Position numbers and translations under genes: made by a program | Shown: positions 1 through 54,353 of the stretch, piece after piece | How the letters are laid out: every line of letters begins with the position of its first letter | Position numbering within the stretch: position 1 is the stretch's first letter | Origin: Candidatus Levyibacteriota bacterium | Lineage (GTDB): Bacteria; Patescibacteriota; Microgenomatia; Levybacterales; UBA12049 | Assembly: GCA_038254115.1 (NCBI GenBank) | Contig: JBBSGK010000006.1 | Coordinates: 1-54,353, forward strand | Reading direction: 5' to 3' | Length of the DNA: 54,353 nt | The notes under the pieces: model-generated | What the model saw: only the letters and a program-made list of their open reading frames with translations | Database searches by the model: none | What the model was told of the DNA's origin: nothing

Positions 1-1
1 C

Positions 2-1018
2 GCAAAGAGCTTAGTTGCTCATGGCAAAGGTATACTAGCGGCCGATGAAAGCGCGCCGACCTGCAAGAAACGCTTTGACAGTGTAGGAGTTGAGTGCACC
101 GAGGAAACACGCCATGAATACCGGGAATTACTTTTTACATCCCCCGGTGCCTCGGATTTCATGAGCGGTGTCATCTTTTATGATGAAACTTTTTGGCAGT
201 CAAGCGGAGAAGCAACTTTTCCCGAATATCTCAAGACAAACGGCATCGTCCCCGGAATCAAAGTAGACAAAGGGTTAATTGATTTACCTGGATTTCCCGC
301 TGAAAAATTGACACAGGGATTGGATGGACTACCCGAACTGATGACCAAATACGCAGAGAGCGGTGCCAAATTTGCCAAATGGAGATCTGTCATAACAATT
401 GGTGACGGTATTCCAACTGATGAGTGCATAAAAGCCAATTCTTTTGTACTCGCCCGCTACGCTAGAGTCTGCCAGGATGCAGGAATCGTACCGATTGTCG
501 AGCCTGAAGTATTGTATGACGGAACACACAGTATAGAAAAAAGTGAAGAGGTGATAACGCGCACTTATGATGTTCTTTTCAAATCCCTTCAGGAGTTAAG
601 AGTATTTATGCCCGGGGCGATTCTCAAAACAAGTATGGTCTTGCCGGGTAAAGGATCAGGTGTGACCATGGATCACGATAACGTTGCAGGCAGAACCGTA
701 AAAGCGCTGCATGAACATGTTCCTCAAGATCTAGGTGGTGTAGTATTCCTAAGTGGTGGTCAGACAAGTAACGATGCTTTTATAAATCTCAATAGGATTG
801 CCAAAAAAGGTCCTCACCCATGGGGAGTGACTTTCTCCTACTCACGCGCTCTACAGGACCCGGTTCTGAAATTGTGGGCCAAGGATAGGACAGCCAAAAA
901 AGAAATCCAGGATCTTTTTCATCATCAATTGGAGCTCGTTAGCGCGGCAAGTCTTGGAGAATTGGATGAAGCACAATTAAGTAATGACAGCTTTGTCACC
1001 AAATCCCAAGACCTCTAA
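2..1018 (+). CDS. Fructose-bisphosphate aldolase class I (5'-truncated by window edge)
   Basis: Frame is open from position 2 (AKSLVAHGKGILAADES). Motifs GIKVDKG, FAKWRSV, VPIVEPEV, FLSGGQ, TFSYSRAL. Confidence 0.95.
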   Translation, partial: AKSLVAHGKGILAADESAPTCKKRFDSVGVECTEETRHEYRELLFTSPGASDFMSGVIFYDETFWQSSGEATFPEYLKTNGIVPGIKVDKGLIDLPGFPAEKLTQGLDGLPELMTKYAESGAKFAKWRSVITIGDGIPTDECIKANSFVLARYARVCQDAGIVPIVEPEVLYDGTHSIEKSEEVITRTYDVLFKSLQELRVFMPGAILKTSMVLPGKGSGVTMDHDNVAGRTVKALHEHVPQDLGGVVFLSGGQTSNDAFINLNRIAKKGPHPWGVTFSYSRALQDPVLKLWAKDRTAKKEIQDLFHHQLELVSAASLGELDEAQLSNDSFVTKSQDL

Positions 1019-1020
1019 AG

Positions 1021-1056
1021 AATAAACAAATACTACCAATAACCCAATAAGCAAAT
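1021..1056 (+). repeat. Degenerate 8-mer tandem array (AATAAxCx), left arm flanking the four-helix-bundle gene
   Basis: aataaaca aatactacc aataaccc aataagca aat; approximate reverse complement of 1442-1489. Confidence 0.75.
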
Positions 1057-1083
1057 CGATTTCCAATCTTCAAGAAATACTTA

Positions 1084-1443
1084 TTATCTTTTTGAATTCA
1101 AAATAATAGTGCTCACAATTTTCACGATTTCTTTCCCCTCCTGCATCAAAGGCTGCATTCTAATTTTAAATAAAGGATTGGTATCTGAAATTATTCTTAA
1201 CCAATAACTAGTTTCCTTGCCTTCTTTGCGGACAATTGCGTATTTAGCAATAAAATCTTTTCTACTGTCAGTTCCATCAGCTTCCTGATCATTTGCACCC
1301 ATTGAGGTAGCTGATTTTGTAATTTGGGTTATTAGGATAATATTTTCCGGATTTCTTGGAAGCTGTTTAACCAGATTTAGAACACGAATTACGAACTGAT
1401 AAATTCTTTCATGAATATCTTTTATCTTTTCTTCATTTTGCAT
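1084..1443 (-). CDS. Four helix bundle protein (23S rRNA IVS / S23-like family)
   Basis: 119 aa with QITKSATSMGAN, EA..SRKDFIAK, KEGKETSYWL pattern. Confidence 0.9.
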   Translation of the reverse strand: MQNEEKIKDIHERIYQFVIRVLNLVKQLPRNPENIILITQITKSATSMGANDQEADGTDSRKDFIAKYAIVRKEGKETSYWLRIISDTNPLFKIRMQPLMQEGKEIVKIVSTIILNSKR

Positions 1444-1489
1444 TGGGTTATTGATTGGTAGTATTGGTTTATTGGGTTATTTGTTTATT
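1442..1489 (-). repeat. Degenerate 8-mer tandem array, right arm (inverted relative to 1021-1056)
   Basis: Reverse complement reads aataaacaaataacccaataaaccaatactaccaatcaataacccaat. Confidence 0.75.
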
Positions 1490-2465
1490 AAGAAAGTTTA
1501 CTTTCCATTTCTTCTTTCTTCAAAAGTCCTGCTTCTGCACCGATCTCACCAATTACTGATGCTGCGTTAATAGCTCCCCACTTCATTGCATTTTCCGGAC
1601 TCTCATTCTGAATTACCGCTGCCAAAAACCCTGTTGCGTAGGCATCCCCCGCCCCGGTCCGCTCGACATTTTTTCCGGGATAAATATCTCTTTCATAAAA
1701 TTCCCCGGCTGAATCAAGCAAGTAAGATCCGTGCTTACCATTTGTAATAACTACAAGTTTTGGTCCCAATTTTTGAAGCTCAATACATAAATTGTTTATA
1801 TAATGCTCTGAATTATCTATTTTTTTGCTGTAATGATTATGAAGAATAAGCTCCCCCTCCTCTTTATTTATGAACAATATATCTGTTACCTGAAGAACCT
1901 TATGAATTATTTCCTTGCCTTCTTTAAGCTGCCTGTTTCCCGGATTAAAAACTATTTTACTGCCATGTTTCATGCCAAATGCCAATGCATGCTCGTATGG
2001 AGTTATCCACTCCTCTCCCATGCTTGTGAGATAAATATACTTTGCCGCTACATCATCAAAATCAAAATTATGCTCTCTTTTGAGATCTTCGTTAAAAATA
2101 GTCCTGTCTCCTTTGAAATTTATAATTACTGAAAAATTTGATTGCCTGCCTTTTCCCTGTGTTACCAGAACCCGCTCCACATTCTCACGGGCCAGATAAT
2201 TACGCATCTTAATTGAAAATTCATCATCCCCTATCTCACACGCAAGAGTCGCGTTGAGACCCAGCCTAGTCAATCCGACTGCTACGTTGGCAGCGTTTCC
2301 ACCCATCTGGAAGTCATATTTCTCAACATTTATTTTTTCACCGTGTTTGAAGCATAGTTTTCCGGTTTCAGAATCAAGGCTTACTTTTTCCGAGCTGTCA
2401 TGAATAGTCATGAAAGCATCAATCGTTGCTTCCCCTATTGTAATGACATCATAAATTCTGGGCAT
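1488..2465 (-). CDS. PfkB/ribokinase family carbohydrate kinase
   Basis: GGNAANVAVGLTRLG and TGAGDAYATG signatures. Confidence 0.93.
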   Translation of the reverse strand: MPRIYDVITIGEATIDAFMTIHDSSEKVSLDSETGKLCFKHGEKINVEKYDFQMGGNAANVAVGLTRLGLNATLACEIGDDEFSIKMRNYLARENVERVLVTQGKGRQSNFSVIINFKGDRTIFNEDLKREHNFDFDDVAAKYIYLTSMGEEWITPYEHALAFGMKHGSKIVFNPGNRQLKEGKEIIHKVLQVTDILFINKEEGELILHNHYSKKIDNSEHYINNLCIELQKLGPKLVVITNGKHGSYLLDSAGEFYERDIYPGKNVERTGAGDAYATGFLAAVIQNESPENAMKWGAINAASVIGEIGAEAGLLKKEEMESKLS

Positions 2466-2567
2466 ACATCAAGATTACAGCATTTTATTAATGGGACGCA
2501 AGCAGGAATCTAATAATAATGCTGCGAAAATTGTAAATTAACCAATAAAAATTTATAATGGTTAGAC

Positions 2568-3782
2568 ATGAAAAAGATCTTGACGCTTTTGGTAATACTG
2601 ATAACAATTTTTCTTGTCGGGAGTTGGTTTTATTTTGCCAACACTTATCAGATATCATCTCCCAGCAAATCCTCAGGATATTTCCTTGAGCATTTATTCC
2701 GTCCTCATGCAAAAATGAAGAAAGAGACGATCGGATTTTTGCCCTATTGGCGGATTGATGACAGCAAGTACACAAGACTTGACCTTGTAACTGAAGTGAA
2801 TTATTTTGGGCTTTTTGTGAATGGCGACGGTGAATTTGTAAAGGTTGTCAATGGTGAGACCAATCCCGGTCGGCGTGAGTGGGAAAGTGAAAAAATCAAA
2901 GATCTTATTACCAAGACACACATATTTGGATCAAAGTTCACGCTCTCAATTATCTGTCAAGATAACGATGATATCGAATCAATTCTAAGTGATGAAACAA
3001 TCCAGAAAAAACTTATCACAAACATAACAGATGAGGTCAAATCCCGTGACTTGGATGGGATAAATATCGACTTTGAATATCTTGGGGATGTTGATAAAAA
3101 ATTTCAGCCCAAATTCACTGTTTTCAGCAAAAATTTAAAAGAGGAATTGAGCAGGCAATCTCCAAATGCCAAACTTGAACTCAGTGTCATGCCCCGCTCC
3201 ATAAGAACTAAGGATATTTTTGATTTTACGAAGTTGGTTCCTTATTATAATAATTTCATCGGGATGTCATATGATTTCAGCGGGGGCTCCGCAACCAACG
3301 CTGGCCCCATCGCCCCTATGACGGGTTTTTCGGAGAATAAATATTTCTTCGACGTAACAACTATGTATGAGGACCTCGGCAAATACATACCAAAAGAAAA
3401 AACAATTATGGGTGTTCCCCACTACGGCTGGGATTGGACGGTTGAGGATGGAAAGAAAATTCTAAGCACCACCCTTCTACAAACAAATCCTGATAGTTAC
3501 GCAGCTGTCATGTCCTACGCGCGGGCAAAAGAAGAAAAGAATTTCAAGAAATCCCAGTGCTACTTTGATGATTATGCGATGGAACCCTGGTGCTGGTACA
3601 CGGACCCGAAAACCAAAATCGATCATCAGGTTTGGTTTGAAAACGCCAAATCAATTGGTATCAAATATGATTTTGCCAACAAAAAGGATTTGGGAGGAAT
3701 CGCAATCTGGGTCCTAGGATATGACAAAGATTACCCCGATTTGTGGAATTTGATGAAAGAAAAATTTTCTAAAAATCGATAG
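2568..3782 (+). CDS. Membrane-anchored glycoside hydrolase family 18 protein
   Basis: N-terminal TM segment; DGINIDFE (DxxDxDxE-like), MSYDF, GGIAIW. Confidence 0.88.
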   Translation: MKKILTLLVILITIFLVGSWFYFANTYQISSPSKSSGYFLEHLFRPHAKMKKETIGFLPYWRIDDSKYTRLDLVTEVNYFGLFVNGDGEFVKVVNGETNPGRREWESEKIKDLITKTHIFGSKFTLSIICQDNDDIESILSDETIQKKLITNITDEVKSRDLDGINIDFEYLGDVDKKFQPKFTVFSKNLKEELSRQSPNAKLELSVMPRSIRTKDIFDFTKLVPYYNNFIGMSYDFSGGSATNAGPIAPMTGFSENKYFFDVTTMYEDLGKYIPKEKTIMGVPHYGWDWTVEDGKKILSTTLLQTNPDSYAAVMSYARAKEEKNFKKSQCYFDDYAMEPWCWYTDPKTKIDHQVWFENAKSIGIKYDFANKKDLGGIAIWVLGYDKDYPDLWNLMKEKFSKNR

Positions 3783-6048
3783 GCTTTTCCAGGAGTTGGA
3801 CTTGAGGAGAAACTCTTGGAAAATTATGCTGTGAAACAACCTTCAGCGGTTTTTTTTCCAAAAGTTCATCCAGAAGATGAGCGACCCAGACATTATCATC
3901 TACCCTGTGCTGAGCAAGGGATGGAGACTGTCCTACCTTGATACTGTAGGCGCTGTCCGGCAACCCTCCAAATAGATCTTCATCAGTCCGTGCATCCCCT
4001 ATGGCCAAAATGAAATCATGCTTCTTTTTTTTAAGCCAATATTGAGCAGCTGCGCCTTTGTTGGCGCCTATATTTTTTATCTCAATAACTTTATTGTCAT
4101 GGATTGCCTCTGCATCGATGCTTGATAGAAAAGTTGTCAATTCATACATAATTTCTTTGGTGACAATGCCTGCTACTTCCTGTTCAACTTTTCTGTAATG
4201 CCACGCAACTGAATACTCCTTCTCTTCAATAAAAGACTTCGGGACACGGTTCACCCACTTTTGCAGAAGTGTTATGACAGAATCTTTCCAGGAATTGGAA
4301 AACTGACCAAACATCTCCCAATAGCGCCCCTCCCCGCTTTTCTTCCAAGTGCCATGCTCTGCAACAAGAGAAAGATGATCTATATCAAGCCATTTACTAA
4401 GAGTTTCTTTGTCACGTCCGCTGACAATAACAACTTCGTTTTTATAGTCTCCTGCCAGTGCCGATAACCGCTCCCTTACATGCTTTGACGGCTTTGCAAG
4501 CTCTGGTTTGTCTTGATATGGCACCAGAGTTCCATCATAGTCCAGGAAAATAAGCCTGTTTGAAGATTTTCTGTATGCGTCAATTATCTCATTCTTCACG
4601 TTTCGCGTCATAAAGGTAACTTTGCGCATTTTCTGTTCTTTTTTCACCTGAATTAGCGATTCATTTATGTCCGCTGCCCAATGATGTATATCATAATTTT
4701 CAAGATGACTTAGTATCCTCTTATTCCTCACAATCTGTTTACTATCAGAAATTGTGAGAGCTTTAAATATTGCATCCGCGATCTCATGAATATCAAAAGG
4801 GTTAATCAGAACCGCCTCACTCAATTCCTGGGCAGATCCTGCCATCTCGCTTAAAATTAAAACACCTGCTCCTCCCTCCTGACTGGCGATATATTCTTTC
4901 GCCACCAAATTCATCCCATCACGAAGAGGTGTAATAAGCGCAACATCACTTGCCTTATAGAAGGCAACCATTTCTTCGAATTTTAGTGACGTGAATTGAT
5001 AAATAATAGGCTGCCAGTTAACGCTTCCATAGGCGCCGTTTATTTTTCCAACCAGTTCATCAACCCTCCTTTTCATTGCTTGATATTGCTCAATATCGCT
5101 ACGGGACGGCTCAGAACTGACAATTAGGGAGACTTTGTTATGCCACTCGGGGTGCATAATTAAAAATTCTTCAAATCCCAATAAGCGGTTTTCTATACCT
5201 TTTGTATAATCAAGTCTATCAACCGAAAAAATTAGCTTTCTTTTCCCCAGAGTCTTTTTCAGACGGATTACTTCTTTTGCAACCCTCTGTGACTTACTCT
5301 CCTTTATATATTTTTCAACGTCAATTCCCATAGGAAATACGTCTGCTTTTACTATCCTGTCGTTCCAGGTAATAGTCCCCATGGTATTCTCAGCTTCAAG
5401 TATACGCTGGGCGCTTAACAGAAAATGCTGTCTATATTCATGGGTATGAAATCCTACCAGATCTGCCCCCAGCATTCCTTCCAGGAGGCCTACTCTCCAT
5501 TTTTGGGGAAGTATCCGGAATACATCAAGCGCAGGAAATGGAATATGAAGAAAAAAACTAATTGACAGTTTTGGATTGAATTCTCTCAGAAGCTTTGGCA
5601 GTAGCATAAGCTGATAATCTTGAATATGTATATTGTCACTCTCTCTCAAAAGCGGAGCAATTTGTTTGACAAAACTTTCATTTGCGCTGACATAGCTATC
5701 CCAATACTCAGGATCAGGCTGTACGAAATTGGTAAAATAATGAAACAACGGCCAGATTACTTTGTTACAAAATCCATTATAGTATCCCTCAGTTATTTTT
5801 GGGGTGAGAAAAACAGGAAATGCATTATGTTCCTTGAGGGTATTATTCCGCATCTTTTCCTGTTCCGATGGAGACACATAGATCCCCGGCCATCCAATCC
5901 ACAGATTTTCATGGGAAAGTTTTTTTACATGAGACCGCAAACCTGAGGCAACTCCACCATGATTAGGCGTGAATGAATATCCCTTCTCGTCCAGAGAAAC
6001 ACGAAGTGGGAATCTATTGGCAATATATACAGTCCGCATGGGGTTCAT
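3769..6048 (-). CDS. Bifunctional trehalose-6-phosphate synthase/phosphatase (GT20 + HAD)
   Basis: WIGWPG, FFLHIPFP, VDRLDYTKG, DGMNLVAKEY, followed by HAD FLDYDGTL and GDARTDED. Confidence 0.95.
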   Translation of the reverse strand: MNPMRTVYIANRFPLRVSLDEKGYSFTPNHGGVASGLRSHVKKLSHENLWIGWPGIYVSPSEQEKMRNNTLKEHNAFPVFLTPKITEGYYNGFCNKVIWPLFHYFTNFVQPDPEYWDSYVSANESFVKQIAPLLRESDNIHIQDYQLMLLPKLLREFNPKLSISFFLHIPFPALDVFRILPQKWRVGLLEGMLGADLVGFHTHEYRQHFLLSAQRILEAENTMGTITWNDRIVKADVFPMGIDVEKYIKESKSQRVAKEVIRLKKTLGKRKLIFSVDRLDYTKGIENRLLGFEEFLIMHPEWHNKVSLIVSSEPSRSDIEQYQAMKRRVDELVGKINGAYGSVNWQPIIYQFTSLKFEEMVAFYKASDVALITPLRDGMNLVAKEYIASQEGGAGVLILSEMAGSAQELSEAVLINPFDIHEIADAIFKALTISDSKQIVRNKRILSHLENYDIHHWAADINESLIQVKKEQKMRKVTFMTRNVKNEIIDAYRKSSNRLIFLDYDGTLVPYQDKPELAKPSKHVRERLSALAGDYKNEVVIVSGRDKETLSKWLDIDHLSLVAEHGTWKKSGEGRYWEMFGQFSNSWKDSVITLLQKWVNRVPKSFIEEKEYSVAWHYRKVEQEVAGIVTKEIMYELTTFLSSIDAEAIHDNKVIEIKNIGANKGAAAQYWLKKKKHDFILAIGDARTDEDLFGGLPDSAYSIKVGQSPSLAQHRVDDNVWVAHLLDELLEKKPLKVVSQHNFPRVSPQVQLLEKPIDF

Positions 6049-6356
6049 TACACCTTAACTGTGCAATAACCCATACTGTTTTGCGTAAGGATTATGTAAG
6101 TTTATACCCGCTTCAGATGTTTGACAAATGTATCAAACTATGATAATTTATTACATAGATCTTACAAATCTGCCCTATGTATCTACTCATTAATACAATC
6201 TACGCTAGAATCCCCAAAGAGAAAGGAGTTGATGTCTTACGTTAAGTTTAATTCTTTTAGTAATGGTTACAACATTCGTGTCCGTCCAAGTTAAAAAAAT
6301 AATGAAAATCAAAAAAGCTACCGTCCGTGTACAAAAATAATTATTGAATATTATTC

Positions 6357-6677
6357 TTAGGGTAGAGGGTTTATTTGCAGTTGGCTATTTAACTGATGCA
6401 TCAAACCAAGCGCAAAATAGACGGTTACAATCATAGAAACTACAGTCAAAAAGATGGCTACTCCCCCGATAATCTTTGCTTTACCATTTTTCTGAAGCAG
6501 GTATTTTATCCCCGGAACCAAACCTAAAGGTGGAAGCAGTAAGCTCAAAAGATAAACGCCGATTTGGTTGCCCGCAGATGTGGACAATGGTTTGGTCCGC
6601 AGACTTTTCCCGCAATTGGGACAAAAATAAAATACGGGAAGAACTGGAAGATTACATTTTGAGCAGATCGGATCCAT
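6357..6677 (-). CDS. Zinc-ribbon membrane protein
   Basis: CxxC...FCPNCG plus two hydrophobic helices. Confidence 0.75.
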   Translation of the reverse strand: MDPICSKCNLPVLPVFYFCPNCGKSLRTKPLSTSAGNQIGVYLLSLLLPPLGLVPGIKYLLQKNGKAKIIGGVAIFLTVVSMIVTVYFALGLMHQLNSQLQINPLP

Positions 6678-6706
6678 TTATATTATTGTAGCATGAAAAA
6701 ACTTAA

Positions 6707-7117
6707 CTATTTCTTTGGTTCAAAATTTAGGGACGAGGAATTTATGCAGTAATGCTGATTTGTTGGCGATGTTGAATCAGGAAAAAGATGACCTAGATGA
6801 CCACCACAAGTCTTACATACAACTTCAACTCTTCTCATGCCCAACGTATCATCATCTATTTGCTCAACAGCATCGCTACTTGCAACGTCCGAAAAACTCG
6901 GCCAGCCAATCAGACCTGGGATTGTTGATTCGTATTTGGTATCGCTTTTAAATAGCACGCTCCCGCATGCTGCACATGTATAATCACCTGTCTCCTCATT
7001 TTGCAGCAATTTGCCACTGCCAGGCGCCTCAGTCCCCTTCTCGCGTAAAGAATGGTATTGCTCAGGAGTCAATTTCTCTTTCCAATACTCCTCAGGTTTA
7101 TTTTTCATATCACTCAT
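6707..7117 (-). CDS. msrB: Peptide-methionine (R)-S-oxide reductase
   Basis: GWPSF, HLGHLF, HYCINS, two CxxC; start placed at ATG 7117, 6 nt after TGnTACAAT. Confidence 0.95.
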   Translation of the reverse strand: MSDMKNKPEEYWKEKLTPEQYHSLREKGTEAPGSGKLLQNEETGDYTCAACGSVLFKSDTKYESTIPGLIGWPSFSDVASSDAVEQIDDDTLGMRRVEVVCKTCGGHLGHLFPDSTSPTNQHYCINSSSLNFEPKK

Positions 7118-7160
7118 GCTCTGATTGTAGCACATTTTGTGCTAAAATATAAAGACATTT

Positions 7161-9362
7161 ATGTCAAAACGCATTGGGGTCCGCTGGACTGAATTTAAGC
7201 TAAAGCCTTTTCTGAAAAGCTTTTTCAAGAAACATAGACGCGCGGTTTTTTATGCAGGAATTACCCTTCTCATTTTAATCCTTCTAGTTCCCCCGCTCAC
7301 CTATCTCTACTTCGCAAGTGATTTGAAAGACAAGGAAAGCATCATGAACCGGGGCAAGACAGGGCTTACTCTTCAGACGAGGGATGGGAATCCTTTCTTC
7401 ACGTTTTATCAGCCAAAAGTGATACATTATGTGCCTATAACGGAAATTCCCGATTCCGTCCAAAAAGCTGTAATTGCCTCAGAGGACAAAAACTTTTATA
7501 CCAATCCAGGGTTTTCTCTGCGGGGTATTGCCAGGGCTTTTTTGGCCAATTTTTTTGCCCACCGGATTGTTGAGGGCGGATCAACTATCACTCAGGAGCT
7601 TGCCAAGAATGCATTCCTCAATTCCAAAAAGAGTTTTTTGAGAAAATATCAGGAAGTCGTATTGGCCGCTGAGTTGAACAGACGGTTCAGCAAGCAGGAT
7701 ATTTTGGAAATGTATCTTAACTCCGTTTATTTTGGTGAGGGAGCCTTTGGAATCGAGAATGCATCAGAGGCGTACTTTGGAAAACCGGCTAAAAATCTGA
7801 CGCTTTCAGAATCGGCTCTTCTGGTCGGCATACTTCCTGCTCCCTCAGCTTATTCTCCCCTGTCCAATGATGATACAAATGCAATACGGCGGCAAAAAAT
7901 TGTTTTATCGGAAATGGTAAAAGATAAATATATAACAACTGATGAAAGAAATAATGCTGCCGAGAAAAAACTTACCTACAACCCAGCCAAAAAAGATACA
8001 GGAAATACACTCGCTCCCCATTTTGCAATCTATATAAAAAACCAGCTTATTAAAAAATATGGGGAAGAACGTGTAATACGGGATGGGTTTCAGGTAAAAA
8101 CAACTCTAGATGCAGACAAGCAGGAATATGCACAAAAAATTGTAAAAAATCAGGTACTAAGGCTCAAATACAACGACGCTAGTAACGGAGCAGCAGTTGC
8201 CATTGATCCGAAAAATGGGGAGATTTTGGTAATGGTTGGGAGTTATGATTGGACTGATGAGAAGTTTGGAAAGACAAATATGACGACATCACCTAGGCAG
8301 CCGGGATCATCGTTCAAACCGCTAATTTATTCAGAAGCTTTGGAGGAAAAACTGATCACACCTGCTACGATTCTGGATGATAGTGCCAAGACGTTTGATG
8401 GAAATTACAAACCTCTTGATTATGACAAAAGATTTAGAGGACCTGTTACGGTGCGGAGGGCTCTTTCAAATTCATTGAACATTCCGGCAGTTGAAGTCAT
8501 GGAAAAAGTCGGCGTCCCCAAAGGGCTGGACCGCGCAAAAAGCATGGGGATTACAACTCTAAATAGAGACCCGTCAAATTATGGATTGTCTCTTGTTCTC
8601 GGAGCAGGTGAGGTCAAACTTCTGGAGCTGACAAATGCATATGCTGTATTTGCAAATAAAGGAACGCACAACGAGCCCAAATCTATTATTGAAATAAAAG
8701 ATAAATATGGAAAAAACGTTGACAATAATGGCGGCATATTTTCATTCTTAAACATATTTAATATTTTCAACCCCGGCTCGCAAAAAGTCCTATCGGAAGA
8801 AGCATCCTATCTAATTTCTTCAATTCTTTCAGACAATAAAGCGCGCTCGGAGGAATTTGGAGGACTGCTTACTATTTCACGGACTGCTGCTGTCAAAACA
8901 GGAACTACGAGCGATTTCCGTGACGCGCTTACTGTCGGATACACACCAAGTCTAGTCGTTGGTGTGTGGGTGGGCAACAATGATAATACACCTATGGACA
9001 ATGTCGCAGGATCCTTGGGAGCAGCCCCTATCTGGAGATCTCTTATGGATAATTTCCTACTGAATACACCCCTTGAAACTTTTCAAAAGCCGACATTTGT
9101 TGTGGCGCAGCCTGTATGTGTTTCGGGATTGCCAACTTACACAGAATACTTTATCGCAGGGACACAACCAAGCTCATGTGAGCTGCCAACTCCTACTCTT
9201 GAATTGACTCCGACATCTAATCCATCAGGTTCTCCGACTCCAACTCAATCTCCAACCGGAACACCTACACCAACTCCTACAACAGCTCCAACCCAAGCAC
9301 CGGCTGTAACCCAATCCCCTACCTCAATCCCAGTACCTACAGTACAAATTACAGGGCCATAA
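7161..9362 (+). CDS. Class A penicillin-binding protein (transglycosylase + transpeptidase) with Pro/Thr tail
   Basis: EDxxF, GGSTITQ, RKxxE, SSFK, SLN, KTG motifs. Confidence 0.95.
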   Translation: MSKRIGVRWTEFKLKPFLKSFFKKHRRAVFYAGITLLILILLVPPLTYLYFASDLKDKESIMNRGKTGLTLQTRDGNPFFTFYQPKVIHYVPITEIPDSVQKAVIASEDKNFYTNPGFSLRGIARAFLANFFAHRIVEGGSTITQELAKNAFLNSKKSFLRKYQEVVLAAELNRRFSKQDILEMYLNSVYFGEGAFGIENASEAYFGKPAKNLTLSESALLVGILPAPSAYSPLSNDDTNAIRRQKIVLSEMVKDKYITTDERNNAAEKKLTYNPAKKDTGNTLAPHFAIYIKNQLIKKYGEERVIRDGFQVKTTLDADKQEYAQKIVKNQVLRLKYNDASNGAAVAIDPKNGEILVMVGSYDWTDEKFGKTNMTTSPRQPGSSFKPLIYSEALEEKLITPATILDDSAKTFDGNYKPLDYDKRFRGPVTVRRALSNSLNIPAVEVMEKVGVPKGLDRAKSMGITTLNRDPSNYGLSLVLGAGEVKLLELTNAYAVFANKGTHNEPKSIIEIKDKYGKNVDNNGGIFSFLNIFNIFNPGSQKVLSEEASYLISSILSDNKARSEEFGGLLTISRTAAVKTGTTSDFRDALTVGYTPSLVVGVWVGNNDNTPMDNVAGSLGAAPIWRSLMDNFLLNTPLETFQKPTFVVAQPVCVSGLPTYTEYFIAGTQPSSCELPTPTLELTPTSNPSGSPTPTQSPTGTPTPTPTTAPTQAPAVTQSPTSIPVPTVQITGP

Positions 9363-9375
9363 GAACATTTTAATA

Positions 9376-9996
9376 TTAATTGTTAGAATTTCGATGCAGG
9401 GGCTTTCCAAAAATATCTAATGGAGTTTTGGGACTACTATTTCCTCTATCAGTGTTGCCTCTATCTTCACGAGGTACGGTCTTAAGAAAATGAACAACTG
9501 TTTCCTCCGACCTCAGTTCAATGGCCTCATCGGTTATATCTAAGGATGGCTGCCTGTTAACCAAATCACGGATAACAGAAAAAATTCCAGCCATAGCTGC
9601 GAGTAATTCTACCGGCCTATCCTCAGCAGTTTTAATAATATCCGGGGTAACTGTAAGCTCCGCCTGATCATCGGGTCCAGATCCAGGCCTAAAAAATAAG
9701 CCTTTGCCAGAATTTTCGTTCTCTGGACTTACCGACTTGTAGGTCACCTTTAATTGTTCGTTGAACATAGCTTCTCTTACCTCTTGACCTATTTCCCTGA
9801 TCTTTGAGTCTCCATTAGCTGTAAAATGATATAAACCAATTAGAAAAAATCTATTAGTATCTCTCAATATGCGGGGCTCTTCATTCACATCTGCATGGTT
9901 ATACCTTGCAGCAATATAGTGCCTATTCTTTATATGATCAAATACATTACGAGCTCTAGTTCTATAAAGAATGGGGTGAGTTCTTTCGGGGCTCAT
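9376..9996 (-). CDS. Hypothetical protein
   Basis: 206-aa ORF with TGnTATAAT upstream; no recognised motif. Confidence 0.7.
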   Translation of the reverse strand: MSPERTHPILYRTRARNVFDHIKNRHYIAARYNHADVNEEPRILRDTNRFFLIGLYHFTANGDSKIREIGQEVREAMFNEQLKVTYKSVSPENENSGKGLFFRPGSGPDDQAELTVTPDIIKTAEDRPVELLAAMAGIFSVIRDLVNRQPSLDITDEAIELRSEETVVHFLKTVPREDRGNTDRGNSSPKTPLDIFGKPLHRNSNN

Positions 9997-10034
9997 ACTA
10001 AACCAGATTATAACATATCTTACTTGAAACTCAT

Positions 10035-11426
10035 TTATTTCTTCCTTACCTTTACTCCTTTTCCTGAATCTTCGATTACATATCCCAATTTTTCAATCTT
10101 GGCTCTCATTTGATCTGCGAGATTATAGTGCTTTGCTTTTCTCAAAACCTCACGCTCGGCAAGCATTTCCTTGATCGTATCCGGCACTATGCCCTGATCT
10201 TTTTTGACTACTTCCCTGTTTTGATAGAGATTCAAGCCCAAGACTTGATCCATCTTAAAAAGCGTTTTTGCCTTGGCCCCGGTTGGATGGTCTGATTTAA
10301 CCATCTCCCACATTACAGCCAAGGCTTGGGGCATATTTAGATCATCGTTAATTGCTTCTAGAAAACGCTTGTCATACTCAGGCAAGATACCGGCGGGCTC
10401 ATCCCAAAGCGCTATATCCTGAAGAAGTTTTCTCAAAGCATTTTCGGATGCGTCAAGGGAGGGAAAAGTGAAATTAAGCTCCTTACGGTAATGCGTTTGT
10501 AGGTAAAGATAGCGAAGACTTATCGGATGATAACCTGATTTGTCCAAATCATAAAGTCTGTAATTATTTCCAAGACTTTTGCTCATTCTCTCACCTTGGA
10601 TCAAAATAAACGCGCTGTGTATCCAGTAATTTACAAATTTTTTGCCGGTTGCAGCTTCCGCCTGCGCAATTTCATTTGGGTGATGAGTTTGCTTGAGATC
10701 CACTCCCCCGGTATGGATGTCAAAACTCTCCCCTAGATATTTCATACTCATGGCAGAGCACTCTATGTGCCATCCCGGAAAACCCACTCCCCATGGACTC
10801 TTCCATTGCATATGTCTCTTTTCGTCCTCTTTGCTGAATTTCCAGAGCGCGAAATCGCGCGGATTTTTCTTCTCCTCATTGATTTCAACACGCGCTCCTT
10901 CTTTTATCTGATCAAGATCCGAAAGTTCTCCGTAATTTTTGAACTTTGATGTATCAAAATAAATTCCATCAGATATTCTGTAGGTAAAGCCTTTATCTTC
11001 CAATCTTTGAATCAACTCAATCTGCTCTTTGATGTGGTCGGTTGCTTTTACAAATTTTTCAGGCTGCTCGAGATTTAACTCTTCGTAATCTTTTAGAAAT
11101 GCATCGGTGTAGAACTTGGCAACATCCCAAGCGGTTTTGCCCTCTTTTTTTGCTGTCTTCTCCATCCTGTCCTCGCCTGTATCAGCATCTCCCAGATTAT
11201 CCCCAGTCAGATGCCCGACATCTGTAAGATTCATTATGTATTTAACTTTGTAACCGTTATATTTCAGGACTCTGACAAGTAAATCTGAGGTCATAAATGT
11301 CCGTAAATTCCCGATAGTCACAAAGTCATAAACAGTAGGTCCGCAAGTGTAAACACCAGCTTGTTTGGGAGAAATTGGCTTAAATGTTTCAACCTTTCTT
11401 GTGAGGGAATTATATAGCTTTAACAT
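10035..11426 (-). CDS. cysS: Cysteine--tRNA ligase
   Basis: YTCGPTVY, DFALWK, GWHIECS, MSKS. Confidence 0.97.
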   Translation of the reverse strand: MLKLYNSLTRKVETFKPISPKQAGVYTCGPTVYDFVTIGNLRTFMTSDLLVRVLKYNGYKVKYIMNLTDVGHLTGDNLGDADTGEDRMEKTAKKEGKTAWDVAKFYTDAFLKDYEELNLEQPEKFVKATDHIKEQIELIQRLEDKGFTYRISDGIYFDTSKFKNYGELSDLDQIKEGARVEINEEKKNPRDFALWKFSKEDEKRHMQWKSPWGVGFPGWHIECSAMSMKYLGESFDIHTGGVDLKQTHHPNEIAQAEAATGKKFVNYWIHSAFILIQGERMSKSLGNNYRLYDLDKSGYHPISLRYLYLQTHYRKELNFTFPSLDASENALRKLLQDIALWDEPAGILPEYDKRFLEAINDDLNMPQALAVMWEMVKSDHPTGAKAKTLFKMDQVLGLNLYQNREVVKKDQGIVPDTIKEMLAEREVLRKAKHYNLADQMRAKIEKLGYVIEDSGKGVKVRKK

Positions 11427-11533
11427 AAGTTAAAAGTCCAAAGTCCTGCCTGCCGGCAGGCGGGTAAAATTTAAAAGTTGCAGTTCAAAATTAAAAATTA
11501 ACTTTAAGCTTTGCATTTTGAACTTTGAATTTG
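11427..11533. repeat. Inverted heptamer array containing a 20-bp GC-rich palindrome
   Basis: (AAAGTTx)n left arm and (xACTTTG)n right arm; cctgcctgccggcaggcggg at 11445-11464. Confidence 0.75.
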
Positions 11534-11580
11534 TATATGCATTATAGCTTACTTGAGGCAAAATTCAAAAAGATTCCAAT

Positions 11581-12225
11581 TTACCCACTTGATCCCCGGA
11601 AAGTTTCTGTTTTCATCTGTCCCATCTTAAGACCCATATCTGCTTTGCGTTTTTTACCGGGAGGTGTTCCCATTTTGTTGCGGCCCTTTCCTGTAGCCTG
11701 AGGAGGTTCCTCCTTTTCTTTCGCTTCTGCTTGTTTTTTCTCCTCCTCCTCTTCCTCCTGCTGTTTTTTTCGCTCCTCTCTTTGCTGTTCCTGTTCCCGT
11801 CTGAATTTTTTGACCCTATCCTCAAGAGTCATTACATTTTCGTCAAAATAATGCTGTAAATGAAACATCGCATTTTCAGCACCCTTTGCATCTCCTTTAT
11901 CCAAATAATGCTGCCTTGCGATAAATTTTGCATGGTCTCCTACATTACTGGTTCCGGCAAGTATGTGCGCTTTGGATTTAGCCAGCGGCGGAGCGACGGA
12001 CTTTTGGGCTTTTGCAATATTTGGATCTTTAGGATCTTGGGGATCTCCTGTAGATTTATCTGTCACCCCATATAGTTGAGCAACAATATCATTGGTGACT
12101 GCCTTGGCTGCATTTTGCGCTTGCTGTTTTGCCTGATCACTTAAAGGTTTTGCTGCAGGCTTGGCGATGGAAACATCTTCTTCAAAACTACTCTCAACAT
12201 TATTTTTAAAAGGATTATTGGGCAT
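11581..12225 (-). CDS. Hypothetical protein with charged coiled-coil region
   Basis: 214-aa ORF with an E/K/Q-rich stretch. Confidence 0.75.
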   Translation of the reverse strand: MPNNPFKNNVESSFEEDVSIAKPAAKPLSDQAKQQAQNAAKAVTNDIVAQLYGVTDKSTGDPQDPKDPNIAKAQKSVAPPLAKSKAHILAGTSNVGDHAKFIARQHYLDKGDAKGAENAMFHLQHYFDENVMTLEDRVKKFRREQEQQREERKKQQEEEEEEKKQAEAKEKEEPPQATGKGRNKMGTPPGKKRKADMGLKMGQMKTETFRGSSG

Positions 12226-12237
12226 GATTTAATTATA

Positions 12238-12891
12238 TCAATATTCCTGCCGTCCTGTCATTGCTTGAACAAGTGTAGTCGAATCCGCATACTCAATATC
12301 TGCACCGGTCGGCAATCCGCGGCCTATCCTGGTAACTGTTACCTGCCTGCCGGCAGGCAGGAATTTTCCATTTTGAACTTTTAACTGTTTTGAGATGTAC
12401 ATTGCGGTCGCCTCCCCTTCCATCGTGGGATTAGTTGCCAAAATAACCTCTTGGATTCTTGTCCCATCTGGCTCTTTTGTCTCCTCTGTCCCCTTTCTAA
12501 TACGGGCCAATAATTCTCCAATATGTATCTCGTCCGGGCCGATATTATTTAAAGGATCTATCTTTCCATGAAGCACATGATAGACTCCATTATATTTTCC
12601 GCTCTTTTCAAATGCCAAAATATCCAACGGTTGTTCTACAACACAAATCTGCTCCTGATTACGTCGTGTATCACCACAGATACTGCATGGATCAATCTCA
12701 TCTACTGAAAAACAAACTGAGCAAATAATAGTGTCTTTTCTAAGAGTTTGGACTGACTGAGCAAAACGGTCAAGCTCACCCTGAGGAACGTGCAAAAGAT
12801 AAAATGCCAGACGCTGAGCAGTCTTTGGCCCAACTCCCGGCAAACGCTCAAAACTCTCAACTAAATTGGTAATTGCTTTAGGTATCTTCAT
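12238..12891 (-). CDS. recR: Recombination protein RecR
   Basis: LPGVGPKTAQR HhH, C4 zinc finger, Toprim ATNPTMEGEAT; in-frame LPAGRQ insert. Confidence 0.97.
   Translation of the reverse strand: MKIPKAITNLVESFERLPGVGPKTAQRLAFYLLHVPQGELDRFAQSVQTLRKDTIICSVCFSVDEIDPCSICGDTRRNQEQICVVEQPLDILAFEKSGKYNGVYHVLHGKIDPLNNIGPDEIHIGELLARIRKGTEETKEPDGTRIQEVILATNPTMEGEATAMYISKQLKVQNGKFLPAGRQVTVTRIGRGLPTGADIEYADSTTLVQAMTGRQEY
12342..12361. repeat. Perfect 20-bp palindrome CCTGCCTGCCGGCAGGCAGG inside recR
   Basis: Direct reading; 19/20 match to the copy at 11445-11464. Confidence 0.9.
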
Positions 12892-13793
12892 TTTTCGCTC
12901 AATTCATTTGCTGTCATTTCGGCAACTGATAAAACTTCCAACTTTGAAAACACTTTTTCTTTTGGAATAAAAACAGTATCTGTCACAAATACTTTTTTGA
13001 TACTTGATTCCTCAAGTAGCTTCGGCGCGTTTTCTGAAAATATTGCGTGAGTCACAAAAGCATAAACTTCGTCTACTCCATTCTTGTTTAAAAGCTTGGC
13101 TGATTCTATGAGAGTACCTCCGCTTGAAGCCATATCATCCACAATAAAAGCTCTTTTGGTATTAGCTGGTAATTCACCTTCAATATTTTTTATTTCAATA
13201 GCGCCTGTTGCCAGATCCCGATCTTTAACTGTCGCAATCCATGGAATGTTACCAAGAATTTCCGATATTATTTTAATTCTTCGCAATCCTCCCATATCCG
13301 GTGAGACCAGAACAGAGTTTTCTATCCCAATTTCCCGAATGGACTTTGCAAACAAAGGAAGCGCGGATAAATGTGTAACAGGAATAGAAAAAATTTCAGG
13401 AGTTTTGACAGTGTGGAAATCAAATGCAATAACTTTGTCAATCTTGACAGATTGAAGGGCGTTGACAATAACCTCAAGTGACACCGCTTCTCCATCCCGG
13501 AAAACATGATCTTGCCTTTGATAACCAAGATAAGGAATAACCACAGTTATTGACTTCGCGCCTGATCTTTTCAGACCGTCGGCAATAAAAAAGAGCTCCA
13601 TATAATTTTGATCAACGGGGCTTGCGGTCGGCTGGACGAGAACTGTATCTTCTTCAATAACAGATGTTTCGATCCTGATCCGCCTCTCCCCATCCGGAAA
13701 AACAAATATTTCAATTGGGGAAAGTTGAAGGTTTAAATGATTTGCCAACTTCTCAGCAAGTGGCTTATTGGAACTCCCGCTAAATATTTTCAT
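12888..13793 (-). CDS. prs: Ribose-phosphate pyrophosphokinase (paralog 1)
   Basis: FPDGE, PYLGYQRQD, SPDMGG, VDDMASSGGT. Confidence 0.93.
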   Translation of the reverse strand: MKIFSGSSNKPLAEKLANHLNLQLSPIEIFVFPDGERRIRIETSVIEEDTVLVQPTASPVDQNYMELFFIADGLKRSGAKSITVVIPYLGYQRQDHVFRDGEAVSLEVIVNALQSVKIDKVIAFDFHTVKTPEIFSIPVTHLSALPLFAKSIREIGIENSVLVSPDMGGLRRIKIISEILGNIPWIATVKDRDLATGAIEIKNIEGELPANTKRAFIVDDMASSGGTLIESAKLLNKNGVDEVYAFVTHAIFSENAPKLLEESSIKKVFVTDTVFIPKEKVFSKLEVLSVAEMTANELSEK

Positions 13794-13878
13794 CTACCCT
13801 ATTGTACTATTGCGAAGAGATTGAAGCAACAAATAGTTCTCTGTTGACACAATTAATTGCACATGAGATAGTTTTTCT

Positions 13879-14589
13879 ATGAGCGATGAAGTATCGGGTG
13901 ATCAATTAGGGACGGGAGAAGCCCAATCTTTTAATTCGGAAAGAGCAGCTAAAGACCAGCAATGGACTGCAAAAAGAGCAGACATAGATCAAATCATTGA
14001 TGGGACTGGCACTGGAATTGATGAGGGAGTTAAAGACACAATTGTAGCGCTTAATTTGCTTGACATCAACACTGTAGGCTCATGTGAGGGCCATATAGAC
14101 CAAGGGCTAGGCGCACCAACTATATCGATTGGTTCCCCCAAGACTGTGGAAGCAGAGGAATTGGAATCCGAAATGCAGCGTTTACTCGATAAAACATTGC
14201 AGGCCGAAAAAGATCCTGCTCTTAAGGATGAATATTTAAGCTCATATGATCAATACGAGAAAAAACGGGGTGAACGTAAGAATTTAACGGCTGAAGAAGG
14301 AAAAAAAGTAATGATGCATATGGGCGAGTTTTACAAAGGAAGGGAGGTTCCCTTAGACAGAAGGCTTATACTGATTGATTTAAACGGGTACCATATGAAC
14401 TTGCAAAGCCAGGGTGCTGATTTTCAGATGAGTTTAACCGAGGAAGAAAGACAACAAAAACTTACTGAATATCAAGGGGAAATGCGGGAATTTACTGAGT
14501 TTTTAAAAGGTAAGTTCTTTGAGAAATCGAATGTAAATCAACCTACTCCAGACTCTACCCCAACTCCTGCCACAGCAGAGACTCAATAG
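13879..14589 (+). CDS. Hypothetical protein with T-x-x-SCEGH motif
   Basis: 236-aa ORF; IDEGVKDTIVALNLLDINTVGSCEGH. Confidence 0.75.
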   Translation: MSDEVSGDQLGTGEAQSFNSERAAKDQQWTAKRADIDQIIDGTGTGIDEGVKDTIVALNLLDINTVGSCEGHIDQGLGAPTISIGSPKTVEAEELESEMQRLLDKTLQAEKDPALKDEYLSSYDQYEKKRGERKNLTAEEGKKVMMHMGEFYKGREVPLDRRLILIDLNGYHMNLQSQGADFQMSLTEEERQQKLTEYQGEMREFTEFLKGKFFEKSNVNQPTPDSTPTPATAETQ

Positions 14590-14595
14590 TAATTT

Positions 14596-15561
14596 CTACA
14601 AAATTAAATCCTTACTAATTGATCCACCTGTCTGGATGCGTCTTATCGCTTCAGCGAGAAGAGGCGCGACAGATGCAATCTTAACTTTTGATATTTTTCT
14701 AATCTCTTCTCTTTGCGCAATTGTATCGGTTACGTATATTTCATCAATCGCCGGATGCTTAATCATCTTAACTGCATCGCCTGCAAAAACTCCATGAACT
14801 ATCGCAAGCCTTACACTCTTTGCGCCCTGCTCTTTCAAAAAGATTGCAGCATTTACTATGGTACCACCTGTGCTGATAACATCATCAACAAGCAGCACAT
14901 CTTTTCCTTTTACTTTTCCGATCATTGCTGAAGTCTCAGATTTATCATTTACCGCAACATCGCGCTCTTTATAAACAAGCGCCACTCCTTCAGCCCCCAA
15001 GAGTCTTGCGTAACCTGTTGCCTGCACCATACCTCCTTTATCAGGACTTGCAACGACTAAATTGTCCAGTTTCTGCTCCCTAATAAGAGGCATAAGAGCA
15101 TAGGACCCATATAAATTGTCCCAAGGAATACGGACAAATCCCTGCTGTTGTTGTGAGTGAATATCTATTGTCAAAATCTGTGTAGCACCAGCATTTACTA
15201 TCATATGGGCAACAAGCGAAGAACTGATGGGAACACGCGGCATTTCCTTTCTATCTTGTCTGGAGTAACCGTAATACGGAATAATTGCGGATATCTCAGC
15301 CGCCGATGATCTTTTGGCAGCATCTATCATAAGAAGGAGCTCCATGATGCTGTCGTTGGCCGCTGGAGCTGTAGGTTGGATAATAAAAACGTGACGGTTA
15401 CGCATACTAACCGGTATACGCACTCTTATTTCCCCGTCTGAAAAGACACTAATTGGCTGATGCAGTTCTTCTCCTAGAATCTTAGCGATATCCTTTGCTA
15501 ACTTCAAATTAGGACGTCCCGTTAGCAACACGCATTCTTCAATTTTAGCTTGATTTACCAT
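14596..15561 (-). CDS. prs: Ribose-phosphate pyrophosphokinase (paralog 2)
   Basis: FSDGE, PYYGYSRQDRK, SPDKGG, VDDVISTGGT. Confidence 0.95.
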   Translation of the reverse strand: MVNQAKIEECVLLTGRPNLKLAKDIAKILGEELHQPISVFSDGEIRVRIPVSMRNRHVFIIQPTAPAANDSIMELLLMIDAAKRSSAAEISAIIPYYGYSRQDRKEMPRVPISSSLVAHMIVNAGATQILTIDIHSQQQQGFVRIPWDNLYGSYALMPLIREQKLDNLVVASPDKGGMVQATGYARLLGAEGVALVYKERDVAVNDKSETSAMIGKVKGKDVLLVDDVISTGGTIVNAAIFLKEQGAKSVRLAIVHGVFAGDAVKMIKHPAIDEIYVTDTIAQREEIRKISKVKIASVAPLLAEAIRRIQTGGSISKDLIL

Positions 15562-15571
15562 AGATTATTAA

Positions 15572-15697
15572 GTTCTAAACTCTAATATCTAAATCCTAAA
15601 CAATATTAAAATCAAAATAACTCAAATCAAAAATGTTTTATTATTGAAGTTTTGAAATTCGAATTTATTTAGATATTAGAAATTAGATATTAGAAAT
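15572..15697. repeat. Intergenic inverted heptamer/octamer array
   Basis: ttctaaactctaatatctaaatcctaaa ... tttagatattagaaattagatattagaa. Confidence 0.7.
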
Positions 15698-15700
15698 TTT

Positions 15701-15991
15701 TTATTTACCGCCGAGCAGTCCTGAAAGTCCGCCCATCCCACCTGACATGCTTTGCAATTTTTTGGCTGCTACTTCTTGAGATTTTTTAACTGCCTCATTT
15801 ATTGCACCCCTTATATCGCTGTCAGATTTGCCGTTACTTATTATTTCGCGGATTTCCTGGTCTCCTGAAATTCGGATGTATACTCCGTGCTTATTTATCT
15901 CAACTTCCTCCATTTTGAGCTGTTTTTGAATCGCCATTGCCTGATCGCGCATTTTTTTAATTTCCCCTATTTGACTAAATGGATTATTCAT
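15701..15991 (-). CDS. ybaB: YbaB/EbfC nucleoid-associated protein
   Basis: Size, QAMAIQKQL / AINEAVKKSQE pattern, position downstream of dnaX. Confidence 0.85.
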   Translation of the reverse strand: MNNPFSQIGEIKKMRDQAMAIQKQLKMEEVEINKHGVYIRISGDQEIREIISNGKSDSDIRGAINEAVKKSQEVAAKKLQSMSGGMGGLSGLLGGK

Positions 15992-16016
15992 AATTCAATC
16001 ACCTACCTTTCTATAT

Positions 16017-17531
16017 TTACTTGTTTCTCAATTGTACCTCAACCGAAACATCTTTTCCAGTAAGCATTTTTGCGACTCTTGCAAGTTCTGTTTTTGTCTT
16101 CATATCATTTAGTCGCTCTTTGTGAAATTTATATTCTGTTTCTATCACAAGGTTTTTCTTGTCGTAACTGCTTATGCAGCATCCTCTGAGAACCCCCGCA
16201 ATCGTATGGTTATAATTCTTCATCTCGGATATTATGCTTTTCCAGAACGTATCCAGCCATTCTTTTGATATATCACCGCTTCCCGAGGTATGGAGCAAAT
16301 TGCCGCTCGAATGAGTTGGAGCTATTACTGACGGTTCTTCTTGTTTTGCAGGACCATACATTGCTTTTATTTTTTTCATATTTCCGACCTGTTTCCTGAG
16401 AGAGGACTGCGACACGCCTTCGTCATCATTTTCCAAAATGCCCTCTTGCGCTCTTACGCCTGCACTTCCCCACTCTATTATTGCCAATTCAAGCGGCAAC
16501 TGTGGGAGAACGCAGTAGCGGGTTTCCTGATAAACTTGGTTAAAAAGGCGGGAAAGCGTGCTAAGTTCATTGATTTCAAATTGTAAATCTGCCAATATTT
16601 CATTTTCTGATTTTTTTATAACCCCTACCCCAAGTAACAATTTTTTATTTAATTCTGATAAAATTTGTGAGACAAATGATTTGATATCTATTCCCTGAGA
16701 CACTATTGTTTCAACTATTACCAGCCCTTCCTTCAATCCTTCTTTTTTGTCTTCCATTTGAAAAGTTGCAAGAAGATTTGCGATGTGGAGTGGCACACTT
16801 TTGGTTTTGTATGATTTCTCAAGAACATCTTTTGTGATCTTACTTGTTGTTGTAAGCGCAATTTCCTCTAGAATTTTTGCAGCGTCTCTAAATCCTCCAT
16901 CGGCCATTTGGGCAATTGAGTAAAGAGACTCATCATCTATTTTGATCTTTTCCGTATCTGTAATGCGTTTTAATGAATGCACTATCTCCTCCGTTGTTGC
17001 AAGATTGAAGTTGATATGAAAACACCTTGAAACAATTGTATCAGGTACTTTTTGGGGTTCAGTTGTGCAGAGGATAAACATCGCATGCGCCGGGGGCTCC
17101 TCAAGAGTCTTGAGAAGCGCATTGAAAGCCTCGGTGGTAAGCATATGCACCTCATCAATTATGTAAACTTTTTTCTTGGCGCTCATCGGGGCAAGACGGA
17201 TTTTTTCCTTAAGGTCCCTGATCTCATCAATTCCTCGGTTACTCGCAGCATCTATTTCCAAAATATCCATGTTGGATCCCTCAGTAATGGATTTACAGCT
17301 TTCACAATCATCACAAGGCTCAAATCCGTTTTTGCGCTTTTTTATGGGAGCCGTGCAGTTCACAACTTTTGCTATTATTCTTGCAGCTGAGGTTTTGCCA
17401 AGCCCTTTGGGACCTGTGAAAAGGAATGCGTGAGCTGGATCTTTGGTAAGTACTGATGTTAAAGTGGTACGAACGGCCTCACTATCAAGGGCTTCAATTT
17501 TTTGCGGACGATACTTGCGATAAAATACCAT
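16017..17531 (-). CDS. dnaX: DNA polymerase III subunit gamma/tau
   Basis: YRKYRPQ, GPKGLGKTS, EIDAAS, IDEVHML, SRC. Confidence 0.97.
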   Translation of the reverse strand: MVFYRKYRPQKIEALDSEAVRTTLTSVLTKDPAHAFLFTGPKGLGKTSAARIIAKVVNCTAPIKKRKNGFEPCDDCESCKSITEGSNMDILEIDAASNRGIDEIRDLKEKIRLAPMSAKKKVYIIDEVHMLTTEAFNALLKTLEEPPAHAMFILCTTEPQKVPDTIVSRCFHINFNLATTEEIVHSLKRITDTEKIKIDDESLYSIAQMADGGFRDAAKILEEIALTTTSKITKDVLEKSYKTKSVPLHIANLLATFQMEDKKEGLKEGLVIVETIVSQGIDIKSFVSQILSELNKKLLLGVGVIKKSENEILADLQFEINELSTLSRLFNQVYQETRYCVLPQLPLELAIIEWGSAGVRAQEGILENDDEGVSQSSLRKQVGNMKKIKAMYGPAKQEEPSVIAPTHSSGNLLHTSGSGDISKEWLDTFWKSIISEMKNYNHTIAGVLRGCCISSYDKKNLVIETEYKFHKERLNDMKTKTELARVAKMLTGKDVSVEVQLRNK

Positions 17532-17538
17532 AACAACA

Positions 17539-17638
17539 ATTTATAATCTATAATTCATAATTCAGAATTTTTCTGAGAGATTAAGTAATTTTAGATTCAT
17601 AATTTAATTCTGAATTCTAAACCCTGAATTCTGAATTC
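17539..17638. repeat. Intergenic inverted heptamer array
   Basis: (ATTxATA/ATTCAGA)n ... (TCTGAAT)n. Confidence 0.7.
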
Positions 17639-18024
17639 TATTCGTGGTGCAATCCGAGTAAATGAAGCATCCCGTGTCTCACAAGCTCCTCTACCCGCTC
17701 GTCAACCAATAACTCATCTCTTGCTGCTTCTTTTATTACTTCAGGATACGAAATTACGATGTCCCCAAGCCGCGCTACATCCGATGGCAATTTTGACGAT
17801 TCTCCCTCAGTCAGCGGAAATGAAAGTATATTTGTCGTTCCATCTTTACCACGATACTCTTTATTAAGCTTTTTCATTTTGCGGTCACCGACTATCGCGA
17901 CAGACACCTCTATAGCACTTTTGAGATCATTTTCCTCGCAAACATTGTATATAGCGGTCTTTATTTTCTTCCTGCTTACCTTATATCTACTTTCAACATA
18001 AATTAAAACGTTTATGTTTTCCAT
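17638..18024 (-). CDS. ybeY: rRNA maturation endoribonuclease YbeY
   Basis: LNKEYRGKD, ILSFP, LGDIVIS, HGMLHLLGLHH. Confidence 0.95.
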   Translation of the reverse strand: MENINVLIYVESRYKVSRKKIKTAIYNVCEENDLKSAIEVSVAIVGDRKMKKLNKEYRGKDGTTNILSFPLTEGESSKLPSDVARLGDIVISYPEVIKEAARDELLVDERVEELVRHGMLHLLGLHHE

Positions 18025-18221
18025 TAGAAAAGCTTCACCCTTGCGGCTTCTTCCTGCTTCATTTTCTTCTTAAGCTTTTTGGCAAGAGAGGGCTTAAGAT
18101 AAAATTTGCGTCTTTTGGCCTCCTGGATTATACCGGCATCCATTACTTTTTTTGAAAAATTTCTTATAACCTGATCATCTGATTGACCGGGCATTTTTTT
18201 AACATGTACCATAATATACAA
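18024..18221 (-). CDS. rpsU: 30S ribosomal protein S21
   Basis: IRNFSKKV..GIIQEAKRRKFYLKPS; true start may be the second Met (18212). Confidence 0.85.
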   Translation of the reverse strand: MYIMVHVKKMPGQSDDQVIRNFSKKVMDAGIIQEAKRRKFYLKPSLAKKLKKKMKQEEAARVKLF

Positions 18222-18233
18222 ACACCCCCTTGG

Positions 18234-18305
18234 TTAACAATTAACATTTGACTATTAACAATTTACTCCTTGTGGTCAATTGTGAAGTGTGAATTGTCAA
18301 TTGTT
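18234..18305. repeat. Intergenic inverted heptamer array
   Basis: (TTAACAA)n ... (TTGTxAA)n. Confidence 0.7.
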
Positions 18306-18381
18306 TATGAATCTATTCTACCCCAAAACCGATCTTGTGTAAACCCTTGTCAGGTAAATTTTAAATGATATAATGTATTTT

Positions 18382-18606
18382 ATGCCAAATAATGAAACAC
18401 GTTTTCGGGGTGTTACTTCAATAGAGGGTAGAGAAAGTAATGGAGGAAGAGGTAGAGCATCTTCACGAAAAATGCCTCGTGCACTGCAAGATTTAATGCA
18501 CCATCCCCCTAAGGGTGATGTGCTTATTAGAGGCTACCAGAAAAGAACTGGTGAACCTGCACCTATTACCGATTTAGGTGAATATAGACGTCGCAATGAC
18601 AAATAG
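18382..18606 (+). CDS. Small basic hypothetical protein
   Basis: ATG 18382 lies 7 nt after TATAAT (18369-18374); ORF track start is 18373. Confidence 0.55.
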   Translation: MPNNETRFRGVTSIEGRESNGGRGRASSRKMPRALQDLMHHPPKGDVLIRGYQKRTGEPAPITDLGEYRRRNDK

Positions 18607-18936
18607 CTACATCCCATCCGTTTTTCCCATCGGGCCCATGAGGTGGATATGAAGATGATCTATCGCTTGTGCGCCACCGCCATTTATTCCTATCCGATGC
18701 CCCTTATCCGTCAATCCTTCTCTTTTAATCATATTTTGAACCACCGTAAACAGTTTTTGCAGAAGATCTTTGTCTTCAAGCGCCATAAATTCTGCAATGT
18801 GCTTTTTGGGAACGATTAATAAATGCACCGGTTTGACAGGCTGAATATCAGGAAAAACCATGACGTCATCATCTTCATACAAAAATTCCTTTTTAATTGC
18901 GCCGGTTGCGATTTTACAAAAAATACAATTTTCCAT
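18607..18936 (-). CDS. HIT family nucleotide-binding protein
   Basis: CIFC, HLLIVPK, HLHIH. Confidence 0.93.
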   Translation of the reverse strand: MENCIFCKIATGAIKKEFLYEDDDVMVFPDIQPVKPVHLLIVPKKHIAEFMALEDKDLLQKLFTVVQNMIKREGLTDKGHRIGINGGGAQAIDHLHIHLMGPMGKTDGM

Positions 18937-18946
18937 AATACCAATA

Positions 18947-19834
18947 TCAAAGTTTTTCCAACACCTTAATTATATCATTCAATTTCAATTTTGTCGGGCG
19001 CATCTTGGGATTTTTGGGAGTTCCGTTAAGAAGCATTTTTTTTGAGATATGAAGAAACCAGGTCGCATCAGGATCAATTTTTCTCAATTGCTCATAAGCC
19101 AGAGTAAGATCAAGGCCTTTATTTTTTTCAGTCGCGGGTAAGGTCTTGATCCTAACGTATCCTTTTCTGGGATCTTTACGGACTACAAGTGCGTATCCCA
19201 TTTTCTGAGCCAGTTTCAATACAGTGTCATTGATAGTTTCAAATCCCATCCCTTTTCCATATTTAGTTTTGAACTCAATTCCCTTCTCCTTTATCTCTTT
19301 CTCAGCCCATATTCTGTTTTCAAATGTATGGGTAAACGCATCAAGACAAGATATTCCAAAATTCACGTATTCTGCGTCTTGTCCCGGTTTTTGAAATTTG
19401 TATCCTTCCAAAAGTCCCAGAAAGGAAAATTCGTGATAATCCTCGGCTGCGTCGGCCCAATAAACTTCTTTAAAATGATCCGTATCAACAATTATTTTGA
19501 CAATTCTTGAAACAGCTTCTTTATGCTGAGGAGTCAAACTCCCACCTGACTTTTCAATCTGTGATAGAACGTAATCCCATGTCACAGAGGCTGCCGAAAC
19601 AGCGGTGTCTTGAGTTTGATGGTGATCCAGTGGTCCCAAACCTGTATCTACATGGATAACCTCATCGTCTCCGATCTTTTCAATGCTCTCACTTGATTCT
19701 GAATTATTTATTCTTTGTCCCGCCGGCACAAACTTGACTTCCGCACTCTCCCATCCCGGCAAAAACTTTTTTATCAGCCAGACAGAACTAATTGCGTCCC
19801 AATCAGGAGACATGTGAGTTACTATAACTTTCAT
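18947..19834 (-). CDS. DHH-superfamily / MYG1-like phosphoesterase
   Basis: VTHxxPDxDA, VDTG, DHHQ motifs. Confidence 0.6.
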   Translation of the reverse strand: MKVIVTHMSPDWDAISSVWLIKKFLPGWESAEVKFVPAGQRINNSESSESIEKIGDDEVIHVDTGLGPLDHHQTQDTAVSAASVTWDYVLSQIEKSGGSLTPQHKEAVSRIVKIIVDTDHFKEVYWADAAEDYHEFSFLGLLEGYKFQKPGQDAEYVNFGISCLDAFTHTFENRIWAEKEIKEKGIEFKTKYGKGMGFETINDTVLKLAQKMGYALVVRKDPRKGYVRIKTLPATEKNKGLDLTLAYEQLRKIDPDATWFLHISKKMLLNGTPKNPKMRPTKLKLNDIIKVLEKL

Positions 19835-19854
19835 TATGGTAAGTATACGCTAAC

Positions 19855-19954
19855 AATTTTTAATTTTCAATTTTTAATTTAAACTGAAACTTAAATACTA
19901 TAATGTTTAATTTTTAAAAATTCATTGAAAATTGTAAATTTTAAATTTAAAATT
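19855..19954. repeat. Intergenic inverted AT-rich 7-8-mer array
   Basis: (AATTTTx)n ... (xAAAATT)n. Confidence 0.6.
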
Positions 19955-20011
19955 TGGAACAACTCTTGACAAAGACTGTAAAATCCCAGAAGATATTAAT
20001 AGAGGAATATT

Positions 20012-20428
20012 ATGGATCCGAATACTCTTTCAAATCTTGACCCAAAATTAAAGGAAACTTATGACCGGGTTATGGGCACTACTTCGCCTGCTACAGCTAA
20101 TCCTGCAGCCTCAGCAGATCCCGCATCAACTCTCTCTCAACCCGTCATAGATACACAGTCAAAAGACCTGTCTTCGGAAAATACGATACCTGCCAATAAT
20201 CCCTCACTTGCCCCATCTGAAAATATATCCGCTCTCTCCGATGAGCCTCATCCACAAACGGTGACCCTCTCCCAACCCGCAGAAAATCCTATTGCCTCCA
20301 ATATAATAGCCAAGCCTCACGGGCATATGGGCCTAATCAGAGTTTTTTATATTTTGGGCGGTACAGTATTTTTTGTAATTTATATATTCTTCTGGGCCAA
20401 AATCTTCAACATCAAACTCCCTTTCTAA
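20012..20428 (+). CDS. Hypothetical tail-anchored membrane protein
   Basis: LDPKLKETYDRVMG N-terminus, P/S linker, C-terminal TM helix. Confidence 0.8.
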   Translation: MDPNTLSNLDPKLKETYDRVMGTTSPATANPAASADPASTLSQPVIDTQSKDLSSENTIPANNPSLAPSENISALSDEPHPQTVTLSQPAENPIASNIIAKPHGHMGLIRVFYILGGTVFFVIYIFFWAKIFNIKLPF

Positions 20429-20448
20429 AACAAACTCAATTCCAATCC

Positions 20449-20477
20449 TTGAACCAACCACGTACATCTGCTATAAT
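20449..20477 (+). promoter_or_regulatory. Sigma70-type promoter for leaderless small ORF
   Basis: TTGAAC-17-TATAAT with extended TG; ATG 5 nt later. Confidence 0.6.
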
Positions 20478-20482
20478 TACAT

Positions 20483-20644
20483 ATGGAAAGAGATTCCAAG
20501 TCAACCGCTGAGTCGAGAAGAAGAGTACAACCACCAAAACCCACAACTGAAGAACGACAAGCAATAATTAAACGATCCAGGCAGAATAGAAATGATACAT
20601 TCGGATCTTTTGGAAGGAGAAGACCGCGAAATCCCCAAGAATAA
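20483..20644 (+). CDS. 53-aa Arg-rich small protein (not in ORF track)
   Basis: MERDSKSTAESRRRVQPPKPTTEERQAIIKRSRQNRNDTFGSFGRRRPRNPQE*; fills the gap and has its own promoter. Confidence 0.6.
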   Translation: MERDSKSTAESRRRVQPPKPTTEERQAIIKRSRQNRNDTFGSFGRRRPRNPQE

Positions 20645-20649
20645 ACTGA

Positions 20650-22356
20650 TTAAGCTAACCTCTTCAAAACTTCACCAAATTCTAGTAATTCCGTTTCTTT
20701 TTTGGTTCTTTCTTTCCATTCAATCTTATCCCCCGACTTGGCACTAACCACCAATCTCACCGGGATTCCTATCAGATCAGCATCTGCAAATTGAGTTCCC
20801 ACAGACACATCTTCCCTATCATCAAACAAAACCTCAACTTCCGCATCCTGCAATTTTTTGTAGATCTCCTCAGCCTTTTTATTTTCTTTAATCGAAATCA
20901 AATGAACCTGAAAAGGCGCAACATTTTTCGGCCAAACAAGACCATTGTCGTCGGCAAACTTTTCAACCAGCACACCCATCACGCGTGATGATCCAAGCCC
21001 ATAACTTCCCATATAGATTGGCTTCTCCTGTCCTTCATTATCGGTGTAATAAAACCCAAATGCTTTGGAAAATTTTGTGTTTAATGGAAATATATTTCCG
21101 ATTTCTGCAGCTTTGTACACCTCGTATTTTTCATTTGTTTCAGGGTACAAATCCCCTTCTTTTGCTGTTTTGAAATCATAGAATTCTTTTGGCTCCGGCA
21201 AATCACGGCCAAAATTGACATTTATTGAATGATAATGTGTTCTGTTGGAACCCATTTCAAAATTCATTCTGCCTTTCATAGATTCATCCATATAAATTTT
21301 CACGTCTTTAGGCAAATTAAGAAGTCCAGCATACCCAACCTCTGCATCTGTCACTTTTCTTACTTTTCCGGCAGACGCCAATACCAATTGTTTGGCTCCT
21401 GTGATTTTTTGCAGTTTTTCTTCATTGATATCATACCCGCCTCTTACCGCCGCTGCGATAACATCTCCTTTTTCATCCTCGAAAAGAATAGTTTTCGTCG
21501 TTAACTCAACTGGAATTTTAAGAAACTTGGAAAGTTCTTCAACGCCGATAATTCCCTTTCCCTCTATCTCTTTGTATTCTTCAATGGCCGTATTACCTTG
21601 ATTAATAGGTGGTGCTTTACTTGGCGCAACTTCTCTATTAAATGTTATTTCAGATTTTCTTGCATGAAAGATTATGTCTTCTCCGGCGTCGCAAATTGTC
21701 TGAAATTCATGAGAATAGTCCTCGGTAAAGTCACCTCCTGATGCGAGCGTTAAGAAGCTTTTGTCACGCCCTAATTCTAATTTTTCAAATACATTCCAAT
21801 ATGCTTCTTTTGCATTTTCATAGAATTTATTTAAATCTTCTTCGCTGACATGGAAGCTATACAAGTCCTTCATTCTAAATTCCCGGCATCTCAACAATCC
21901 TGATTTAGCTCGAGGTTCATTTCTATATTTTGTCTGGATTTGATAAACTGCAACCGGAAATTCCTTGTAGCTTTTTACAAAATCCTGTACTAGAGGGGTC
22001 ACCAAATCTTCGTGTGTCGGACTCAGTACATACTCTGTTTGATTCTTTGCCCTGGCATTTTCATTTGCAGGAGTAGTTTTCATCAAAACATCAACTGTAT
22101 CAAAACGTTTTGTTGTCACCCAATTATCAATAGGAGCAAGGGACGTCATAAGAAGCTCCACTCCTATTTTATCCATTTCCTCCCTAATTATATTCTCAAT
22201 TTTATTGAGAACCCGAAGACCCAGAGGCAAGAAGGTATAAACTCCTGCAATTTCCTGGTGTATATAACCCGCTCTCATCAAAAGTTTCGCATTTTTTGAC
22301 ACGATGTCACGGCTGATAAGTTTATTTGTTCTAAATGGCATTTTTGAATATTTCAT
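20650..22356 (-). CDS. proS: Proline--tRNA ligase with INS editing domain
   Basis: LSPTHED, YRNEPRAKSGLLR.REF.MKD.YSF, MGSYGLG; start at MKYSK (22356) because the longer ORF runs into the terminator. Confidence 0.96.
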   Translation of the reverse strand: MKYSKMPFRTNKLISRDIVSKNAKLLMRAGYIHQEIAGVYTFLPLGLRVLNKIENIIREEMDKIGVELLMTSLAPIDNWVTTKRFDTVDVLMKTTPANENARAKNQTEYVLSPTHEDLVTPLVQDFVKSYKEFPVAVYQIQTKYRNEPRAKSGLLRCREFRMKDLYSFHVSEEDLNKFYENAKEAYWNVFEKLELGRDKSFLTLASGGDFTEDYSHEFQTICDAGEDIIFHARKSEITFNREVAPSKAPPINQGNTAIEEYKEIEGKGIIGVEELSKFLKIPVELTTKTILFEDEKGDVIAAAVRGGYDINEEKLQKITGAKQLVLASAGKVRKVTDAEVGYAGLLNLPKDVKIYMDESMKGRMNFEMGSNRTHYHSINVNFGRDLPEPKEFYDFKTAKEGDLYPETNEKYEVYKAAEIGNIFPLNTKFSKAFGFYYTDNEGQEKPIYMGSYGLGSSRVMGVLVEKFADDNGLVWPKNVAPFQVHLISIKENKKAEEIYKKLQDAEVEVLFDDREDVSVGTQFADADLIGIPVRLVVSAKSGDKIEWKERTKKETELLEFGEVLKRLA

Positions 22357-22380
22357 AATTTTAGTATAACATTTTTTACA

Positions 22381-22590
22381 ATAAAAAAACCTCACCCTAA
22401 TCTACCTTTTAGATAGACAAGGGCGAGGTTTCTCGCGGTACCACCTTGCTTTTTTCTCACTTGCTCCGCTTTGCGACACAAGTTTGTTCTGTAACGGGAA
22501 CTTCCCGGATTGTTTCACCATCCGAAGCCTTGGCGAAGGATGGGTTATTAATCAGCTCGCCCGGTAGGATGCCGGACTTATAACGCTTTA
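22381..22590 (-). ncRNA. T-box riboswitch upstream of proS
   Basis: Minus strand AGCAAGGUGGUACCGCGAG antiterminator with overlapping terminator; CCCGUUA element; CCU in a short stem I loop. Confidence 0.88.
22383..22431 (-). terminator. T-box intrinsic terminator
   Basis: AAACCUCGCCCUUGUCUAUCU-AAA-AGGUAGAUUAGGGUGAGG followed by U7. Confidence 0.85.
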
Positions 22591-22688
22591 TTAATTTGAT
22601 TATATAAACCAAAACCCCGCTTGTCAACACTCTTCATAATGTATAGACCGAACATTTATTGAGGCTTTGGTGGAGGCTCTTTGGCTCG

Positions 22689-23096
22689 TTATCGCTTTTC
22701 CGTAAAGTGATCGACTTGCGCTATGTATTCTGGATTTTTACTTATCATACTTATTTCCACAATATTTGCCCACTCACCATCGTCAAAACAATCCATCAGG
22801 CCCATATTTATAGCGAAGTGAGACATTTCTTTTCTCACCTTTTTATACAAAGCAGTTGCCAATACTCTATCTGCCTCTAGTTGCGTAAGCTCCTTTGGAT
22901 CCTTGATACTGCCTGAAACTTCTCTTTTTGTGCCCGTAATTACTCCTTGTAATAAGGTTGGCCATAACTGATCCCATCTATCTGCCGCTTGTTCCGGAGA
23001 AAGACCTTCTATTTCCTCAACGGTAATTTTTCGTGCAGAATCTACTCCATTATCTGGATTTCCAACAGATCCGTCATGAGATGTTTCTTCTCCCAT
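22689..23096 (-). CDS. Hypothetical protein
   Basis: 135-aa ORF starting 8 nt downstream of the upstream gene. Confidence 0.65.
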   Translation of the reverse strand: MGEETSHDGSVGNPDNGVDSARKITVEEIEGLSPEQAADRWDQLWPTLLQGVITGTKREVSGSIKDPKELTQLEADRVLATALYKKVRKEMSHFAINMGLMDCFDDGEWANIVEISMISKNPEYIAQVDHFTEKR

Positions 23097-23103
23097 ACTT
23101 GCC

Positions 23104-23580
23104 CTATCCCTCGTCGACTGTTGCTTCTACCTCTTGCTTGCTTACAGGCTTTATCATGTGAATAAGCTGAACTAGTGCGAAGGCAATGATCGCATACACT
23201 GCTGCCGCGATTATAGTTGACCATTCAAATACAGAACCTGTCTGAGTTACTGACGTTTGGAACATTCCATTAAATGGTCCTGCAAAAGGACCGCTCAGCG
23301 CATATACCAAAGTTGTAAATCCACTGAATTGATTGGCGCCCAGTGCTTTTAATACCATCCTGAAAGCAAGTAAAACTTCAATAACTGCTAGCACATACCA
23401 TATCATCTGATAAGCTCTGAAGATTCTTTTTTTCTTCCTGAATACCTTGGCAGGGTGATCGGGTGTGACAACCGGCGGAACAACTGTTTTGGTTGTTCTC
23501 ACAACTTCCTGCGGTGCTATTGTTTCTGATGTCGTTACTATTTCTTCTGTTTGTACATTTGTATCATCCATAAAAATCAC
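23104..23580 (-). CDS. YggT-like membrane protein
   Basis: IEVLLAFRMVLKALGAN..SGF...Y.LS.PF..PF pattern. Confidence 0.75.
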   Translation of the reverse strand: MIFMDDTNVQTEEIVTTSETIAPQEVVRTTKTVVPPVVTPDHPAKVFRKKKRIFRAYQMIWYVLAVIEVLLAFRMVLKALGANQFSGFTTLVYALSGPFAGPFNGMFQTSVTQTGSVFEWSTIIAAAVYAIIAFALVQLIHMIKPVSKQEVEATVDEG

Positions 23581-24494
23581 CCGCCTATCTCTTTTTTCAT
23601 AGCTTGTATTATCTTTGCAACAGTAGTATCCTGAACTGTTTTATCAAATTGTGATTTTTCACTAAATTCCAGCGACTTCTCAGTTGCAGGGGCCGGAACA
23701 TTGGTGGCTTTTGCCTGCTCAAGTGCCCATTTTGCAGATGCGGACGTGCCAATCCTTCCGTCAAATTGGGAAAGACCGGAATCTTTTATAAGAGCGTCCA
23801 TCGCCATATCCAATAAAAAACTTGAGATGATTCCCCCGCCCTGCCAGGTATTTACCACATCGGGGGTATCAAATTGGTAGTCTGATTTTCTCAAAACTCC
23901 AATTCCCTCGGCAATTGCCTGAGTCATACCGGCTTCTATCCCGCTGTGTACCATTTTTACAAAATGTCCCGCTCCCCCGGTTCCAAAATATGAGTGGGCT
24001 CCATTGGGACTGGTCAGTACGTCAAGCGCGGGGATAATAAATTGATAACCGTCTGCATTTCCGCCGACTGTCAGACAACATCCGTCCTCAAGCGCATGCG
24101 CGCCCCCCGTAACTCCAATACCCAAAAATTTTACTCCTCTTTTCTCAAAATCGGAAAAACGCCTTTCTGTATCCTTATAATTGGAATTTCCGCAATCAAC
24201 TACCATATCCCCTGCCTCAACAAATTGACTTAATTGATTAAGTAAGGTCTCGGTAGGCTCGCCTGCTTGCACCATAGACCATATTATTCTTGGTTTTCTA
24301 AGAATGTTTTGAATTTCTTCAATGGAGTGAACAAGTGTTAGCTTTTGACTAACTATAAATTCTGCCTTTTCTGTACGGATCTCCTCAAGCTGATCTTTTG
24401 AGCTATTCCAGATAACCACTTCATGTCCTCCGTCCAACAGTTTCTCGGCGAACAGCCTACCCATTTTTGTAAGACCCAAAATTGCAATTTGCAT
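23577..24494 (-). CDS. Short-type 6-phosphogluconate dehydrogenase-like protein (atypical active site)
   Basis: Rossmann start, PRIIWSMV, DCGNS, GAGHFVKMVH; position downstream of zwf/pgl. Confidence 0.8.
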   Translation of the reverse strand: MQIAILGLTKMGRLFAEKLLDGGHEVVIWNSSKDQLEEIRTEKAEFIVSQKLTLVHSIEEIQNILRKPRIIWSMVQAGEPTETLLNQLSQFVEAGDMVVDCGNSNYKDTERRFSDFEKRGVKFLGIGVTGGAHALEDGCCLTVGGNADGYQFIIPALDVLTSPNGAHSYFGTGGAGHFVKMVHSGIEAGMTQAIAEGIGVLRKSDYQFDTPDVVNTWQGGGIISSFLLDMAMDALIKDSGLSQFDGRIGTSASAKWALEQAKATNVPAPATEKSLEFSEKSQFDKTVQDTTVAKIIQAMKKEIGG

Positions 24495-24592
24495 AAGTGT
24501 CTATATCTAACCACATAGCAGCCATTCTTTCAAGTAGAAAGATATTGCTTGTTGTAATAATTAAACAAACATGTATATACTTATTATATCCA

Positions 24593-25876
24593 ATGAATGA
24601 TTCCGGAATTTATCAAAAATCACGTGAGGAAATATTGAACGTTGGAATAAAATATAATATTCCGCAAGACAAATTGGAAGAATTTCTGGAGCCTGACCGC
24701 ATAGTTCAGGTAAAACTCCCGCTCGTTCTGGATTCTGAAATTGTAACCTTCACCGGCTACCGCAGTCAACATAATAATAAACTAGGTCCTTATAAAGGCG
24801 GCCTAAGATTTCACCCAATGGTAAGTAAAGATGAGGTAATGGCGCTTTCTCTCTGGATGAGTCTCAAGACTGCGATTGTCGGGATTCCCATGGGAGGCGG
24901 AAAAGGCGGAATCGCAATTGATCCCAAAGAATTGACAGAAGATCAGCTGGAGAAAATTTCAAGATGCTTTGTCAGGAAAACTTTTGATGTTTTGGGCTTT
25001 GATAAAGATATTCCGGCACCCGATGTTAACACCAATCCAAAAATTATCGACTGGATGGCTGATGAGTACATCAATATTGCGAAAAAAAGAAATATCAACA
25101 CTCCGATAAGCAAACTTTACGCAACATTTACAGGAAAGGACAAACACGGATTGGCCGGTAGAACAGAGGCGACAGGATTCGGCGGAGTCGTGACCTTAAA
25201 AGATCTTGCAAAGAAAATGAATATCGATCCTAAAAAGACAACTATTGCTGTAATGGGTTTTGGGAACGTAGGTTATTATTTTGCGTATTTTGCATCCCTT
25301 GCAGGATTTAAGGTAGTCGCAGTTTCTGATTCCCGTGGTGGCATAATTAAAAAAGGACCTGATGGGCAGCTGCTTCCGCTTGATATCCCCCTTGTCCTAG
25401 AATGCAAGAAAAAGTCCGGAAGCCTAGCCGGCTGTTATTGCTCAGGAGGCGTCTGTGACACCCAAGGCGGACAGCTTATTTCCAATGATGAACTTCTAAA
25501 ACTTCCTGTGGATATTTTGGTTCCTGCAGCTCTTGAGGATGTAATTACTGAGAATAATGTCTCAAATATAAAAGCAAAAATTATTATTGAGATGGCCAAC
25601 GGGCCCGTAACTCCCAAAGCTTATGAGCACCTAACCAATAAGGGAACAGTTATAGTACCGGATATTCTTGCGAATTCCGGAGGAGTTGCCTGCTCTTATT
25701 TCGAGTGGGAACAAAACCTGCAGGACAAAATCTATAAAAAAGAAGATGTGCTGGAGCGTTTGGAAAAGACCATGTCTGAAGCGTTTGAAAAAGTATGGAA
25801 CGAATCAGTAAAACACAATAGCAGTCTCAAGGAAGCATCCTATCTCGTCGCTTTTAGCAAACTTTTTAATAATTAG
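24593..25876 (+). CDS. gdhA: Glu/Leu/Phe/Val dehydrogenase (glutamate dehydrogenase)
   Basis: GPYKGGLRFHP, GGGKGG, DIPAPDV, GFGNVG, PDILANSGGV; start placed at ATG 24593. Confidence 0.92.
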   Translation: MNDSGIYQKSREEILNVGIKYNIPQDKLEEFLEPDRIVQVKLPLVLDSEIVTFTGYRSQHNNKLGPYKGGLRFHPMVSKDEVMALSLWMSLKTAIVGIPMGGGKGGIAIDPKELTEDQLEKISRCFVRKTFDVLGFDKDIPAPDVNTNPKIIDWMADEYINIAKKRNINTPISKLYATFTGKDKHGLAGRTEATGFGGVVTLKDLAKKMNIDPKKTTIAVMGFGNVGYYFAYFASLAGFKVVAVSDSRGGIIKKGPDGQLLPLDIPLVLECKKKSGSLAGCYCSGGVCDTQGGQLISNDELLKLPVDILVPAALEDVITENNVSNIKAKIIIEMANGPVTPKAYEHLTNKGTVIVPDILANSGGVACSYFEWEQNLQDKIYKKEDVLERLEKTMSEAFEKVWNESVKHNSSLKEASYLVAFSKLFNN

Positions 25877-25880
25877 GGGT

Positions 25881-27392
25881 TCAATCATCCAGCCACTTCC
25901 GGAAATCTTTTTCAATAAGCGTATTTGCTTCTTTTGGACTCCAAGCATCTGATTCATAAACGGGAATTTTTGAAGCCTTCGGAAAGGCTGACCACCCCTT
26001 CAAAATATTTGAAATAAGTTTCCATGAACTCTCAAGCTCGTCCGAGCGGTTAAATAGCATTTGATCTCCATGAAATATATCAAGAACCAACTTTTCGTAA
26101 GCATCTCTTACTCCCCCGGCAAATTCTTCAGCATATGTAAATTTCATATCTACAGTTCCGAGACTTACATTTTGACCGGGTTTTTTAACAATCACCCGCA
26201 TCCCGATTCCTTCATTCGGCTGGATACCTATTGTCAAGACATTCCCAATTTCAGGACAGCCGTATTCTTTAAACAGCAAATGACAGGTTTGCTTGAATAC
26301 AATCTTGATATCCATTCTTTCTTTTTTTAATTTTTTTCCGGCACGCAGATAAAAAGGCACATCTTTAAATCTTGGCGTATCCACAAATAATTTCATCGCA
26401 ACAAATGTTTCTGTTTTAGAATTTGCAGCAACCCCACTTTCTTTTCTGTAACCCTTATACTGTCCTCTAACAACGGACTTGGAAACATCTTTTGGCAGTA
26501 TAGGACGGATCGCTTTTATCGCGTTTGCCCGGGCGTCCCTCACTCCTTCTTTTGAAAAGCTTTTTGGCTGTTCCATGGCAACTGTTGCCATAACCTGCAG
26601 AAGATGGTTTTGAGCTATATCACGCAGAATCCCTACCCCATCAAAAAATTTACCGCGCTTTCCGACTCCCTCATCCTGACCCAAAGTTATCTGGACATGG
26701 TCTATGTGTTCTTTATTCCAAACCGGCTCAAAAATACTGTTGGCAAACCGGAAGGCAATCATATTCTGAACAGTCTCTTTTGCCAAATAATGATCTACTC
26801 TATAAATTTGATGTTCTTCAAAGATATCTGCGAGTTTTTTATCCAACTGCCTCGCTGATTTTAGATCACGTCCAAATGGTTTTTCTATGGCAAGTCTTAC
26901 CCATTTTCCTATATCTACTTTTACGCCTTCCGGCTTTTTCGCGTTTACCTTTGCAGCAGCGTACTCCTTGATAAATGCGGGACCGCATCCTTCTGAAAGT
27001 TTACTTTTTTTTAAATTTTTAAGAATTGAGAGATAGTTATCCGGTGGTGTTGCCAAATAAAACAACCGGGTAATACACGCTCCGATATTATTGTCAAAAG
27101 TATTTAATTTTTGTATCAAATTTTCGTATCCTTTTTTTCCATCAAAAAATCCCTGTTGATAATAAATATTTTTGGCAAAAGACGCCCACTCAGGATCTTT
27201 GTGTGTCTCCAACTCATCCCCAAGCATATGGGAGTATTGCTCATCAGAGAATTCCCTTCTCGCAAATCCCACTATAAAAAATTCACGGCCAATCTGTCCT
27301 TGTTTGTAAAGAGAAAAAAGAGCGGGGATTAATTTGTGCTGAGCCAGGTCCCCTGTCGCACCAAAAATGACTAAAACAAATGGAGAATTCAT
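25881..27392 (-). CDS. zwf: Glucose-6-phosphate 1-dehydrogenase
   Basis: GATGDLA, IEKPFG, RVDHYLAKE. Confidence 0.97.
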   Translation of the reverse strand: MNSPFVLVIFGATGDLAQHKLIPALFSLYKQGQIGREFFIVGFARREFSDEQYSHMLGDELETHKDPEWASFAKNIYYQQGFFDGKKGYENLIQKLNTFDNNIGACITRLFYLATPPDNYLSILKNLKKSKLSEGCGPAFIKEYAAAKVNAKKPEGVKVDIGKWVRLAIEKPFGRDLKSARQLDKKLADIFEEHQIYRVDHYLAKETVQNMIAFRFANSIFEPVWNKEHIDHVQITLGQDEGVGKRGKFFDGVGILRDIAQNHLLQVMATVAMEQPKSFSKEGVRDARANAIKAIRPILPKDVSKSVVRGQYKGYRKESGVAANSKTETFVAMKLFVDTPRFKDVPFYLRAGKKLKKERMDIKIVFKQTCHLLFKEYGCPEIGNVLTIGIQPNEGIGMRVIVKKPGQNVSLGTVDMKFTYAEEFAGGVRDAYEKLVLDIFHGDQMLFNRSDELESSWKLISNILKGWSAFPKASKIPVYESDAWSPKEANTLIEKDFRKWLDD

Positions 27393-27403
27393 GAGTCCCT
27401 ATT

Positions 27404-28168
27404 TTACACCGTTTGATCAGTAATTAACAGCGTCTTCTTGGCAACATCGGGCCGTTTGTAGAATCGTGCCGGGATTTCCTCTTCTGAGCCATCACCAAAC
27501 ATCAAATCCAGCGCTTTATTTTTGTCATCTCCGAAAACTAATACAATTAATAAGTCAATCATTTCCAAACCCAAAAAAGTCATTGTTACTCTCTCGTCAT
27601 ATTTTCCATTCGTATCATTGTACGAGGCAACAAGATTATGTGTCCTAAGCAACTCTGAATTCTGAATTCTGAATTCTGAATCTAGCGCGGGCATTCCGGA
27701 TGTATGTCCATCAATCCCAATTCCCATAATTGCTACAGATTTTTGAAAAACTGCATTGAGCTCGCGGAGTTTTTGATCATACAAATCCGCTGCCTCTTCG
27801 CGGCTTTTTTCAGATTGTAAAATAGGATAAAAAGGAATATCCCGGATTTCCAAATATCTCAGTAGTCCTGTTCCCCGTATCATTAACTGATTACTGTTTG
27901 GATGAAATGGTTCTCCGAAACGCTCATCAACTTGCCCAACGGCGCCAGGAATAAGTAATTCTTCACGGGCGATCTCTGTGTAAAGTGATTTTGGAGTGCT
28001 TCCCCCTGAAAGATAAAGCACCGTTTTTCTATCAATTATTTGATGGAGAATCTCTTTTGTCAATTCGACTCCTGCAGTTGAGTCCAATACTTTTGCAACA
28101 GTTATGCCTTGGTTTTTATGAGTTAGAATATTTCGCTTTTTAAATAAAGTTTCAATTGCATCAAACAT
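27404..28168 (-). CDS. pgl: 6-phosphogluconolactonase
   Basis: LSGGSTP, DER, GIGIDGHT, RVTMT; adjacent to zwf. Confidence 0.88.
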   Translation of the reverse strand: MFDAIETLFKKRNILTHKNQGITVAKVLDSTAGVELTKEILHQIIDRKTVLYLSGGSTPKSLYTEIAREELLIPGAVGQVDERFGEPFHPNSNQLMIRGTGLLRYLEIRDIPFYPILQSEKSREEAADLYDQKLRELNAVFQKSVAIMGIGIDGHTSGMPALDSEFRIQNSELLRTHNLVASYNDTNGKYDERVTMTFLGLEMIDLLIVLVFGDDKNKALDLMFGDGSEEEIPARFYKRPDVAKKTLLITDQTV

Positions 28169-28173
28169 AAACT

Positions 28174-29364
28174 TTACTTAAAAAACTGGCCGATGTCTTT
28201 GAAGGTTACCAGAATTACGAGTCCAATCAGAAGAGCCATACCTATGGCATTTGCGTATGATTCAAATTTGGGATTAAGTTTGCGGCGTGTTACGGCTTCG
28301 ATGAGAATAAAAAATAAGCGTCCGCCGTCGAGGCCTGGAATCGGAAGGACATTGAAGAATGCAAGAGAAATTGACAGAAGCCCTGCAAGATTTAGAAGCT
28401 GAAGAGTCCGCTCTTTGAGATTTGGAATTTGGACTATATCCCCGACCACAGAATAGATCCCGACTGGTCCTGAAACACCCTGGCTCAGGGGCTCTACATT
28501 TTTATCCTTGACTGCTGTCTTGATCAGACTCCCCATCACATCAAAGTTGTAGACCATCAAATTGACAGGGTGAATTATGCCTGAAGTTATTTTCTGAAAA
28601 GGAGTATCATAAGTCAGGACAGCTGTATCAATTGGGAAGAACGATACGCCAAGCGCCCCCTGATTCTTTGGGGGATTTAGTCTCGGAACCATACTGAAAG
28701 TTGCTTTTTTATTTGACTTTACATCCTGAAGCTCAAGCGTCACTTTTTGTCCTTTGTGCTGTTTTATGTAACTTAGGAAAAAATCTATATTTATGACATT
28801 ACGGCCATCGACTGAGAGAATTTTTGAAAGAGGTTTTACTCCTGCTTTTTCGGCCGGTGAATTTTTTACAACCGATCCGATTATGATATCTGTTTTATTT
28901 TGCTGGTTAACTGCGAAAAAATGGTGGTCCCCCAAAAGCGGCAATTCTGTCCGGAAATTTGAAATACCCAAAAATGCATAATAGATAGTTACCGCAAGTA
29001 GCGTGTTCATCACGACCCCGGCAAGTATCACAGCTGCCCGCTGTCCCAGTGAACGGCTGAAAAAAGCTCTGTGCGCATCCTTGCTATCTGCTATTTGTTC
29101 TTTGTTATGAGTTACGCTAACCCTCCCCGCTCCTGCGTCATCTTCTCCGTATAATTTAACAAATCCTCCAATGAGAGCCGGGTAAAATGAATACACTGTC
29201 TCCCCCCGCTTTATGGAAAACAAACTTTTGGTAAGAGGTAATCCGAATCCAAACTCTTCAACTTTAATTCCCAATCTTTTTGCAACAAAAAAATGCCCCG
29301 CTTCATGGATCAAAACAAGAATTGACAAAATTAGGAGAAAAACAAGCGCAGTAACAAACATCAT
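28174..29364 (-). CDS. rseP: RIP metalloprotease RseP (M50 + PDZ)
   Basis: HEAGH, GGFVKLYGE, NVLPIPGLDGG. Confidence 0.95.
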   Translation of the reverse strand: MMFVTALVFLLILSILVLIHEAGHFFVAKRLGIKVEEFGFGLPLTKSLFSIKRGETVYSFYPALIGGFVKLYGEDDAGAGRVSVTHNKEQIADSKDAHRAFFSRSLGQRAAVILAGVVMNTLLAVTIYYAFLGISNFRTELPLLGDHHFFAVNQQNKTDIIIGSVVKNSPAEKAGVKPLSKILSVDGRNVINIDFFLSYIKQHKGQKVTLELQDVKSNKKATFSMVPRLNPPKNQGALGVSFFPIDTAVLTYDTPFQKITSGIIHPVNLMVYNFDVMGSLIKTAVKDKNVEPLSQGVSGPVGIYSVVGDIVQIPNLKERTLQLLNLAGLLSISLAFFNVLPIPGLDGGRLFFILIEAVTRRKLNPKFESYANAIGMALLIGLVILVTFKDIGQFFK

Positions 29365-29414
29365 CTAATGATTATACCATCTTTTAGGATAGGATGGATA
29401 CGGACTCAAATCGC

Positions 29415-29443
29415 TTGCAAAACAGTTAAAAACTGTCTAGGCT
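29415..29443 (+). promoter_or_regulatory. Sigma70-type promoter, leaderless
   Basis: TTGCAA-17-TAGGCT; ATG 6 nt later. Confidence 0.5.
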
Positions 29444-29449
29444 GGATAT

Positions 29450-30295
29450 ATGAGTGATGCATCGGCTAGTACAATAAATGGAAAGTTTAGGAAATCAGGC
29501 GGTCAAAATTTTAGACTTAGTCAGCATGGCGCCAGATTTGTCCCCTCTGAAATTGCAGGACCTCAAAATATACCTTACAATTTAGAGAGGCAAGCGCAAA
29601 TCGCACGAAGCGACAGATTACATTTCGTGCATAGAGCCAACAACGACCTTAAAGCGCTAATTCATGGAAATCCTTCATTTGATGGAAACACAAATCAGCA
29701 ACGCACGCAAAAAATTAGACGTAAACACAAAAATAAGCAAAAACTGCAACATACAAAAAATGTAAACGGATCTCTGGGGGTCGAAATTTGCATTCACAAT
29801 ATTTCAGCTGAATTACAAAAACACCCCGTCATGAATATAACCGACTATCCGCAAAAAAATGAAGCTATGGCAAAAGTAATAGTCAGGTTCAAGGAAGATC
29901 CAGAATCTGCCGGATTCTTAGATCTGACTACTATCCTCACTGCTGAAGAAAAAGATATTGAGCGTAAAAAAAAGACATTCAAGGGTAAAATAAAACCAGC
30001 GCAAGCCGAATGGATTGCGGAGCGACTCAGAATAATCCGCACTTCCCAAGATGCACTGGGGAAGATGATAACTGGTCAAAAAATGACACAAGATGATCTT
30101 CTTGCAGTCACTGTAAATGAGTATGTACGTGACGAACTTGAAATAATGGAAGACGGTCAAAAAACTGCGCTTAAAGAAAAAGGGCAAAACCAAAATATCC
30201 TAGAAACAGCAAATGCTGCCATTTCTGTATATCAGGTCTTTTATGATAAAACGTTTAATTATGGAAATAATAACTTTGAAGAAGATGAGGAATAA
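29450..30295 (+). CDS. Hypothetical protein
   Basis: 281-aa ORF opposite in strand to its neighbours. Confidence 0.7.
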   Translation: MSDASASTINGKFRKSGGQNFRLSQHGARFVPSEIAGPQNIPYNLERQAQIARSDRLHFVHRANNDLKALIHGNPSFDGNTNQQRTQKIRRKHKNKQKLQHTKNVNGSLGVEICIHNISAELQKHPVMNITDYPQKNEAMAKVIVRFKEDPESAGFLDLTTILTAEEKDIERKKKTFKGKIKPAQAEWIAERLRIIRTSQDALGKMITGQKMTQDDLLAVTVNEYVRDELEIMEDGQKTALKEKGQNQNILETANAAISVYQVFYDKTFNYGNNNFEEDEE

Positions 30296-30299
30296 ATTT

Positions 30300-30851
30300 T
30301 TAGATTTGCATTAACTCTGTCTCTTTTTGCTTTCCCCAACTCTCAATAGTCTCCACAGTGTCATCCACCAATTTCTGTACGTCTTTCTCAAGACGGCTTA
30401 TATCATCTTCGCGTCCCTCGTATTCTTTTTTTATGTCCTCCATCGCTTCGTGCCGGACTTGACGGACCATTATTTTACCATTTTCAAGCTTGTGACGCAT
30501 TGCTTTTATGAGCTCTTCCCGCCTATCTCGTGAAAGCGGTGGGATGCTGATGCGGATCAGGTTGCCGTCAATATTTGGGGCAAATCCTACATTGGCAGCT
30601 TCAATTCCTTTTTGAATCTCACTGATAATTGAGGGGTCAAACGGCGTTACGACCAGTGTGCTGGTGTCAAGGCTTGAGATAGTTGCCAGCTCCATGACTT
30701 TCAATTTGGCTGTTCCGCCATATGCCGCGATAATTATGTTTTCAACAAGTGCGGGAGTTGCCCGTCCTGTGCGGATGGTGTCCAAATCCCCCTTGAGGAT
30801 ATCCAAAACTTTATCAATTCTTTTCTTCGTCTCTTCTATTAAAGGATCCAT
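30300..30851 (-). CDS. frr: Ribosome recycling factor
   Basis: IRTGRATP, IPPLSRDRREEL. Confidence 0.96.
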   Translation of the reverse strand: MDPLIEETKKRIDKVLDILKGDLDTIRTGRATPALVENIIIAAYGGTAKLKVMELATISSLDTSTLVVTPFDPSIISEIQKGIEAANVGFAPNIDGNLIRISIPPLSRDRREELIKAMRHKLENGKIMVRQVRHEAMEDIKKEYEGREDDISRLEKDVQKLVDDTVETIESWGKQKETELMQI

Positions 30852-30875
30852 TATGTTTATTGTAGCGTATTTATA

Positions 30876-31331
30876 TTATATCTCAAAACGCTTGAAGTCA
30901 TTTACTGTGATATTTTCACCCAATTTCCCGATTGCCGATTTTACCAGCTGTTCAATTGTAATGCTCGAATCTCGTATATTATCCTGTTTGAGAAGCTCTT
31001 TAACGTTTGCAGGATTCATAGCTGCGACTTGCATTGTAAGCTCTTTTGCCAGTCTTTTAAACTCATCTGTTTTGGCAACAAAATCTGTTTCGCAATGAAG
31101 TGAAAGGATCACACCGACCTTCCCCCCTTGATGAATATATGCTTCGATTATTCCCTCACCCGTTGCGCGTCCTGATTTTTTATCAGCTTTTTCAATCGCA
31201 TGTTTCTTAAGCCAGGCAAGAGCTTTTTTATAATCCCCTTCTGACTCATCAAGCGCAACACGGCAATCGGCAATTGATGCCGATGTTTCGTCCCGGAGCT
31301 TTTTAAGTGTTTTTAAATCTATGTTTGCCAT
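30876..31331 (-). CDS. tsf: Elongation factor Ts (short form)
   Basis: LRDET...CRVAL, CETDFVAK, KLGENI. Confidence 0.96.
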   Translation of the reverse strand: MANIDLKTLKKLRDETSASIADCRVALDESEGDYKKALAWLKKHAIEKADKKSGRATGEGIIEAYIHQGGKVGVILSLHCETDFVAKTDEFKRLAKELTMQVAAMNPANVKELLKQDNIRDSSITIEQLVKSAIGKLGENITVNDFKRFEI

Positions 31332-31377
31332 ATCAGCTAACTTTTTAAATTCTCAGTGAAAATTGAAAATTTCAAAT

Positions 31378-32370
31378 TTATTTAGCTTCTTTCTTCTTCG
31401 TCTCTTTCTTCGCAGCAGTCTTTTTAGCCGGAGCTTTTTTCTTTACTTCTTTTTTAGGTGTATCTTTCTTTGCCTCTTTTGGCTCTTTTGTACCCTCTGC
31501 CGCAGCCGCGTTTGACGCGGTCTCTTTTTTAACCCCTGCTGTTGCCATTTCCTTGGCCCAAGTTACGTCTTTTTTCTTTATATTTGCTTCTTCTTTTGCA
31601 ATAGCTGCTGCTACCTTGGCATCCTCTTTTTCCTTTTCAGCTGCCACCTTTACATCCTCAATCGCTTTTGCTTTTTTACCCTCAATCCATGAATCAAAAA
31701 TATAACCGATTATAAGTTTCAAACTCCCAACGGCATCATCATTGGCGGGAATCGGATAATCAATAATCATCGGGTCTGAATTGGTATCTGTGATCCCAAC
31801 CGATGGTGTTCCCATTTTCAAGGCTTCCTTTGCTGCAGCGTGCTCTTCATGAGTGTCTATTATAAATAGAGCATCAGGAGGATTTACCATATCAGCAATT
31901 CCGCCGTAAAAGTTTTCCAGTTTTACCCGGCTTTTCTCCCATTCGCTTATTTCTTTTTTGGTGTAGCTTGCCTTTTCATTCTCGTCCTGGAGACGGTAGC
32001 TTACGTCTGTTAGTTTTTTGAAATTCTTGGCTACTTCTGAAAAATTGGTGAGTGTTCCACCAATCCAGCGCTTTGTGACAAAGTATAATCCCTGGGAATT
32101 CTCCTGATCAAGCCTTGCGAGTTCTTCACGGAGAATTGTTTCGGCCTGCCTCTTGGTTCCGAGAACCAGAATAGTTCCGCCCTTTGTGGCTAAGTCGCGG
32201 ACGAATTTACCTGCTTCTTCCAATCCTTCTTTTGTTTTTTCTAAATCAATAATGTGGATATTGTCGCGGGTTTCAAAGATGAATTCACGCATCTTTGGAT
32301 TTTGGCGTGAGACCTGGTGCCCAAAATGGCAACCGGCTTCTAGAAGTTCCTCAAGTGTAACGTTTCTCAT
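31378..32370 (-). CDS. rpsB: 30S ribosomal protein S2 with Lys/Ala-rich C-terminal extension
   Basis: LLEAGCHFGH, RWIGGTLTNF, DTNSDP, IPANDDA. Confidence 0.97.
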   Translation of the reverse strand: MRNVTLEELLEAGCHFGHQVSRQNPKMREFIFETRDNIHIIDLEKTKEGLEEAGKFVRDLATKGGTILVLGTKRQAETILREELARLDQENSQGLYFVTKRWIGGTLTNFSEVAKNFKKLTDVSYRLQDENEKASYTKKEISEWEKSRVKLENFYGGIADMVNPPDALFIIDTHEEHAAAKEALKMGTPSVGITDTNSDPMIIDYPIPANDDAVGSLKLIIGYIFDSWIEGKKAKAIEDVKVAAEKEKEDAKVAAAIAKEEANIKKKDVTWAKEMATAGVKKETASNAAAAEGTKEPKEAKKDTPKKEVKKKAPAKKTAAKKETKKKEAK

Positions 32371-32537
32371 AATTTTCCCTTAGACATCCATCTGATCACA
32401 TTGTGTTTATTCAGGGAACAAAATCAGATGTGTAAAGATAGATGTATTATACAAAAATTAACTAGCTAATGCAATGCTTGTAGCGCACAACAACAAATAA
32501 CCTTGCAAATTTTTAGGAATTTCGTCATTATTTAACT

Positions 32538-33491
32538 ATGTCCCGAAAGAAAAAAGTGAGCTTAATTAATCTTGCCCAAGTGAAACTGATAGGCGGAGCA
32601 AATACCGGTATGCTTTTTATTGTGCTGATTATGGCGTCTCTTGTGGGACTTTCTTTTTTCATGGTAGGCGGTAGTTTTCCAACTATGACCCCCAGCATAA
32701 CTCCCGCAACTAACACCGGTAAACAGGAAATAGTTTTCAGTCAGGTGCAGGATCCCGGAAAGAAAAATCTTCAGCTTCAGACATTTACAGTCAAAAATAG
32801 CTGCGAATCAAAAATAGCGGTTGATTTTCTTATTGATATTTCAGGATCAATGGCATTTGACGGCGGAATCAAACAAACCAATGAAAAAAACGCACTAAAT
32901 GCTTTTACTGCAAGGATGTTAGACTCCTCAGTTATAGGGATTCAGACATTTAGTAAACCAGATCTAGTCCGGGAAAAAATCCCAATCAGTCTGTATAAAG
33001 ACGTAAAATCACAGGTGACCAACACAATTAAATCTCTTCCCGCAGACGGCGCGACTAGCACAAGAGATGCTCTAAATCTTGCTAAGCAGAAGTTGTCTGA
33101 AGCTATAACTCAGAATAAGTTCCCGGATTACAAATATGTGCTTATCCTGATAACAGACGGCGTACCTGAAGCTGAACCAATACGTACAGATAGCGCAAGC
33201 TGTTTGGTAGTTGTTCAGGATACAGAACGCAATGTACCAAGATGCTTTGCCAAGATCCAAGATCCTCGAATCCCAACTGATGTGTCAGCTGAAATAAAAA
33301 GCCTGGGTGTTGAAATTTATTCACTGGGAATAACAAGTCCCCATTCAAGCGACCGCTTGCTCCAACCGTACCTGACAAAACTTCTTCAAGACGTGGCCTC
33401 GACTCCCCTTTCAGCTCATTTTTACTCAAGTGATAACGGAGCTGATTTAAAAACGCAACTGGATAGTGTTTTCAAAGATATTTGCTTGTAG
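32538..33491 (+). CDS. Membrane-anchored VWA domain protein
   Basis: TM helix; DISGS MIDAS motif; ILITDG. Confidence 0.88.
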   Translation: MSRKKKVSLINLAQVKLIGGANTGMLFIVLIMASLVGLSFFMVGGSFPTMTPSITPATNTGKQEIVFSQVQDPGKKNLQLQTFTVKNSCESKIAVDFLIDISGSMAFDGGIKQTNEKNALNAFTARMLDSSVIGIQTFSKPDLVREKIPISLYKDVKSQVTNTIKSLPADGATSTRDALNLAKQKLSEAITQNKFPDYKYVLILITDGVPEAEPIRTDSASCLVVVQDTERNVPRCFAKIQDPRIPTDVSAEIKSLGVEIYSLGITSPHSSDRLLQPYLTKLLQDVASTPLSAHFYSSDNGADLKTQLDSVFKDICL

Positions 33492-33500
33492 AGCAGTAGA

Positions 33501-34223
33501 TTATCTGCCTGTAAGTTTAAAAGAATTAATCATATCCATAAATGTGCTTTCCAACTGCTGGTTGGGAATAGGACTTAAGTAACTGTACTCCAAATGATAA
33601 CTTTTCCCTGGCTTGCTGACAAAAATATGCGTGACCTGGGCTGCTTTATCTGTAGCACTTGCCGATGCATTAATAATTTCCGGTATGCTTCCTTTTAATT
33701 TGGTTGCGGTAATATTGTCGATTTTGATAGTATCCCTCTTAAATCCACGGGCTACATAATCTGTAATTCCCTTCTCAATTGCTGAAGCGGAGATATTGCC
33801 TGAGGTAATATTCAGCCCTGCCAAAAGAGTACTTGATGAATTGTAGGGATTAACAGGTTGTTCGATTTTGATTCCTGATCCCCCGCCCGAAAGGACAATT
33901 TGCTCCGCTTTCCACTCAGGCGGATAGACAACGCTGAACTCCGAATTTTTGTAGATCAGCGAGCCATCAGCAGTTTTCTCTGTAACCGGAGTTTGCTTGT
34001 CTGTACTGACGGGAGACTTATTGGGCGATTGATTACCTGTGTTGGGAAAAGAATTCTCAGAAGCCTGCTTTTGTAGACTTTGCCCTTCTTCTTCTTTTTT
34101 GGAAGAATTACCCAAAGTCACAAGAATAATAAAAATTATTATAACTAAAATTCCCAATCCTCCAAGGATTAAAATAAGAAATTTTTTATTTGGCGCGGGT
34201 TCTTGCTGGGCAGCGGAGTCCAT
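33501..34223 (-). CDS. Membrane-anchored protein with PsbP-like C-terminal domain
   Basis: TM helix; FSVVYPPEW ... FMDMINSF pattern; start placed at MDSAAQ. Confidence 0.65.
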   Translation of the reverse strand: MDSAAQQEPAPNKKFLILILGGLGILVIIIFIILVTLGNSSKKEEEGQSLQKQASENSFPNTGNQSPNKSPVSTDKQTPVTEKTADGSLIYKNSEFSVVYPPEWKAEQIVLSGGGSGIKIEQPVNPYNSSSTLLAGLNITSGNISASAIEKGITDYVARGFKRDTIKIDNITATKLKGSIPEIINASASATDKAAQVTHIFVSKPGKSYHLEYSYLSPIPNQQLESTFMDMINSFKLTGR

Positions 34224-34283
34224 ACTCAAAGTATGCCACCCAGGAAGATAAGTTGTCAAATCAAAATTAGACTATACAAATGA

Positions 34284-34889
34284 TTATTCCATAACATATG
34301 GCCTCACTATTCGAGGAGGCCTCTTGCTCCTCCGACTTAGCTGGAATTTTGTCGGATCCCACTGTTGATCATATGGCAGCTGCTTCGAAACTACATGTAC
34401 TCCATTTACACAGAGGCCTATTGCCGCTTTAAAGTCAGGGTGTTGAAATATTTCTGGATACATCATACCAGCGAACTGCGGAGCATTTGCCAGCTTTACT
34501 GACGCGTGATGTGAAGCGATTAACGAACGGTCAATTTGGGTAAGTAGTTTACTTTCTTCCAATTTATTCATTTCCTTGATTTTCTTTTTTGCAAACTCCC
34601 TCCTCCTGCGGCTTACAAATGATCCTTTTGATCTCAAATCATACCCGGCAACAGATGTCTTTTTACTACTAGCATTAGCTTCGGATCTATTAATAACTCT
34701 CAATAAGGATTTGCGATCAAGTAAGAGTGCGCGGACAGCTTCGTTGATTACTATTATTTTTAGATCTTCAGGAATGTATTTATAATTCCACGCATCCGCA
34801 AATTCTGTCATCTTTTCGCGCAGAAGTATTCTGCGATTTGGCTGTTCATATTCTGAGGTTTGACCTTGGCCTGAAACTGTCTCTACCAT
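34284..34889 (-). CDS. Hypothetical protein
   Basis: 201-aa ORF with TATAAT upstream. Confidence 0.7.
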   Translation of the reverse strand: MVETVSGQGQTSEYEQPNRRILLREKMTEFADAWNYKYIPEDLKIIVINEAVRALLLDRKSLLRVINRSEANASSKKTSVAGYDLRSKGSFVSRRRREFAKKKIKEMNKLEESKLLTQIDRSLIASHHASVKLANAPQFAGMMYPEIFQHPDFKAAIGLCVNGVHVVSKQLPYDQQWDPTKFQLSRRSKRPPRIVRPYVME

Positions 34890-34933
34890 AAGGTCTACGA
34901 ATTATACTTTTTAAACCCATATAATGCAATGTT

Positions 34934-36253
34934 TTAGGGTACGGGGAATTTGTTGCAGAACAATCTTACCTCTTTCGCGATTTCCAATAATTTTTTATTT
35001 TTATATATTTTTTTTTGATAATCCTTCCAAACAATACGTCTTTCGTCTTTATCACTCGGTAATTCCCATCCCTTCACCTCATTAACTGCCCTATCCATAA
35101 AATCTGCTACCCTTTTCATATCCTTCTCATTCATTCCGCGTGTTGTAATTGCCGGTGTTCCAAGCCTTATTCCCGAGGGGTAAAATGGAGGGTTGGTGTC
35201 AAACGGAACACCGTTTTTATTAAGAACGATTCCAGCTACCTCAAGTGCTAGAGCAGCTGGTGAACCATTCACTTTTTTATTGCGCAGGTCAATAAGAATC
35301 AGATGGTTGTCAGAACCATTGCTTACCAAATCAAAACCAAGACTCGTTAGTTCTGAAGCAAGAGCTTTGGAATTTTTGACAATTTGCTCTCCGTACTTTT
35401 TGAAGGAGGTCTGACTTGCCTCTAGAAGAGCAACAGCGATCGCCGCAGTTTGATTGTCATGGGGACCGCCCTGAAGCCCCGGGATAATCGCCATGTCAAT
35501 TTTTTTCGGCAATTCCGGATTTCTTTTAAGTCCCTTTTCTGTAACCATTATCATCGCACCTCTTGGGCCGCGAAGAGACTTATGAGTTGTGGTCATGATC
35601 ACATGTGCATATGGAACTGGCGATGGATGGGCTCCGGCAACTACAAGACCCGCAATATGTGATATATCAGCCATCAAATATGCACCTACCTTATCGGCAA
35701 TAGCTGCGAACTTTTTAAAATCAATTAACCTCGGATATGCAGTAAATCCGCATATTATAATTTTTGGCTTTTCTTTTAATGCCTGTTTTTCAATCGCATC
35801 AAAATCAAGTTTTCCATCTTTTCCGAGAGTATATTGCACAGAAGTGAAGAATTTACTGGATGAAGATAGAGCGGCTCCATGTGTAAGATGACCTCCAAAT
35901 GCCAGAGACAATCCCATTATTTTATCTCCAGGTTCCAGGAGTGCAAAATATATAGCAGAATTTGCAGGACTTCCCGAATATGGCTGAACATTGGCATACG
36001 GAACGTCAAACAATTTCTTTGCTCTCTCCTGCGCTAGAATTTCGACTTTATCGGCTACTTGATTTCCCTGATAATATCTTTTATTTGGATAACCTTCGGA
36101 GTATTTATTTGTCAGAACCGTACCTAACGCCTCCATCACTGCTTTTGATGTATAATTTTCCGAAGGAATCATTTCGAGTACATCGCGCTGTCTTTCTTCT
36201 TCATCTTTAATTAGTTGATATATCTGCGGGTCTGTTTTTTTGAGGTTTTGCAT
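34934..36253 (-). CDS. glyA: Serine hydroxymethyltransferase
   Basis: IPSEN, NKYSEGYP, GGHLTHG, TTTHKSLRGPRG. Confidence 0.98.
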   Translation of the reverse strand: MQNLKKTDPQIYQLIKDEEERQRDVLEMIPSENYTSKAVMEALGTVLTNKYSEGYPNKRYYQGNQVADKVEILAQERAKKLFDVPYANVQPYSGSPANSAIYFALLEPGDKIMGLSLAFGGHLTHGAALSSSSKFFTSVQYTLGKDGKLDFDAIEKQALKEKPKIIICGFTAYPRLIDFKKFAAIADKVGAYLMADISHIAGLVVAGAHPSPVPYAHVIMTTTHKSLRGPRGAMIMVTEKGLKRNPELPKKIDMAIIPGLQGGPHDNQTAAIAVALLEASQTSFKKYGEQIVKNSKALASELTSLGFDLVSNGSDNHLILIDLRNKKVNGSPAALALEVAGIVLNKNGVPFDTNPPFYPSGIRLGTPAITTRGMNEKDMKRVADFMDRAVNEVKGWELPSDKDERRIVWKDYQKKIYKNKKLLEIAKEVRLFCNKFPVP

Positions 36254-36381
36254 CGGACAAAACTACTATACAAATTTTTGGTCAGGTTTGCAACCCCTGC
36301 TTTAATGGGTATCTCAAAATTGAGGGTTGCAAAAATAAAATTGTAGTATATAATACTCATAGTTAAGTAGTAAATTAGCTT

Positions 36382-36690
36382 ATGAGATCAATAGAAACGC
36401 ACTTAATTAGGTTTCCAGACTTTCAGAGAGCTGAAACTGTCCGTAGGGAATTGAGAACTGATTTAAAAAAGGGAGATCCTAATGTACAAGATGTAGAAAT
36501 ACATGTTCGGGGTCGCCGTAATGAAACTCCAGGATTTACTCCTCAATATGAATTTGTTGTTACGCTTAAACCGGATGTAACTAATGCATATGTAGCTCAG
36601 AAAGGAATGCTACCAGTTTTGGGAGTACCAGTTTCGTTTATAAAAGGCCGTCCACCATTTCATGATATTGCCAAAGAACAAGCTAAATAA
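36382..36690 (+). CDS. Hypothetical protein
   Basis: 102-aa ORF with TTGCAA/TATAAT upstream. Confidence 0.65.
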   Translation: MRSIETHLIRFPDFQRAETVRRELRTDLKKGDPNVQDVEIHVRGRRNETPGFTPQYEFVVTLKPDVTNAYVAQKGMLPVLGVPVSFIKGRPPFHDIAKEQAK

Positions 36691-36698
36691 TTAGGCCA

Positions 36699-36892
36699 TC
36701 ACCTCTCAAGAATCAAACACTTATATCTATATCCATCCGCTTCTCTTTTCTCCTCAGAAATTACTTTTTTAAAATCCGGATAGTCTGGAAAAAATATATC
36801 AGCGTTGTAATCCCCTTCTACAATAGTTAGATAGAGTCTACCGACCAAACCTTTCTCAATTGCCTGTTTAAATATTTCTCCTCCTCCGAAAA
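36699..36892 (-). pseudogene. folA: Orphan 3' fragment of folA (direct repeat of 45308-45501)
   Basis: 36713-36892 aligns to 45322-45501 with 9 mismatches in 180 nt by manual count; no 5' half. Confidence 0.93.
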
Positions 36893-37070
36893 CTTCCTGA
36901 GTCAAAATCTTTGGTTTTCGGAGAATTAAATTTAAGAAAATCCGTCTCCTGTGTTATTTTGATTATTTACGTTACTCCTATTATTGCAAGCACTTCAAGT
37001 CCTCAAGCGTAATAAATTTTCTCCTTGAGACTTTATTATTGAAAACTGAGTAGATATTTTTGTCGTTCAT
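36890..37070 (-). pseudogene. Frameshifted mini twin-arginine protein (third paralog)
   Basis: MNDKNIYSVFNNKVSRRKFITL / frameshift / GLEVLAIIGVT*IIKITQETDFLKFNSPKTKDFDSGSF; aligns by eye to 37758-37943 and 44154-44345. Confidence 0.75.
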
Positions 37071-37151
37071 AGTATTTTAAATCCCTAATTTAATTGAAGG
37101 AGACTCATGTCCAAAACGCAATACCATACTACCGGATAGATCTTGGTGGTC

Positions 37152-37181
37152 TTGACTTTTAACGCAGAACAATAATATGCT
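37152..37181 (+). promoter_or_regulatory. Sigma70-type promoter, leaderless
   Basis: TTGACT-18-TATGCT; ATG 6 nt later. Confidence 0.55.
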
Positions 37182-37187
37182 TAAAAT

Positions 37188-37703
37188 ATGGAAAATAACG
37201 GACAAGCAACCGCTATCCCCTCCGCCTCATCCATACCCAGAAAAAGCCGGAAGAAAATAATTGCGGTAACAATTATTGTATTATTAATAATCTCGGGATT
37301 TTTGGTTTTCAAATATATCCAGTCGGCGCGCTTCGATCAGAAACGGCTAAGCGACATAGACACGCTTAAAGTCACTATTGAGAAATATTATAAAGATTAC
37401 AAAATCCTACCCGTCTCCATAGCTGCCTTCAGCCATATTTATACGACTACTGACCCCATAGATCCTGAGACAAAAAAAGACTATGTTTATAGAAAAATTT
37501 CACCAACTGAATATAAGCTTTGTACTAAATTTTCAACAAACTCCCAAGAAGCATTAAAGAAAGTTAAAAAGGATAAAGAAAAAGGACTAGGTTGTATTAC
37601 TTATAGGGTAGCTCTAAATATAGACACTGCCAATCTCAATCTTCTTTTAAACCCGGCAACACCGAGCAGAGCTGTATTCCGTATCAAGGAAGGTGGAAAA
37701 TAA
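37188..37703 (+). CDS. Pilin/pseudopilin-like membrane protein without a prepilin cleavage motif
   Basis: TM helix, then ARFDQKRLSDI..I.KYY....LP, DPIDPET..Y.Y and a Cys pair. Confidence 0.6.
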   Translation: MENNGQATAIPSASSIPRKSRKKIIAVTIIVLLIISGFLVFKYIQSARFDQKRLSDIDTLKVTIEKYYKDYKILPVSIAAFSHIYTTTDPIDPETKKDYVYRKISPTEYKLCTKFSTNSQEALKKVKKDKEKGLGCITYRVALNIDTANLNLLLNPATPSRAVFRIKEGGK

Positions 37704-37718
37704 TCCGTAAATCCAAGC

Positions 37719-37748
37719 TTGACAAGACTTGCCGATTCGCCCTAGACT
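37719..37748 (+). promoter_or_regulatory. Sigma70-type promoter for the mini-Tat/cargo operon
   Basis: TTGACA-18-TAGACT; ATG 9 nt later. Confidence 0.55.
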
Positions 37749-37757
37749 TTAAATAGA

Positions 37758-37943
37758 ATGATTTCTGATAGCTATACCATTCTTTTTTCACAACAGATGA
37801 CAAGGCGTGAATTCTTGATCCGCCTTGGACTTTTATTACTGCTATTAACAGGCGTTACAAATTTTATAAAAAATCTAGATAAGCTCAAATCATCAACAAA
37901 TGAAAAACTTCAGAAACATGATGACAGCCCATATGGGAGATAA
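37758..37943 (+). CDS. Mini twin-arginine signal protein (61 aa)
   Basis: MTRREFL, hydrophobic helix, short tail ending SPYGR. Confidence 0.85.
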   Translation: MISDSYTILFSQQMTRREFLIRLGLLLLLLTGVTNFIKNLDKLKSSTNEKLQKHDDSPYGR

Positions 37944-37958
37944 TTTAGCTTTAAACTT

Positions 37959-38387
37959 ATGATACGATTACCAAAACCGGGACAAGATGTAGGTCAATGG
38001 GGCAATTTATTGGTAGATTATTTATCAGCTGGCCATAATCCTGACGGAACAGATAAAAATGCCGATGCCCCGCGAAGCGCTGCTGTTGTCAAAGTCGCAT
38101 CCTCCGGCCCAGCTCAGTCGCTTGATATGCTATCAGGCGAGGTATTTGAAATCACCCTTACTGCCAACTGCAATTTATCTCTTGTCAATGTTCCGCAGGT
38201 CACAAGCTTTGGCCTTATTCTAAGGCAGGATGGATCGGGAAACCGCAATGTTACTTGGTCCTTTCCCGTTGCGTGGCCCGGCAGTTCTGCTCCAGCAATT
38301 CCCGAATCTGCCAATGCTTCAGCGCAATTTACTTTTCTGACAACAAGCAAAGGCAATATATGGTATCCGGGAATCATCCGGATTTAA
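37959..38387 (+). CDS. RLPxPGxDxGxWG-tagged beta-domain protein
   Basis: Paralog of the N-terminal ~140 aa of 38406-39761; LRQDGSGNRNVTW..WPG motif reminiscent of phage tail-fibre-associated domains. Confidence 0.8.
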   Translation: MIRLPKPGQDVGQWGNLLVDYLSAGHNPDGTDKNADAPRSAAVVKVASSGPAQSLDMLSGEVFEITLTANCNLSLVNVPQVTSFGLILRQDGSGNRNVTWSFPVAWPGSSAPAIPESANASAQFTFLTTSKGNIWYPGIIRI

Positions 38388-38405
38388 TCGGTTTAATATT
38401 TAACT

Positions 38406-39761
38406 ATGGCAAGACTACCGCAACCGGGAGGAGATACTGGAAACTGGGGAGAAATTTTAAACGACTATTTATCAGTCGCGCATAATCCTGACGGTTCACA
38501 CAAAAGCGGGAATGGGACAACTGTTGTTAACGTCGCATCCTCCGGCACCGCTCAGGTTCTTGACCTCTCAGCAGGGGATATTTTTGAAATAACTCTCACT
38601 GCCAATTGCAGCATTTCCCTTCTTCATCCCCCCACAGTCGGATCATTTGACGTTATTCTCCATCAGGACGGAGTAGGAGGACGGAATGTTACCTGGTCGT
38701 TCCCTGCGTCCTGGCCTGGCAATTCCGCTCCTAACCTGGCTACCGGAGTACGGCTGAGCGCTCAATTAACTTTTATAACCACTAATGGCGGCGCATCCTG
38801 GCTTCCTGTTGTTGTCAGAGATAACTTAGGTTCTGTAGGTACCATACCCGGTGCTCCAGTCATCGGGATAGCATCCCCTATTCCCAATGGAGCATTTGCA
38901 AGGTGGAGTCCCCCTTCAAGCGCGGGCGGCAGCCCGATTACAGGATATGTGGTAACGCCTACCAAAAACGGGACAGATCAAACACCAATTCAAGTGGGCA
39001 ATACCACAAGTGCGACAGTCGGAGGCTATACTACCAATGATTCTCTGACATTTAAAGTAGCCGCAATCAACCAAACGGGTACCGGACCCCAATCCTCAGT
39101 ATCTAACCCTGTAACAGTTAACTTCAGCCCCTTGGTGGTGGCCAACTGCTTCTATGCGCTTGATGCTTCCGCGCTCTCAGGCTACAGCGATGGTGACCTG
39201 ATATCGGCCGGCACAGATCTCTCGGGAGCGGGAAATACGACGACAGCCACAGGAGCAGCCCGACCGACTTTCAAAACCAATCAACAGAACGGCCTGCCTG
39301 CTATCCGCTTCAGCAATGTTACGACCAGGCTCAAAGCAACCCTCCCTTCTTTCAGACACCTGCCGGTTACATGGTTTGCTGTTATGAAGATAACCCCCAA
39401 TGGCGGAGACCGCATTCTTGATGGAAATACTCCATTTGAAGTTGGTCTGCGTCAGGGAGGAACACCCAATTTAAACATGATAGTTTATAGCAATAGCGGT
39501 TTTGCGGGACCGCCTGTTGACGCAAATCCAACAGCTACCCATCTATATGAGATGTACTTTGATGGATCAAATTCATCCATTGTCGTAGATGGCGTTGTTA
39601 AAGCAACAGGGTCGGTAATGGGTGATGCCAATCAGCAGGGAATTTCCATAGGAGAGTCGCCCTTTGACTTGTTTGAACTTTATGAATTTCAGTCACACGT
39701 CAGCACGTCTGATGCGGCCCAAATCCGTGCGTACCTGAAGTCCAAGTGGAGGACTCCTTGA
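38406..39761 (+). CDS. RLP-tagged protein with fibronectin type III and lectin/LamG-like domains
   Basis: PGAP...WSPP..GGSPITGYVV...FKVAAINQTGTG (FN3); C-terminal beta-sandwich ending YLKSKW; no signal peptide. Confidence 0.8.
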   Translation: MARLPQPGGDTGNWGEILNDYLSVAHNPDGSHKSGNGTTVVNVASSGTAQVLDLSAGDIFEITLTANCSISLLHPPTVGSFDVILHQDGVGGRNVTWSFPASWPGNSAPNLATGVRLSAQLTFITTNGGASWLPVVVRDNLGSVGTIPGAPVIGIASPIPNGAFARWSPPSSAGGSPITGYVVTPTKNGTDQTPIQVGNTTSATVGGYTTNDSLTFKVAAINQTGTGPQSSVSNPVTVNFSPLVVANCFYALDASALSGYSDGDLISAGTDLSGAGNTTTATGAARPTFKTNQQNGLPAIRFSNVTTRLKATLPSFRHLPVTWFAVMKITPNGGDRILDGNTPFEVGLRQGGTPNLNMIVYSNSGFAGPPVDANPTATHLYEMYFDGSNSSIVVDGVVKATGSVMGDANQQGISIGESPFDLFELYEFQSHVSTSDAAQIRAYLKSKWRTP

Positions 39762-42526
39762 TGGCTGCCGGCAAACCTTCTTTCACTATCACAGCCCGCG
39801 TAGTCAGTATTGACGGAGCGCCACCTACCCTTGGACATAGTTTCAAATTTTGGATATCGTACTTTGGGTACATAGACCCCAGCGCCGCACAGACTCCCGT
39901 ACAATTTGTGCTGGGCGGGAATGAAACTAATCCGATTGTGGTTAATCCGTCAACTATCGCTACTATTGATGCCCAATATTCGGGCAGCCTCGATAATTCT
40001 TTTACTAACCTTTGGCAATCCCTTATGTGCGGTTTGATATGCAGGCCTACCCAGGATTGGCAAGATACATTGGAAATTGCCGGGACTATCCATGTCGATG
40101 AAACCAACGAAAATCTGCCGTATACAGCTCGGTTATTCAAGTCTCTGCAAATATATGGTCCTACCAACGCGACGTTTATGGGACTTATGTGTTTTAGGTT
40201 GTTAGCTAACGGACAATTTCCGACATCCGCAACTGATCCCAACGGTATTCCTCACGTCTGGCCCCAAGCCCGATTCTTGCAGCGCTATATGGATCGTATA
40301 AACCAAGTAAATCCTAATCCCCCACCCCGTCCACGGCGTATTCAGATCTTCCAAAACGGTAATCCTGGTGATAACGACCGCAACTCGTGGAAAATATATT
40401 ACGACATACTCCGCCACCTGGGCACAACAACCACTCAAGCCGCTAACTTGCCTTGGGCGCCCGCCGAAATATCGCGGGCTTCGGATATCCACAAATTCTC
40501 CATTGGTCTTTATAATCCGCCTGGCTACATGTTTCCTTTTTCGCCAGGCAATCCTGGCGGCTCGTCACCCCAGGTTCCCGATGCTGCCGGAATAGCCGCT
40601 TGGGCGCAGTCTCAGGTTGATAAATTTGTAGCGGCCGGCTACACCAATCTTAGCCAGCTAACTCATATTAAAATTGCCGATGAGCCCAGCGAATATCAAA
40701 ATGATACTTTACGGGCGGTTAACGAAACCTGGACTGCCGGCGGATTTACCTCTAATAAAATGCGTGATGAGGCCACCCGTCAGACCTTTCTGACCAAGTT
40801 TCGCGATTACCTGGCCGCCCAGGGACTTACTCCGGCCCAAGTGGGATACGGGTCATTTGCAGCTGTACCCGGACCGGTTGGCAGAGGCAAAGAAAAAGGT
40901 ACACTTGTGGAACGCACCCTCTATTACTGGTCTATGAGATGGTTCTCGTATTTGGCGGCCAGATTGTACGCCGATGCCGCCGATGCTCTCAGACTAAAAA
41001 TTCCCGACATCCAGCCTACCCTAAGTCTCAATAGCTACAGCGGCATGATGTGGAAAGGCCTGGCTTTTGATCCTGCCAGCCATATTACATCACCCGACGA
41101 CGGCCAGATGGGCCACGACTGGCACGAACTTGGGCGGCTGGGCGGATTGATTGGGGTTGACGATTATATCTATGAATTCGTGATCTCCAACAATGCACTG
41201 CGGACATTTTCAAGCGTGCGCGATTACCCGAGTGGCAAAATGGCTGTCAACGAAGTAACAGTGGCAAAAGTCGGCACTGTAAAGGGCGCATTGCTCAAAA
41301 AAACATTGGTCAACGTTGGCCGTGGCGGCAGCATAATACCGATGTACCACTTTGGACCGGCCAATGTTTTTAAAGATGGTGTCGGTGCCGAAGACCTGAT
41401 TAGTGGTCCGTACGCCGTGGCAGATTATCATCGGTTATCCAAATGGCTTTATGAAACAGAAGACGACTTGCTAGCCGGTACGCCACCTTCTCCCCAAGTG
41501 GCGGTGGTGGCGCCCCGATCCACCCAAATGTTTAATAATTCAGTTCAAGTCAATGACTCCACTCAAGGCAATTGGTGGACTGGTACTATGGATTATTTTT
41601 GTGAAGCTTTGTCGCTGGTAACCGCCCTCACGCATGCTAATATCGAAAGTGATTGGATTGAAGAAGATAACTTAGGCAATGCCGCCCGGCTGGCCACCTA
41701 TAAGGTTATATACCTGACCGCGCCCTGTATTCCCGCCGAATATCAACCTACTTTGTCGGCCTGGGTTTCAGCTGGGGGTACGCTGGTAACTTTTCCGGGA
41801 GCTGGCGCTTATGACCGCTACAACAGCCCCACGACAGGCATAACGGCTATTGGAGGCTTAACCGAATCGGCGCATACCCGTCAGCCCCAAGGCAACTTAG
41901 CTACCACACCAATATCATTTCCAATTAGGGGCAACCAAGGTGGTTATGGAACAGCCTATCCAACTCCTGAGACTTGGCGAACAACCGTAGGGGCAAATGG
42001 AGGTGCCGTAGAGGCAACATTTGTAGATAACGGTAATCCGGCTGTTGTCACAAAAACTGTCGGATCCGGAAGGCGCGTGCATTTTGCCTATTTTATGGCT
42101 CAAACATACTTTCAAGGCGGTATTGGCGCGGATTCACCACAACGCCCTCCCACAAACCGCTGGAGCTTAGCTCTGCGCAAATACTTAACCCATCCCTTAA
42201 CGCTGGCAGGAGTTGTCCCTCCGGTCACTATCGACCAACCGCTGGTTGAAGGGCTGTTATTAAAATCCAGGACCTCCACGGTCGTAACCTTGCTAAACTG
42301 GCGTGCCGAGCCCGTGACTATTTCCGGCACCATCCGCGGCGACTTTGCCGGCACACGCCTTGAGGGACGAAATGGTGATATACCCTGCTCTTTCTCAGGA
42401 GGAACTGTAACCTTTGGCCCAATGGAGCTTGATGACTGTGATATTTTGGTTGTCAAACATGATGCCAGCACGCCAAAAACAGTCCGTGACTCACATGTAT
42501 TGAAAATCTTAAGAGGAGCTATTTAG
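39761..42526 (+). CDS. Large glycoside hydrolase-like protein with GH42-type trimerisation domain
   Basis: IADEP putative acid/base; LATYKVIYL...WVSAGGTLV; start ATG overlaps the upstream stop (TGATG). Confidence 0.65.
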   Translation: MAAGKPSFTITARVVSIDGAPPTLGHSFKFWISYFGYIDPSAAQTPVQFVLGGNETNPIVVNPSTIATIDAQYSGSLDNSFTNLWQSLMCGLICRPTQDWQDTLEIAGTIHVDETNENLPYTARLFKSLQIYGPTNATFMGLMCFRLLANGQFPTSATDPNGIPHVWPQARFLQRYMDRINQVNPNPPPRPRRIQIFQNGNPGDNDRNSWKIYYDILRHLGTTTTQAANLPWAPAEISRASDIHKFSIGLYNPPGYMFPFSPGNPGGSSPQVPDAAGIAAWAQSQVDKFVAAGYTNLSQLTHIKIADEPSEYQNDTLRAVNETWTAGGFTSNKMRDEATRQTFLTKFRDYLAAQGLTPAQVGYGSFAAVPGPVGRGKEKGTLVERTLYYWSMRWFSYLAARLYADAADALRLKIPDIQPTLSLNSYSGMMWKGLAFDPASHITSPDDGQMGHDWHELGRLGGLIGVDDYIYEFVISNNALRTFSSVRDYPSGKMAVNEVTVAKVGTVKGALLKKTLVNVGRGGSIIPMYHFGPANVFKDGVGAEDLISGPYAVADYHRLSKWLYETEDDLLAGTPPSPQVAVVAPRSTQMFNNSVQVNDSTQGNWWTGTMDYFCEALSLVTALTHANIESDWIEEDNLGNAARLATYKVIYLTAPCIPAEYQPTLSAWVSAGGTLVTFPGAGAYDRYNSPTTGITAIGGLTESAHTRQPQGNLATTPISFPIRGNQGGYGTAYPTPETWRTTVGANGGAVEATFVDNGNPAVVTKTVGSGRRVHFAYFMAQTYFQGGIGADSPQRPPTNRWSLALRKYLTHPLTLAGVVPPVTIDQPLVEGLLLKSRTSTVVTLLNWRAEPVTISGTIRGDFAGTRLEGRNGDIPCSFSGGTVTFGPMELDDCDILVVKHDASTPKTVRDSHVLKILRGAI

Positions 42527-42546
42527 AAATTTCTTCAAATATAAAA

Positions 42547-44148
42547 CTACTGCCCATGGATGTTTGTTAATTCTCTGAGGAACAAATTGTAGTCAAATTG
42601 ATTAACCGATCCGTCATCTGTTATATCAGCTGAGAGTTTCTTTGCCGGATCTGAACAATTCTGAGCGGGCAAAGTATCGCTATAGCAGTCAGCCAATGTG
42701 TTGTAATCCAATATATCTATTTTGTTATCATTATTCATATCCCCTGAGGTAAGAGTCATTTGCGGCAATATATTTATTTGTCCTTGGGTGAATGATTGGA
42801 TACCCGGACCAAGAGCCTTAAGAAACTGATCGGCCTTAACTTTGACAGTATAAGCTCCTGTTGGGACTTCAGTACCCAAATCAACATCTCCTTTAAAGTT
42901 TCCTACTGAAGAATCAAAATTCACAGTTCCCTCTTTCGTCAAAACCAATTTATTCTGGCTATCAAGTACTTCAATCGCAACGCTTCTTTGCGATCTGCGT
43001 GGAGCTGCTGTTCCTCCGCCATTTGGATTGGCGCTGTCCCCGCCTTTTCCCAGACCATGAAGAAGAAGGTTCAGGGAAATAGAAGTTGAGACAACCGGCG
43101 CGCCGGCTAGTTGCACCTTCTGCCATTTGGATGCATTTTGAAACTCGGTTGTGATAGACGGATACATTACGGATTTACTACCAGATGCATCGCTGTCATC
43201 CAGGGCAAATCCCAATCCAAGCGTTGTTCCCGCAACAGGAGCGCTGCTTAATCCCATTGTGATCCATGGAATACGCACTTCGACGGTGTAATTGCTTGCG
43301 CTTTTTAATACAGCTGACTGCCAATTTCCATTCCAGGAAATATCGGGCTCGTTATTTGCTGATCCTCTTGCATCAAATTGAGTGTTCAATGTATTTACAA
43401 TTCCTTGATAGTCTCCCGGAGACATGCCATTGCCGCCATTATTTTGTGTATCAACAAACCATTCAACTGCGTCATCTTCCCAGACATTTCCATCCCTTGT
43501 TGTTATCTGAGACTGCACTTGGTCATCTTGCACAATATACGCTAGATACAAATTAGCGTCATCCCACATTGCTTTAACGACTATGTTATTGTTGGTAGGA
43601 CTGCCAAAGGCTATATTTTTGGCTGATGAAAACTCCTGGGGATTTCCATCAATAGTCGGCGCAAGTTGCGCTTTAACTATTGAAAAACCGGCTGGTGTAA
43701 CAGGAGACGTAGGTGTTGGTGTATGAATGACTACCGTAGGACTCGGGACAGGTGTAGTCGTAGGCGTAGGAATAGATGTCGGTGTAAGAGTGACAATTGC
43801 TGGAGTAGGAGTAACAACCGGAGTAGTCAGAGCAGTTGCAGGAGCAACTGTAGGCGCAGAAGTTGAGGCGGGCAATGCCGTAGGGGGTGGCACTTGCGAA
43901 ACAATAAGAGTCGGGGTGATAACTGCTGCTGCGACACTTCCATATATTCCTTCTCCAAAATTTCCAAAGCCGTATGAGCCTGTTGTAGTTGCCGCGTGCT
44001 GGCGAAATATTTGAGGGAACTGAAGGACAATAATAGTTATTGGAATAATTACCAATATTAGAAAAGTAGATAATCCTCGTCTGGATTTTGGGGCTAAAGA
44101 ACGGAGTTTGTAAAAGGCAGCGCTAAAAAAATATTTTAAACTGTTCAT
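42547..44148 (-). CDS. Surface protein: TM anchor, YG motif, P/T linker, CBM9-like sugar-binding domain, dockerin-like C-terminus
   Basis: APTIDG..WDDANLYLA..DAVEWFVD..YTVEVRIPW; GDMNNDNKIDILDY and DITDDGSVNQFDY. Confidence 0.82.
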   Translation of the reverse strand: MNSLKYFFSAAFYKLRSLAPKSRRGLSTFLILVIIPITIIVLQFPQIFRQHAATTTGSYGFGNFGEGIYGSVAAAVITPTLIVSQVPPPTALPASTSAPTVAPATALTTPVVTPTPAIVTLTPTSIPTPTTTPVPSPTVVIHTPTPTSPVTPAGFSIVKAQLAPTIDGNPQEFSSAKNIAFGSPTNNNIVVKAMWDDANLYLAYIVQDDQVQSQITTRDGNVWEDDAVEWFVDTQNNGGNGMSPGDYQGIVNTLNTQFDARGSANNEPDISWNGNWQSAVLKSASNYTVEVRIPWITMGLSSAPVAGTTLGLGFALDDSDASGSKSVMYPSITTEFQNASKWQKVQLAGAPVVSTSISLNLLLHGLGKGGDSANPNGGGTAAPRRSQRSVAIEVLDSQNKLVLTKEGTVNFDSSVGNFKGDVDLGTEVPTGAYTVKVKADQFLKALGPGIQSFTQGQINILPQMTLTSGDMNNDNKIDILDYNTLADCYSDTLPAQNCSDPAKKLSADITDDGSVNQFDYNLFLRELTNIHGQ

Positions 44149-44153
44149 AATTT

Positions 44154-44345
44154 CTACTTGCCATATGACCCGGATCCAAAACCTTTCGTCTCATTGGATC
44201 GCATGCGTAAAGTGCTGGAATCAGAAAGTTTTCTTAGTGTTTCCGAAATTCCTGTAATTGTCAAAAGGCCTAGGCCGAGATAAAGCAAAAATTGCTTTCT
44301 ACTCATACTTTTTGCTAATAGCTGATTTAGGTTATTTTTGCGCAT
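44154..44345 (-). CDS. Mini twin-arginine-like signal protein (63 aa)
   Basis: MSRKQFL, hydrophobic helix, tail GFGSGSYGK; start overlaps the tatC 3' end. Confidence 0.85.
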   Translation of the reverse strand: MRKNNLNQLLAKSMSRKQFLLYLGLGLLTITGISETLRKLSDSSTLRMRSNETKGFGSGSYGK

Positions 44346-45057
44346 AGGCAGGTTTTGGGTTAAGAGCAATAATGCCTATGGTTATCGTGTATAACAAAAT
44401 TATCGGCATGGCCATGATTGTCTGGTTTATGGGATCACCTGTCGGTGTAAGAATAGCCGCCACAATAAAGCTGATGAGTACAACATAGCGCAAATATTTA
44501 ATAAGCTTTTTTGGTTTAAGAGGTGTAATCTTATGAATCAGAAGCATTATTATAGGAAGCTGGAAAAGTAATCCAAATCCCCCCATATACGCGAGCACAA
44601 AAGACATATAATCTTTTGTGGATATCAAAGCTTTCACCTGATCTGTGCTAAATTCGGAGAGCAATCTAAGCGCTGACGGGAGACTGAGATAGTAAGCTGT
44701 TGCCAGCCCCATCAAGAGAAGTACCCAAGAACCCACGAGAAATTTCTCCAGCATACCGTTGAAATTTTGAGGAATAGCCGGTTCAATAAATTTAAGGACT
44801 TGATAAACAACAATTGGAAAAGAAACAAGTGTGCCAAAAAGGAAGGATATTTTGAAAACCAGATCAAACCCTCCCGTTGGAGATGTGTAATACAATGATT
44901 CATGAAGAGGAAGTGTTAGGAATTTTATAATCGAGTCACGCATGAAATAACCGAGTCCAGCTCCCACACCGATGCTTAAGGCTGAATATACCAAACGGGT
45001 TTTAAGCTCTGCAAGATGCTCTGCAAATTTTTTTTCTGAATGGGCAACTGTATTCAT
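44332..45057 (-). CDS. tatC: Twin-arginine translocase subunit TatC
   Basis: EHLAELKTRL, FGLLFQLP, AAILTPTGDP; six TM segments. Confidence 0.95.
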   Translation of the reverse strand: MNTVAHSEKKFAEHLAELKTRLVYSALSIGVGAGLGYFMRDSIIKFLTLPLHESLYYTSPTGGFDLVFKISFLFGTLVSFPIVVYQVLKFIEPAIPQNFNGMLEKFLVGSWVLLLMGLATAYYLSLPSALRLLSEFSTDQVKALISTKDYMSFVLAYMGGFGLLFQLPIIMLLIHKITPLKPKKLIKYLRYVVLISFIVAAILTPTGDPINQTIMAMPIILLYTITIGIIALNPKPAYAQK

Positions 45058-45063
45058 AGATCA

Positions 45064-45249
45064 TCAGGATTTGGAAGATTTTTTACTTTTTCCTTTTCCC
45101 TTTTCATCTATCTCTCCTGTGAAACCTTTTCGGATTTCCCGTATTCCCTCACCTATACTTCGTGAAAGTTCAGGAAGCTTCTTGCCGCCAAACAACAAGA
45201 GAATTATAACCAATATTACGATAAGTTCTTCAAAGCCTAAGCCGAACAT
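45064..45249 (-). CDS. tatA: Twin-arginine translocase subunit TatA
   Basis: MFGLGFEELIVILVIILLLFGGKKLPEL; GGAGG SD upstream of ATG 45249. Confidence 0.96.
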   Translation of the reverse strand: MFGLGFEELIVILVIILLLFGGKKLPELSRSIGEGIREIRKGFTGEIDEKGKGKSKKSSKS

Positions 45250-45307
45250 ATAAAAACCTCCTTCCATTAAAAGTATATATAGTTAAGGGGTTAGAATGCA
45301 AGTATGA

Positions 45308-45802
45308 TTATCTTGTAAGGGTCAAAAACTTATATTTATATCCATCCGCTTCTCTTTTCTCCTCAGAAATTACTTTTTTAAAATCCGGATAGTCTGGAAA
45401 AAATATATCAGCGTCGTAATCCCCTTCTGCGATAGTCAGATAGAGTCTATCGACCAAACCTTTCTCAATTGCCTGTTTGAATATTTCCCCTCCTCCGAAA
45501 ATAAATATCTCTTCGGCTCCGTGACTTTTTTTTGCTATTTCAATCCCATCTTCTATCGAGGTGACAATTGCATCCGGATGATAAGGAAGCTTCTCGAGTT
45601 TTTGTGAATCACGTGTAATAACAATATGGGTTCTGTTTGGAAGAAGTCTCCCTAAAGATTCAAATGTTTTACGCCCCATTACAAGAGGATGCCCCGTTGT
45701 AATTTCCCGTAAACGCTTCATGTCTTCAGGAATTTTAAATAGAAGATCATTATTCTTCCCCAATCCATTTTTCTCATCAACCGCCGCGATAATACTTATC
45801 AT
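45308..45802 (-). CDS. folA: Dihydrofolate reductase
   Basis: IIAAV, MGRKTFESL, LPNR, FGGGEI. Confidence 0.97.
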   Translation of the reverse strand: MISIIAAVDEKNGLGKNNDLLFKIPEDMKRLREITTGHPLVMGRKTFESLGRLLPNRTHIVITRDSQKLEKLPYHPDAIVTSIEDGIEIAKKSHGAEEIFIFGGGEIFKQAIEKGLVDRLYLTIAEGDYDADIFFPDYPDFKKVISEEKREADGYKYKFLTLTR

Positions 45803-46791
45803 TTCTTTTTATTTCCTCCTCGCTCAGAAACTGCCGAACCGTCATAAAATCCCCCTGCAACAGTTAATTCTGCCTTGATGGGAGGATGGGGATCATAATT
45901 TTCAAGAGTCACCCTATCAGGCCTGAAATCATCTAAACTTTTAAACTTCCCAAGCTTGATAGTCGGAAATAGGCGGGGTTTTCTTTTAAGTTGCTCATTT
46001 ACCTGATCAATATGATTTTCATAAATATGAACATCCCCAAAAGTGTGGACAAATTCTCCCGGTTTGTACCCCAAAATTTTGGCAAGAATTATAGTCAGAA
46101 GCGCATAGCTCGCTATATTAAATGGTACACCCAGGAAAACATCGGCGCTTCTCTGATAAAGCTGCAGATTTAATTTGTTATTTTTGATATTGACCTGATA
46201 CATATTGTGGCAAATCGGAAAATAAGAAGTATCCTCTTTCTGAGCCATTGTATAAAGATATTCAGGATTCCAGGAATTTACAATAGTATTATGAGCATAA
46301 GGATCTTCTTTCAGTTCTTTTATTACCCAAGCAAGCTGGTCAATTGTTCTGCCTGATTTGGTAGGCCAGCGTCTCCAAAGTTCCCCATAGATTCTGGGCA
46401 GATTCCCCCATTCAGTTGCAAATCTCGCATCACTCGCAATCTTTTCAATAAAATCATTCTTTTCTAAGGGGCTCTTTAATCTTAAATCTTTAATCTTATT
46501 TCTGTATATCTTAAAAGGATAATCATCCCAGATATGCACATTATTATCGACCAGATATTTGATGTTGGAGTCCCCTGACATGAACCAGTAAAGCTCATGC
46601 AGAACACCTTTCCAGTAAACTTTTTTTGTGGTGAGGAGAGGAAATCCATCTGACAGATCAAATCTTATCTGTCTTCCAAAAACACCGTATGATTTGACAC
46701 CGGTCCCCCGGTCGTGATTCTCATCCCCATTTTTCAAGATGTCTTTGAGAAGGTCTAAATATTGCTGTTCGGGGTGTTTTTTCTTACTCAT
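45799..46791 (-). CDS. thyA: Thymidylate synthase
   Basis: DRGTG, FPLLTTK, PICH, YQRSADVFLGVPFN, DVHIY. Confidence 0.97.
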   Translation of the reverse strand: MSKKKHPEQQYLDLLKDILKNGDENHDRGTGVKSYGVFGRQIRFDLSDGFPLLTTKKVYWKGVLHELYWFMSGDSNIKYLVDNNVHIWDDYPFKIYRNKIKDLRLKSPLEKNDFIEKIASDARFATEWGNLPRIYGELWRRWPTKSGRTIDQLAWVIKELKEDPYAHNTIVNSWNPEYLYTMAQKEDTSYFPICHNMYQVNIKNNKLNLQLYQRSADVFLGVPFNIASYALLTIILAKILGYKPGEFVHTFGDVHIYENHIDQVNEQLKRKPRLFPTIKLGKFKSLDDFRPDRVTLENYDPHPPIKAELTVAGGFYDGSAVSERGGNKKK

Positions 46792-46884
46792 CTTACATGC
46801 TATTTATAAATCCTTTGGGCAAACTTTACAAGTGGTAAAACTGATAAAAATGATTTTTTTTATATATTTTGTTATAATGCCCAC

Positions 46885-47448
46885 ATGGGAAGGAGAGTTG
46901 AGGCAGCAAGAACAGTCTTTGGATTAGCCGCCATGACCGGAGAAGCAATAGGTCTAGTCGGGATGGTGCATTCCAGCCATGAAATTAAAAATCAGCGCAA
47001 AGTACCAGCTGGTATAGTGAAAGAATTAGATGTTGCTGCTTCATTAATAAATGGTGCGTCGGTTACGCTTCATGACCCCAAAAGTGGTAAGTCCTTGGTT
47101 GAAGCTCATTTTGGTCCTAATAAAGAATTTACGATAATAGCTTTAAAACATGCAGAAGAAAAGATTGAAAAAGCAGGCGGAGACATTGCGTCTGTAGAAG
47201 AATTAATATCTGAGACCTCACAACCGGACTCCACTCCAAGTGATATATATGACCATGTCCGAGCTGCAGAAAACCCTTTTAAGGAAAAAATCGATAGATT
47301 AGATAAAAAAATGGGGGACAATGAAAATAGAGGACTTGTCTTACTTATGGGTGAAAGTGCAACAATAAGTAGGTTTAGGGATAGAATTACACGCAATCGA
47401 AATAAAAGGAGAGAAAATCGCCGAAGACGACTTAGTCTTGCTAGCTAA
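46885..47448 (+). CDS. Hypothetical protein
   Basis: 187-aa ORF with TGnTATAAT a few nt upstream of ATG. Confidence 0.65.
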   Translation: MGRRVEAARTVFGLAAMTGEAIGLVGMVHSSHEIKNQRKVPAGIVKELDVAASLINGASVTLHDPKSGKSLVEAHFGPNKEFTIIALKHAEEKIEKAGGDIASVEELISETSQPDSTPSDIYDHVRAAENPFKEKIDRLDKKMGDNENRGLVLLMGESATISRFRDRITRNRNKRRENRRRRLSLAS

Positions 47449-47492
47449 ACCTGCTTCTCTTTCTTCGTAGTAGTAACTCTCCCCCCTTGCCA
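47445..47492 (-). repeat. Orphan copy of the last 48 nt of the dut/dcd-like gene (49456-49503)
   Basis: 45/48 identical; both copies encode WQGGRVTTTKKEKQV*. Confidence 0.92.
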
Positions 47493-47514
47493 CAAAAATA
47501 ATTCGTGAGACAAT

Positions 47515-48678
47515 TTACAATCTCTGCAAGGCGGTCAAGACACGTGTTTGGTCTTTGGGTAAAAGTCCTGAGAACATATCAATAACATCCTTGCGGGATC
47601 CCTCCTCATCATGTGTATTACCATCACCAGTACCGCAAATAACAGATTGGTAGGATGCCAAAAGCATCCTTCTTCGGTCAATAAATGCTTGATGCGAACC
47701 ATTTGTAGTTAAGATATCCAGTTCTGTCAACAATCCTCTGGTCTCCATTATTGCAACACTTGCAGGGCTATCCTTTATAGTTCTATAATCCGCAACATGT
47801 CTCATCTCATGTCCAAATGACGGGACGACCCCATTTAAAAAAACCCCAAACGGAGTGATTCGACCATCTTCCTTTGTCCATTGATCACTGACAGCAACTA
47901 CCATTCTACCTTTTCCTATTTCCTCATCAATAGGCATCGCTGAAAAATTTTCGGCTTTTGTACTTAAAAAGACTGTTCCAAGATTATTCATCTCATCAAG
48001 TAAGTCCTGCGGCAGGCCAAACTCTCCCTGGTAAATACGGTGTAAAAGATCTATTCCGCCGATTTGAGTCCACTTCTCCATTTCTTTTCTATCAGTCTGG
48101 CCGAGTATATAAATCCATGGAACACGCGGGTCATCCAGAACTTCGATACGCCTTTCTCCTCCTGGCTGATAAGGCGCAAATTCATCAACAAGATCATATG
48201 GAACCCTTGCCTTATTACCGTTCTCTCCATAAGGAATCAGATATGAACCGCTCTCTCCTGTATCCGATGCTCCAAATTCTCCATTGTTTTCAAGAACTGC
48301 GAGTACACAATAGATATTGCCCCAAAAATCACTTCGGAAATAATCATATGTTGCAATTCTTTGCGTTGCATCTTCAATAGGTGTTTCTGAAAAAGTAGCT
48401 GAACCCCAACGCGTATATGTATCATCCAATAAAGCTGTATTTACATCTACGGATTTACCAACTTTGCCTACAGAATTCTTCTCGTGGAATCTACTGTATG
48501 CATGCTTTTTTCCTAAAATACTTTGTACAAAATTAAGCTGAAGTTGTGCTCCGTGGGTTGCAATCTCAAGCGGTCCTGCTCCTGCCGGAACTTTGCGCTG
48601 AAAACGGGCAAATGCTTGGTCAAAAACCCCTCCTACTGATTCTGCTGTTTCTTTCCTTTGAGTTTCAATAATAACCAT
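47515..48678 (-). CDS. Hypothetical protein with HExxH motif
   Basis: GHEMRH with a downstream E (AIMET); start placed at MVIIETQ. Confidence 0.65.
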   Translation of the reverse strand: MVIIETQRKETAESVGGVFDQAFARFQRKVPAGAGPLEIATHGAQLQLNFVQSILGKKHAYSRFHEKNSVGKVGKSVDVNTALLDDTYTRWGSATFSETPIEDATQRIATYDYFRSDFWGNIYCVLAVLENNGEFGASDTGESGSYLIPYGENGNKARVPYDLVDEFAPYQPGGERRIEVLDDPRVPWIYILGQTDRKEMEKWTQIGGIDLLHRIYQGEFGLPQDLLDEMNNLGTVFLSTKAENFSAMPIDEEIGKGRMVVAVSDQWTKEDGRITPFGVFLNGVVPSFGHEMRHVADYRTIKDSPASVAIMETRGLLTELDILTTNGSHQAFIDRRRMLLASYQSVICGTGDGNTHDEEGSRKDVIDMFSGLLPKDQTRVLTALQRL

Positions 48679-48782
48679 ATCCGAACTTATCTGTAGTAGT
48701 ATTATAAAACATTTATTCCGAAATATCAATACTATAGGTAAGTATATTTAAAATACTTACTCTAGACAAACAGGACACCATA

Positions 48783-48811
48783 TTGACTTATAGTATGCAA
48801 ATTGTTATACT
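48783..48811 (+). promoter_or_regulatory. Sigma70-type promoter
   Basis: TTGACT-17-TATACT; ATG 9 nt later. Confidence 0.65.
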
Positions 48812-48820
48812 CCAACTATT

Positions 48821-49453
48821 ATGGCAATGAGACCAGAACAATTAGGTAGAAGGATTGGAAGAGCTGTTCATGACGCACCTAGATTGATCACGCCCGATCA
48901 AGTCGATGCAGCAGGGCGTGAAGCGGAATCAAGTATGTCCGCTCTAATGGATATCATGGAAGAAAGTGCAGCAATATTGGAACCATACTTTGTGAAGGTA
49001 GGCGAAAAAGGCGCAGACGGAGTAGATAGAAGGGTTTTGATTTTAATCGGCTCCGTAGTAACTAGGGATGAGAGAATGGATATGGTTGCGATCACCAAAG
49101 GAGGTATAAGAAGTGTTATAGAAAGGGGAAGGTATACGTATGGTAGGACTACGGAAAGAAAAATACAATCAGTTGCAAGTGGCGAAGCGACCTTGGAGAT
49201 CAATGATGAAAATTCTTTAACGTACTCTAATAAAACAGGTACACAGTATGGTACATTGTGGTTGGAAACAATTCCCTTAAGACGAGAATACATTTTAGAT
49301 ATTGCAGATTCCGCCATAGAAAATAGCCTTAGTGTGCTTAGGGAAGAACAAGAGCGCATGCAAGAAGAGCTTGATGGAGTTAGGGCAATTTCATATATAG
49401 CAGATGCACTCGAAGGAAGAATTTTGGGGAGGTCACTTCTGGATACAGAATAA
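48821..49453 (+). CDS. Hypothetical protein
   Basis: 210-aa ORF with a near-consensus promoter. Confidence 0.7.
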   Translation: MAMRPEQLGRRIGRAVHDAPRLITPDQVDAAGREAESSMSALMDIMEESAAILEPYFVKVGEKGADGVDRRVLILIGSVVTRDERMDMVAITKGGIRSVIERGRYTYGRTTERKIQSVASGEATLEINDENSLTYSNKTGTQYGTLWLETIPLRREYILDIADSAIENSLSVLREEQERMQEELDGVRAISYIADALEGRILGRSLLDTE

Positions 49454-49455
49454 AC

Positions 49456-49995
49456 CTAAACCTGCTTCTCTTTCTTCGTAGTAGTCACCCTTCCCCCTTG
49501 CCATTGGCCGCGGTACATATTTCCACCTCCGGCAACTTCTGAAAACTGTATGTGTACAATCCGTGCTCCCATTTCTATAGTTACTGCAACCGGACCCTCA
49601 TTTTTGAGACCAAATGTCAGTCCCCCGCAATATCCCGGCGGTACATTTCCTGTACGGATAACCAAACCTGATCTATAAGTAGTAGATCTTGGAGTGATGC
49701 TTGCCGTCAGATTCTCTGGCATATTTACTGTTTCTATGGTTTTAACTAAATAAAAATCCCCCGGTTTAATGGTTATTTCTTTGTTAACCTTTTTATCAAA
49801 CTTTTCAACTAGATCAATATCAGCTGTGTGTCGCTCCGTAACTCCCAAAAATGCTTTTCCTGAAATTTTATAAACTTCAGAAAGACGCAGATCAAATCCC
49901 GCACCCTCAGGATTGGTCAATTCCCGCTCGGAGAGATTCTCAACCAGCTTTTTGGTTTTTACCAACTTTAATAATGCTTTGGGTCCTAGTACCAT
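49456..49995 (-). CDS. Trimeric dUTPase / dCTP deaminase-like protein
   Basis: GFDLRL, PRSTTYRSG, PGYCGGL, YRGQWQG. Confidence 0.8.
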   Translation of the reverse strand: MVLGPKALLKLVKTKKLVENLSERELTNPEGAGFDLRLSEVYKISGKAFLGVTERHTADIDLVEKFDKKVNKEITIKPGDFYLVKTIETVNMPENLTASITPRSTTYRSGLVIRTGNVPPGYCGGLTFGLKNEGPVAVTIEMGARIVHIQFSEVAGGGNMYRGQWQGGRVTTTKKEKQV

Positions 49996-50007
49996 ATATA
50001 TGTATAA

Positions 50008-50694
50008 CTATTTAATACGCGTTGAGATTAATTGAACAATTTCCTCCGTCACTTTTTCAACTGATTGCGCTCCATTGATAATATTGAATTCCTCCGGAAA
50101 TTCTTTCAAGAGCCAATCATATCCTTCTTTTGCTTTAAGGATCTTTTGCTTCTCCTCATAGATCTCTTTTTCATGAGGCTTTTTGGAAAGCCGATCCATT
50201 GCCCTCTCCACCGGAATGTCAAGATAAATTGTAGTGTCAGGCGCTATAAATTGATGATACATAGATAGTATACTTTGTGAGACAAGAATATATTTCGCTG
50301 TGTTATCGGTAAAATCTTCCTCAAGATCCAAAACTCCATATGGAACGGCTGACCAGAAACACCTGTCGGAAATGACGATCTTTCCCATTTTCAGTGCGGG
50401 TTCTATAAATTCCGCGTGATGCATTCCACGGTCCGCAGAGAACAAATATTGTATCGCAACTGATGGAATCTTTGTCTTTCCATTTAAGATTTTTTGGATC
50501 AGCTCACCTATCAGCCCTTCATCTTTTCTTGGCTCCCGTGTCTTCACCACTTCTTTTCCCTGCTCTTCAAAATATTTGTAGAGTTTTTCAATCTGAGTGG
50601 TTTTGCCCGATCCATCAATCCCCTCCAAAACTATGTAGCGACCATTATAGGGGTTTCTTCTAAAATCAATGTCAAAATCTAAGTGGTACTTCAT
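50008..50694 (-). CDS. tmk: Thymidylate kinase
   Basis: EGIDGSGKTT, TREP, ISDR. Confidence 0.95.
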   Translation of the reverse strand: MKYHLDFDIDFRRNPYNGRYIVLEGIDGSGKTTQIEKLYKYFEEQGKEVVKTREPRKDEGLIGELIQKILNGKTKIPSVAIQYLFSADRGMHHAEFIEPALKMGKIVISDRCFWSAVPYGVLDLEEDFTDNTAKYILVSQSILSMYHQFIAPDTTIYLDIPVERAMDRLSKKPHEKEIYEEKQKILKAKEGYDWLLKEFPEEFNIINGAQSVEKVTEEIVQLISTRIK

Positions 50695-50700
50695 AACTTC

Positions 50701-50765
50701 AGGGTCTAGGGTCTAGGGGGTCTAGGGTCTAGTTTTATAGACGCTAAATGCTAAACGCTAGAAGC
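50701..50765. repeat. Intergenic inverted heptamer array
   Basis: (AGGGTCT)n ... tagacgc taaatgc taaacgc tagaagc. Confidence 0.75.
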
Positions 50766-51334
50766 TATTTCTCTTCGTGAATTCTTGACTCCTCCGGTCC
50801 TTTTTGAAATTTGTATTTGGCGTTTTTTTTACTTGTGTACGGAGTAACAGCCGGACTTGAGAGTTCCTCAAATGTCATCGCGCAGATCCTCATCCCGATA
50901 GTAAGCTTAATTGCCATTCTACCCAGATTACCAAGCTCAAGAACAGGGTTTCCATCCCAACCGGGATCAAAAATAGAAGCAGTTGAGTGAACGACCAAGC
51001 CTAAGCGTCCAAGTGACGAACGGCCTTCCAATCTTCCCATCAGATCGGCAGGTATTTTGACCGACTCAAGCGTAACGGCGAGAACAAATTCCCCAGGCTG
51101 CATGATAAAAGCCCCATCCTTTGGAACTTTTATCACTTTTGTGATTTCATTGCTGTAATCTTTTTTTGAAGGATCGATATATGCATGGTGACTGTGGTCA
51201 AATATTCTGAAATTATTTCCAAGCCTGAGATCTATAGAACAAGATCCGAGTTGGGTGGAGAGATCAGGGGCGGGTTTAATGATAATTCTGCGGCTCGCAA
51301 GGGCTTTTTCGATGTCCTGATCTGATAAAACCAT
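50765..51334 (-). CDS. dcd: dCTP deaminase
   Basis: SIDLRL, EGRSSLGRLGL.VH.TA, DPGWDG..VLE. Confidence 0.94.
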   Translation of the reverse strand: MVLSDQDIEKALASRRIIIKPAPDLSTQLGSCSIDLRLGNNFRIFDHSHHAYIDPSKKDYSNEITKVIKVPKDGAFIMQPGEFVLAVTLESVKIPADLMGRLEGRSSLGRLGLVVHSTASIFDPGWDGNPVLELGNLGRMAIKLTIGMRICAMTFEELSSPAVTPYTSKKNAKYKFQKGPEESRIHEEK

Positions 51335-51360
51335 AACGAAAGTTTAGCATGTCAGATCCC

Positions 51361-51389
51361 TTGACACAACTAGGTTTCTTATCTACGAT
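51361..51389 (+). promoter_or_regulatory. Sigma70-type promoter
   Basis: TTGACA-17-TACGAT; ATG 8 nt later. Confidence 0.55.
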
Positions 51390-51397
51390 TGATGTAA

Positions 51398-52606
51398 ATG
51401 GAGAAAAGCAAAAAATTATATCTTGTTGGGTTCATTTTGGGACTTACTCTTATCTCCGCTCTTACTATTTCCAATCTGAAAAAGCCGACTCAGACTCTGA
51501 CCCATGCTGCAGCCTCTACAGTCCTAAGTCTTACTCCCGCAACTTCGTCCAAGCAAGTCGGGGATACAATAGATCTTGATCTGATTATAAATCCCGGAAA
51601 TAATTTGGTATCACTTATCAAATTCCAGTTAGCATTTGATTCCAAAAAAATTGCCCTCGAGGCAGATCCTTTTACACTAAACACCACAGCTTTTCCTACC
51701 AAAGTTGAGGGACCTGTTATAAATACCGAAAGCATTGGCGAAACCGTTTCAATTGGCGCGGATCCGACAAAAGTTATTCAGAAAGAAACAAAAGTGGGTA
51801 CAGTTCATTTCAAGGCAATTGCCCCAACGGATAATTCTCCCATTTCGGTAACTTTTACCAATATCACCCAAGCTTTATCTCTCGGCACCGGTGATAAAGC
51901 ATTTGAAAGCGTTCTCTCCTCAACTACTCCCGCAGCTATTACAATAGGTGGCATCTCTCAGGTCACACCAACAAACGATCCTTCAATTACTCCTTCAATT
52001 TCTCCCAAACCGTCCGAAAATGCAACTACAGCAACCTTCACCCTTCAATTACATGGAGTTGGGTCCAGTGGAGACAATCCCAATCCCAACGGAAGCAGCT
52101 TGAGCAATAAAACTCCTCTTCACCCGCAGAGAAATCTTGCCATTCTACTTTACAATACAGATAATCAGCTTGTCTCCAGTATTTCAGGCGCTGTGAATTA
52201 TGACCCAGGGTCTGGAACATTTAAAGGAAGCGTTGACTTAGGCCCAAGCCTGTCACAGGGCAACTATAATATAAAGATTAAAACAGACAGGTATCTCCGT
52301 AAACTAATTCCCGGCGCTCAAAAAATAACACCTCTTCAGGATAATAGAATAACTGAAGTGGCAGTGGTTGCAGGCGATACAAACAGCGACAATTCGGTCA
52401 ATATCCTCGATTATAACGCGTTTTTGGATTGCGGATACGGTGTTCTCAATCCCCTGCCGATGGATGATCCCAATTCTAAATTCAATAAGAAAGTGTGCCA
52501 GGTTCACACACCAGTAGCCAACATTGATGTTGACGATAATGGGATCGTTGATAGTTTTGATTACAATCTCTTCCTCCGCGAACTCTCCGTCCAAACAGGA
52601 GACTAA
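51398..52606 (+). CDS. Surface protein with cohesin-like and dockerin-like domains
   Basis: TM helix; VGDTIDLDLII..LAFDSKK..VGTVHFKA; GDTNSDNSVNILDY and DVDDNGIVDSFDY. Confidence 0.8.
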   Translation: MEKSKKLYLVGFILGLTLISALTISNLKKPTQTLTHAAASTVLSLTPATSSKQVGDTIDLDLIINPGNNLVSLIKFQLAFDSKKIALEADPFTLNTTAFPTKVEGPVINTESIGETVSIGADPTKVIQKETKVGTVHFKAIAPTDNSPISVTFTNITQALSLGTGDKAFESVLSSTTPAAITIGGISQVTPTNDPSITPSISPKPSENATTATFTLQLHGVGSSGDNPNPNGSSLSNKTPLHPQRNLAILLYNTDNQLVSSISGAVNYDPGSGTFKGSVDLGPSLSQGNYNIKIKTDRYLRKLIPGAQKITPLQDNRITEVAVVAGDTNSDNSVNILDYNAFLDCGYGVLNPLPMDDPNSKFNKKVCQVHTPVANIDVDDNGIVDSFDYNLFLRELSVQTGD

Positions 52607-52649
52607 ACTTAGTGCTTGACATGCTTATCTTTTATTAAGTATGCTAAAT

Positions 52650-54353
52650 ATGGATTTATTTATGTCGTTATTCAAAAAGAATCCTTTTCTAACTTTAGGG
52701 CTTTTGGCTCTAGTATTGGTTGGCCTACCGGCTGCAATTTTCTTATCTCAAAAAAAGGCTGAAAATAGATCCCATGCCTCAGCAACTGTTGCTCTTTCAT
52801 TCAGCCCTACATCCTCAGCGTCATCGCCAATAAATGTCGCCCCAAATGGCTCAGTTACACTGGACATTATACTTGACCCTGGAACAAGTATTGTTTCTTA
52901 CTTAAAATCCGAAATCAATTATGATGCTTCCAAGTTCCAAGTAGGAAGCTCTGCCCTTCAGTTTGACCCGGCAGCTTTTCCCACCGTTCTGACGCAACCG
53001 ATTTATACGAGTGGCAAAATACAATTTGTACTTTCTGCAGGGGCAGATCCGACAAAGGCTATCCAAAAACCTACCAAAATAGGAACGCTCACACTTACCG
53101 CTCTTCCTGTAAGTGGCGACTCTACGCCTACACAAATCACGTTTAACTCTGTTACTCAAGCGCTTTCAATTGATCCTAAATCAACACCAAAAGAAAATGT
53201 AATTGGAAGTACAGTTCCTGCGAATCTATTAATTACTCAAAATGGAGCAGCAACCCCCCCAACCACATGCGCGAACTCTCCAAGCGACACAATGCTGATT
53301 ATAGATAAATCAGGCAGCATGAATGCCGCTTCTGGTGTGAGCAAAATCACGCAGGCAAAAGCCGCTGCAAAGAAATATGTAGACATTCTTGCCAAAGATC
53401 CAAGAAACAAAGTCGGGTTAATAACCTTCAGCACAACAGCTACCGTTACAAGCCCGCTTACCAATAATTTCGCAGGGGTTAAAACTCAGATAGATAATCT
53501 AACTGCATCAGGCAGCACCTGTACAGAATGTGGAATAAACAAAGCAAATCAGGAATTGGCAAAAAGTACATCATCCAACAAAAAAGTTGCTATTCTGCTA
53601 ACAGATGGAAAAGCCAACTATATAGAAGGCGGAACAAAACAGTACACAGATGTTGCAATTCCTGAGCAAAAAGCCCTTGATGCTGCTAAAGCTGGGCGGG
53701 CTGCGCAAGGTACTGTATTCTATACGATTGGTTTGGGTCTTGAGATAAATGCGGATTTTCTTCAGGGCATTGCAGCAGCAACGGGCGGAAAATATTATGG
53801 AAGCCCGACTGGTGATCAGCTAAGTTCTATCTATGATCAAATCTCACAAATCTCAGGAAAAGGATCTATTACGGGTTTTGTTTTCAATGACGCCAACGGT
53901 AATCAGGCTTACGAATCTACGGAGTCCAAGCTTTCCGGATGGACAATTAAGTTAACAAACTCCTCAACAGGCGCTGTACAAAACTTCGTAAGCGACGCAG
54001 ACGGATTCAACATAACAGGTATTTGTAATGGCACCTATAACTTAAAAGAGGTAGAGCAAAATGGCTGGAAACAGACTCTTCCCACTGATTCAAATGGATA
54101 TTCTATAGTAATTAATAATGGCAGTGCCATAACAGACAAAAATTTTGGAAACAAGCAGGGCGGCAACACTTGCTCAGACAAGAAAGACAACAATAACAAT
54201 GGTCTAATCGATGAGAAGGATCCTTCATGCCACACAGACGGCAATCCAAACAACCCCGGTACTTATGATCCAAACCTACCTGAGGATGGCAACACCTGCG
54301 CTGATGGAAAAGATAACAATGGAAATAATCTAATCGACAGGTTTGATCCTGTC
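52650..54353 (+). CDS. Surface protein: TM, cohesin-like, VWA, SdrD-B-like and Ca-binding CxDxxDNxxxxLID repeats (3'-truncated; absent from ORF track)
   Basis: Partial manual translation, motifs confirmed in one frame: MDLFMSLFKKNPFLTLG..., IIDKSGSM, ILLTDG, GSITGFVFNDANGN, CSDKKDNNNNGLIDEKDPSC; start may be 52662. Confidence 0.85.
   Translation, partial: MDLFMSLFKKNPFLTLGLLALVLVGLPAAIFLSQKKAENRSHASATVALSFSPTSSASSPINVAPNGSVTLDIILDPGTSIVSYLKSEINYDASKFQVGSSALQFDPAAFPTVLTQPIYTSGKIQFVLSAGADPTKAIQKPTKIGTLTLTALPVSGDSTPTQITFNSVTQALSIDPKSTPKENVIGSTVPANLLITQNGAATPPTTCANSPSDTMLIIDKSGSMNAASGVSKITQAKAAAKKYVDILAKDPRNKVGLITFSTTATVTSPLTNNFAGVKTQIDNLTASGSTCTECGINKANQELAKSTSSNKKVAILLTDGKANYIEGGTKQYTDVAIPEQKALDAAKAGRAAQGTVFYTIGLGLEINADFLQGIAAATGGKYYGSPTGDQLSSIYDQISQISGKGSITGFVFNDANGNQAYESTESKLSGWTIKLTNSSTGAVQNFVSDADGFNITGICNGTYNLKEVEQNGWKQTLPTDSNGYSIVINNGSAITDKNFGNKQGGNTCSDKKDNNNNGLIDEKDPSCHTDGNPNNPGTYDPNLPEDGNTCADGKDNNGNNLIDRFDPV

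What the first reader, a model, noticed from the sequence alone, without database searches (positions are those of the whole stretch)
36890..45249. Candidate split-signal (adaptor-mediated) Tat export system: TatAC + free-standing twin-arginine mini-proteins + signal-less tagged cargo
Seen: tatA-tatC is followed by an overlapping 63-aa ORF that consists of a Tat-like motif (SRKQFL), an h-region and a ~30-aa tail ending GFGSGSYGK. A second 61-aa paralog (TRREFL...SPYGR) heads the convergent operon. Neither has a folded passenger domain or a clear AxA cleavage site. The three downstream proteins carry extracellular-type domains (FN3, lectin-like, GH) but no Sec/Tat signal; two begin with RLPxPGxDxGxWGxxLxxYLSxxHNPDG. 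Established: Tat exports folded complexes and can carry signal-less partners (hitchhiking, e.g. hydrogenase subunits). Inference: the mini-proteins act as detachable signal peptides whose YG tail binds the RLP/WG tag, making export and membrane tethering modular. I know of no description of this arrangement.
Basis: partly seen in the sequence, partly recalled or inferred. Interest (0 to 1): 0.92.

Follow-up and report, generated by a model that had tools for sequence, protein, structure and literature searches.

The report
Tat operon with docking mini-proteins
An inserted gene island in a tiny-genome bacterium couples a Tat protein-export machine to 60-residue proteins that look like a bare export signal plus a short docking peptide, and to signal-less phage-tail-fibre-like proteins that probably ride out of the cell on them.

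Summary
tatA-tatC is followed by an overlapping 63-aa ORF. A 61-aa paralog precedes two proteins that start with the RLP..WG..HNPDG tag.

The pattern is conserved well beyond this window. The mini-protein family has 1065 clusters, and the best 150 are all 49-94 aa, so none is fused. In 401 genomes of the phylum, the tag occurs in 16, all of which carry TatC. None of the 376 TatC-less genomes has it. A sister genome shows the empty site (thyA-folA-glyA), so the Tat cassette is an insertion.

New findings:
- The tag is also the N-terminus of phage tail fibres and tailspikes.
- In phages, the protein encoded just upstream ends in the same YGxGxYG motif as the mini-protein tail (10 of 35 assessable loci).
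- Homologs of the island's 926-aa protein carry their own twin-arginine signal. The window's copy lacks it.

Best reading (about 0.5): a Tat-type signal-anchor is fused to a phage-derived docking peptide, which carries and tethers signal-less fibre-like cargo (hitchhiking).

Binding and Tat dependence are not shown. Most family members have RK rather than RR, and Pfam's TAT_signal model does not recognise them. NCBIfam NF038009 already names a related family as Tat-associated.

The parts
45064..45267 (-). tatA. The likely start is MFGLG at 45249.
   Evidence: Pfam TatA_B_E 7.3e-15. TIGR01411 scores 58.5 bits, above the cut-off of 53.9.
44332..45057 (-). tatC, the only tatC in the genome.
   Evidence: Pfam TatC 4.7e-54. 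TIGR00945 scores 165 bits, above the cut-off of 132.7. The whole-genome search finds 1 match.
44154..44345 (-). Mini-1, 63 aa. It has a Tat-like n-region (MSRKQFL), a hydrophobic stretch, a basic c-region and a tail ending GFGSGSYGK. It overlaps the end of tatC.
   Evidence: NF038009 scores 50.3 bits, below the cut-off of 100. The family profile scores 85.8 bits.
42547..44148 (-). 533-aa surface protein. It has an N-terminal membrane or signal segment, then GSYGFGNFGEGIYG (a YG motif), a P/T-rich linker, CBM9, an Ig-like domain and a dockerin.
   Evidence: CBM9_1 2e-22 and Dockerin_1 6.1e-6. The YG motif was found. G241 has the same layout, tatA-tatC-mini-[signal+YG+LPxTG protein].
39761..42526 (+). 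921/926-aa protein without a signal. Its ATG overlaps the stop of the 451-aa gene, and the longer GTG ORF starts at 39746.
   Evidence: Glyco_hydro_42M at 25.8 bits, exactly the cut-off. Homologs P0249 and P0250 (64-65% identical) have about 60 extra N-terminal residues with TRRRVL/TRRQVL and an Ala-rich hydrophobic stretch. The window's copy starts at the mature domain.
38406..39761 (+). Tagged protein of 451 aa: RLP tag, tail-fibre-type beta-sandwich, FN3 and a weak ConA-like lectin domain.
   Evidence: fn3 1.4e-7. phrog_9017 tail fiber 1.9e-7. Laminin_G_3 at E 0.0034.
37959..38387 (+). Tagged protein of 142 aa: RLP tag plus a tail-fibre C-terminal beta-sandwich, the minimal form.
   Evidence: AF2 pLDDT 77.4, with a helix at residues 13-25 and a sandwich at 43-141. 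BFVD gives 192 hits at E<=1e-3 to phage tail-fibre domains. phrog_9017 9.7e-11.
37758..37943 (+). Mini-2, 61 aa, with MTRREFL and a tail ending SPYGR. It ends 15 nt before the 142-aa gene.
   Evidence: NF038009 scores 23.3 bits. The family profile scores 67.4 bits.
37188..37703 (+). 171-aa single-pass membrane protein upstream of mini-2.
   Evidence: It is weakly similar (E 7e-7 over 52 aa) to a tatC-adjacent protein in G369.
36889..37005 (-). Degenerate remnant of a third mini-protein gene (C-terminal half, with stop codons inside).
   Evidence: Profile hits at 3.0e-4 and 9.6e-4.
36699..36905 (-). Duplicated 3' fragment of folA. The left copy of the 185-nt direct repeat (36708-36892) marks the island boundary.
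   Evidence: The repeat 36708-36892 / 45317-45501 is 94% identical. DHFR_1 2.4e-8. The empty site in G003 is thyA-folA-glyA.
45308..45802 (-). Intact folA. It holds the right copy of the repeat (45317-45501), which is the other island boundary.

Best explanation
The region is an 8.4-kb inserted cassette, about 36893-45316, lying between folA and glyA. It brings together three components.

1. A minimal TatAC translocase.
2. Two copies of a 60-70-aa protein. It is built like an uncleaved Tat signal-anchor, with a conserved LLxKxM[S/T/D]R[K/R]xFL n-region, a Gly/Thr-rich hydrophobic stretch and a basic residue after it. A short flexible linker follows, ending in a (G)[F/Y]GxGxYG peptide.
3. Signal-less proteins resembling phage tail fibres or tailspikes, whose first 33 residues form the RLP..WG..LN..HNxDG module.

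Proposed mechanism (inferred):
- The YG peptide and the RLP module are a docking pair inherited from phages. There, a tail or baseplate protein that ends in YGxGxYG is encoded next to the fibre that starts with the RLP module.
- In these bacteria the docking peptide has been joined to a Tat-type signal.
- The mini-protein binds the N-terminus of a folded cargo in the cytoplasm and targets the complex to TatC.
- The cargo crosses by hitchhiking, and the uncleaved signal stays in the membrane as a tether.
- Neighbouring Sec-exported, wall-anchored proteins that display the same YG motif at their mature N-terminus may serve as further docking sites.

Shown:
- the gene content and the insertion
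- the conservation and free-standing nature of the mini-protein
- strict co-occurrence of tag, mini-protein and TatC
- YG/RLP adjacency in phages
- loss of a twin-arginine signal from the 926-aa protein relative to its homologs

Inferred: the binding, the Tat dependence, the topology and the tethering.
For: Locus conservation. In 5 of 5 relatives that have the mini-protein, its gene follows the tat genes and precedes a tagged gene. It comes straight after tatC in four of them and after tatC-tatA in G004. The gap or overlap to the tagged gene is 0-15 nt in most, about 150 nt in G004.

Co-occurrence:
- Among 41 relatives, TatC is in 6, the mini-protein in 5 and the tag in 5, and these are the same 5 genomes.
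- In the phylum sample of 401 genomes, the tag is in 16 and TatC in 25. All 16 tag genomes have TatC, and 0 of 376 TatC-less genomes have the tag.
- The mini-protein is found in 10 of 401 with the small profile. With the 76-row profile, 4 more of the 6 remaining tag genomes have it, giving 14 of 16.

Gain as a unit. Sister genome G003 (a single contig with no Tat) has thyA-folA-glyA contiguous. The window's island is flanked by a 185-nt repeat at 94% identity.

The mini-protein stands alone. The family has 1065 clusters at E<=1e-3, and the best 150 are all 49-94 aa. A YGxxxYG-like tail is present in 130 of 150.

Mini-proteins track cargo, not only the translocase. G423 has 4 copies, 3 of them 115-361 nt upstream of tagged genes that lie away from tatC.

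Tat-like N-half. Profile positions 11-44 pick out the canonical SRREFLKK signal of a 343-aa polysaccharide deacetylase in G043. G075's mini-protein has TRRDFLK.

No obvious alternative Tat substrate. A crude scan of the own genome gives 77 candidates under a loose regex. Only the two mini-proteins combine [S/T]R[R/K]xFL with an n-region and a moderate hydrophobic stretch.

Cargo is of extracellular type. Behind the tag sit Pectate_lyase_3, SGNH/GDSL, collagen, DUF5907, PTR, HylP and fn3 domains. One natural fusion of the tag to an N-terminal membrane helix exists (L095).

Phage evidence for the docking pair:
- 36 IMG/VR loci carry the tag, inside real structural modules with portal, major head, tape measure and tail or baseplate proteins.
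- 10 of 35 assessable tags have a YG motif at the C-end of the frame that stops 3-109 nt upstream.
- 6 of 29 have the motif at the N-terminus of the next gene.
- Only 14 of 4670 frames carry a C-terminal YG motif at all (Fisher 1.3e-19; the loci are not all independent).

The 926-aa protein. Two of its 5 homologs, plus one that is N-terminally truncated, carry a twin-arginine N-terminal extension that the window's copy lacks.
Against: - No direct evidence of binding or export exists.
- The twin arginine is RK in 92 of the 150 best family members, RR in 43 and KK in 1; 14 did not fit the regex. Mini-1 has RK.
- Pfam TAT_signal matches 1 of 76 members, at E 0.1.
- The tag also occurs in phages and in a few non-Patescibacteria genomes with no mini-protein or tatC in the locus held (0 of 36 viral loci; L044, L065, L079 and L085). 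It is therefore not in itself a Tat tag.
- Most tagged genes are not next to a mini-protein: 12 of 127 tags in 120 genome loci have one within 400 nt upstream.
- Some tagged proteins are very large (2720 aa in G423) and are probably trimeric. That is far beyond known Tat cargo sizes (recalled).
- The 926-aa protein has no tag, so its route is unexplained.
- 9 of 25 TatC genomes lack the tag. Two tag genomes gave no mini-protein hit, both only 75-78% complete.
- Related genomes are not independent samples.
Confidence: 0.5

Rival explanations
1. Anchor only. The mini-protein is a small membrane anchor, inserted by Tat, Sec or YidC, whose external YG tail is a docking site. The tagged proteins leave the cell by another route. 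For example, TatC might recognise them directly, or they might be released in some other way and then captured at the surface.
For: The YG motif is also displayed by Sec-type, LPxTG-anchored neighbours, which can only act outside the cell. In phages the pair is purely structural. Most tagged genes have no mini-protein of their own (12 of 127).
Against: No other export signal is visible on the tagged proteins. The strict link to TatC, with 0 of 376 TatC-less genomes carrying the tag, still requires Tat to handle something. In the own genome the mini-proteins are the only Tat-like sequences found.
Confidence: 0.2
2. Translocase subunit. The mini-protein is a third component of the TatAC machine, acting as a TatB-like or receptor-modulating subunit. 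The RLP module is itself a non-canonical N-terminal Tat targeting signal.
For: The gene comes straight after tatC, or after tatC-tatA, in nearly all loci seen. NCBIfam calls the related family 'twin-arginine translocation system-associated protein', under the model name TatB_1. The tag is always at residue 1.
Against: Neither mini-protein matches TatA_B_E at E<=0.01, and that family is not among the 25 commonest families printed for the 76 members scanned at E<=1. Its layout, with a long basic n-region before the helix, is that of a signal and not of TatA or TatB. Extra copies sit next to cargo genes far from tatAC (G423; mini-2 here). The same tag is used by phages that have no Tat genes in the loci held.
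Confidence: 0.1
3. Phage remnant. The cassette is a degraded prophage or another phage-derived mobile element. The tagged proteins are tail fibres that are never exported. Their co-occurrence with tatAC reflects co-transfer on one element, not a shared function.
For: The island is flanked by direct repeats, and 38-42 kb has a GC of 0.49-0.51 against 0.40 elsewhere. The tagged proteins match tail-fibre PHROGs and folds. The tag is common in viral contigs.
Against: No capsid, portal, terminase or tail genes lie in the island or in the 13 tat loci inspected. Of the five island proteins scanned against PHROGs, only the two tagged ones hit, and only tail-fibre families. None of the 36 viral loci has tatC or a mini-protein. 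Tagged genes are scattered around complete genomes, with 9 hits in G423. The three parts co-occur across 9 taxonomic families.
Confidence: 0.08

Closest known systems
Tat 'hitchhiker' export (HybO/HybC hydrogenase 2, DmsA/DmsB, PaoABC)
   Same: One partner carries the Tat signal. Signal-less partners encoded in the same operon are co-exported as a folded complex. PaoABC: abstract seen in the search listing for PMC4273604. The other examples are recalled.
   Different: In the known cases the signal-bearing partner is a folded enzyme subunit dedicated to one complex. Here it would be about 60 residues, with no passenger domain. It would recognise a portable 33-residue tag shared by many unrelated cargo proteins.
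NCBIfam NF038009, 'twin-arginine translocation system-associated protein'
   Same: It is a 70-position model of small proteins. All 76 of 76 family members tested match it at E<=1e-3, the best at 1.1e-19.
   Different: Mini-1 scores 50.3 bits and mini-2 23.3 bits, against a cut-off of 100. They are relatives, not members as NCBI defines the family. No paper was found that describes the family.
Uncleaved Tat signal-anchors and Tat-inserted anchored proteins (Rieske proteins; tail-anchored Tat substrates)
   Same: A Tat-type N-terminal signal that is not cleaved and remains as a membrane anchor. Rieske is recalled. PMC10924467: abstract start seen in the search listing.
   Different: Those anchors are part of the enzyme they anchor. 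Here the anchor is a separate gene product.
Phage tail-fibre or tailspike N-terminal attachment modules, and their docking sites on tail or baseplate proteins
   Same: The RLP module heads proteins placed after tape-measure, tail or baseplate genes. The bodies of the window's tagged proteins match tail-fibre PHROGs and folds.
   Different: The tag is not covered by any Pfam or PHROG match obtained. No cultured-phage record matched residues 1-26. In the bacteria the docking peptide is attached to a membrane signal rather than to a virion protein.
Cohesin-dockerin type modular surface display (recalled)
   Same: A short portable module on many enzymes docks onto an anchored scaffold.
   Different: The sequences are unrelated. 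Here the docking is proposed to take place before export and to provide the export signal.

Membership tests
Tat (twin-arginine) signal peptide | The S/T-R-R-x-F-L-K motif. | tested here: inconclusive
   Mini-2 has TRREFL and mini-1 has SRKQFL. Of the 150 best family members, 92 have RK, 43 RR and 1 KK, and 14 did not fit the regex. The consensus itself is recalled.
Tat (twin-arginine) signal peptide | A match to the curated profile (Pfam PF10518 TAT_signal). | tested here: not met
   1 of 76 members matched, at E 0.1. Neither window copy matched.
Tat (twin-arginine) signal peptide | A moderately hydrophobic stretch after the motif, a basic c-region and an AxA cleavage site. | tested here: inconclusive
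   The hydrophobic stretch and a following K/R are conserved. No conserved AxA is seen, which suggests an uncleaved anchor.
Tat (twin-arginine) signal peptide | Export depends on TatC. | not testable with these tools
   Only genomic linkage to tatC is available.
NCBIfam NF038009 (Tat system-associated protein) | A score above the curated cut-off of 100 bits. | tested here: not met
   The scores are 50.3 and 23.3 bits. No genome of the 41 relatives is over the cut-off.
TatA/TatB/TatE family | A match to Pfam PF02416. | tested here: not met
   Neither mini-protein matches at E<=0.01. TatA_B_E is not among the 25 commonest families printed for the 76 members at E<=1. The real tatA genes do match, at 45094-45240 and at C10:3923-4078.
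Tat hitchhiker pair | A signal-bearing and a signal-less partner encoded together. | tested here: met
   The mini-protein gene lies 0-15 nt, or overlaps by 1 nt, ahead of the tagged gene in the window, G001, G008 and G011. 12 further pairs were found in genome loci.
Tat hitchhiker pair | The partners form a complex before export. | not testable with these tools
   This needs biochemistry. Indirect support comes from the adjacency of the YG and RLP motifs in phages.
Phage tail fibre / tailspike proteins | Homology of the body of the protein to tail-fibre families. | tested here: met
   phrog_9017 scores 9.7e-11 for the 142-aa protein and 1.9e-7 for the 451-aa protein. BFVD gives 192 hits at E<=1e-3. 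tblastn finds 138 phage records, covering residues 27-140 only.
Phage tail fibre / tailspike proteins | Encoded within a virion structural module. | tested here: not met
   By ORF reading, the island holds no capsid, portal, terminase or tail genes. The three non-tagged island proteins scanned (926 aa, 533 aa, 171 aa) have no PHROG match at E<=1e-3. The viral loci, by contrast, do lie in such modules.

The most novel reading that the evidence does not exclude
A peptide-domain docking pair that phages use to hang fibres on their tails has been captured by Patescibacteria, mainly Saccharibacteria. The peptide half was fused to a Tat signal. The result is a free-standing signal peptide that acts in trans. 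This one small adaptor exports and tethers a whole, exchangeable set of signal-less adhesins and cell-wall depolymerases resembling tail fibres, which these episymbionts use on their hosts. The translocase, the adaptor and the cargo move between genomes as one cassette.
Probability: 0.4. Interest if true: 0.9.

Novelty: new variant of a known kind. Interest (0 to 1): 0.8.

Why it matters
- **Protein targeting.** Every known targeting signal for Tat or Sec is part of the exported chain or of a folded subunit. A 60-residue adaptor that supplies the signal in trans to any protein carrying a 33-residue tag would be a new logic of protein targeting. It would also be a ready-made tool for exporting folded proteins.
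- **Why Patescibacteria keep Tat.** It would explain why a minority of these bacteria, which have almost no redox enzymes, retain a Tat system.
- **Host attachment.** It points to proteins resembling phage receptor-binding proteins as surface organelles that episymbiotic bacteria may use to attach to or open their hosts.
- **Phage biology.** The YG/RLP pairing is also a testable prediction about how a large class of phage fibres is attached to the tail.

Tried and rejected
**Calls that gave no usable answer**
- Complex prediction with the 142-aa tagged protein (alignment A4) and mini-1 (alignment A3) returned 'no answer': scores 0.00 and 0.00, controls not run, partner fold uncertain. This is neither for nor against binding.
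- The look-up of sequencing runs listed no RNA holder. Only the probable source sample holds the stretch, and only as contigs.
- The search for homologous proteins with mini-1 found nothing, because a protein this short defeats the word index. The exhaustive search replaced it.
- Foldseek against the PDB gave no match at E<=1e-3.
- phmmer against PDB sequences found nothing for the 926-aa protein and nothing meaningful for the C-terminal part of the 451-aa protein.
- NCBIfam gave no family for the 926-aa homologs, including no Tat-signal model at E<=1. Their twin-arginine extension is read by eye.
- The Atlas rows for the tag and the Fe_hyd_SSU row for the mini-protein score under 0.9 and are leads only.

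**Readings rejected**
- Read-through or frameshift fusion of the mini-protein and the tagged gene. The two frames differ between genomes: in frame in the window and G001, out of frame in G008 and G011. In phages the gaps are 3-109 nt and the frames are mixed.
- Chance ORFs. The family has 1065 clusters with conserved motifs.
- A tag confined to Tat-bearing organisms.

**Literature**
Seven searches found no description of the mini-protein family, of the tag, or of a signal acting in trans. For PMC9166423, passages were read; it reports only that TatA and TatC occur in some CPR classes. For PMC4273604 and PMC10924467, only the search listing with the abstract start was seen. Supplements were not consulted; the tables of PMC9166423 might list Tat genes per genome.

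Full report
**1. What is in the window**

On the minus strand the order is thyA (45799-46791), folA (45308-45802), tatA (45064-45267), tatC (44332-45057), mini-1 and a 533-aa protein (42547-44148). Mini-1 is a 63-aa ORF at 44154-44345 that overlaps the end of tatC.

Converging on the plus strand are a 171-aa membrane protein (37188-37703), mini-2 (61 aa, 37758-37943) and three further genes. These are a 142-aa protein (37959-38387), a 451-aa protein (38406-39761) and a 921/926-aa protein whose ATG overlaps the preceding stop (39761-42526).

- tatA and tatC pass the curated cut-offs of Pfam and NCBIfam.
- The 533-aa protein has CBM9 and dockerin domains.
- The 451-aa protein has an FN3 domain and a weak ConA-like lectin match.
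- The 926-aa protein has only a Glyco_hydro_42M match, exactly at threshold.
- The 142-aa and 451-aa proteins begin with the same 33-residue module, M-x-RLPxPGxDxGxWGxxLxDYLSxxHNPDG.

**2. The region is an inserted cassette**

- A 185-nt direct repeat at 94% identity lies at 36708-36892 and 45317-45501. It is the 3' end of folA, present once inside the intact gene and once as a 68-codon fragment.
- A sister genome of the same genus, G003, is a single contig without tatC. There thyA, folA and glyA are contiguous.
- In G001 folA is followed by tatA-tatC-mini-tagged gene, as in the window. In G004 the tat cassette sits on a different contig from folA.
- GC is 0.49-0.51 across 38-42 kb, against about 0.40 elsewhere.
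- A decayed third mini-protein gene lies at the left boundary, 36889-37005.

**3. The mini-protein is a real, large family and is always free-standing**

- A six-sequence profile found 1065 clusters at E<=1e-3 among 1.84 billion representatives, and 145 at E<=1e-10.
- The best 150 are 49-94 aa, and the match runs to or near the C-terminus.
- Of these 150, 92 have RK, 43 RR and 1 KK before x-F-[LIMV]. A [YF]G..[YF]G tail is present in 130.
- All 76 of 76 members tested match NCBIfam NF038009 ('twin-arginine translocation system-associated protein'). The two window copies score 50.3 and 23.3 bits, well below its 100-bit cut-off, and the best of the 76 reaches only E 1.1e-19.
- Pfam's TAT_signal model matches only 1 of 76.
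- The N-half of the family profile does pick out a textbook Tat signal (SRREFLKK) on a 343-aa polysaccharide deacetylase in another Patescibacteria genome.
- Atlas neighbours are unnamed clusters of 60-68 aa, mostly from Saccharimonadota.

**4. The three parts travel together**

| Sample | TatC | Mini-protein | Tag |
|---|---|---|---|
| 41 relatives | 6 | 5 | 5 (the same 5 genomes) |
| 401 genomes of the phylum | 25 | 10 (small profile) | 16 |

- In the phylum sample, all 16 tag genomes have TatC. None of the 376 TatC-less genomes has the tag.
- With the 76-row profile, 4 of the 6 remaining tag genomes also have a mini-protein. One of them, G075, has it straight after tatC with a canonical TRRDFLK.
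- The two tag genomes that gave no mini-protein hit are only 75-78% complete.
- Nine TatC genomes lack the tag, so Tat also has other uses in the phylum.
- Related genomes are not independent. Even so, the trio is spread over nine taxonomic families and is present or absent as a unit within the window's own genus.

In the loci read, the mini-protein gene follows the tat genes. A tagged gene usually comes next, with a gap of 0-15 nt or a 1-nt overlap. Extra mini-protein copies sit ahead of tagged genes that lie far from tatAC, for example 3 of the 4 copies in G423.

In the own genome the tag regex hits only the two island genes. A crude scan for Tat-like N-termini singles out only the two mini-proteins. 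The 533-aa protein's SRRGLSTFL is borderline.

**5. What the tagged proteins are**

- The tag sits at residue 1 in 93 of 95 homologs, and the other two are mis-called starts.
- Behind it come Pectate_lyase_3, SGNH/GDSL hydrolase, collagen repeats, DUF5907, phage-tail repeats, HylP hyaluronidase and FN3.
- The 142-aa protein folds with pLDDT 77.4 into a tag helix (residues 13-25) and a beta-sandwich.
- The sandwich matches 192 predicted phage proteins at E<=1e-3, many of them named tail fibre. It also matches PHROG tail-fibre families and tail-fibre genes in 138 cultured-phage records, always over residues 27-140 only.
- In 120 genome loci found with a degenerate DNA pattern, nearly all record titles are Saccharibacteria or other Patescibacteria.
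- One locus, L095, has the tag fused behind an N-terminal membrane helix.

**6. The tag and the YG tail form a phage pair**

The same DNA pattern hit 36 IMG/VR contigs. None has a mini-protein or tatC in the stretch held.

The tagged genes there sit in true structural modules, with portal, major head, tape measure and tail or baseplate proteins.

- In 10 of 35 assessable cases, the frame that stops 3-109 nt before the tagged gene ends in ..YGxGxYG(G..).
- In 6 of 29 cases, the next gene downstream begins with the motif.
- Only 14 of 4670 frames in these loci have a C-terminal YG motif at all, and 10 of those 14 are the frame directly upstream of a tagged gene.

The mini-protein tail is therefore the same peptide that phage tail proteins carry next to fibres with this N-terminus. 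It also shows that the tag is a docking module and not an export signal.

The motif appears again at the mature N-terminus of Sec-type surface proteins encoded beside tatAC or the mini-protein, often LPxTG-anchored. This holds in 6 of 13 tat loci and in G241. The window's CBM9-dockerin protein is one example.

**7. A cargo that has lost its own Tat signal**

The 926-aa protein has five homologs. Two of them (64-65% identical) start with about 60 extra residues containing TRRRVL or TRRQVL and an Ala-rich hydrophobic stretch. A third is truncated within that extension. The window's protein and two others begin exactly at the mature domain.

The family is therefore Tat-exported elsewhere, and is signal-less inside this cassette. 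It has no RLP tag, so how it would be carried is open. One possibility is the translationally coupled 451-aa protein.

**8. Reading**

The best-supported model has three steps:
1. A Tat-type, probably uncleaved signal-anchor is joined to a phage-derived docking peptide.
2. This anchor binds the N-terminal module of folded, fibre-like or enzyme cargo.
3. It takes the cargo through TatAC as a hitchhiker and then tethers it at the membrane.

I put this at about 0.5. The rivals are anchor-only (0.2), translocase subunit (0.1) and phage remnant (0.08).

The weak points are the RK motif, the failure of the curated Tat-signal profile, the very large size of some cargo, and the absence of any binding or export data.

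**9. Novelty**

Hitchhiking and uncleaved Tat anchors are known. A free-standing signal peptide that serves a portable tag is not described in the papers searched. NCBI curators have, however, named a related small family as Tat-associated.

Noticed in passing
window 36699-36905 and 45308-45802; repeat 36708-36892 / 45317-45501: The 3' end of folA is duplicated (185 nt, 94% identical) at both ends of the Tat cassette. A sister genome has thyA-folA-glyA with nothing in between. The island contains no integrase.
   Followed up: partly
window 36889-37005 (-): A decayed third mini-protein gene (C-terminal half, with stop codons inside) sits directly next to the folA fragment. It suggests that an earlier cassette was replaced.
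   Followed up: partly
own genome, contig C10:3914-4147 (+), outside the window: A second tatA paralog of 77 aa stands alone, far from the only tatC.
   Followed up: partly
window 38000-42000: GC is 0.49-0.51 here against about 0.40 in the rest of the window. The tagged genes and the 926-aa gene look recently acquired from a donor with higher GC.
   Followed up: no
L085 (Gordonia aichiensis record), 1619-3829 (-): An actinobacterial isolate genome encodes a 737-aa tagged protein. Its first 60 or so residues closely resemble those of Saccharibacteria tagged proteins. No mini-protein, tatC or YG motif lies in the 8 kb held. Possible explanations are a prophage fibre or an exchange between host and epibiont.
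   Followed up: partly
L017 (G025), L199 (G043), L200 (G355): The TatC genomes without the tag have a different neighbourhood. tatA-tatC lies next to very long Ser/Pro-repeat proteins and small proteins that end in a GFNSQT..W motif. This may be another dedicated Tat cargo set.
   Followed up: no
L078, L090, L092 (records titled Rhizobiaceae, Pseudomonadales, Gammaproteobacteria MAGs): L090 and L092 carry the tatC-mini-tagged-gene arrangement typical of Patescibacteria. L078 carries a mini-protein upstream of a tagged gene, with no tatC in the stretch held. All three are probably mis-binned contigs.
   Followed up: no
window 37188-37703 (+): The 171-aa single-pass membrane protein upstream of mini-2 is weakly similar (E 7e-7 over 52 aa) to a protein next to tatC in G369. 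It may be a further accessory of the cassette.
   Followed up: partly

Follow-up and report, generated by a model that had tools for sequence, protein, structure and literature searches.

Why would a bacterium keep genes for phage-like fibres that lack an export signal beside the genes of a twin-arginine translocation (Tat) system? The question is raised by a 54,353-nt stretch of DNA from Candidatus Levyibacteriota bacterium (contig JBBSGK010000006.1, assembly GCA_038254115.1), called the window below. Its tandem genes A and B encode proteins that begin with the same 34-residue tag (Table 1).

Table 1. Features of the locus, with positions in the window.
Feature	Position	Strand	Description
folA 3'-end copy	36708..36892		185 nt, 94% to 45317-45501; the two copies bound the island
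Degraded third S copy	36883..37070	-	Two frames: SRRKFI n-region; hydrophobic stretch with stop and YG-like end
S1, proposed carrier	37758..37943	+	61 aa; stand-alone Tat-type signal protein; TRREFL, h-region, degenerate YG end ...SPYGR; directly upstream of A
ORF A	37959-38387	+	142 aa; tag and tail-fibre beta domain, nothing more
Tag of A, aa 1-34	37959..38060	+	Extended arm, WG, predicted helix 14-25, H-x-x-DG
Beta domain of A, aa 40-142	38076..38384	+	PF26209 / XD1-like (T4 gp9, CBA120 TSP4 XD1)
ORF B	38406-39761	+	451 aa; tag, beta domain, FN3 and LamG-like domain; no signal peptide
Tag of B, aa 1-34	38406..38507	+	Query in the family searches
921-aa protein	39761..42526	+	Start codon (ATG) overlapping the B stop; contains a GH42-type trimerisation domain; no tag or signal seen
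533-aa Sec-type protein, proposed surface receptor	42547..44148	-	YG motif at aa 57-71 (43936-43980) after hydrophobic leader, then CBM9 and dockerin
S2	44154..44345	-	63 aa; stand-alone Tat-type signal protein; SRKQFL, h-region, GFGSGSYGK end; overlaps the end of tatC
tatC	44332..45057	-	PF00902 (E = 5e-54); TIGR00945 above cut-off; keeps H12, E15 and F94 equivalents, lacks E103
tatA	45064..45249	-	PF02416; TIGR01411 above cut-off; single TatA/B-family gene at the locus

The tag pair is a real observation, and its anatomy is as the sequence-only reading of this DNA had drawn it. Both N-termini quoted there are correct to the letter, A and B are identical at 79 of 141 positions (56%, BLASTP E = 5e-54), and A ends after the shared domain whereas B continues with an FN3 domain (PF00041 at aa 165-233, above the Pfam cut-off) and the predicted lectin-like domain, which is of the LamG/concanavalin type (Atlas feature score 0.97; in two clusters, 21% and 100% of the members carry PF13385). 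The end given in that reading, position 38830, is the end of the shared part of B, which is itself longer. A and B were the only tag-bearing ORFs detected in the genome, and A departs from the tag family at a nearly invariant asparagine (N19 is Val).

The shared domain of about 100 residues had been described as tail-fibre-like, and the searches bear this out. In A it matched PHROG tail-fibre families 9017 (E = 1e-10) and 7760 (E = 6e-7), and 83 phage records were matched, several of them annotated as tail fibre. Sequence and profile evidence places the domain in PF26209 (Phage_phiTE_241_C), which is the precomputed annotation on B and is carried by 35-51% of members of the Atlas clusters matched at 0.96. 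No match was obtained between the domain and PDB sequences or between A and a local Pfam copy, and IMG/VR gave just 2 marginal loci. As modelled (pLDDT 84 for A), the fold may resemble that of T4 gp9 and XD1. The A/B domain aligned with residues 79-180 of TSP4 (Z = 7.2, rmsd 3.4, 93 aligned), and the domain model gave Z scores of 7.1-8.0 to five phage chains and CpaA, with the next unrelated row at 3.9, on a scale where common arrangements also reach about 8. The sequence-only reading had suggested that A could be a spacer or could co-oligomerise with B. The XD1 fold is described as an apparent spacer (PMC8825819), but A may be just a short fibre of its own.

Grouped at 50% identity, the tag family comprises 6,670 clusters, and the tag opens thousands of proteins that otherwise differ. 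When 211 tagged proteins were grouped by single linkage over the 100 aa after the tag, 86 groups were obtained, with Pfam labels that include pectate-lyase beta-helix, SGNH, collagen, DUF5907, PF12789 and PF07212. The tag starts at residue 1-3 in 229 of 240 proteins, one false internal match having been dropped before counting, and a hydrophobic stretch (12-mer) occurs in the first 60 aa of just 2 of 236; like the cargo of Tat hitchhiker systems, these proteins lack an export signal of their own. The tag is thus portable rather than tied to one domain, N-terminal rather than mainly internal, and not placed behind normal signal peptides, which supports its earlier interpretation as a targeting or oligomerisation tag. 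One protein (P0216) carries three tandem tags, and its single-sequence fold model had a pLDDT of 35. Neither the tag profile nor its phage counterpart matched PDB sequences, and 1 of 55 tag members matched PHROGs, at E = 0.19.

The suggested link between tagged proteins and Tat holds across genomes, by co-occurrence in the relatives and in the phylum and class samples. The tag was found in 5 of 41 relatives, all 5 with TatC, and TatC in 6 of 41. With the query genome left out, all 9 tag-positive genomes of the phylum sample had TatC, as did 4 of 251 without the tag. Among the 201 genomes of the class sample, 58 had tag and TatC, 1 the tag only, 4 TatC only and 138 neither. Fisher tests, all of which treat kin genomes as independent, gave 5e-14 for the phylum sample (6e-10 at family level) and 2e-44 for the class sample. 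Sub-cut-off TatC matches were dropped before counting (two in the phylum sample, three in the class sample). The exceptions were one genome with the tag and without TatC (G377) and two with TatC and S, defined below, without a detected tag (G462, G489). An actinobacterial record (G492) has tatA, S and tag, with TatC as a sub-cut-off fragment only, and a DPANN archaeal record also shows the system.

The conserved module comprises tatA, tatC, the short gene S and signal-less tagged cargo, often with a Sec-exported surface protein that starts with a YG motif, and the order tatA-tatC-S-tag recurs in several lineages. Both TatA and TatC are encoded in the window, as a hitchhiker system would need. 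Going by names read from translations, the neighbours are the tat genes, folA, thyA, glyA, rpsB, tsf and frr. No virion genes were recognised around the fibre genes in the translations read or in Pfam searches of 13 ORFs, and the locus does not read as a prophage tail module. Of the 11 genomes in the phylum sample that bear the system, just 4 had surface receptors, two of these being in the query; over the whole sample the receptor profile matched 6 of 261 genomes, 2 of them self-matches and 2 by the hydrophobic leader only.

S is a protein of about 60 aa (49-75 aa in aligned loci, with 43-63 aa from motif to end) that joins a Tat-type signal, with the pattern S/T/D/N-R-[KR]-x-F-[LI] plus an h-region, to a C-terminal G[YF]GxxxYG motif, without a passenger domain. 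The YG motif was kept on 147 of 149 S proteins; the signal was R-K in 108 and R-R in 33 of the 149, S2 being of the former and S1 of the latter kind. S1 and S2 are the sole ORFs of the genome with a Tat-type motif plus h-region. S was present in 60 of 62 TatC-positive and 0 of 139 TatC-negative genomes of the class sample, a partial match in one genome having been dropped beforehand; TatC and S accompanied the tag in 58 of 59 genomes, and in those without the tag TatC occurred in 4 of 142 and S in 2 of 142. In the phylum sample, five S matches with E above 1e-5 were dropped before counting, four of them longer proteins. Another of the dropped matches, in G200, adjoins tatC and a divergent tag and is probably real.

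S was compared with several models. In the search for other Tat substrates, TIGR01409 found nothing in 5 of 5 TatC-positive genomes and recovered 12 of 14 controls; S itself was not detected by it. On NF038009, S1 scored 23.3 bits, S2 50.9 bits and three other S proteins 46.7-61.1 bits, below the cut-off of 100; because S aligns over most of this 70-position model (E down to 9e-17), it is probably related to that family. S does not fall within the TatA/TatB family (PF02416): S1 had no match in Pfam, and the TatA/TatB NCBIfam models besides NF038009 matched neither S1 nor S2.

The TatC that accompanies S lacks E103, the glutamate that binds the second arginine. E103 was absent in 26 of 26 main-clade TatC proteins, that of the window included, whose S is mostly R-K, and present in 7 of 8 outside the main clade, a match that rests on about two clades of the tree and not on 34 independent events. 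H12 and E15 were kept in all 26 and F94 in 25. The tree was a quick one with long-branch warnings, and was used for grouping only. A canonical pairing of an R-R signal with an E103-bearing TatC is therefore not what is found here. Lysine in place of the arginine is described as poorly tolerated in model systems (PMC7317946), and E103A as transport-inactive in E. coli (PMC13323110), so either this TatC reads signals differently or S is not a substrate.

We propose a Tat export signal split in two, with the 34-residue tag as the likely half on the cargo. Tagged fibres would fold into trimers while still in the cytoplasm, and the three tags together would likely engage S by its C-terminal YG motif; TatAC would then carry the complex of S and tagged trimer out. 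Outside the cell the fibre would stay tethered on uncleaved S or be handed over to a Sec-exported surface protein whose mature N-terminus bears the same YG motif. S is probably a generic carrier: tagged trimers, already folded, would attach to it and pass with it through Tat to be displayed on the surface. Modelling lends weak support to the binding of tag and S. Three tags with S2 gave a complex score of 0.35 (best control 0.02; partner pLDDT 56; no interface given), and runs agreed in at least 80% of contacts; 116 of 157 solved pairs attained the mark for this score, as did 2 of 215 mismatched ones, but just 18 of the solved pairs and both mismatches did so at 0.60 or below. Several observations count against the carrier: tagged cargo of 700-1800 aa would, as trimers, be very large for Tat, S is a poor canonical signal, and the occurrence of YG on TatA and TatC tails fits a resident adaptor equally well. 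So do the exceptional genomes given above, the small number of receptors and the internal tags behind a Sec-type leader described below.

Such an adaptor, TatB-like or a pseudo-signal subunit, would stay on TatC with its YG tail in the cytoplasm and recruit tagged cargo without being exported, the tag still being a targeting signal. It would account for tails that bear a YG motif on a TatC (L077) and on a TatA-family protein standing in the place of S (L066), for the single TatA/B gene of the window, for the name TatB_1 of the related NCBIfam model, for a TatC without E103 and for an [AVSG]xA motif, 20-40 aa after the Tat motif, in just 47 of 149 S proteins. However, the anatomy of S is that of a signal peptide, not of TatA/B, and the S profile has matches, weak ones (E = 0.075-1.5), to the signals of TorA, OpgD and CueO. 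That no longer fused forms of S were seen among 7,993 candidates was weak evidence and is contradicted in part by a genome (G446) in which the same signal is fused to passengers, GH16 among them. In a Chloroflexota record (L044), an RR signal, a YG motif and a domain are likewise joined in one such Rosetta form, adjoining a tag gene. Extra S copies go with cargo genes rather than with tatC, 12 of 29 copies far from tatC lying at most 250 nt upstream of a tag gene when read by eye. We regard the resident adaptor as unlikely.

The tag/YG pair serves phages as a structural joint. At 7 of 10 phage tag loci, a neighbouring gene had the YG motif at a terminus of its product. Of 123 viral YG loci, 43 without flanks and 1 without an in-frame motif were set aside; among the remaining 79, a tag-like gene lay on the same strand in 29 and was adjacent in 24, with 0 on the opposite strand and 0 in the reversed control. 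The phage tag-like profile matched the bacterial tag at 96.6%. Two cultured Streptomyces phages have no YG gene next to the tag gene, which sits among tRNA genes, and carry YG motifs elsewhere, in sheath and minor tail genes; with a divergent tag as query, no cultured phage was matched. The joint of the bacteria was likely borrowed from the tails of tailed phages, where it would attach the fibres to proteins of the nozzle, baseplate and sheath. Neither the YG partner motif nor a phage origin of the pair had been named in the sequence-only reading.

This structural role would also suit a scheme in which Tat merely inserts S as an outward membrane peg, and fibres exit otherwise (by lysis, vesicles or another exporter) and dock outside on S and on Sec-exported YG proteins, the tag being an anchor. 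Sec-exported YG proteins with a TM helix or LPXTG do occur beside tat genes, a few proteins have internal tags behind a Sec-type leader (P0219, L152), and the cargo is very large. Yet Tat would be superfluous for a peg of 60 aa, given the YG proteins that Sec already exports, and the cargo has no signal. The tails of TatA and TatC face the cytoplasm, and YG motifs on them would be sensible only for recruitment there. We consider a peg quite improbable. Least probable is that the tag is a mere trimerisation nucleus of phage-derived fibre genes, linked to tat by joint travel on a mobile island: the island of the window is flanked by the duplication listed in Table 1, GC content is 49-51% in its cargo genes and 39% in the genome, and the system is patchy among relatives with close TatC relatives in distant families, but tagged genes are spread over many contigs (up to 9 per genome) almost only in genomes with TatC and S, no other Tat substrate was found in the genome, YG is kept on nearly all S and adjoins the tag in phages, and no phage structural genes were recognised beside the inspected bacterial loci.

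With S as carrier, the locus can be read, tentatively as a whole, as part of an undescribed secretion-and-display system of ultra-small symbionts (Patescibacteria), in which a phage tail-fibre joint is split across the membrane. S would present its YG motif as a socket on the inner side, whole trimeric tailspikes and fibres would leave through a TatC whose arginine pocket has been remodelled, Sec-exported receptors would present the same socket on the outer side, and swappable spikes would set host range. The spikes would be exchangeable adhesins and polysaccharide-cutting, tailspike-like enzymes shown toward host cell envelopes. If true, this would give a function to Tat in Patescibacteria without ordinary Tat substrates, a large set of candidate surface proteins, open to sequence searches, for recognising hosts and cutting capsules (in about 30% of the class sampled), a generic adaptor that turns one Tat signal into many, and a 34-aa tag usable for exporting pre-assembled trimers. 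The analysis also yields a natural TatC without a residue essential in E. coli, and defines a short phage tail-fibre attachment pair, a WG anchor and a YGxGxYG loop, of which we found no published description.

No description of the tag/S/Tat system was found in the literature. TatA and TatC are reported from freshwater CPR (Microgenomatia, Paceibacteria, Saccharimonadia) in PMC9166423, whose account of them names no substrates, S or tag. The NCBIfam label of NF038009 (TatB_1, twin-arginine translocation system-associated protein), for which no paper was found, does not mention a cargo tag, and all five S proteins tested reached 23-61 bits. The phage anchors T4 gp9, gp10 and CBA120 TSP4 (anchor plus XD1), as described in PMC8825819, have a trimer as their N-terminal anchor and then an XD1-type beta domain, an arrangement also predicted for A and B; the tag differs in having no PDB sequence match and in lying next to bacterial tat genes, where no virion genes were recognised. 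WceF of Pantoea stewartii is a precedent for trimeric spikes using Tat, being a tailspike-like beta-helix trimer of a bacterium for which a Tat signal is predicted, but it has its own signal, and the account in PMC7949094 includes no carrier, tag or receptor. Among the closest systems are the Tat hitchhikers, such as E. coli HybOC and PaoABC (PMC4273604), in which a signal-bearing partner carries signal-less, pre-folded partners through Tat, as is predicted here. There, as described, the chain with the signal folds as a subunit of a single specific enzyme, whereas S is no folded subunit of a mature complex and consists of a signal and a bait of 7-8 residues. The signal of S is mostly R-K, read by a TatC without E103 if S is a substrate, and on the cargo side stands a portable tag shared by thousands of unrelated proteins, several per genome.

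The tandem ORFs A and B begin with the same 34-aa tag and are 56% identical across 141 aa, in agreement with the sequence-only reading of them as tag-sharing paralogs. The tail-fibre-like character that it gave to their common beta domain was confirmed by matches to PHROG 9017/7760, PF26209 and 83 phage records; the domain is a phage tail-fibre domain. A structure model of A, built from a 21-row alignment (pLDDT 84), predicted a tag helix at residues 14-25 and a beta sandwich after it. The best structural alignments were with phage chains, namely the Pa223 capsid spike (Z 8.0, rmsd 2.7, 92 aligned), KP1 baseplate (Z 7.6), Solidus tailspike (Z 7.6) and residues 79-180 of CBA120 TSP4 (Z 7.2), and Foldseek agreed. 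The TSP4 segment is XD1, described in PMC8825819 as a trimeric domain of T4 gp9/gp10 type and an apparent spacer, with a fold that serves glycan binding as well. Beyond the shared domain, FN3 and a LamG-like domain were detected in B, where a lectin-like and FN3 extension had been proposed. From domain content, B reads as a putative short adhesin (tag, XD1-like spacer, FN3, LamG-like tip) and A as a putative minimal fibre with the XD1-like domain as tip. With these motif losses, A and S1 may have diverged together as a pair or may be starting to decay.

Coordinates of features in the window and in other genomic loci (L numbers)
Feature	Location	Strand	Length	Description
S1	window, directly upstream of A		61 aa	TRREFL, hydrophobic stretch, YGR end
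S2	window, downstream of tatA and tatC	opposite to S1/A	63 aa	SRKQFL ... GFGSGSYGK; S1 paralogue
ORF A	window 37959-38387		142 aa	
ORF B	window 38406-39761		451 aa	
S1/A motif losses	window 37758-38060			conserved Asn19 missing in A; first half of YG motif missing in S1
folA 3'-end copy	window 36708-36892 vs 45317-45501		185 nt	94% identical; left boundary of island
Third S copy	window 36883-37070	-		degraded, two frames, internal stop; runs into folA duplicate
GH42-like protein	window 39761-42526	+		large; translationally coupled to B; neither tag nor signal
Ntox28 match (Pfam)	window 46885-47448	+		weak, E 0.025, under cut-off; probably chance
TatA-family protein	L066:7681-7986			C-terminal YG tail; in S's place upstream of tag gene
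TatC with YG tail	L077:3943-4857			sole case among 35 TatC rows
S variant, genome G360	L323:7871-8369			ends FGS[SR]KFGV; upstream of divergent tag class
Subtilase	L152:98-5857		1920 aa	at least two tags
Array, record titled Nanoarchaeia archaeon	L022:6573-9635			tatA-tatC-S-YG membrane protein-tag gene; close to putative gene for archaeal initiation factor 2 alpha
Array, Pseudonocardiales record	L058:6434-10730			YG membrane protein, tatA, S, tag gene; beside recombinase-like gene
Tag gene, Gordonia aichiensis	L043:8001-10205			

The tag had been proposed to be portable. A search with residues 1-40 of B matched 94 of 96 candidates (248-790 aa, Pfam labels diverse or absent), and 6,670 clusters (50% identity) were recovered with a 55-row tag profile. 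The tag began at residue 1-3 in 229 of 240 tagged proteins; in most of the remainder, a Met stands at the tag and the called start lies further upstream, and five contain repeats or internal copies. Grouping 211 proteins by the 100 aa behind the tag gave 86 groups, the biggest with 93 members. A hydrophobic stretch within the first 60 aa was found in 2 of 236 tagged proteins, and a C-terminal TM helix in none of the 236. The tag is thus neither confined to one fixed domain nor placed mainly internally or behind signal peptides. Scanning GTDB contigs gave 391 confirmed tag stretches, and the majority of the 76 loci retained were titled Saccharibacteria. Protein P0216 has three tandem tags followed by a glycosyl hydrolase domain, and P0219 has three close to its C-terminus with a Sec-type leader in front; three repeats would imitate a trimer within one chain.

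The signal-only protein S belongs to a family of 984 homologues that share the consensus L..LL.K.M-[DSTN]-R-[KR]-x-F-L, have an h-region and end in G[YF]GxxxYG (YG motif). In an alignment of 149 rows the F and final YG were invariant, and the YG pattern was matched by 147. Four relatives and numerous Saccharibacteria loci show the gene order tatA-tatC-S-tag as well. S1 and S2 were the only ORFs of the 95%-complete genome with a start-proximal Tat-type motif and h-region, and TIGR01409 had no match in this or four other TatC-positive genomes (12 of 14 controls positive); accordingly, the substrates of TatAC appear limited to S and whatever S holds. The cargo genes (38-42 kb) have a GC content of 49-51%, against 39% genome-wide. 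The S variant ending FGS[SR]KFGV also occurs alone, with no tag detected, in G462 and G489 (L318, L319); its pairing with the divergent tag may represent cognate S/tag subtypes. Longer proteins with RR-type N-termini (L125, L127, L128, L129) were seen in G145, G072 and G140, where TatC was not found, and in G043, where it is present.

Positions of the YG motif outside S point to it as the predicted socket of the tag. Sec-type YG proteins carry it immediately behind a signal-peptidase-like site, then FN3 or other domains plus a TM helix, an LPXTG anchor or, in the window, CBM9 plus dockerin. They adjoin tat genes in relatives and Saccharibacteria, and were not found in every system-bearing genome. 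The TatA-family protein and the TatC with YG tails (L066, L077) each have a short tag gene alongside and no S. In a Chloroflexota locus (L044), the tag gene is followed by a TRRRFL signal, YG motif and domain, and TatC is present in that genome. A ~190-aa Sec-exported family starting with the related PFGxGxFGA was observed near several tat loci (L068, L142, L164, L318, L323).

The same two elements adjoin in phages. The tag was found in ten IMG/VR loci, amid head and tail genes where tested, and the YG motif begins or ends an adjacent gene in seven of the ten (6/9 distinct); of the other three, one has it at a distance of 3 kb, one at another place in the contig, and the third, a 15-kb fragment, lacks it. 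None of the 1,195 ORFs of at least 100 aa in the window's genome has a terminal YG motif. In the reverse direction, a search for a triple YG motif yielded 123 stretches, of which 80 had flanking sequence and 79 were usable. A tag-like start, P-x(1-3)-G-x(2-7)-WG-x-x-[LIT]-[NT], was present in a same-strand gene at 29 of these 79 (24 within 150 nt), or 18 of 62 after near-duplicates were merged, and at none of the 79 on the opposite strand or in the reversed control; adjacency by itself may be inflated by usual tail gene order. Among the proteins that carry the YG motif are nozzle proteins with homology to the nozzle gp16 of a Vibrio phage (8ZKK, E 3e-9), tail proteins and one sheath, and tail fibre and tailspike families are matched by several of the tag-like genes. 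Between the phage and bacterial tag profiles the match was 96.6% (E 6e-10), partly by construction because the phage set was picked with a similar pattern. In Streptomyces phages GiJojo and BRock (L170, L171, L192), a tagged gene with differing C-terminal parts lies within a tRNA cluster, and the YG motif occurs doubled inside the tail sheath and at the start of a minor tail protein; the tagged product is predicted to be a fibre hung on sheath or baseplate.

Tag, TatC and S also co-occur by genome. Among 41 relatives, the tag (single-protein query) was found in five, TatC in six, these five among them, and S in the same five as the tag; the five S positives were query members, so that the informative part is the 36 negatives. 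In a phylum sample of 261 genomes, the ten tag-positive genomes were the ten S-positive ones (E <= 1e-5), all among the 14 with TatC above cut-off, and in one further genome, G200, tatAC adjoins a weak S and a divergent tag. In a class sample of 201 genomes, tag, TatC and S were found in 59, 62 and 60 (one partial S match dropped; four S positives were rows of the query), with all three in 58 and none in 138. The exceptions were the tag alone in G377, TatC with S in G462 and G489, and TatC alone in G338 and G371. Presence is patchy inside genera and families, and tagged genes are spread across many contigs. Of 29 S copies remote from tatC (at least 4 kb away or on another contig), at least 12 are followed within 250 nt by a tag gene, as read by eye among the tag matches listed. 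Fisher's test gave 5e-14 (phylum sample) and 2e-44 (class sample), values that overstate the association, since related genomes are not independent; counted by family, all 7 tag-positive families fell within the 9 TatC-positive of 119 (6e-10). The actinobacterial occurrences (L058, L043) may reflect either transfer into actinobacteria or mis-binning.

Tailspikes and collagen-like fibres fold as trimers. A model of three tags with S2 scored 0.35, against 0.02 for the best control, and was graded weak by the tool. Runs shared at least 80% of contacts, with partner pLDDT 56; tag-chain pLDDT was 81-84 with S2 versus 64-67 with unrelated partners. Among reference pairs, 116 of the 157 solved and 2 of the 215 mismatched ones reached the score mark, counts that apply only roughly to tag and S2; at scores of 0.60 or below, it was reached by only 18 solved pairs and by both mismatches. 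The model gave no interface, so the YG tail was not identified as the bound part. The mechanism that we consider most likely, and hold to be probable, is that tagged cargo would fold into a trimer inside the cytoplasm, the tag trimer would bind the YG tail of S, and TatAC would read S and export the whole complex; outside the cell, the fibre would be kept on uncleaved S or passed to a Sec-exported YG receptor.

In E. coli TatC, according to PMC13323110, E15 and F94 are in contact with the first Arg of the signal, E103 is salt-bridged to the second, the signal Phe packs against L9, H12, L13 and F94, and E103A is inactive. Mapped onto this numbering, main-clade TatC (n=26) has H12 and E15 in 26/26, F94 in 25/26 and E103 in 0/26, and 20 of 24 S-bearing loci with this TatC have an R-K signal. 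E103 is kept in seven of eight other TatC, and the three of these seven that come with an S have Arg at its second position. Model systems tolerate lysine substitutions poorly (PMC7317946). Loss of E103 with R-K signals fits a putative co-adaptation, on a basis of about two clades in a quick tree, but it could also count as evidence that S is not a normal substrate. In G446, S-type signals lacking YG are fused to passengers, one of them GH16, which argues that the S-type sequence is a likely export signal. An alternative of low probability is that S is a resident TatB-like adaptor, the targeting signal being the tag all the same. It is more improbable still that S is an outward peg while cargo exits by another route. 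That tag and tat merely co-travel on the island is the least credible reading.

A literature search that covered mainly open-access papers found no description of the tag, the YG motif or the system. NCBIfam NF038009 had already noticed an S relative beside tat genes, and TatA and TatC are recorded in CPR, with no mention of substrates in the passages of PMC9166423 covered. We conclude that the system is real and widespread, and that it is probably a new form of Tat co-export whose joint is likely of phage origin. A precedent is WceF, a tailspike-like trimer bearing a Tat signal (PMC7949094). The proposed S-dependent export would work in the same way as the Tat hitchhiking of HybOC and PaoABC, but differs from it in that the signal-bearing chain, S, is without the folded domain that is a defining feature there (PMC4273604).
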